Below, in pieces: positions 1 through 24,000 of a DNA stretch of 24,000 nt (within the stretch, counting starts at the first letter, position 1; each line of letters opens with the position of its first letter). This DNA is from Acidimicrobiales bacterium (lineage in GTDB: Bacteria; Actinomycetota; Acidimicrobiia; Acidimicrobiales; VFJN01), in contig DATCYI010000031.1 of NCBI GenBank assembly GCA_036570385.1, positions 1 to 24,000 of the forward strand. Reading direction: 5' to 3'. The position numbers and the translations under genes were made by a program. The notes under the pieces were generated by a model. That model was not told where the DNA came from and ran no database searches. It saw only the letters and a list, made by a program, of their open reading frames with translations.

Positions 1-35
1 GCAGCCGGGGCCCGCTGACGTGTCCGGTAGGCCGG

Positions 36-491
36 TCAGCCCTCGGAGCCGGGCGCGGCGTCGAGCTCGAGGCGCAGGTGCTCGAGCCCCCGGCGGATCG
101 CGGCCCGAGCGGTGCTGGCGATCCCGGTTGCCTGGGCGGCCGGGCCGAGCTCGACGTGCACCCACAGCTCGGTCACCTCGTGCAGGTAGTTGCCGGGTTC
201 GGGTCGGATCGAGGGGCGCACCGTGAAGTAGGCATGGAACCGGACCGGACCGGCCGACCCGTCGATGGTGAGCACGCCCTCGGCTGGACGCCAGTCCTCT
301 CGCTCCCGGTGCAGCTCGAGGTCGCCGGCCGAGGACCGGATCGTGGTCCGGTTCCCTTCACGCCGGGCGCCGAACCAGGCGGCGATGGCATCGGGGCGGT
401 CGAGGTAAGCCGAGGCGTCCGGAGGCGAGCAGGCGAGGACGATGCTGTCGTCGATCAGGATCATCTCGTCACCGACACGCGGACCGGTCAT
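36..491 (-). CDS. SRPBCC (START / polyketide-cyclase-like fold) family protein, 151 aa
   Basis: Track ORF 36..491 with ATG at 491. The size and sequence style (ILIDDSIVLACSPPDASAYLDRPDAIAAWF ... ELWVHVEL ... AAIRRGLEHLRLEL) resemble small ligand-binding SRPBCC proteins. High GC3. Last gene of the marR-usp operon. Confidence 0.5.
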   Translation of the reverse strand: MTGPRVGDEMILIDDSIVLACSPPDASAYLDRPDAIAAWFGARREGNRTTIRSSAGDLELHREREDWRPAEGVLTIDGSAGPVRFHAYFTVRPSIRPEPGNYLHEVTELWVHVELGPAAQATGIASTARAAIRRGLEHLRLELDAAPGSEG

Positions 492-527
492 GGTGCCGGC
501 ACCGCTAGCTCTGAGGAGCCGACCCCG

Positions 528-560
528 TCGCCGCGACCCGGTCTCTCGGGGTCGCGGCGA
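528..560. other. Perfect 12-bp GC-rich inverted repeat (TCGCCGCGACCC-N9-GGGTCGCGGCGA) between the usp stop and the SRPBCC start
   Basis: Read directly: 528-539 is the exact reverse complement of 549-560. No U-tract on either strand, so it is an intra-operon stem-loop (attenuator or RNA-stability element) rather than a canonical terminator. Confidence 0.3.
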
Positions 561-567
561 GCCCTGA

Positions 568-1017
568 TCATGACGGCACGGGTGGAACGACGAGCACCGG
601 CGTGGCCGCCTGCCCGACCAGCCGGTCCGTCACCGACCCGAGGAGCAACCGGCCCAGACGCCCATGCCCGTGCTGTCCCACCACGACGCACGCGGCGTCG
701 GACGCGGCCGCGGCCCGCAGCAGCTCGACCGACGGCGCGCCGTGTCGGACCTCGAATGACCACTGCACCGACATGTCCGCCAGCGCCAGCTCGCAGCACA
801 TGTGGCAGTGATCGGCGAGCTCCTCGGCCGAGACCGCCAGCGCGCCCGCACCAACGGGGGACGCGGCCGCGGCGGCCGGAGGGTGCACGACGTGCACCGC
901 CACCAGGCGACACCCCAAGGTGGCGGCCAGCTCCGCGGCCACCATCAGTGCCCGTTCGCTGCCGTCCGATCCGTCGACGCCCACCACGATGGCCCCACCG
1001 GACCCCTTCGAGAACAC
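568..1017 (-). CDS. Universal stress protein (UspA family), ~149 aa
   Basis: Track ORF 568..1104 has Usp hallmarks: GAIVVGVDGSDGSERAL near the N-terminus and VVVGQHGHGRLGRLLLGSVTDRLV...PVLVV near the C-terminus. The first 29 codons of the track ORF overlap marR, so the start was moved to GTG 1017, 2 nt after the marR stop (1020-1022). Confidence 0.8.
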   Translation of the reverse strand: MFSKGSGGAIVVGVDGSDGSERALMVAAELAATLGCRLVAVHVVHPPAAAAASPVGAGALAVSAEELADHCHMCCELALADMSVQWSFEVRHGAPSVELLRAAAASDAACVVVGQHGHGRLGRLLLGSVTDRLVGQAATPVLVVPPVPS

Positions 1018-1019
1018 GC

Positions 1020-1487
1020 TCAAGATCGCTGGCCCTCGGCGACCAGGTCGCGGGCCAAGCGGGCCAACAGGGGTGCCAGAGCGGCCAGGTCTTCTGCGGG
1101 CCACTCCGCGAGAGCGTCGGCGAACAGGCGATGACGGGCACCACGCAGCAGCTCCAACGCCGCCGCGCCATCCGGCGTCAACCCGAGGCGGGCGACACGC
1201 CCATCGCCGGGATCACCGACACGGGCGACCATCCCTCGTTCCTCCAGGGCCTTGACCTGGCGGCTCGCCGTGGACGGATCGACACCCAGCTGCCTGGCCA
1301 GGTCCGTCAACCGGACCGGGCCGAGCTCCCCCAGGCTTCCCAGCACGCCGTAAGCGGCCCGTTCGACCGCCACCCCGGCCTGCGCCACGACGCGCTCCTG
1401 CACGCTCGGCCGCGTCGCCGCCCGGACGATGGCCACCACCGACTCCTCGATCGCGCCGATCGTCACGCCAGAAGCGACTCGTCCCAC
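1020..1487 (-). CDS. MarR family transcriptional regulator, 155 aa
   Basis: Winged-helix core LTDLARQLGVDPSTASRQVKALEERGMVARVGDPGDGRVARLGLTPDG. GTG start at 1487. Divergent from the hydrolase gene. Confidence 0.85.
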   Translation of the reverse strand: MGRVASGVTIGAIEESVVAIVRAATRPSVQERVVAQAGVAVERAAYGVLGSLGELGPVRLTDLARQLGVDPSTASRQVKALEERGMVARVGDPGDGRVARLGLTPDGAAALELLRGARHRLFADALAEWPAEDLAALAPLLARLARDLVAEGQRS

Positions 1488-1500
1488 GCCCCCAGACTAC

Positions 1501-1517
1501 TTGGCTGCATCACCCAA
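1501..1517. promoter_or_regulatory. Candidate MarR operator: imperfect palindrome TTGGCTG-cat-CACCCAA in the 43-bp divergent intergenic region
   Basis: Read directly; arms match 6/7. It lies between the marR start (1487) and the hydrolase ATG (1531), in a locally less GC-rich stretch. Confidence 0.3.
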
Positions 1518-1530
1518 CCTTCGAACTAGC

Positions 1531-2436
1531 ATGCTGCGAGTGCGGCATTCGCCGATCCACTTCGAGGTGGCCGAGGGCGTTGTCCTCGCCGGGGACGCGT
1601 GGGGTGAGCCCGATGCGCCGCCCGTGGTCCTCTTGACCGGTGCCGGGCAGACCCGCCACGCCTGGGGCCAGACCGGCGAGGCACTGGCCGCCGCCGGCTT
1701 CCGGGCCATCGCCGTGGACCATCGGGGCCACGGCGACAGCACCTGGCCCACCGGCGACGACGCCTATGGGATGGAGGTGTTCCTCGAGGACACCATCTGC
1801 CTGTGCGCCCAGCTCCAGCGGCCGGTGGTGATCGGGGCGTCCCTCGGCGGGATGGCCGCGCTCATCGGAATCGGCCACCGGGCCGCGATCGACGCCCGGG
1901 CCCTCGTGCTCGTCGACGTCGCTCCCCGCCTCGAGTTCGCCGGCGCCACCCGGGTTCTGGAGTTCATGTCCGCCCATCCCGACGGGTTCGCCACCCTCGA
2001 CGAAGCCGCCGACTGGATCGCCTCCTACCTCCCCCACCGCGACCGCCGACCAACCACCGCCGGCCTGCAGAAGGTGCTCCGCCGACACGGCGACCGATGG
2101 CGCTGGCACTGGGACCCCCGATTCATCGAGGGATTGCGCCGGACCATCCTCACGAGCCCGGCAGGAGCCCAGGCACACATGGCGGAGATGCACGGCCGCA
2201 TGTTCGCCGCCGCCTCCGCGCTGCGGATCCCGACGCTGCTCGTCCGCGGCGCGATGTCCGACGTCGTCAGCGAAGCGGGCGCCCGCGAGTTCCTCACCGC
2301 GGTACCCCACGCCACCTACCTCGACGTCACCGGCGCAGGGCACATGGTGGCCGGCGACCGCAACGACACCTTCACCGACGCCATCGTCACGTTCCTCAAC
2401 GACCTACCACCCACCACCGACGCGGACGCGCCCTGA
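1531..2436 (+). CDS. Alpha/beta hydrolase fold protein, ~301 aa
   Basis: Track ORF 1429..2436, trimmed to the in-frame ATG at 1531 because the upstream part overlaps marR. Motifs: PPVVLLTGAGQTRHAW, AVDHRGHGDS, nucleophile elbow GASLGGMAAL, and C-terminal GAGHMV (catalytic His). Confidence 0.85.
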   Translation: MLRVRHSPIHFEVAEGVVLAGDAWGEPDAPPVVLLTGAGQTRHAWGQTGEALAAAGFRAIAVDHRGHGDSTWPTGDDAYGMEVFLEDTICLCAQLQRPVVIGASLGGMAALIGIGHRAAIDARALVLVDVAPRLEFAGATRVLEFMSAHPDGFATLDEAADWIASYLPHRDRRPTTAGLQKVLRRHGDRWRWHWDPRFIEGLRRTILTSPAGAQAHMAEMHGRMFAAASALRIPTLLVRGAMSDVVSEAGAREFLTAVPHATYLDVTGAGHMVAGDRNDTFTDAIVTFLNDLPPTTDADAP

Positions 2437-2491
2437 CACCCCAGAGCAGGAACCGCGGGGACTCGGACGACGCGCGCTGTCCCTGATCACT

Positions 2492-2510
2492 CCGCTCCCA
2501 ATCGGAGCGG
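2492..2510. terminator. Small hairpin CCGCTCC-caatc-GGAGCGG in the convergent gap between the hydrolase and the ABC1 kinase
   Basis: 7-bp perfect stem with a 5-nt loop, 56 nt after the hydrolase stop. No U-tract. Confidence 0.25.
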
Positions 2511-2571
2511 GAGCCTCCCTGAGGGCTCGATGTTGAGCCAACTGTTCTCCCCCGCATGGGTCATCTCCCAA

Positions 2572-2607
2572 GCGACGAAGACCCCGAGCGGTCCCGGCTT
2601 GCGTCGC
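2572..2607 (-). terminator. Imperfect long hairpin starting 2 nt after the stop of the minus-strand ABC1 kinase
   Basis: Minus strand reads GCGACGcAAG...GACCgctcggGGTC CTTCGTCGC: outer 6+3 bp with one bulge, inner 4 bp. Only 2 U follow. Confidence 0.3.
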
Positions 2608-2608
2608 C

Positions 2609-3937
2609 TCAGTCCGGTGCGTCGGTTGGAGCCGTGTGAACGCCCTCGAAGAGGAAGCCGATGAGCTCGGGGTCATTGAGGATGGCCCAGTCGGGCGCCA
2701 TGAGCTTGGCGTAGCGCTCGAAGTAGAGCATCTGCTTGGCGACGAGGACGAGCTCGCGGGGGAGGCGCACTTCGTAGCGGGTGCCGATGCGGACGATGTC
2801 GATGAGGACTTGGCCGTAGGAGATCTCCGACAGCGGTCGCCCGAGGATGGGCTCGACGATCTCGGCGATGTCGCGGGCGGACTGCTCGAGGTCGGCGGGA
2901 CGGAGGACCGCGCCCATCTCATAGATGGCTGTGGCGACGGCTTGGAAGTCGTTGTCGATGAGCAGTGCAGGGAGGCCCGTGCGGATGATGTCGCGGGTGG
3001 CGTCGTCGAGGGCGCCGCAGATGCCGAAGTCGAGGAAGACGATGTTGCCGTCGGTGTCGAGCATGAGGTTGCCGGCGTGCACGTCACCGTGGAAGAAGCC
3101 GTGCTGGAGCGCGCCTTCCATCCAGGCGCGCACGCCCCGCTTCAGTGCGGTGCCGAGATCCCACCCGGTGGTGCCGAGGCGGGCCAGGTCGTCGATCTTG
3201 TAGCCGTGGATGCGTTCCATGGTGAGCACGCGTGGCGTGGTGAGTGGCCAGTGCACGGCCGGAACCCGGACATGGTCGTTGGTGCCGTACGCGCGCAGGT
3301 TGCTCGCGTACCGCTCCATGGAGCGGGCTTCGATGACGAAGTTGAGCTCTTGGGCGAGCGTCGTTGCGAAGTCCTCGACGACGGCGACGGGGTTGGCCAT
3401 CCGTCCCTTCGATGAAGTGCGCTCGAGGAGTCGGGCGAGACGTTGGAGGATGGCGAGGTCGTCGCGAAGTCGCGGCGCAATGCCCGGTCGCTGCACCTTG
3501 ACGACGACGTCGGTTCCGTCGTGCAGCTCGGCGGCGTGGACTTGCGCGATCGACGCGGAGGCGAGCGGCTTGGGCTCGAAGTGGCGGAACAGGCCGTCGG
3601 GATGGTCCCCGAGCTCGGCGGTGATGACCTCGATGACGTCCGCGGTCGGCACGGGCGGGACCTCGTCAAGGCAGGCGCGGAACTCGTCGGCGAGGACCTC
3701 GGGGAACAAGCCGGGGCTCGAGGCGATGAGCTGGGCCAGCTTGACGTAGGTCGGTCCGAGCTCTTCGAAGGCGCGGCGAAGTTCGTTGGCGCCGGCGGCG
3801 CCGCGAGGTTCGTGTCGGGACCGTCGCGCGAAGCGGATGCCGTGGCGGGCGAGCACGGCGCCGGTACGGGTCGCTCGGCGGGCGACGGCGGAGGGGTGAG
3901 CCGGGCCCAACGCGGGCTGAAGGTGGGTGTGCGGCAC
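2609..3937 (-). CDS. UbiB/ABC1 (AarF) atypical protein-kinase-like family protein, ~442 aa
   Basis: C-terminal 440 aa of track ORF 2609..4396. Motifs: LGPTYVKLAQLIASSPGLFP, ASASIAQVHAA, VVVKVQRPG, HGDVHAGNLML, FLDFGICG. The track N-terminus overlaps the TetR gene, so the start was set at GTG 3937, preceded by AGGAGA (complement of 3942-3947). Confidence 0.85.
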   Translation of the reverse strand: MPHTHLQPALGPAHPSAVARRATRTGAVLARHGIRFARRSRHEPRGAAGANELRRAFEELGPTYVKLAQLIASSPGLFPEVLADEFRACLDEVPPVPTADVIEVITAELGDHPDGLFRHFEPKPLASASIAQVHAAELHDGTDVVVKVQRPGIAPRLRDDLAILQRLARLLERTSSKGRMANPVAVVEDFATTLAQELNFVIEARSMERYASNLRAYGTNDHVRVPAVHWPLTTPRVLTMERIHGYKIDDLARLGTTGWDLGTALKRGVRAWMEGALQHGFFHGDVHAGNLMLDTDGNIVFLDFGICGALDDATRDIIRTGLPALLIDNDFQAVATAIYEMGAVLRPADLEQSARDIAEIVEPILGRPLSEISYGQVLIDIVRIGTRYEVRLPRELVLVAKQMLYFERYAKLMAPDWAILNDPELIGFLFEGVHTAPTDAPD

Positions 3938-3970
3938 GGGGTCTCCTGGCGACCAAGCCTCGACAACGAT

Positions 3971-3994
3971 GAAACAGAATCGTATGGTTGTTTC
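3971..3994. promoter_or_regulatory. Candidate TetR operator GAAACA-N12-TGTTTC in the 60-bp divergent region between ABC1 kinase 1 and TetR 1
   Basis: Read directly in the only AT-enriched stretch of the neighbourhood (cgacaacgatGAAACAgaatcgtatggtTGTTTCgacATG). It is flanked by a TCGACA direct repeat (3960-3965 and 3992-3997) and abuts the TetR ATG at 3998. Confidence 0.35.
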
Positions 3995-3997
3995 GAC

Positions 3998-4642
3998 ATG
4001 GCGTCCAACTTGTCCTCCGAGGTGGTCGACGACGGCTCCATCCTCGAGCTCGGCATCCGCCTCACCGGTGTGCCGCCGGTCCCGGCGGTGGAGCTGGACC
4101 CGTACCTCGACGCCGCGGCGCGCTGTTTCACCCGGTTCGGCATCACCCGCACCCGGGTGCCCGATGTCGCTGCCGAGGTGGGCGTATCGCGGGTGACGGT
4201 GTACCGGCAGGTCGGCACAGTCGAGGACATGGCCCGCCTGCTGCTGGCCCGGGACATGCACCGCATCCTCACAGCGCTGCCTGCAGCGCTCGAGGGGGCG
4301 GTGGGACCCGACACGGTCGTCCGTCTGGTGGAGACGATCATCGGCCACGCCCGCGCCCATCCTGTGCTGGTCAAGGTGCTCAACGACGAGCCCCACCTGC
4401 TGGGCCCCGTCCTCGTCAGTGACCTGGGGACGGTCGCCGCCCGGGTCGCTGACGTCGTGGCCCCACTCCTCGAGGCGCTGATGGCGGCCGGTCAGCTAGC
4501 CCGGCGCGACCCACGGGTCGTGGCCGAGTGGCTGGTCCGCCAGACCGTCACGCTGATCCTGGCGCCACCCGAGGGAGACCTGCACGCCTTCCTGGCCGAG
4601 CTGCTCGTCCCCGCCCTGACCCCTACCGAGGAGCGTCGATGA
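3998..4642 (+). CDS. TetR/AcrR family transcriptional regulator, 214 aa
   Basis: In-frame ATG inside track ORF 3443..4642. HTH: AAARCFTRFGITRTRVPDVAAEVGVSRVTVYRQVG. Its stop overlaps the next start (ATGA at 4639-4642). Confidence 0.85.
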   Translation: MASNLSSEVVDDGSILELGIRLTGVPPVPAVELDPYLDAAARCFTRFGITRTRVPDVAAEVGVSRVTVYRQVGTVEDMARLLLARDMHRILTALPAALEGAVGPDTVVRLVETIIGHARAHPVLVKVLNDEPHLLGPVLVSDLGTVAARVADVVAPLLEALMAAGQLARRDPRVVAEWLVRQTVTLILAPPEGDLHAFLAELLVPALTPTEERR

Positions 4643-6981
4643 CCGCGACCATGCAGGCACCGGCGCGTGCGGGTGACGGTGATCGGATCGCCGCCCCGCG
4701 TCCCACCGACGCCGCCCGGCTGGCCGAGATCGTGGTGGTGCTAGCGCGCAACGGGCTGCTGACGGTGAGCCGCCGCGGCGGCGCCATCATGGTCGGGCCG
4801 CGCCGGCAGGCCCCACGAGCCGTGGCAGTGGCGTTGCGGCGCAGCTTCGCCGACCTCGGCCCGACCTATGTGAAGTTCGGGCAGCTGATCGCGTCGAGCC
4901 CGGGCCTGCTCCCGGGGTTCCTGGCGACTGAGTTCCGCCGGCTGCTCGACGCGGTGCCCCCGGAGTCGCCCGCGAAGATCCGGCGGGTGATCGAACGCGA
5001 GCTCGGCGCCAGCGTCGATGAGCTGTTCGCCACCTTCGACGACGCACCGGTTGCCGCGGCGTCGGTGGCGCAGGTCCACCGGGCGACCCTCGCCGACGGG
5101 ACCGAGGTCGCCGTAAAGGTCCGGCGGCCGAACCTGCGCGGCCGCATCGAACAGGACCTGCGCCTGCTGCGTGTGCTGGCCAGCGTGCTTGCCCGGGCCG
5201 GCGCGTTGGGGGAGACGCTCAACCCGACGGCGATCGTCGACGACCTGGCCGACACGATCCGCGCCGAGCTGGACTTCCGGCGCGAGGCGGCGGCGATGAC
5301 TGAGTTCGCGGACAACCTCGCCTGCCACGCCACCAACCAGCGGTGCGTCGTGCCCCGACCGATCGAGGGGATGGTCGCCGAGCGGGTCCTGGTGATGACC
5401 TACGTCGACGGGACGCCGGTCGATGACGGCACGACGCTGCGTGCCGCCGGCCACGACCTCGAGGACCTCGTGCGCAGCGGCGTGCGGGCGTGGCTGGGCG
5501 GCGCGCTGGAGCACGGCCTGTTCCACGGCGACGTGCATGCCGGCAACCTGTTCGTCACGCCCGCCGGCGAGATCGCGTTCCTCGACTTCGGGATCATGGG
5601 CCGTCTGGACGACCGCACCCGGCTGGTGCTGCGCCGAGCTCTCCCTGCGCTGCTCGTCGACGGCGACTTCGCCACGGTGGTGCGGGCCGTGTTCGACCTC
5701 GGCGCCGCCACCGAACCGGTCGACCTCGCACAGGCGACCGCCGATGTCCGCGACCTGCTCGAGCCGATCGCGACGAAGCCGCTGGCCGAGATCAGCTACG
5801 GCGAGCTGCTAGGCCACATCCTCAGGGTCGCCACCCGCTATCACGTCGTGCTGCCACGCGAGCTGGTGCTGGTGGTCAAGCAGCTCCTCTACTTCGAGCG
5901 CTATGCCAAGGAGCTCGCACCGAACTACCGGCTGCTCGCCGATCAGCGGATCCTCGAGCACCTCGTCGGCGCCCCCCAAGTCGTCGTCGAGCGGCCGGCG
6001 CTGCGCACGCGACCCGTCACCAGCGACCTCGACGCACCAGGGGGCGGGCTGGTCGTGGCCCGTGACGCCGAGGTGCAGTTCTCCTGGGACTACACCGGCG
6101 GGCGCGCCGAGCTGACCAAGCTGTACTCCAAGGCCAAGCGTTCGCAGTGGAACGCGACCACCGACATCGACTGGTCCATCGACGTCGACCCGCTCGACAC
6201 TGGCGGGCTGGCGTCCTATCTGCCGATGATCGCCGCGGAGTCCTTTGCCCGGTTCGACGAACGCGAACAGGCCGAGGCCGGTCGGCAGTTCAACGCGTGG
6301 ATCACCAGCCAGTTCCTCCACGGCGAGCAGGGCGCGCTGCTGGCCACCGCCAAGCTCGTCCAAGAGGTCCCGTGGACCGAAGCCAAGTACTACGGCGCCA
6401 CCCAGGTGATCGACGAAGCACGCCACGTCGAGGCCTACGCCCGCTACCTCGACGAGAAGCTCGAACTGACCTACCCGTGCAACGACAACCTCCGCCAGCT
6501 CCTCGAGCTGGTGATCGCCGACACCCGCTGGGACGTCACCTACCTCGGCATGCAGATCATCGTCGAGGGCATCGCCCTAGCCGCGTTCGGGCTCATCCAC
6601 CAGTTCTCCACCGAACCGCTCATCAAGCAGATCACCCGCTACGTCATGGCCGACGAAGCCCGCCACGTCGCCTTCGGCGCCCTGTCCCTGGCTGGCGTGT
6701 ATGACGACATGACCACCGCCGAGCTGCATGAACGGGAGGACTTCGTGGTCGAGGCCGCCTGGCTGATGCGTGACCGGTTCCTGGCCACCGAGGTGTGGGA
6801 ACGCCTCGGCATCCCTCTCGACGACGGGCTGCGCGACTCGGCGAACTCACCGATGCTCCAGCTGTTCCAGCGGGTGCTGTTCGCCAAGATCACCCCCAAC
6901 CTCCGCAAGATCGGCCTGCTCTCACCGCGCCTCACCGACCGACTCGTCGGCATCGGCGCCATGGCCCCCGACGACCTGTGA
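4639..6981 (+). CDS. Fusion protein, 780 aa: N-terminal UbiB/ABC1 atypical kinase-like domain plus C-terminal ferritin-like diiron-carboxylate (R2/AurF-like) domain
   Basis: Track ORF 4528..6981, with the start at ATG 4639 (ATGA overlap with the TetR stop). Kinase motifs: LGPTYVKFGQLIASSPG, AAASVAQVH, VAVKVRRP, HGDVHAGNL (5524-5550), LDFGIMG. After a ~45-aa linker: KRSQWNATTDIDWS, HGEQGA, IDEARHVE, IVEGIALAAF, ADEARHVAFG, i.e. an E / ExxH / E / ExxH pattern. No stop codon lies between the domains. Confidence 0.8.
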   Translation: MTATMQAPARAGDGDRIAAPRPTDAARLAEIVVVLARNGLLTVSRRGGAIMVGPRRQAPRAVAVALRRSFADLGPTYVKFGQLIASSPGLLPGFLATEFRRLLDAVPPESPAKIRRVIERELGASVDELFATFDDAPVAAASVAQVHRATLADGTEVAVKVRRPNLRGRIEQDLRLLRVLASVLARAGALGETLNPTAIVDDLADTIRAELDFRREAAAMTEFADNLACHATNQRCVVPRPIEGMVAERVLVMTYVDGTPVDDGTTLRAAGHDLEDLVRSGVRAWLGGALEHGLFHGDVHAGNLFVTPAGEIAFLDFGIMGRLDDRTRLVLRRALPALLVDGDFATVVRAVFDLGAATEPVDLAQATADVRDLLEPIATKPLAEISYGELLGHILRVATRYHVVLPRELVLVVKQLLYFERYAKELAPNYRLLADQRILEHLVGAPQVVVERPALRTRPVTSDLDAPGGGLVVARDAEVQFSWDYTGGRAELTKLYSKAKRSQWNATTDIDWSIDVDPLDTGGLASYLPMIAAESFARFDEREQAEAGRQFNAWITSQFLHGEQGALLATAKLVQEVPWTEAKYYGATQVIDEARHVEAYARYLDEKLELTYPCNDNLRQLLELVIADTRWDVTYLGMQIIVEGIALAAFGLIHQFSTEPLIKQITRYVMADEARHVAFGALSLAGVYDDMTTAELHEREDFVVEAAWLMRDRFLATEVWERLGIPLDDGLRDSANSPMLQLFQRVLFAKITPNLRKIGLLSPRLTDRLVGIGAMAPDDL

Positions 6982-6991
6982 GGAACCGCTG

Positions 6992-8245
6992 ATGCCCGCC
7001 ATCTGTGACGTCGACGCCGACAACGTCCTGCTCCGCCTGCTGCTCACCCCGGAAGGGCGAGCCGACCCCTACACCCACTACCGCCAGCTGCGCGACACCG
7101 CCCCAGTCCTTCGGAGCAGCTTCGGGCCCATCGTCCTGTCCCGCTACGACGACTGCATGACCGCGTTGCGAGACCCCCGCCTCGGCCGCGGAACGGCGCT
7201 GCGCGCCGCGGGCGGCGCACCCCTGGGCTTCGCCGGGTTCGACGTCGACCCCGAAGTGCGCAAGGCGTTCTTCGAACGGGCGGGCAACAACATGCTCTTC
7301 GCCGACCCGCCCGACCACACCCGCCTGCGCCGTCTCGTGAGCCGGGCCTTCACGCCCAAGCGGATCGAATCGCTCCGTCCCGCGGTGGAGGCGATGGTGC
7401 ACCGCCACCTCGACCCCATGCTCGCCCAAGGCGAGGTCGACGTCATGGAAGTGCTCGCCTTCCCCCTGCCCGTCAATGTCATCGGCGAGCTCGTGGGCGT
7501 CCCGGCCCCCGATCGGGCCGGGTTCCAGCCCCTCATCCGCGCCGCGGTCGCCGCACTCGACCCGAGCAGCGACGGTGCCGCCATCGCCACGGCCGCCGAC
7601 GCCATGGACCAGGCCCGCAGCTACTTCGCCGACCTCGTCGCCGAACGGCGACGCCGTCCCGCCGACGATCTCCTCTCCGGGCTGATTGCCAGCCGAGACG
7701 CCGGCGACGCCCTGTCGGACGATGAGGTCATCGCCACTGCCGTTCTGTTGTTCTCCGCCGGGTTCGAGACCACGACCAACCTCATCGGCAACGGGCTGCT
7801 CGCCCTGTTGCAGCACCCCGACCAGCTCGAGCGTTGGCGAGCCGACCCGACCCTGGCGCCGGCGGCGGTCGACGAGCTGCTGCGCTGGGACAGCCCCGTG
7901 CAGATGAACATGCGCACCGCCCTCGAACCCGCCGAGATCGCCGGCGAGTCGCTCGCCGCGGGCGATGTCGTGATCGTCCTGCAAGGCGGCGCCAACCGTG
8001 ACCCCGCCCACTTCCCCGACGCCGACACGTTCGACGTCGGCCGGCCCGAGAACACGCCGCTCAGCTTCGGGTGGGGCATCCACCACTGCCTCGGCGCTGC
8101 CCTGGCCCGGATGGAAGGCGAAGTCGTGTTCAAGGCCCTCCTGGCTCGCTGCCGCAGCATCGAGGCGCGCTTCGACGAACCGGAGTGGCGGCCCACCCTC
8201 ACGCTGCGAGGCCTCGCCACCCTGCCGGTGGAGGTCGCCGCATGA
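6992..8245 (+). CDS. Cytochrome P450, 417 aa
   Basis: ATG 6992 is preceded by GAGGAA (6980-6985). Motifs: I-helix FSAGFETTTN, ELLRWDSPV (ExxR), heme loop FGWGIHHCLGAALAR. Confidence 0.9.
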   Translation: MPAICDVDADNVLLRLLLTPEGRADPYTHYRQLRDTAPVLRSSFGPIVLSRYDDCMTALRDPRLGRGTALRAAGGAPLGFAGFDVDPEVRKAFFERAGNNMLFADPPDHTRLRRLVSRAFTPKRIESLRPAVEAMVHRHLDPMLAQGEVDVMEVLAFPLPVNVIGELVGVPAPDRAGFQPLIRAAVAALDPSSDGAAIATAADAMDQARSYFADLVAERRRRPADDLLSGLIASRDAGDALSDDEVIATAVLLFSAGFETTTNLIGNGLLALLQHPDQLERWRADPTLAPAAVDELLRWDSPVQMNMRTALEPAEIAGESLAAGDVVIVLQGGANRDPAHFPDADTFDVGRPENTPLSFGWGIHHCLGAALARMEGEVVFKALLARCRSIEARFDEPEWRPTLTLRGLATLPVEVAA

Positions 8246-9478
8246 GCACCGTCACCGGGTTCGACCCGTTCGCCGCCGAGGTCATCGACGACCCGTACCC
8301 GCACTACCGACGCCTGCGCGACGAAGCCCCGGTCTGCTGGATCGAAGAGGACGACCTGTGGATGGTGACCCGCTACGACGACGTCGCCGCGGTGCTCCAC
8401 GACCCCGCCACGTTCTCCTCGGCCGACGGCATGGGGGCGCTCATGTCCGGCCGCGTCGGCCGCCGTCGCATCGACGCTCGCGGCCTCTTCGGCCTCGACA
8501 TGCGAGAGCTTCGGGTGCTCATCGCCACGGACCCGCCGAACCACACCCGGCTGCGCCGGCTCCTGTCCCGAGCGTTCACCCCGCGGGCCATTGCCGAGCT
8601 CGAGCCGCACCTACGCCAGGTCTGTGCGGAGCTCGTCGACGACCTCCTGACCGCCACCGCCTCCGGCACCGGCGACCTCGTCGCCCAGCTGGCGTTCCCG
8701 TTCCCAGTCATCGTCATCGCCGAGCTGCTCGGCATCCCCCCCCGAGCGGCGCGACGACTTCAAGCGATGGTCCGACGCACTCGTCGGCGCACTGTCGGGC
8801 AACTGGAACCCCGTCGAGGCCCAGCAAACGCTGGCCGAGATGTTCATGTACCTCGCCGACGTCGTGGAGCGTCGCCGCCAGGAGCCAGGTGACGACCTCA
8901 TCAGCCGCCTCGTCGCAGGCGCCGACCCCGACGATCCCGACAGCCTCAGCCCCATCGAGATCACGCTGTTCGCGGTGCTGCTGCTCGTGGCCGGCAACGA
9001 GACCACCACCAACCTGCTCGGCAACGGCGCGGCAGCGTTTGCCGCCCACCCCGACCAGGCCGGCCTCCTTCGCTCCCGCCCCGATCTCCTGGGACCGGCC
9101 ATCGAGGAGGTCCTCCGCTGGGACGCGCCGGTCCAGGCCTTGTTCCGATCGACCACACGACCGGTCGCCCTCGCCGGCGTCGACCTGCCTGCGGGCGCCA
9201 TGGTCCTCGTGTCCTTCGCAGCCGCCAACCGGGACAGCCGCCACTTCCCCGATGCCGACCGCTTCGACATCGCCCGCCGTCCCAGCGACCACCTCGCCTT
9301 CGGGCACGGCATCCACCACTGCCTCGGCGCCTCCCTGGCCCGACTCGAAGCGCGCCTCGTCGGCGAAACCCTCGCCACCCGCGGCGTCCGCCTGCAGCCC
9401 GCACCCGGCGCCCGCCGGGTCGACAGCATGATCCTGCGCGGCTTCGCCAGCTACCCGGTCACCGCGACGGCGCGCTAG
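8242..9478 (+). pseudogene. Cytochrome P450 paralogue interrupted by a +1 frameshift in a C8 homopolymer (8736-8743)
   Basis: The N-terminal half is in the frame of track ORF 8071..8892 (MSTVTGFDPFAAEVIDDPYPHY...AELLGIPP). The C-terminal half is in the frame of ORF 8840..9478 (VAGNETTTN, EVLRWDAPV, FGHGIHHCLGASLAR). Removing one C restores ...LGIPPERRDDFKRWSDALVGALSGNWNPVEAQQTLAEMFMYL... and a 411-aa P450. ATGA overlap with the upstream P450. Confidence 0.8.
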
Positions 9479-9479
9479 C

Positions 9480-9500
9480 GTTTGGACGATGAGTCCAAAC
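9480..9500. promoter_or_regulatory. Perfect 8-bp inverted repeat GTTTGGAC-gatga-GTCCAAAC (candidate TetR operator or inter-cistronic hairpin)
   Basis: Read directly. It starts 2 nt after the P450 stop (9476-9478) and ends 33 nt before the TetR ATG (9533). It is unusually AT-rich for this genome. Confidence 0.4.
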
Positions 9501-9532
9501 ACGTTGTCGACACCGATGGCGCGGCACGATCG

Positions 9533-10144
9533 ATGAGCCCGCGCCAGGTCCCGCCCGGCCTCGCCGACAAGCTCACGTCCGCGGCTGGCGGGTTCGCGGT
9601 CGCGTTCGACGACATACGCATGGAAGACATCGCGTCGGCCAGCGGCATCCCGCGCGCCACCCTCTACTACTACTTCGCTGGCAAGGACGACGTGCTGGCG
9701 TTCCTGCTGCGGTCGATGCTCGACGACCTACAGGTCTCCGTCGACACCGCACTCGAGGTGCGCGGTGACACCCGAGCGCGGTTGCGCGCCGTCATGCGCG
9801 CGCAGTTCGGCCACCTCGCCGCGAACCCAGCAGCAGCACAGCTCCTGATCATGAACCTGGGCCGCGCCGGTCGCGTCGGCACCATCGCATCAGGGATCGA
9901 CGACGGCTTCCACGCCCCGGTCCGCCAGATCCTCGCCGAGGGTGTCGCCGCCGGCGACCTCGTCGACATCGACGTCGACGTGACCGCCGCCGCCCTGTTC
10001 GGCGCCGTCACCGTCGTTGGGCTCCGATCCCTGGTGAGCACCGGCACCGGCACCGTCGACGTCGACGCCACCACCGACCGGCTGTTCCCGGTGTTCTGGT
10101 CCGGCATGGCCGCCGCAGGCAAGACCCGGAGCATGAAGCGGTGA
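9533..10144 (+). CDS. TetR/AcrR family transcriptional regulator, ~203 aa
   Basis: Track ORF 9482..10144 (TTG). I prefer the in-frame ATG at 9533 because the TTG lies inside the palindrome. HTH: MEDIASASGIPRATLYYYFAGKDDVLAF. GTGA overlap with the next gene. Confidence 0.8.
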   Translation: MSPRQVPPGLADKLTSAAGGFAVAFDDIRMEDIASASGIPRATLYYYFAGKDDVLAFLLRSMLDDLQVSVDTALEVRGDTRARLRAVMRAQFGHLAANPAAAQLLIMNLGRAGRVGTIASGIDDGFHAPVRQILAEGVAAGDLVDIDVDVTAAALFGAVTVVGLRSLVSTGTGTVDVDATTDRLFPVFWSGMAAAGKTRSMKR

Positions 10145-11130
10145 GCGGTGTCCCGCTGGCGCCGGTGGTCGACCACCTGCCCGACGGCATCGTGCACGTC
10201 GCCCTGCCCACCCCGTTCCCGGTGGGACCGGTCAACTGCTACGTCCTGCTCGACGACCCGGTCACCGTCGTCGACCCGGGGATGATGTGGGCCGACAGCA
10301 CCCAGCTGCTCGAAGCCACGCTCGCCGCCCACGGGCGCACCCTCGGCGAGGTCGCACAGGTGCTGATCACCCACGGCCACCCCGACCACTTCGGCGCCGC
10401 CGGTTGGCTCGCCGGCACCGCCGATGCCAGCGTCGTTTGCGGACGGGCCGAGGTCCCCAAGATCACCCAGGCCACCGATCGGCCCTCGATGGTCGACGTC
10501 ATCGAGCGACTCGGCATCCCCAACACGATGCATGACACGTTCCGCGCCTTCTACGAAGGCGTCCAACAGATGTCCCACCCCATCGACGCCCGCCGTCTTC
10601 GCCTTCTCGACGACGGCGACACCCTCCCCGCCGGCGGACGGGACTGGCAGGTCCACGTCACCCCCGGCCACTCCGTCGGCCACGTCTCCCTCTACGAACC
10701 CGACGAACGGGTCCTGCTCTCCGGCGACCACCTGCTCGCCTGCATCACCCCGAACCCTGTCCTCGAACCCGACCCGGACACCGTCGACGGGCGCCGGCGC
10801 AGCCTTGTCGAGTACCTCGCCTCCCTCGAGCGGTTCATCCGCCTCGACCCGCTCCTTGTCCTGCCCGGCCACGGCCCCCGGTTCCAGGACGTGCCCGCGC
10901 TGACCGAGGCGATGCGTCACCACCACGACAGCCGAGCCGACGAGATCCTCGAGGTCATCCGCCGGCTCGGCGAGGCCACCCCGTACGAGCTGTCCGGCGA
11001 GCTGTTCCCCCACATCCGCGACTTCTCAATCATGCTCGGCGTCTCCGAGGTCGTCGGACACCTCGACCTCCTGGAGGACGACGGCAAGCTCGTACGTCGA
11101 GGCCACCCCCACCGATACACCGCGGCATGA
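10141..11130 (+). CDS. MBL-fold metallo-hydrolase, 329 aa
   Basis: HxHxDH motif (ITHGHPDHFGAAGW), later TPGHSVGH and LPGHG. GTG start overlaps the TetR stop. Confidence 0.85.
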   Translation: MSGVPLAPVVDHLPDGIVHVALPTPFPVGPVNCYVLLDDPVTVVDPGMMWADSTQLLEATLAAHGRTLGEVAQVLITHGHPDHFGAAGWLAGTADASVVCGRAEVPKITQATDRPSMVDVIERLGIPNTMHDTFRAFYEGVQQMSHPIDARRLRLLDDGDTLPAGGRDWQVHVTPGHSVGHVSLYEPDERVLLSGDHLLACITPNPVLEPDPDTVDGRRRSLVEYLASLERFIRLDPLLVLPGHGPRFQDVPALTEAMRHHHDSRADEILEVIRRLGEATPYELSGELFPHIRDFSIMLGVSEVVGHLDLLEDDGKLVRRGHPHRYTAA

Positions 11131-11585
11131 CCGACACCTCCACGCCTCGACCCGCCTTCGAGACCTTCGACCCCGCCGTTGCCGAATTGATGACGACCGC
11201 GGCCGGCGAGATGGGCGGCATCCCCGACTACCTCGCCATCCGCACCGTCGAGGTCGGACCCGGCACCATGACCGCGGAGCTCGACGTCCGCCCCGAGCTC
11301 CTCAACCCGTTCGGCTCCGCCCACGGCGGCACCCTCGCTGCGCTCGCCGATCACGTCCTCGGCGCTGTCCTCTACCCCCTCATCCCTCGTGGCGCGTGGG
11401 CGGCTACCACCGAGCTGAAGCTCAACTTCCTCGCCCCCGTCCGCTCGGGGGTCCTGCGTGCCCGATCCGAGGTGATCTCGCTCACGAAGCGCACCGCCGT
11501 TGTCCGCATCGACGCCACCAACGACGGCCGGCTGGTGGGCGCCGCGCAGGGAACCGTCACCATCAGCGCACCGAAGGCGCCCTGA
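11127..11585 (+). CDS. PaaI-family hotdog-fold thioesterase, 152 aa
   Basis: LNPFGSAHGGTLAALADHVLGAV, followed by a TTELKLNFLAPV... core. ATGA overlap with the MBL gene. Confidence 0.8.
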   Translation: MTDTSTPRPAFETFDPAVAELMTTAAGEMGGIPDYLAIRTVEVGPGTMTAELDVRPELLNPFGSAHGGTLAALADHVLGAVLYPLIPRGAWAATTELKLNFLAPVRSGVLRARSEVISLTKRTAVVRIDATNDGRLVGAAQGTVTISAPKAP

Positions 11586-11587
11586 AC

Positions 11588-12673
11588 GTGAAGTTCGACC
11601 TCATGACCGGCGGCCTCCCGCTAGCCCGCATGCAACATCTCGCACGCGACGCCGACGCCGCCGGGTTCTCCGGCATCGTGGTCACCGAAGCTGGCCGCAC
11701 CGCCTACCTCGGATGTGCCGCTGCCGCGCTCGCCGCAGAGATCGAGATCCTCACCGGCGTCGCAGTGGCCTTCCCCCGCAGCCCCATGGTCACTGCCCAG
11801 GTGGCGTGGGAGCTCGCCGAAGCGACCAACGGCCGGTTCCGCCTCGGCCTGGGCACCCAGGTCCGCGCCCACATCGAACGTCGCTACGGAGCCGAGTTCG
11901 ATCATCCCGGCCCCCGACTACGCGAGTACGTAGGCGCCATCCGCTCGGCGTTCTCCGCCTTCCGCGGCGACCGACTGCACCACGAGGGGGAGTTCTGGAA
12001 GCTCTCGCTCCTCCCCGCGATGTGGTCGCCGGGAGCGATCGCCGTGCCGGACCCGCCGATCGACCTCGCCGCGGTCAATCCGTGGATGCTGCGCATGGCC
12101 GGCGAGGTCGCGGACGGCATCCATGTCCACCCCCTCAACACCCCCATCTACTTGCGCGACACCGTCGCCCCCAACCTCGAGGCCGGCGCGTCCACTGCCG
12201 GTCGGTCGCCAGCTGACCTTGAGGTCATCGTGCCCACCTTCGCGGCTCCCGGCTCGACCAGCGACGAAGTGCAGGAATGGCGTGAGCTGGCCCGCATGCA
12301 AGTCGCCTTCTACGGGTCGACCCCCAACTATGCGTTCATCTTCGACCAGCTCGACAGGGAAGACACCACCGCCCGCCTTCGGGAACGACAGACGGCCGGG
12401 GACCTCGCCGGCATGGCTGCGGTGATCGACGACGACCTTCTCGAGCCCTTCTGCGTCAGCGGCGAGTGGGCCCAGGTCGCCGACAACCTGATCGAGCGGT
12501 ACCAGGGGACCGCTACTCGAATCGTCTCCTACTTCGCTGGCATGGCCTGGGCGCGAGATGAACACGCCCTCGGCGCGTGGGGCGAGCTCGCCCGTGCCAT
12601 ACGGGCTGCCAACCCCGCCGAGGCTCCGGACGTGACCTCCGTCGTGACCCCGTCCGCGGACGCCGCCCGATGA
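11588..12673 (+). CDS. LLM-class (luciferase-like) flavin/F420-dependent oxidoreductase, ~361 aa
   Basis: GTG 11588 lies 2 nt after the thioesterase stop, in-frame inside track ORF 11396..12673. The sequence FPRSPMVTAQVAWELAEATNGRFRLGLGTQVRAHIERRYG...PRLREYVGAIRSAF resembles the actinobacterial probable-F420 LLM subgroup. Cofactor assignment is inferred from family only. Confidence 0.8.
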   Translation: MKFDLMTGGLPLARMQHLARDADAAGFSGIVVTEAGRTAYLGCAAAALAAEIEILTGVAVAFPRSPMVTAQVAWELAEATNGRFRLGLGTQVRAHIERRYGAEFDHPGPRLREYVGAIRSAFSAFRGDRLHHEGEFWKLSLLPAMWSPGAIAVPDPPIDLAAVNPWMLRMAGEVADGIHVHPLNTPIYLRDTVAPNLEAGASTAGRSPADLEVIVPTFAAPGSTSDEVQEWRELARMQVAFYGSTPNYAFIFDQLDREDTTARLRERQTAGDLAGMAAVIDDDLLEPFCVSGEWAQVADNLIERYQGTATRIVSYFAGMAWARDEHALGAWGELARAIRAANPAEAPDVTSVVTPSADAAR

Positions 12674-12870
12674 GCCCCCGACACGACCACGAGCCCGTCC
12701 GATCCGAGATGGTGCGTGTCCCCGGCGCCGCCCCGCGGTTCCGGCCCCGCTGCCGCTGCGGGTGGACCGGTGATCCCATGGACGCCAGCGCCGTCGTGCT
12801 CGCCGTCGATGCTCACATCGAACAGGCCCTGCGGCATCCCCAGGTGCCGGACACGGACGAACGCGGCTGA
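12670..12870 (+). CDS. Small (66 aa) uncharacterised protein with an RCxCGW ... H-x6-H motif
   Basis: In-frame ATG inside track ORF 12577..12870. ATGA overlap with the LLM stop, and its TGA overlaps the MMPL ATG (TGATG at 12868-12872). Strong GC3. A paralogue is encoded at 15339-15536. Confidence 0.65.
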   Translation: MSPRHDHEPVRSEMVRVPGAAPRFRPRCRCGWTGDPMDASAVVLAVDAHIEQALRHPQVPDTDERG

Positions 12871-15335
12871 TGTTCAACCGGTTCGTCCACGCCATCGAAG
12901 GTCGCGCCCGGTGGGTGATCGCCGCGTGGGTGGCCGCCGCGGTGGCGATGACGTTGGCGGCGCCGTCGCTGAACGAGGTCGGATCCCAGGACACCGCCGA
13001 CTTCCTCCCGGCCGACGCGCCGTCGCAGCAGGCGGATCGGATCCTCGCCGATCTGTTCCCCGACGACCCCACCCGAGAGGCGGCCATCATCGTCGTCGCC
13101 CGCGAGGGCGGCCTCACCGACGCCGACCGCACCTACATCGGACAGGTCGCCGAGGACCTCCGCTCGCCGTCGTTCGCCGATGACATCAGCGGCGTGCAGA
13201 CCGTCGCCACCGATCCCGACCTCGGCCCCTTCCTGCGATCCGAGGACGGCGCCGCCGAGCTGATGGTGGCCAGCATGCGTCGGGCCCCGTTCTCCACCAA
13301 CGGGACCCAGGCGGTCGAGGACCTCCGCAACCACCTCGAGACCACCGCCCCCGACGGTGTGCAGGCCCATGTGACCGGCATCGCCGGCCTCGCTGCCGAC
13401 CAGGCCGCCGGCGTGGTCGAGTCCTTCGACCGCACGGCGATCGTCACCGTCATCCTGGTGCTGATCATCCTGCTGGCCATCTACCGCTCCGTCGTCGCCG
13501 CACTGATCCCGCTGCTCACGATCGGGCTGGCCTTCGGGGTCTCCAACGGGGTCGTCGCCTACATCGCCGACGCCGGGCTGAAGGTCAACACCATGGTCGG
13601 CACCTTCTTGGTGGTGATGATCTTCGGTGCCGGCACCGACTACTGCTTGTTCCTCACCTCCCGCTACCGCGAAGATCTGGTCGCCGGCGACCCCATCGCT
13701 GTCACCGTCGTTCGCAGCACCAAGGTGATCGGCGCCGTCATCGCGGCGTCGGCGGCCACCGTGATCGTCGGGTTCTCATCGATGATCACCGCCGACTTCG
13801 GGATCTTCAAGACGATGGGCCCCGCCATCGGCATCGCCATCGCCGTCACCCTCGTTGCCGGCCTCACCCTCACCCCCGCCCTGTTGAGCGTCGCCGGCGA
13901 ACACGCCTTCTGGCCCCGACCACTCGCCGTCCTTCGCGCCACCAGTGACGAGGGCTCCGCCCGCTGGGCACGAGTGGCCGACGTGGTCCGGCGACGACCA
14001 GCCGAGGTGCTCCTCGCCGGGCTCATCGCCTTGATCGTCCCCGCCGCCGGGCTCGGCTGGTACGAGCAGTCCTTCGACCTCGTCCGCGACCTTCCCGCCG
14101 GCGCCGACGCCCGCGACGGGTTCGACACCGTCGCCGCCCACTACGCCGGCGGCACCATCTCGCCCGTCTACGTCGTCGTCACCGCCAACGGCCCCATCCT
14201 CGACGACGAGCACCTCGCCGCAGTCGACCAGCTCACCGACGCCCTGCGCAGCCAGCCCGGCGTCGGTCAGGTCCGCTCTGTCACCCAACCCGCCGGCGCC
14301 CCCCTCACCACCGCGAACCTCGGCACCCTCACCGGCGGCGCCACCGACCCCGCCGCCCTCGGCTTCGACCCCGCCACCACCGACCTCACCCCGTTCCTCG
14401 ACGGGCTCGCCTCCCCGGAAGGTCTGCGCCTCACCGGGCCGCTCCTGCGTCAGTACCCGCAGCTCACCGAACGCCTCGGCCTCCTGCTCGGCACCGACGG
14501 CGCCACCACCCGGCTCATCGTCGCCCTCGACGGCAACCCCTACGACAACAGCGCCCTCGACGTCATCACCACCATCGACGAGAACACCCGAGCCGCCCTC
14601 GACGGCACCGCCCTCACCGACGCCGACATCGCCGTGGGCGGGCCGTCGAGCTTCTACGCCGACATGCGCCAGATCAGCAACGACGACTTCAAGCTCATCG
14701 TGGTCGTCATCCTCGCCGCCATCTTCATCGTGCTCGCCCTCCTGCTCCGCTCGCTCGTCGCACCGCTGTACCTGCTCGCCACTGTCGTCCTGTCCTACGC
14801 CGCCACCATGGGCATCACCGTCGCCGTGTTCCAAGGGCTCCTCGGCGACCCCGGCATCACCTTCTGGCTGGCACCGTTCCTGTTCGTGATCCTCGTGGCC
14901 CTCGGCGCTGACTACAACATCTTCATCATGAGCCGCATCCGCGAGGAAGCGGACGCCGGCCACGAGATCCACATCGCCGTCAGCCGCGGCGTCACCCTCA
15001 CCGGACGCGTGATCACCTCCGCCGGGCTCATCCTCGCCGGCACCTTCGCCGCCCTGCTCCTGGCGCCACTGCCCAACCTCCGCCAGATCGGCTTCGGTGT
15101 CACGGTCGGGATCCTCATCGACACCTTCCTGGTCCGATCCCTCCTGGTCCCCGCCGCCACCATGCTCCTGGGCCGCTGGGCCTTTTGGCCCCGACCACCC
15201 GGAACCAATGCACGAACGGACCGAGCGGACGACAACCACCTCCTCGGCACGCCAGCGGCCGTCGAGCCGGCCGCCACCCCGCGCACGCCCGCTGCCGCAC
15301 CTCGCCGGCAACCACAGACGGCCGGACAACGCTGA
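12870..15335 (+). CDS. MMPL family (RND superfamily) transporter, 821 aa
   Basis: Two 6-TM bundles with GAGTDYCLFLTSRYRE and LGADYNIFIMSRIREE motifs. MMPL-type N-terminus (FLPADAPSQQADRIL...FP). Low-complexity Pro/Ala tail. Confidence 0.92.
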   Translation: MFNRFVHAIEGRARWVIAAWVAAAVAMTLAAPSLNEVGSQDTADFLPADAPSQQADRILADLFPDDPTREAAIIVVAREGGLTDADRTYIGQVAEDLRSPSFADDISGVQTVATDPDLGPFLRSEDGAAELMVASMRRAPFSTNGTQAVEDLRNHLETTAPDGVQAHVTGIAGLAADQAAGVVESFDRTAIVTVILVLIILLAIYRSVVAALIPLLTIGLAFGVSNGVVAYIADAGLKVNTMVGTFLVVMIFGAGTDYCLFLTSRYREDLVAGDPIAVTVVRSTKVIGAVIAASAATVIVGFSSMITADFGIFKTMGPAIGIAIAVTLVAGLTLTPALLSVAGEHAFWPRPLAVLRATSDEGSARWARVADVVRRRPAEVLLAGLIALIVPAAGLGWYEQSFDLVRDLPAGADARDGFDTVAAHYAGGTISPVYVVVTANGPILDDEHLAAVDQLTDALRSQPGVGQVRSVTQPAGAPLTTANLGTLTGGATDPAALGFDPATTDLTPFLDGLASPEGLRLTGPLLRQYPQLTERLGLLLGTDGATTRLIVALDGNPYDNSALDVITTIDENTRAALDGTALTDADIAVGGPSSFYADMRQISNDDFKLIVVVILAAIFIVLALLLRSLVAPLYLLATVVLSYAATMGITVAVFQGLLGDPGITFWLAPFLFVILVALGADYNIFIMSRIREEADAGHEIHIAVSRGVTLTGRVITSAGLILAGTFAALLLAPLPNLRQIGFGVTVGILIDTFLVRSLLVPAATMLLGRWAFWPRPPGTNARTDRADDNHLLGTPAAVEPAATPRTPAAAPRRQPQTAGQR

Positions 15336-15338
15336 GCC

Positions 15339-16772
15339 ATGCGCGATCCCGATCAGTCACACCAGATGCAGCCAATCGTCCGCAGTCCCGACGGCTCCGG
15401 ATTGATCGCCCGCTGTTCGTGCGGTTGGCAGTCGCCCCCGCGCTCCAACGGCGAGTTCGCCCACCAGGCCTGGGAACGCCACGCCCCGCGACCGCGCCAA
15501 CCCGGCTGGACCAGACAAGAAACGACAGGGGGACCCATGACCGCTTCAGTGCACGACCTCGAACTGCCCGAGGTTGATGTGTTCAACCTCGACCGAACAG
15601 CGGCCATCGCCGCGTTCGAAGCAGCCGGCCAGCAGCACTGGCTCGCCCGCGTCCCGCTCGGCTACGCCGTCACGCGCTACGAGGACGTCACCGCCGTCCT
15701 GCGCGACCGGCGCTTCCACTCCGCCCTGTCGCTGCTACCCCAGATGTCCGGCATCGAAGGTCCCATGCGCGACCGCCAAGAGCGGTCCATCCTCGCCACC
15801 GAAGGCGCTGAGCACACCCGGCTCCGCCGGCTCGCGTCCCCCGCCTTCACCCCCAAGGCCACCGACCGCCTCCGCCCCTTCATGCGCCAGGTCATCGGAG
15901 ACCTCCTCGACCAAGTCGCCCCTGCTGGCACGTGCGAGCTCGTCGGCGACATCTGCGAGCCCTATCCGATCCCCATCATCTGCGAGCTCCTCGGCGCCCC
16001 CAAAGAGGACTGGAAGCTGTTCTCGGACTGGGCCACCAACATCTTCCGGATCTTCAACAACGACATCGCCCACGATCTCCCGGCCATCGAAGCGGCCATG
16101 GCCGGACTCGACGGCTACGTCCGTGCGATGGTCGAAGAGCGCCGCCACCGCCCCGCCGACGACCTCCTCAGCCACATGATCGCCGTCGAAGAAGAAGGCG
16201 ACCGGCTCAGCACCGACGAGCTCGTCATGATGACCGAAGCCGTGCTCATGGCCGGCACCGACACCACCCGCAACCAGCTCGCCTGCTCCATCGCCCTCTT
16301 CGCAGAACACCCCGACCAGTGGGCCCGCCTCGTCGCCGAACCCGAGCTCGCCCCGCGAGCCGTCGAGGAGACCATGCGACTCCTCGGCACCGTCCGCGGA
16401 ACCGCACGCGTCGCGTCCGAGGACATCGACCTCCACGACATCACCTTTCCGGCCGGCACGCTCGTGATGACCAGCCTCGCCGCCGCCAACCACGACCCCG
16501 ACATCTGGGACGACCCGCACCGCTTCGACATCACCCGCGAGCCGAGCACCTCTCCACAGATGACCTTCGGCACCGGCATCCACTTCTGCCTCGGAGCCTC
16601 ACTTGCCCGGGCTGAGCTCCAAGAGGCACTCCCGCTCCTCGCCAGCCGCATGCCCGGGCTCACCCTCGATGGTCCGATCGAATGGAAGCCACCCACCGTA
16701 GGGATCTGGGGGCCCAGCCGACTCCCGCTGCGATTCACCCCAGCGACAACCGGCAGCTCACCCGCGGCTTGA
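15339..16772 (+). CDS. Cytochrome P450 with a 66-aa N-terminal CxCGW extension (477 aa; alternative P450-only start at ATG 15537, 411 aa)
   Basis: P450 motifs: MAGTDTTRNQL, EETMRL, FGTGIHFCLGASLARAEL. ATG 15339 is 3 nt after the MMPL stop and opens an in-frame segment (ARCSCGWQSPPRSNGEFAHQAWERH) paralogous to 12670-12870. ATG 15537 has its own GGGGGA Shine-Dalgarno-like run, so both products are possible. Confidence 0.85.
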   Translation: MRDPDQSHQMQPIVRSPDGSGLIARCSCGWQSPPRSNGEFAHQAWERHAPRPRQPGWTRQETTGGPMTASVHDLELPEVDVFNLDRTAAIAAFEAAGQQHWLARVPLGYAVTRYEDVTAVLRDRRFHSALSLLPQMSGIEGPMRDRQERSILATEGAEHTRLRRLASPAFTPKATDRLRPFMRQVIGDLLDQVAPAGTCELVGDICEPYPIPIICELLGAPKEDWKLFSDWATNIFRIFNNDIAHDLPAIEAAMAGLDGYVRAMVEERRHRPADDLLSHMIAVEEEGDRLSTDELVMMTEAVLMAGTDTTRNQLACSIALFAEHPDQWARLVAEPELAPRAVEETMRLLGTVRGTARVASEDIDLHDITFPAGTLVMTSLAAANHDPDIWDDPHRFDITREPSTSPQMTFGTGIHFCLGASLARAELQEALPLLASRMPGLTLDGPIEWKPPTVGIWGPSRLPLRFTPATTGSSPAA

Positions 16773-16822
16773 CCCTGTCCGCCTCGGGTCGACACTGGGA
16801 GCGGGCCGCGGGCGCCGAATGG

Positions 16823-16852
16823 CGGGACTGTCGGATCAACGGTGTAACTGGC
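16823..16852 (+). repeat. IS256-family left terminal inverted repeat
   Basis: CGGGACTGTCGGATCAACGGTGTAACTGGC aligns with the reverse complement of 19688-19717 (CGGGACTGTCCGGCTAACGGTGTAAACGGC): about 27 matching positions, a few 1-nt gaps and 1 mismatch. Confidence 0.75.

Positions 16853-24000: not shown

Follow-up and report, generated by a model that had tools for sequence, protein, structure and literature searches.

UbiB/ABC1 proteins are ancient and universal and, through COQ8A and COQ8B, tied to human disease, and both their biochemical role (ATPase, kinase or lipid extractor) and the client that they serve are debated. Coq7, on the other side of the comparison made here, is a ferritin-like diiron hydroxylase whose substrate is demethoxyubiquinone. 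The Acidimicrobiia, the class from which the DNA analyzed here comes, use menaquinone. ATPases of the UbiB family become more active with cardiolipin membranes and with phenolic lipid-like compounds, and in COQ8 it is the KxGQ domain that mediates binding to the membrane (10.1101/149823). Rv3197, a UbiB-family ATPase that lacks a TM segment, binds erythromycin and confers inducible, ATPase-dependent resistance (PMC6208485). Among ferritin-like proteins, the best solved relatives of the oxidase domain described below are ADO and R2lox, and both are reported to bind long-chain aliphatic ligands; in R2lox a long-chain fatty acid is bound at the metal site and the enzymatic function is not established (PMC9314684). 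BioE, an ADO-like ferritin-like diiron oxygenase, cleaves C14–C18 acyl-CoA/ACP (PMC12704756).

The window analyzed here is a 24,000-nucleotide stretch of an Acidimicrobiales contig (DATCYI010000031.1), in which the initial annotation had read a single 780-codon frame joining a UbiB/ABC1 domain to a diiron domain. As shown in Table 1, this reading was borne out by the ORF, the GC3 phase and full-length homologues. Counted from a GTG, the frame is open from 4528 to 6981; counted from the ATG at 4639, it comprises 780 codons, followed by TGA at 6979–6981. The start at 4639 is supported because close homologues are 778–780 aa long; a GGAG lies ahead of it at 4630–4633, and the ATG overlaps the stop codon of the upstream TetR gene (ATGA, 4639–4642). 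Third-position GC followed a single phase from 4681 to 6841, domain junction included.

Table 1. Features of the fusion locus, with positions in the window
Feature	Position	Strand	Description and basis
Alpha/beta-hydrolase adjoining the UbiB paralogue	1429..2436	+	Pfam Abhydrolase_1/Hydrolase_4
Unfused UbiB paralogue, KLAQ replacing KxGQ	2609..3937	-	∼442 aa, divergently transcribed; Pfam ABC1 238 bits
Operator-like imperfect palindrome TCGACAACGAT-GAAACAGA-ATCGTATGGTTGTTTCGA	3960..3997	.	∼60-bp divergent intergenic region
TetR-family regulator	3998..4642	+	Pfam TetR_N, TetR_C_36; translationally coupled via ATGA overlap
Whole fusion gene	4639..6981	+	780 aa plus TGA stop; ORF list, GC3 phase, homologues, AF2 model
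UbiB-specific N-terminal helical extension with KxGQ	4708..4941	+	Helices 24–104 in model; K79, G81, Q82 at 4873–4884
ABC1 atypical kinase-like core	4942..5685	+	Pfam PF03109, motifs, Foldseek
UbiB C-terminal helical region (PF27536 UbiB_helical)	5686..5958	+	Pfam matches on all homologues; helices 363–443 in model
Inter-domain linker	5959..6069	+	∼37 aa; poorly conserved sequence, two short strands modeled
Ferritin-like dimetal oxidase domain	6070..6978	+	Residues 478–780; Pfam AurF, ligands, domain model, fold matches
CYP107-like cytochrome P450	6992..8245	+	Pfam p450; directly downstream of fusion
Second P450, frameshifted	8242..9478	+	Extra C in C8 run (8736–8743)

The reading that two neighboring genes were merged here through a missed stop or indel can draw on the probable homopolymer indel that does occur elsewhere in the window, in the second P450 gene, and on one long-read contig (L011) on which the fusion gene is split by a frameshift. 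However, that split falls within the ABC1 domain, away from the junction; coding phase is continuous across the gene in the window; and 94 full-length fusions in one frame come from independent NCBI, ENA, JGI and Logan assemblies, among which is the finished genome of a cultured strain. Because these 94 independent homologues keep the architecture uninterrupted, a missed stop or frameshift at the junction, which the initial annotation had wanted checked in raw reads, is excluded independently of read data, and an artefact is for practical purposes refuted. Two candidate split forms were rejected. In P0124, the break lies inside ABC1, the two pieces overlap by 4 nt and the contig is a long-read one; it is therefore a frameshift rather than a natural split, and the L022 locus, for which the tblastn match extended to residue 504, encodes just an unfused UbiB of ∼428 aa.

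The AF2 model of the whole fusion has a mean pLDDT of 88.4 and a pTM of 0.79, and in it the linker is modeled at pLDDT 70–90, with strands at residues 461–463 and 471–473. For a two-domain model of 780 aa, this pTM together with the partly ordered linker suggests a fixed arrangement of the domains. No TM-like segment was found in the fusion; the maximum 19-residue hydropathy is 1.8, within one of the helices at the core of the oxidase half. The product would be a single polypeptide, soluble or peripheral, in which both predicted catalytic modules are intact.

The N-terminal half belongs to the UbiB/ABC1 atypical kinase-like family PF03109. The complete module spans residues 24–440, with Pfam ABC1 matching residues 102–349 at 228.2 bits (cut-off 22.9), and every UbiB motif that had been quoted for it (AAASVAQVH, VAVKV, HGDVHAGN and DFG) was found, at residues 139–147, around K160, at 296–303 (with D298) and at 316–318, respectively, along with an ExD motif (E210/D212) and KFGQ at residues 79–82. 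These motifs (KxGQ, with K79, G81 and Q82; the A-rich loop; Lys; ExD; HGDxHxGN; DFG) are invariant in 95 of 95 fusion sequences. In Foldseek searches the N-half matched COQ8A (5i35, E 2.5e-14, TM 0.77 on target) and also MSMEG_1954 and Rv3197.

The UbiB equivalog TIGR01982 was the top NCBIfam match of the N-half. COQ8 and E. coli UbiB, the best studied members, assist the hydroxylations in ubiquinone synthesis, and phenols activate them (10.1101/149823). This could mean that a polyprenyl-quinol or menaquinone-type intermediate is held out by the UbiB half for the diiron half to hydroxylate on its ring, as in the Coq8/Coq7 analogy with the ubiquinone pathway drawn in the initial annotation. However, the TIGR01982 score (356.6 bits) is below the cut-off of 487.55, Pfam COQ7 gave no match at E ≤ 1, no ubi, men or prenyltransferase genes were found in the about 12 loci examined, and both TetR control and a patchy distribution are unlike a core respiratory-quinone function. 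The ubiquinone analogy is therefore not upheld, the conserved neighbors being other than quinone genes, and we judge a role in prenylquinone hydroxylation to be quite improbable. Likewise, the N-half was rejected as UbiB sensu stricto, since it scores under the cut-offs of TIGR01982 and PRK04750 (278.8 versus 667 for the latter) and lacks a membrane anchor and a quinone-gene context.

The C-terminal half is a member of the ferritin-like dimetal-carboxylate superfamily. Modeled alone (pLDDT 86.5, pTM 0.87), its fold matched R2lox, R2 and ADO (E about 1e-5, TM 0.52–0.78), as expected from the ferritin-like fold that had been proposed for it, and Pfam AurF (PF11583) matched residues 492–759 at 51.4 bits (cut-off 29.6), so that profiles for both domains exceed the Pfam curated cut-offs on the same chain. 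The whole of the previously quoted ligand pattern (HGEQGA, DEARHVE, VEGIA and DEARHVA) was recovered. The metal ligands are E563, E593/H596, E643 and E673/H676, which sit in the model on the long helices 541–576, 580–608, 631–656 and 660–684, and all six are invariant in 95 of 95 fusions and also in 43 sequences of the standalone family introduced below. QWNATTDIDWS (residues 503–513), noted earlier as part of an R2-like N-terminal segment, lies in a region that aligns to R2lox residues 29–63. The cofactor is predicted to be Fe/Fe or Mn/Fe and O2-activating. The oxidase half is better conserved than the UbiB half (71–97% versus 58–95% identity).

By score or feature, this domain is of neither the AurF, the Coq7, the R2lox nor the ADO type. 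The AurF label of the initial annotation stands as far as the Pfam match goes, but AurF and CmlI, which are arylamine N-oxygenases, are absent from the PDB sequence and fold matches (no profile match at E ≤ 1; not among the top 50 Foldseek matches), and the third His ligand of AurF, which we take to lie a turn of helix (four residues) ahead of the second ExxH, is missing: the corresponding position, four residues before E673, is V669, a conserved Val in the wider family. A Coq7 type was rejected on the absent Pfam match given above, an R2lox type on 38.8 bits against an NCBIfam cut-off of 194, and an ADO type on 15.8 versus 28 for PF11266 and 14.4 versus 222 for TIGR04059. The domain belongs instead to a very large, uncharacterized standalone family, filed by Pfam under AurF, in which grouping at 90% identity gives at least about 8,000 clusters. 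Elsewhere, members of this family are fused to FAAL-PCP-thioester reductase in proteins of ∼1400 aa (Polyangium and others), and one in Nocardia is located in an NRPS/acyl cluster.

These observations bear on whether the two halves are paired for regulation, with the UbiB half acting as a kinase or ATP switch on the oxidase, or the dimetal domain serving as a non-catalytic, R2lox-like lipid or O2 sensor that gates the ATPase. Protein kinase activity is indeed reported for some plant ABC1K proteins (PMC8956952), and R2lox, one of the nearest folds, is the precedent for a fatty acid bound at such a metal site by a protein with no established enzymatic function (PMC9314684). However, COQ8-type UbiB proteins behave as ATPases, and trans-kinase activity has not been demonstrated for them (10.1101/149823). 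Further, thousands of standalone homologues show no variation in the six ligands or in many second-sphere residues, as would be expected of a catalytic metal site, and members of the family occur as additions to FAAL-T-R enzymatic lines that are themselves complete, which favors catalysis over regulation. A regulatory pairing thus appears improbable, and a catalytic oxidase half is preferred.

The fusion occurs in about 95 protein clusters (62–96% identity) and in about 11 GTDB species, all Acidimicrobiales, the cultured Actinospongicola halichondriae included. A second clade with identical architecture was found in Deltaproteobacteria MAGs at 34% identity; its genomic context was uninformative. 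In each clade the N-half nests among the unfused UbiBs of its own lineage (70% versus 40% and 52% versus 42%), and, as judged from the N-halves only, the deltaproteobacterial fusion probably arose independently. A fusion of UbiB with an alpha/beta-hydrolase also occurs elsewhere (P0242), and an unfused orthologue (L009) keeps the order TetR-UbiB-P450, its P450 still adjoining it; pairing of UbiB with an enzyme for a hydrophobic substrate is therefore a recurring theme. No diiron gene was found within 6 kb of unfused UbiB relatives (45 UbiB loci), and no UbiB gene near standalone diiron homologues (4 diiron loci). Because the unfused genes are not neighbors, the functional link between UbiB and this oxidase comes from the fusions alone. 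The architecture had been put forward as one not recognized as characterized, and full-text literature searches turned up no paper on ABC1+AurF proteins, on the standalone diiron clade or on the FAAL-T-R-diiron fusion; to databases, however, it is not new, its sequences being annotated there as 'AarF/UbiB family protein'.

The neighborhood of the fusion is variable except for its regulator. In 11 of 12 loci, the gene immediately before the fusion, or before its unfused orthologue, encodes a TetR, whereas P450, enoyl-CoA hydratase, SDR, MMPL, thioesterase, hydrolase and second UbiB genes come and go. The palindrome ahead of the TetR gene is almost invariant in the window, in two further loci (L012 and L016) and in the Actinospongicola locus (L019), with diverging flanks; it was found by cross-species alignment and was missed by an inverted-repeat search because of indels. 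It is a putative operator. The UbiB paralogue is 50% identical to the N-half of the fusion and is also present in L012, L016, L019, L002 and L022, with KLAQ every time, and the alpha/beta-hydrolase occupies an equal position in L001 and L016. The frame of the second P450 changes at about 8744, as located by tblastn with the Actinospongicola orthologue, and in L016 the run is C7. The window contains no gene for a partner reductase or ferredoxin.

Several of these neighbors would suit an inducible defense against xenobiotics or antibiotics, in which TetR senses a macrolide-like or otherwise lipophilic toxin, the UbiB half binds it, and the diiron domain and the P450s inactivate it. Drug-responsive systems are typically TetR-coupled operons, MMPL and MBL-fold genes lie near the fusion, the erythromycin-binding Rv3197 is among the closest structural matches to the N-half, and the best PDB relatives of the first P450 include the macrolide/polyketide oxidases PksS, EryF, TamI and PikC. 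However, BioI is in the same match list, CYP107-type P450s acting on fatty-acyl chains too; the NCBIfam model for MABP-1, as the mycobacterial Rv3197 is also called, gives 106 bits where 800 is the cut-off; no consistent linkage to genes for efflux or ribosome protection was seen; and the other fusions and contexts of the diiron family point to acyl and lipid chemistry. We consider a defense function unlikely, though less so than either the prenylquinone or the regulatory reading.

Instead, we tentatively propose, with somewhat less than even confidence, that the locus encodes a TetR-controlled unit in which the O2-dependent oxidase receives its hydrophobic substrate from the UbiB ATPase to which it is attached; presentation of a lipid by the UbiB part and its oxidation by the diiron part seems the most plausible mechanism. 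TetR would sense a hydrophobic small molecule, leading to derepression of the operon. The UbiB half would bind the membrane via its KxGQ domain and spend ATP to extract or present the substrate, which the dimetal domain would oxidize by hydroxylation, desaturation or C–C cleavage. The likeliest substrates are lipids of the long-chain acyl or isoprenoid kind, or else a xenobiotic that is lipophilic and polyketide-like. In some genomes the CYP107-like P450s or the enoyl-CoA hydratase may carry out further steps, and the fusion would make the hand-off obligatory at a stoichiometry of 1:1.

A bolder claim seems to us possible but doubtful: that the fusion is a self-contained, ATP-driven 'extract-and-oxidize' machine and Rosetta-stone proof that UbiB proteins generally are substrate-delivery ATPases for membrane-lipid enzymes, one that has arisen at least twice independently (Acidimicrobiales, Deltaproteobacteria), has parallels in hydrolase-UbiB fusions and in TetR-UbiB-P450 operons, and has an oxidase half that defines the long-chain acyl/aldehyde chemistry of a large clade. 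Where nature has joined UbiB and an oxidase in a single chain, it is settled which enzyme is the client, and the ATP dependence of oxidation could be tested in one protein from the culturable A. halichondriae. The fusion also opens a way to study the very large standalone dimetal family with invariant ligands, whose FAAL-carrier-reductase fusions suggest lipid/aldehyde chemistry and may interest hydrocarbon and lipid biocatalysis.

Compared with known systems, the fusion shares its UbiB motif set, fold and UbiB_helical region with COQ8A/ADCK3, Coq8p and E. coli UbiB, but differs from them in falling under the equivalog cut-off, in lacking a TM segment and a quinone-pathway context, and in carrying the ∼300-aa C-terminal dimetal oxidase domain, which is absent from all three. 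The actinobacterial Rv3197/MABP-1 and MSMEG_1954 are likewise soluble, TM-less UbiB ATPases and handle a large hydrophobic ligand in an ATPase-dependent manner; they are only ∼22–24% identical and have no oxidase domain. On the oxidase side, Coq7 has the superfamily and the general E/ExxH/E/ExxH pattern in common with the fusion but is set apart by the Pfam result and the lack of ubiquinone genes nearby, and the likeness to AurF/CmlI is the PF11583 match above the gathering score, the fusion having no aminoarene or natural-product context. R2lox has the same ferritin-like fold, four-carboxylate/two-histidine site and alignable N-terminal segment, at TM 0.52–0.58 and 17–21% identity. BioE, which by its description is distinct (a Bacteroidota clade, ∼20% identical to ADO, with a MocR-type regulator and no UbiB partner), resembles the proposed role in acting on long-chain acyl thioesters alongside a ligand-responsive repressor and is a functional analogue only. 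ADO is the best real PDB profile match (5uxg, E 8e-6), with a core-fold TM of 0.78 on target; the oxidase half is ∼80 aa longer, with additional N- and C-terminal helices, and has no linked aldehyde-forming reductase in the window, whereas the FAAL-T-R-diiron fusions of its family mimic the pairing of acyl-ACP reductase with cyanobacterial ADO (AAR-ADO).

Reading of the window upheld the uninterrupted frame that the initial annotation had proposed, in which a UbiB/ABC1 module is joined to a ferritin-like dimetal oxidase domain. The ATG of this frame overlaps the stop codon of the upstream TetR gene, with GGAG five bases 5', and is the likely start because the nearest homologues are 778–780 aa long; an alternative GTG lies further upstream. 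A single GC3 phase spans the domain junction, all motifs cited in the initial annotation were found, and a Pfam search matched both domains.

Features of the fusion protein and its surroundings in the window
Feature	Position (strand)	Observation
Fusion ORF	4639–6981 (+)	ATG 4639 to TGA 6979–6981, 780 codons
Alternative in-frame GTG	4528 (+)	37 extra codons
Start/stop overlap	4639–4642	ATGA
Single GC3 phase	4681–6841	
Initially cited motifs	residues 79–82, 139–147, 157–161, 296–303, 316–318, 503–513, 561–566, 592–598, 642–646, 672–678	
ABC1 PF03109	residues 102–349	Pfam, 228 bits
AurF PF11583	residues 492–759	Pfam, 51.4 bits (cut-off 29.6)
alpha/beta-Hydrolase gene	1429–2436	separate gene
UbiB paralogue	2609–3937 (-)	unfused
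Intergenic element	3960–3997	TCGACAACGATGAAACAGAATCGTATGGTTGTTTCGAC, 38 nt
TetR gene	3998–4642 (+)	
Second P450	8242–9478	frameshifted
Homopolymer in second P450	8736–8743	C8 run
Downstream run	9482–16772	co-directional
IS110-family transposase	18009–19214 (-)	
ORF	20385–21233 (+)	weak MMPL fragment match only
MlaE/YrbE-type permease	22569–23366 (+)	

Searching 5.8 billion proteins with a word index yielded ∼95 clusters of fusions of full length (62–96% identity), each of which gave UbiB_helical, ABC1 and AurF matches. The fusions derive from NCBI, ENA, JGI and Logan assemblies, and their only annotation is 'AarF/UbiB family protein'. Among GTDB species representatives, ∼11 species carry the full-length gene, all of them Acidimicrobiales and several labelled Microthrixaceae; fusion-bearing genomes include two MAGs with 95% identity to the window and the finished chromosome of a cultured strain, Actinospongicola halichondriae Hal317 (CP171622, fusion at about 2,382,311–2,384,545). 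When 95 fusions were aligned, the UbiB hallmarks (K79/G81/Q82, the A-rich loop, K160, E210/D212, H296-G-D298-x-H-x-G-N303 and D316-F-G) and six putative metal ligands (E563, E593, H596, E643, E673 and H676) were invariant, and conservation was higher in the oxidase half (71–97%) than in the UbiB half (58–95%). This recurrence in independent assemblies, together with the conservation of motifs and ligands, therefore excludes a missed stop or indel between the domains, and the chance that the fusion is an assembly artefact is negligible. The sole 'split' example (locus L011, 5961–8341), from a long-read contig, has its break within the ABC1 domain and reflects a frameshift, not a natural split gene. 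A disrupted fusion gene was also seen at locus L026 (6001–8663), where the match runs ∼320 nt over the expected length with a gap between its N and C parts.

In an exhaustive HMMER search of 1.84 billion representatives, the Acidimicrobiales fusions formed one 50%-identity representative only. A small second clade of UbiB-diiron fusions comprises P0244, a 789-aa protein 34% identical overall to the window fusion and containing all four ligand motifs, and three relatives (P0382–P0384), one from a Deltaproteobacteria MAG; its loci are L068 and L069 (MAG GCA_016713535), and its linker is longer by roughly 70–110 residues. The UbiB half of the window fusion shares 70% identity with unfused UbiBs from Acidimicrobiales and 40% with the deltaproteobacterial fusions, and that of P0244 shares 52% with unfused UbiBs of myxobacterial type and 42% with the Acidimicrobiales fusions. 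In each clade the UbiB half is nearer to unfused relatives from the same lineage than to its counterpart in the other clade, and these pairwise identities of the UbiB halves suggest two independent fusion events. A 761-aa protein from metagenomes (P0242) fuses an alpha/beta-hydrolase to a UbiB part of 48% identity; a separate alpha/beta-hydrolase gene adjoins the UbiB paralogue in the window and likewise in Actinospongicola.

An AlphaFold2 model of the whole fusion (input alignment of 133 sequences) had a mean pLDDT of 88.4 and a pTM of 0.79, with a partly ordered inter-domain linker of ∼37 residues. Because this pTM was obtained for domains of ∼440 and ∼300 residues, their mutual arrangement appears to be confidently predicted. 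No TM-like segment was found in the fusion protein. Foldseek searches of the PDB matched the UbiB half to human COQ8A (TM 0.77 on target), Mycobacterium smegmatis MSMEG_1954 and Mycobacterium tuberculosis Rv3197, and returned no solved structure covering both halves. Modelled separately (pLDDT 86.5, pTM 0.87), the oxidase half forms a ferritin-like bundle; among solved folds it comes closest to R2lox, class I R2 and aldehyde-deformylating oxygenase (ADO) (TM 0.52–0.78, 13–21% identity). A profile of the oxidase family retrieved only remote relatives from the PDB (ADO, 8e-6; R2lox, 5e-5; MMOH, ∼0.1), with AurF and CmlI absent from the matches, and a conserved Val occupies what we take to be the position of the third His ligand of AurF. 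Because AurF and CmlI are absent, this His is replaced by Val and Pfam finds no COQ7 match in the fusion, sequence and model together place the oxidase half, with its predicted but bona fide ferritin-like dimetal site, in an uncharacterised clade under Pfam 'AurF'. The diiron domain of the initial annotation was borne out as a predicted ferritin-like dimetal site, and its Coq7-type character was not. The accompanying analogy, which read the fusion as Coq8/Coq7-like prenylquinone chemistry, is improbable on both profile scores and genomic context: besides the missing COQ7 match, the UbiB half scored 357 bits against a cut-off of 488 as an E. coli-type UbiB equivalog, and no quinone-biosynthesis genes were found in the fusion loci or related TetR-UbiB loci examined.

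Outside the fusion, standalone homologues of the oxidase half form at least ∼8,000 clusters (327–390 aa, 50–58% identity). Their hosts are Acidimicrobiia, other Actinomycetota and Deltaproteobacteria, and their annotation goes no further than 'ferritin-like domain-containing protein' or 'diiron oxygenase'. Across 43 of these homologues the ligands do not vary, and nor do many of the residues in the second sphere. Their genomic contexts differ among loci: one lies between dapB and dapA, another adjoins TetR and P450/acyl-CoA dehydrogenase/thiolase genes, a third has an acyl-CoA dehydrogenase nearby, and one in Nocardia lies within an NRPS-like cluster that also encodes condensation-PCP, AMP-binding and ACAD-like proteins. 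The exhaustive search also found the oxidase domain (43–49% identity) at the C terminus of ∼1,400–1430-aa proteins (P0263, P0286, P0300 and P0504/P0506; from metagenomes and, for one cluster, Polyangium), preceded in order by AMP-binding (FAAL-like), PP-binding and thioester reductase (NAD_binding_4) domains. These FAAL-T-R-diiron proteins appear to be uncharacterised. Because of this architecture and the resemblance to ADO and R2lox, the comparison points to long-chain aliphatic substrates at the level of the oxidase family rather than of the fusion.

In the window and close relatives, the gene order is MMPL / alpha/beta-hydrolase, divergent UbiB paralogue, TetR, fusion, P450 and second P450. 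The sole near-constant neighbour of the fusion is the TetR gene directly upstream (11 of 12 loci); the P450 pair is found in 3 of the 12, and in three others an enoyl-CoA hydratase lies directly 3' of the fusion. An unfused natural orthologue (70% identity) keeps the TetR-UbiB-P450 order, and TetR-UbiB adjacency reaches as far as Pseudonocardia. The conserved P450 is CYP107-like, its nearest solved relatives being PksS, EryF, TamI, PikC and BioI. At the C8 run of the second P450, L016, a 95%-identical MAG, has C7, and the match to the Actinospongicola orthologue shifts frame around 8744. A sequencing error in the homopolymer, rather than a pseudogene, is the probable cause of the frameshift. 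The run 3' of the fusion operon encodes TetR, an MBL-fold hydrolase, a 4HBT thioesterase, a luciferase-like monooxygenase, an MMPL transporter and a third P450, and is kept in the close relatives L012 and L016 at least to the luciferase-like monooxygenase, where both loci end; it resembles an island for the oxidation and export of lipids or xenobiotics. Near the 3' end of the window, the IS110-family transposase, the ORF with a weak MMPL match and the MlaE/YrbE-type permease suggest a rearranged lipid-transport region.

The UbiB paralogue, 50% identical to the UbiB half of the fusion, was found in 4 of the 12 loci (L012, L016, L019 and L002) and also in L022. In this protein KLAQ replaces the otherwise near-invariant KxGQ, with the remaining catalytic motifs intact; the replacement is kept in all five of these orthologues, and Ala occurs at this position in only 15 of 275 UbiB proteins retrieved. 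Abutting the TetR start codon is an imperfect palindrome that stays almost unchanged between the window and Actinospongicola, whereas DNA on either side diverges; this element is a likely candidate TetR operator, in a promoter that TetR would share with the UbiB paralogue.

The fusion is thus a single chain whose two active sites are both intact and strongly conserved; it is linked to TetR and has no membrane anchor. Cardiolipin membranes and phenolic lipid-like molecules stimulate the ATPase activity of UbiB-family proteins, whose KxGQ domain contacts the membrane (10.1101/149823); the mycobacterial member Rv3197 binds a macrolide and confers ATPase-dependent resistance (PMC6208485). On the basis of this literature and of the architecture and conservation of the fusion, we tentatively propose that the UbiB half would extract or present a hydrophobic substrate, that the attached dimetal domain would oxidise it with O2, and that TetR would sense the substrate or a related molecule. 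The same present-and-oxidise logic could instead serve xenobiotic or antibiotic inactivation, which we regard as rather unlikely, and a purely regulatory pairing of these two active-site domains is doubtful indeed.

Both domains are members of known superfamilies, and the architecture was already present, unremarked, in sequence databases. The initial view that it is not characterised stands in so far as full-text literature searches found no paper on the UbiB-diiron fusion, the standalone oxidase clade or the FAAL-T-R-diiron proteins, and does not extend to novelty in the databases. By linking the enigmatic UbiB ATPase covalently with a defined client enzyme, and in an organism that can be cultured, the fusion opens the 'substrate-presenting ATPase' model to a direct test. 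As for known systems, the FAAL-T-R-diiron proteins, an apparent fatty-aldehyde-forming line with an oxidase, are reminiscent of the AAR-ADO pair, and BioE, recently characterised as an ADO-like diiron oxygenase with cleavage activity on long-chain acyl-CoA/ACP, offers a functional analogue from a clade different from that of the fusion's oxidase.

Follow-up and report, generated by a model that had tools for sequence, protein, structure and literature searches.

The window analysed here is a 24,000-nt stretch of Acidimicrobiales bacterium GCA_036570385.1 (contig DATCYI010000031.1, positions 1 to 24,000, forward strand). It carries a TetR-headed operon (Table 1) in which two small genes, pep1 and pep2, lie on either side of a gene for an MMPL-family transporter, with the gene of an F420-dependent oxidoreductase of the LLM (luciferase-like monooxygenase) class 5' of pep1 and a cytochrome P450 gene after pep2. 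pep1 and pep2 are paralogues, and each encodes a small cytoplasmic protein of the same uncharacterised family, named here the CxCGW (HCCH) family, which is defined by this analysis and is not curated. A search of 9300–17000 detected neither a sigma-70-like promoter nor an intrinsic terminator, a result that is uninformative for Acidimicrobiia. An ARAGORN call of a tRNA-Arg at 12536–12616 was discarded, as it falls within the coding sequence of the LLM gene and Rfam does not support it.

Table 1. Genes and sequence features of the CxCGW operon in the window.
Feature	Position	Strand	Evidence
TetR-family regulator, first in conserved operon	9482..10144	+	Pfam TetR_N
MBL-fold metallo-hydrolase, conserved operon member	10141..11130	+	Pfam PF00753; in every operon-type locus
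Hotdog-fold (PaaI-like) thioesterase, conserved operon member	11127..11585	+	Pfam 4HBT, TIGR00369, conserved synteny
F420-dependent LLM-class oxidoreductase	11639..12673 (start approximate)	+	TIGR03617, 310 bits vs cut-off 278
pep1, free-standing 66-aa type A CxCGW protein	12670..12870	+	ORF, junctions, GC3, orthologues, AlphaFold2
MMPL-family RND transporter, 821 aa, between pep1 and pep2	12870..15335	+	Pfam PF03176, E 8e-135; TIGR00833
pep2 conserved module, type B CxCGW protein, codons 1–49	15339..15485	+	Free-standing homologues, GC3, AlphaFold2 of P0004
C4 run, one C more than the CCC of close relatives; frameshift fusing pep2 to P450	15484..15487	+	Window vs L001/L002 DNA alignment, indel list, SRR3546814
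Former 3' end of pep2, out of frame; now a 17-residue Pro/Arg/Gly/Thr-rich linker	15486..15536	+	
Cytochrome P450, 411 aa counted from its own ATG	15537..16772	+	Pfam PF00067

Both small ORFs lie where the sequence-only reading had placed them, and the ORF check returned every junction it described: an ATGA at 12670–12673 joins the end of the LLM gene to the start of pep1, a TGATG at 12868–12872 joins the end of pep1 to the start of the MMPL gene, the pep2 ATG follows the MMPL stop by 3 nt, and no stop codon stands between pep2 and the P450 ATG at 15537. The ATGA overlap is unique to the window in comparison with its relatives, and is caused by a 2-nt deletion at ~12625 that changes the 3' end of the LLM gene; the related locus L001 carries a 35-nt gap near the same site. 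The R-C-x-C-G-W motif was found in both proteins, with H7 (12688–12690), C28-x-C30-G-W32 (12751–12765) and H49 (12814–12816) in pep1, and H8 (15360–15362), C26-x-C28-G-W30 (15414–15428) and H48 (15480–15482) in pep2.

GC3 is 0.84 in pep1 and 0.82 in codons 1–49 of pep2, and falls to ~0.6 in the pep2 tail, in agreement with the strong signal and its fading that had been read from the sequence. Orthologues of pep1 are 66 aa (P0001, P0002) or 63 aa (P0007, P0008) long with a common MSP(R/S)R start, and neither pep1 nor pep2 contains a hydrophobic segment. The dN/dS of pep1 against L001 is 0.55, a value from only 12 substitutions by which constraint is weakly measured. Direct comparison of pep1 with pep2 by BLASTP is weak (E 0.002 over 10 residues). 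The A5 HMM of the family gives 5.8e-18 for pep1 and 2.2e-18 for pep2, but these two proteins, or relatives nearly identical to them, are part of its seed, and independent support is taken from the hhalign comparison of the type A and type B profiles (probability 97.6%, E 3e-12). Together, profile alignment, AlphaFold2 topology and GC3 bear out the proposed paralogy and coding status of the two modules.

The in-frame, 477-aa fusion of pep2 to the P450 is due to a 1-nt insertion, the fourth C of a CCCC run where L001 and L002 read CCC. In these close relatives pep2 is called as a separate gene of 65–66 aa, the stop codon of which overlaps the P450 ATG (ATGA), and the free-standing homologues P0004, P0005 and P0083 are also 65–66 aa long. 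The insertion swapped out the last 17 codons of pep2 and leads to read-through into the P450 frame. The GGGGGA run that had been noticed as a possible ribosome-binding site of the P450 is present inside the linker (15528–15533), and the relatives have AGGAGG at the same place. Of the two readings offered earlier, a true N-terminal P450 domain or a once separate gene whose stop was lost, the comparison supports the latter, by way of a +1 frameshift. Sequences from SRR3546814 also read the fused frame, two of them ending in Illumina adapter, and for this reason the fused allele is probably real and recent. We infer that the fusion is a recent, tolerated strain-level accident and not an evolved domain architecture. 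A second +1 C in the window splits another P450, which could point to decay of the locus or to an error-prone assembly. The case shows that what looks like an N-terminal domain of a P450 can arise when one base shifts the frame of a coupled upstream gene, a point of importance for the annotation of P450 architectures in metagenome-assembled genomes.

The homologue search that the sequence-only reading had proposed was run, and homologues with CxCGW and the helix His do occur in other genomes: an exhaustive HMMER search of 1.84 billion representatives gave 43 matches with E<1e-3. The signature of the family reads H-x(16-23)-C-x-C-G-W-x(16-17)-H. Both Cys, the Gly, the Trp and one helix His (H49 in pep1, H48 in pep2) are invariant across the 43 aligned sequences, and in 84 of 86 instances the Trp is followed by a His at +17 or +18. 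An upstream His at −16 to −23 from the first Cys is found in 54 of the 60 instances with enough upstream sequence, and is lacking in the other 6; it corresponds to H7 (−21) in pep1 and H8 (−18) in pep2. The two His 6–7 residues apart that had been read as a shared feature form no conserved pair, as conservation does not extend to pep1 H56 and pep2 H42. In many type B members a third Cys follows the Trp (PC); pep1 and pep2 lack it.

Searches of Pfam, NCBIfam and PDB sequences with pep1, pep2 and the 43 relatives assigned no family and returned solely sub-threshold matches to SWIM, ZFAND2-C2H2, CDGSH and DUF7848. The earlier impression that the motif belongs to no curated family was therefore correct for Pfam and NCBIfam, which have no model for it. 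Literature searches on the CxCGW motif, on MSMEG_2255-2257 and on SWIM with mycobacteriophage found nothing relevant, and tblastn against plasmids gave nothing for type A or type B. A degenerate-pattern scan of metagenomes was overrun by spurious matches from GC-rich DNA, with at least two true loci among the matches listed. The members include a STAS fusion (P0040), A+B and B'+A tandems (P0006, P0009, P0015, P0019, P0020, P0023, P0028) and a membrane-anchored triple repeat of the module (P0022), and these fusions and repeats suggest a binding module. The CxCGW proteins are probably metal-binding proteins of ~60 residues in actinobacteria and their phages. Proteins shorter than 70 aa are under-annotated, and CxCGW is one coherent family with an invariant Cys/His signature.

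AlphaFold2 predicts the same topology for pep1 (pLDDT 83) and for type B (77, P0004 model): a short N-terminal helix, a beta-hairpin that ends at CxC, and a C-terminal helix with the invariant His. Foldseek found nothing below E 0.5 in the PDB for either model, and chemokine-like and dsRBD-like topological matches were discarded as not significant. In the pep1 model strand 9–15 pairs with strand 23–28, so H7 should neighbour C28/C30; from this strand register only, the four His/Cys would cluster together. These four conserved residues plausibly hold one metal ion, most likely a structural Zn(II). Of the Cys2His2 site proposed at the outset, the Cys/His site remains plausible, while the second His had been wrongly chosen and the upstream His is conserved instead. 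The putative ligand set varies within the family, with the third Cys in many type B members and the upstream His missing in 6 of 60 instances. The family has a confident predicted fold without a solved analogue, is modelled in neither Pfam nor NCBIfam, and is common to actinobacteria and mycobacteriophages.

Gene context was compared for only ~15 distinct loci. Cellular members with known context always lie in TetR-headed units, either the conserved operon or a minimal TetR pair. The operon has the order TetR, MBL hydrolase, hotdog thioesterase, F420 LLM oxidoreductase, transporter (MMPL or MFS) and sometimes P450; its synteny is kept across distant members, and the window TetR is 55–66% identical to the head TetRs of L083, L088 and L092. 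Adjacent TetR(TetR_C_14)-CxCGW pairs occur at four loci (L095, L097, L105, L106), the TetRs of which are 40–54% identical to one another, and P0029 fuses TetR(TetR_C_14) and CxCGW in one protein. The TetR adjoining P0018 was ruled out as a close relative of the operon TetR because they have only the HTH region in common, which places the operon and paired TetRs in different subfamilies. In the big operon the small CxCGW genes are not adjacent to TetR, and TetR genes are abundant in actinobacteria.

The link between P450 chemistry and MMPL export that the sequence-only reading had suggested is not supported by the comparison of genomes, which tied the family to neither gene. L083-87 have an MFS gene in the transporter slot in place of MMPL. 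No P450 is found near most members (L088/89, the P0038 and P0055 loci, L092-94, TetR pairs and phages). Among 78 MMPL loci of GTDB genomes searched by strict C.CGW and HMM scans, the 77 from other species contain no member, and these include close orthologues at 58–83% identity. A type A gene does stand ahead of the MMPL gene in L092-L094, and pep2-type genes precede an orthologous P450, with translational coupling, in two distant lineages; in L083, for example, a type B gene is followed by a P450 orthologous to that of the window. Two further small genes were noted by the way, neither with CxCGW: a 52-aa gene 5' of type A in L092, which by eye resembles the tail of a membrane transporter, and a 117-aa gene 3' of type B in L088, which is hydrophobic and probably encodes a membrane protein.

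Mycobacteriophage members include Bongo gp151, Jasper gp92, Switzer gp90 and Typha gp45. They share the H...C-x-C-G-W...H motif and the length class with the cellular proteins, but differ from them in the N-terminal extension and have no operon context. The A5 profile gives the phage proteins 25–35 bits. In PHROG, 24 of the 43 members match phrog_23779 (best E 8.8e-5) and 23 of 43 match phrog_5419 (best 1.3e-4); pep1 itself has no match at E<=0.1. Small actinophage proteins are also at the top of the Foldseek search against BFVD (TM up to 0.63/0.73). The phage proteins and both PHROGs are annotated as hypothetical or of unknown function only.

The paralogous family, its fold, the frameshift, the TetR units and the phage members are what we hold with high confidence, and the best explanation as a whole, which joins to them the inferred parts, is in our judgement evenly poised between right and wrong. 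Tentatively, we propose that CxCGW is a protein-binding module and most likely an accessory or sensor partner of a TetR-controlled detoxification and efflux circuit. The module would bind another protein and not a substrate, a metal, most likely Zn(II), would stabilise it, and it would act as an anti-repressor or co-regulator in the circuit, where pep1 and pep2 may work together as a pair. Among the TetR-headed units is the conserved operon that combines F420-oxidoreductase, hydrolase and efflux genes. The steady presence of the family in such units offers a testable hypothesis, that of a small protein partner of TetR or of TetR-controlled enzymes. A bolder version, which we think rather unlikely, is that CxCGW is an undescribed metal-binding mini-domain of Actinomycetota and their phages that serves TetR repressors as protein ligand (anti-repressor or redox/metal co-sensor). 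TetR-family regulators are, to our knowledge, generally seen as responding almost exclusively to small molecules; if true, the proposal would add a protein-based input, one that phages may have taken over as a means of manipulating the regulation of their hosts.

There is a small but real chance that the CxCGW proteins are zinc-finger-like regulators that bind DNA or RNA themselves and not a protein partner. A conserved basic N-terminus precedes strand 1 (RRHKRVRSEMVR, RHERLRSE), the alpha-beta-beta-beta-alpha topology weakly matches dsRBD-containing chains in Foldseek (TM ~0.5, E>1), and the phage members are among small early genes beside annotated DNA-binding proteins; however, these structural matches are not significant, no DNA- or RNA-binding family is matched significantly, and the acidic C-terminal tails, the STAS fusion and the tandem repeats suit protein binding better. 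We consider a redox- or metal-partner role, an idea of the sequence-only reading, unlikely; here the proteins would use Fe, Fe-S or Cu and supply the P450 or the F420 oxidoreductase with electrons or metal. Against it, most members have no P450 nearby, the spacings of ferredoxin, rubredoxin, Rieske and CDGSH are all absent, and pep1 and pep2 lack the third Cys. In favour of such a role are the coupled genes before the orthologous P450 in two lineages, the natural pep2-P450 fusion allele, and the likeness of the Cys2His2/Cys3His sets to Rieske or CDGSH, with a sub-threshold CDGSH match (E 0.076).

That pep1 and pep2 abut the MMPL gene with junctions of 1–3 nt, and that type A precedes this gene elsewhere, would fit dedicated cytoplasmic adaptors of the transporter, yet the 77 empty MMPL loci, the MFS genes of L083-87, and the TetR pairs and phages without any transporter make such adaptors very improbable. 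Still less probable are RiPP precursor peptides, modified by the P450, the LLM and other enzymes and then exported via MMPL. In biarylitide and atropitide loci a small gene lies directly upstream of a P450, as here, oxidoreductases and an exporter are nearby, and Cys, Trp and His are conserved; but the conservation is central and the C-terminal tails are variable, with no conserved C-terminal core, the AlphaFold2 fold is confidently globular and not that of an unstructured peptide, and members beside TetR and in phages have no modifying enzyme at all. Functionless chance frames in GC-rich DNA are scarcely credible. Spurious ORFs are many in high-GC genomes and the dN/dS of pep1 is below 1 by only a moderate margin, but the GC3 signal is frame-specific, start, length and motif are kept in the family down to ~30% identity, and the family occurs in cells and phages, by which this reading is already contradicted.

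Several known systems resemble the CxCGW proteins in part. As in the SWIM zinc finger (PF04434, CxCxnCxH), CxC ends a beta-hairpin and is followed by a helix with His, and several members match the strand-plus-CxC half of SWIM below threshold (best 16.2 bits vs the 19.6 cut-off; E 0.0076–0.16), while pep1 has no match to it at E<=1 and no member reaches the gathering score. Unlike SWIM, the family has W/F-x-x-H in place of the helix CxH, its fourth ligand is likely the N-terminal His, and pep1 and pep2 have no third Cys. A classical C2H2 or Ros/MucR zinc finger (C-x2-4-C ... H-x3-5-H) was rejected, because the spacing here is C-x-C with one conserved helix His; the only C2H2-type matches are sub-threshold ones to ZFAND2 (E 0.03). 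Small 3Fe-4S/4Fe-4S ferredoxins and rubredoxins beside actinobacterial P450s share the size (~60–70 aa) and the P450-coupled position, but the CxCGW proteins lack their Cys pattern and any Pfam or NCBIfam match, and most are not beside a P450. Membership of the ferredoxin, rubredoxin and CDGSH families was rejected as their Cys patterns are absent, and the sole CDGSH match (E 0.076) comes from the distant member P0022.

Like pep1 and pep2, MmpS is encoded by a small gene adjoining an MMPL-family gene, but it is ~140 aa long and membrane-anchored, whereas pep1 and pep2 are 66 aa, with no hydrophobic segment, Pfam match or similarity to it. An MmpS-type accessory was rejected on size, on the lack of a TM helix, and on the 77 other-species MMPL loci without a family member. 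Protein effectors of bacterial repressors are known in ArmR-MexR and, for the TetR family, in GlnK-AmtR and DhaQ-DhaS, in which a small or accessory protein, often co-regulated, controls the repressor of an efflux or metabolic operon by contact. Although the CxCGW proteins have no kinship to these effectors in sequence or fold, and the interaction is purely our inference, the recurrent TetR linkage of their genes recalls ArmR-MexR, GlnK-AmtR and DhaQ-DhaS.

A compact array of genes on the plus strand runs from ~9480 to 16772 of the window (table below), and it includes two small modules, pep1 (free-standing) and pep2 (fused in frame to a P450). The junctions are as the sequence-only reading gave them: ATGA at 12670-12673, TGATG at 12868-12872, and an ATG at 15339, 3 nt past the MMPL stop. 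On the 5' side lie two further P450 genes and, immediately 5' of these, an ABC1/UbiB kinase-AurF/R2-like di-iron fusion gene, which is kept in several loci. On the 3' side, IS256-family and IS110 transposase genes directly adjoin, and the IS110-family gene may interrupt the other. MlaE/YrbE (Mce-type) permease genes are found a few kb 3' of the operon both in the window and in the distant locus L083, which hints at a broader conserved synteny. The nearest genome locus belongs to an uncultured Microthrixaceae (Acidimicrobiia) MAG, with an MMPL protein at 94% identity; a parallel copy of this MAG's contig aligns to the window along 14.2 kb with a DNA identity of 93.9%. In L001, a syntenic locus of a close relative, homology to the window ends at 16823, shortly past the P450 stop. 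A tRNA-Arg(TCG) of 81 nt called by ARAGORN at 12536-12616 is likely a false positive, as it lies within the LLM coding region, has no Rfam match at gathering score and is not called in L001.

Genes of the window and of loci carrying CxCGW members (LLM, luciferase-like monooxygenase; MBL, metallo-beta-lactamase fold; 4HBT, hotdog thioesterase)
Locus	Feature or gene order	Position	Strand	Remark
Window	ABC1/UbiB-type kinase with C-terminal AurF/R2-like di-iron oxygenase domain	4636-6981		
L001	Same fusion gene	1974-4316		
Window	TetR regulator	9482-10144	+	
Window	MBL-fold hydrolase	10141-11130	+	
Window	Hotdog thioesterase	11127-11585	+	
Window	F420-dependent LLM-class oxidoreductase	~11639-12673	+	TIGR03617, 310 bits vs cut-off 278
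Window	pep1, 66-codon ORF	12670-12870	+	
Window	MMPL transporter, 821 aa	12870-15335	+	
Window	pep2-P450 ORF	15339 (start), 16772 (end)	+	Stop-free into cytochrome P450
Window	IS256-family (Mutator) transposase	16904-19214		Fragmented, at least 3 frames
Window	IS110-family transposase	18009-19214	-	Overlaps 3' end of IS256-family gene
Window	MlaE/YrbE permease genes	22569-23366		
L083	MlaE/YrbE permease genes	11204-12189		
L083-L087	TetR, MBL, 4HBT, LLM, MFS, type B, P450			P450 orthologous to window's
L083-L087	Integrase	~7526-8434		
L088/L089	TetR, MBL, 4HBT, MMPL, type B, 117-aa probable membrane protein			Without LLM and P450
L088	Integrase	8134-9138		
L089	Integrase	10060-11151		
P0055 loci	P450, P450, TetR, MBL, 4HBT, LLM, type B, MMPL			Integrase also present
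P0038 locus	TetR, MBL, 4HBT, LLM, type B			Without adjacent transporter
L092/L094	TetR, MBL, 4HBT, LLM, type A, MMPL			
L093	ABC-permease-like gene, P0007 (type A), MMPL	6327-8061		Without TetR-MBL-4HBT-LLM genes
L095	Small gene, TetR	3031-3822		
L097	TetR, small gene	69-889		
L105	TetR-small gene pair	2-891		4-nt overlap
L106	TetR, CxCGW-STAS fusion	1906-3055		
P0029	TetR N-terminal fragment fused to type A			

Direct BLASTP between pep1 and pep2 aligned RCxCGWxxxP alone (E 0.002). Using a HMMER profile built from both peptides and the close relatives of each, an exhaustive search of 1.84 billion representative proteins gave 43 matches at E<1e-3, nearly all of which are 42-93 aa long or tandem duplications of 110-135 aa. 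Two long, repetitive sequences that lack the motif (P0021 and P0044) were set aside as probable false matches. The matches split into pep1-like type A (..RHER.RSE.VR..DG..RFRARCSCGW.SEPVD......W..H) and pep2-like type B (..H.R..PW......h.A.CSCGW.S.P(C).NGEFANQAWERH). By hhalign, the type A and type B profiles align with a probability of 97.6% (E 3e-12), and AlphaFold2 predicts one topology for both, in which a short helix and a beta-hairpin that ends at the CxC are followed, after two bridge residues, by a helix ~16 residues long (pLDDT 83 with core >90 for pep1; 77 with core 84-90 for P0004, a type B homologue). The paralogy that had been read from the two peptides is thereby confirmed.

Over the 43 aligned sequences the invariant residues are C, C, G, W and one His, corresponding to C28, C30, G31, W32 and H49 of pep1. 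A His at +17 or +18 past the Trp occurs in 84 of 86 instances, and an upstream His 16-23 residues before the first Cys in 54 of the 60 instances having enough upstream sequence, a count that takes in two members with called starts too short. The conserved set is therefore His-Cys-Cys-His (HCCH), and the two His 6-7 residues apart that were proposed earlier do not belong to it, since pep1 H56 and pep2 H42 are lineage-specific. In the pep1 model, strand 9-15 is antiparallel to strand 23-28, and from this register H7 should adjoin C28/C30. The HCCH set is a plausible candidate for a single metal site. A third Cys (S.PC) is present in many type B members and absent from pep2, so the ligand set is not fully uniform.

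Whether pep2 is a true N-terminal domain or an originally independent gene whose stop has been lost had been left as a choice, and comparison with relatives shows the latter to be correct. In the close homologues P0004, P0083 and P0005 the protein stands alone, is 65-66 aa long and parts from the window sequence past ...WERHA. The window has CCCC at 15484-15487, compared with CCC in both syntenic loci, L001 and L002. Without the extra C, the frame again ends in ...RDRANPAGPDKKRQGDP-stop, whose TGA overlaps the P450 ATG (ATGA), and gene calls in L001 and L002 give a separate pep2 gene with its stop overlapping the P450 start. Before this ATG, relatives carry a strong AGGAGG, and the window GGGGGA. 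Across the first 49 codons of pep2, unfused P0004 differs from the window by one residue. The fused frame also exists in five sequences from run SRR3546814 (P0003, P0051, P0079, P0080 and P0082), and tails of P0051, P0080 and P0081 (same cluster) contain recognisable Illumina adapter read-through. On these sequences, the fused allele is probably real and a very recent strain-level event. This reading needs care, because further indels exist in and near the operon. Compared with L001, the window has a second extra C (C8 vs C7 at ~8736, run ~8729-8736), which splits P450 #2 (8242-9478) into two frames, either as a pseudogene or as a homopolymer assembly error. A 2-nt deletion at ~12625 rewrote the LLM C-terminus, extended the ORF and created the ATGA overlap with pep1, where L001 has a 35-nt intergenic gap. 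L001 in turn has a 1-nt deletion in its own P450 #3 (13682-13793), giving products of 309 and 101 aa. Long MAG contigs of this lineage thus hold indels of their own.

Distant family members (30-50% identity) sit in a conserved operon, with orthologous TetRs at its head that are 55-66% identical. The second context of P0007, an identical type A protein in L093, suggests that a unit of small gene and MMPL moved by recombination. Several unrelated contigs carry tyrosine (phage-type) integrase genes 0.1-5 kb 3' of the conserved operon, with SIR2-like and AAA_13 genes nearby in L089; no tRNA was found. The end of the operon may be a hot spot for insertions, or it may belong to an island. Elsewhere than in the operon, members of type A or in tandem form directly adjoin one TetR subfamily (TetR_N + TetR_C_14), and between the four pair loci the TetRs share 40-54% identity. 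Their TetR_C_14 is of the "MftR C-terminal" type.

Phage relatives were also found. Among the 43 members, 24 match phrog_23779 and 23 match phrog_5419, both PHROGs with unassigned function. In Foldseek against BFVD, small actinophage proteins come top (probability ~1, TM up to 0.63/0.73), at an E of just 0.04-0.1. H-x19-CSCGW-x17-H is present in mycobacteriophage Bongo gp151, Switzer gp90, Jasper gp92, MilanaBonita gp35 and Typha gp45, and family members also occur on three IMG/VR contigs, none of which has an operon gene.

From the above, pep1 and pep2 are paralogous small-protein genes with an HCCH signature and a confidently predicted mini-fold, and the frameshift fusion to the P450 is recent; members recur in TetR-headed units, form tandem and STAS fusions and have phage homologues. 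There is an even chance that the HCCH residues would bind a single metal ion, with structural Zn the likeliest. The module would act by protein-protein contact, and we tentatively regard its likeliest role as partnering TetR-controlled detoxification/efflux circuits as an accessory or sensor protein; the A+B tandem P0006 suggests that pep1 and pep2 may function in a pair. Among rival readings, a mini zinc finger that binds nucleic acids is rather unlikely. That the module serves the P450 or LLM as a redox or metal partner is improbable.

An MMPL adaptor is very improbable. The sequence-only reading had suggested an adaptor that links P450 chemistry to MMPL export, and this is not supported: of the 78 MMPL loci retrieved from genomes in GTDB, 1 has a family member, that of the window's own species, and none was found in the 77 other-species loci, including 58-83% identical orthologues in Actinospongicola and other Acidimicrobiales; members also occur without P450 and MMPL. 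Two small ORFs could arise by chance, but GC3 (codon-position GC) is 0.84 in pep1 and 0.82 in pep2 codons 1-49, at 0.85-0.92 in neighbouring genes, which supports coding in these frames, and spurious ORFs are hardly conceivable. A RiPP precursor is nearly as improbable.

The motif had earlier been left without a family, and this stands: neither Pfam nor NCBIfam has a matching model for pep1 or pep2, a PDB sequence search gave no match, and Foldseek against PDB gave nothing significant. Defining patterns or features of ferredoxin, rubredoxin, CDGSH, classical C2H2, Ros/MucR, MmpS and RiPP precursors are absent. The original observation was genuine, and the follow-up checks made it more precise. 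The family is clean and testable, and its link between TetR units and phages is unexpected. Among curated signatures, the SWIM zinc finger (CxCxnCxH) comes nearest, and several members match the strand and CxC half of its model below threshold (best score 16.2 bits vs 19.6); however, the CxH pair is absent from CxCGW members, so SWIM membership fails. The CxCGW proteins form a small-protein family that is new and uncurated and belongs to a generally familiar type, the Cys/His mini-domain, rather than a new class of system.
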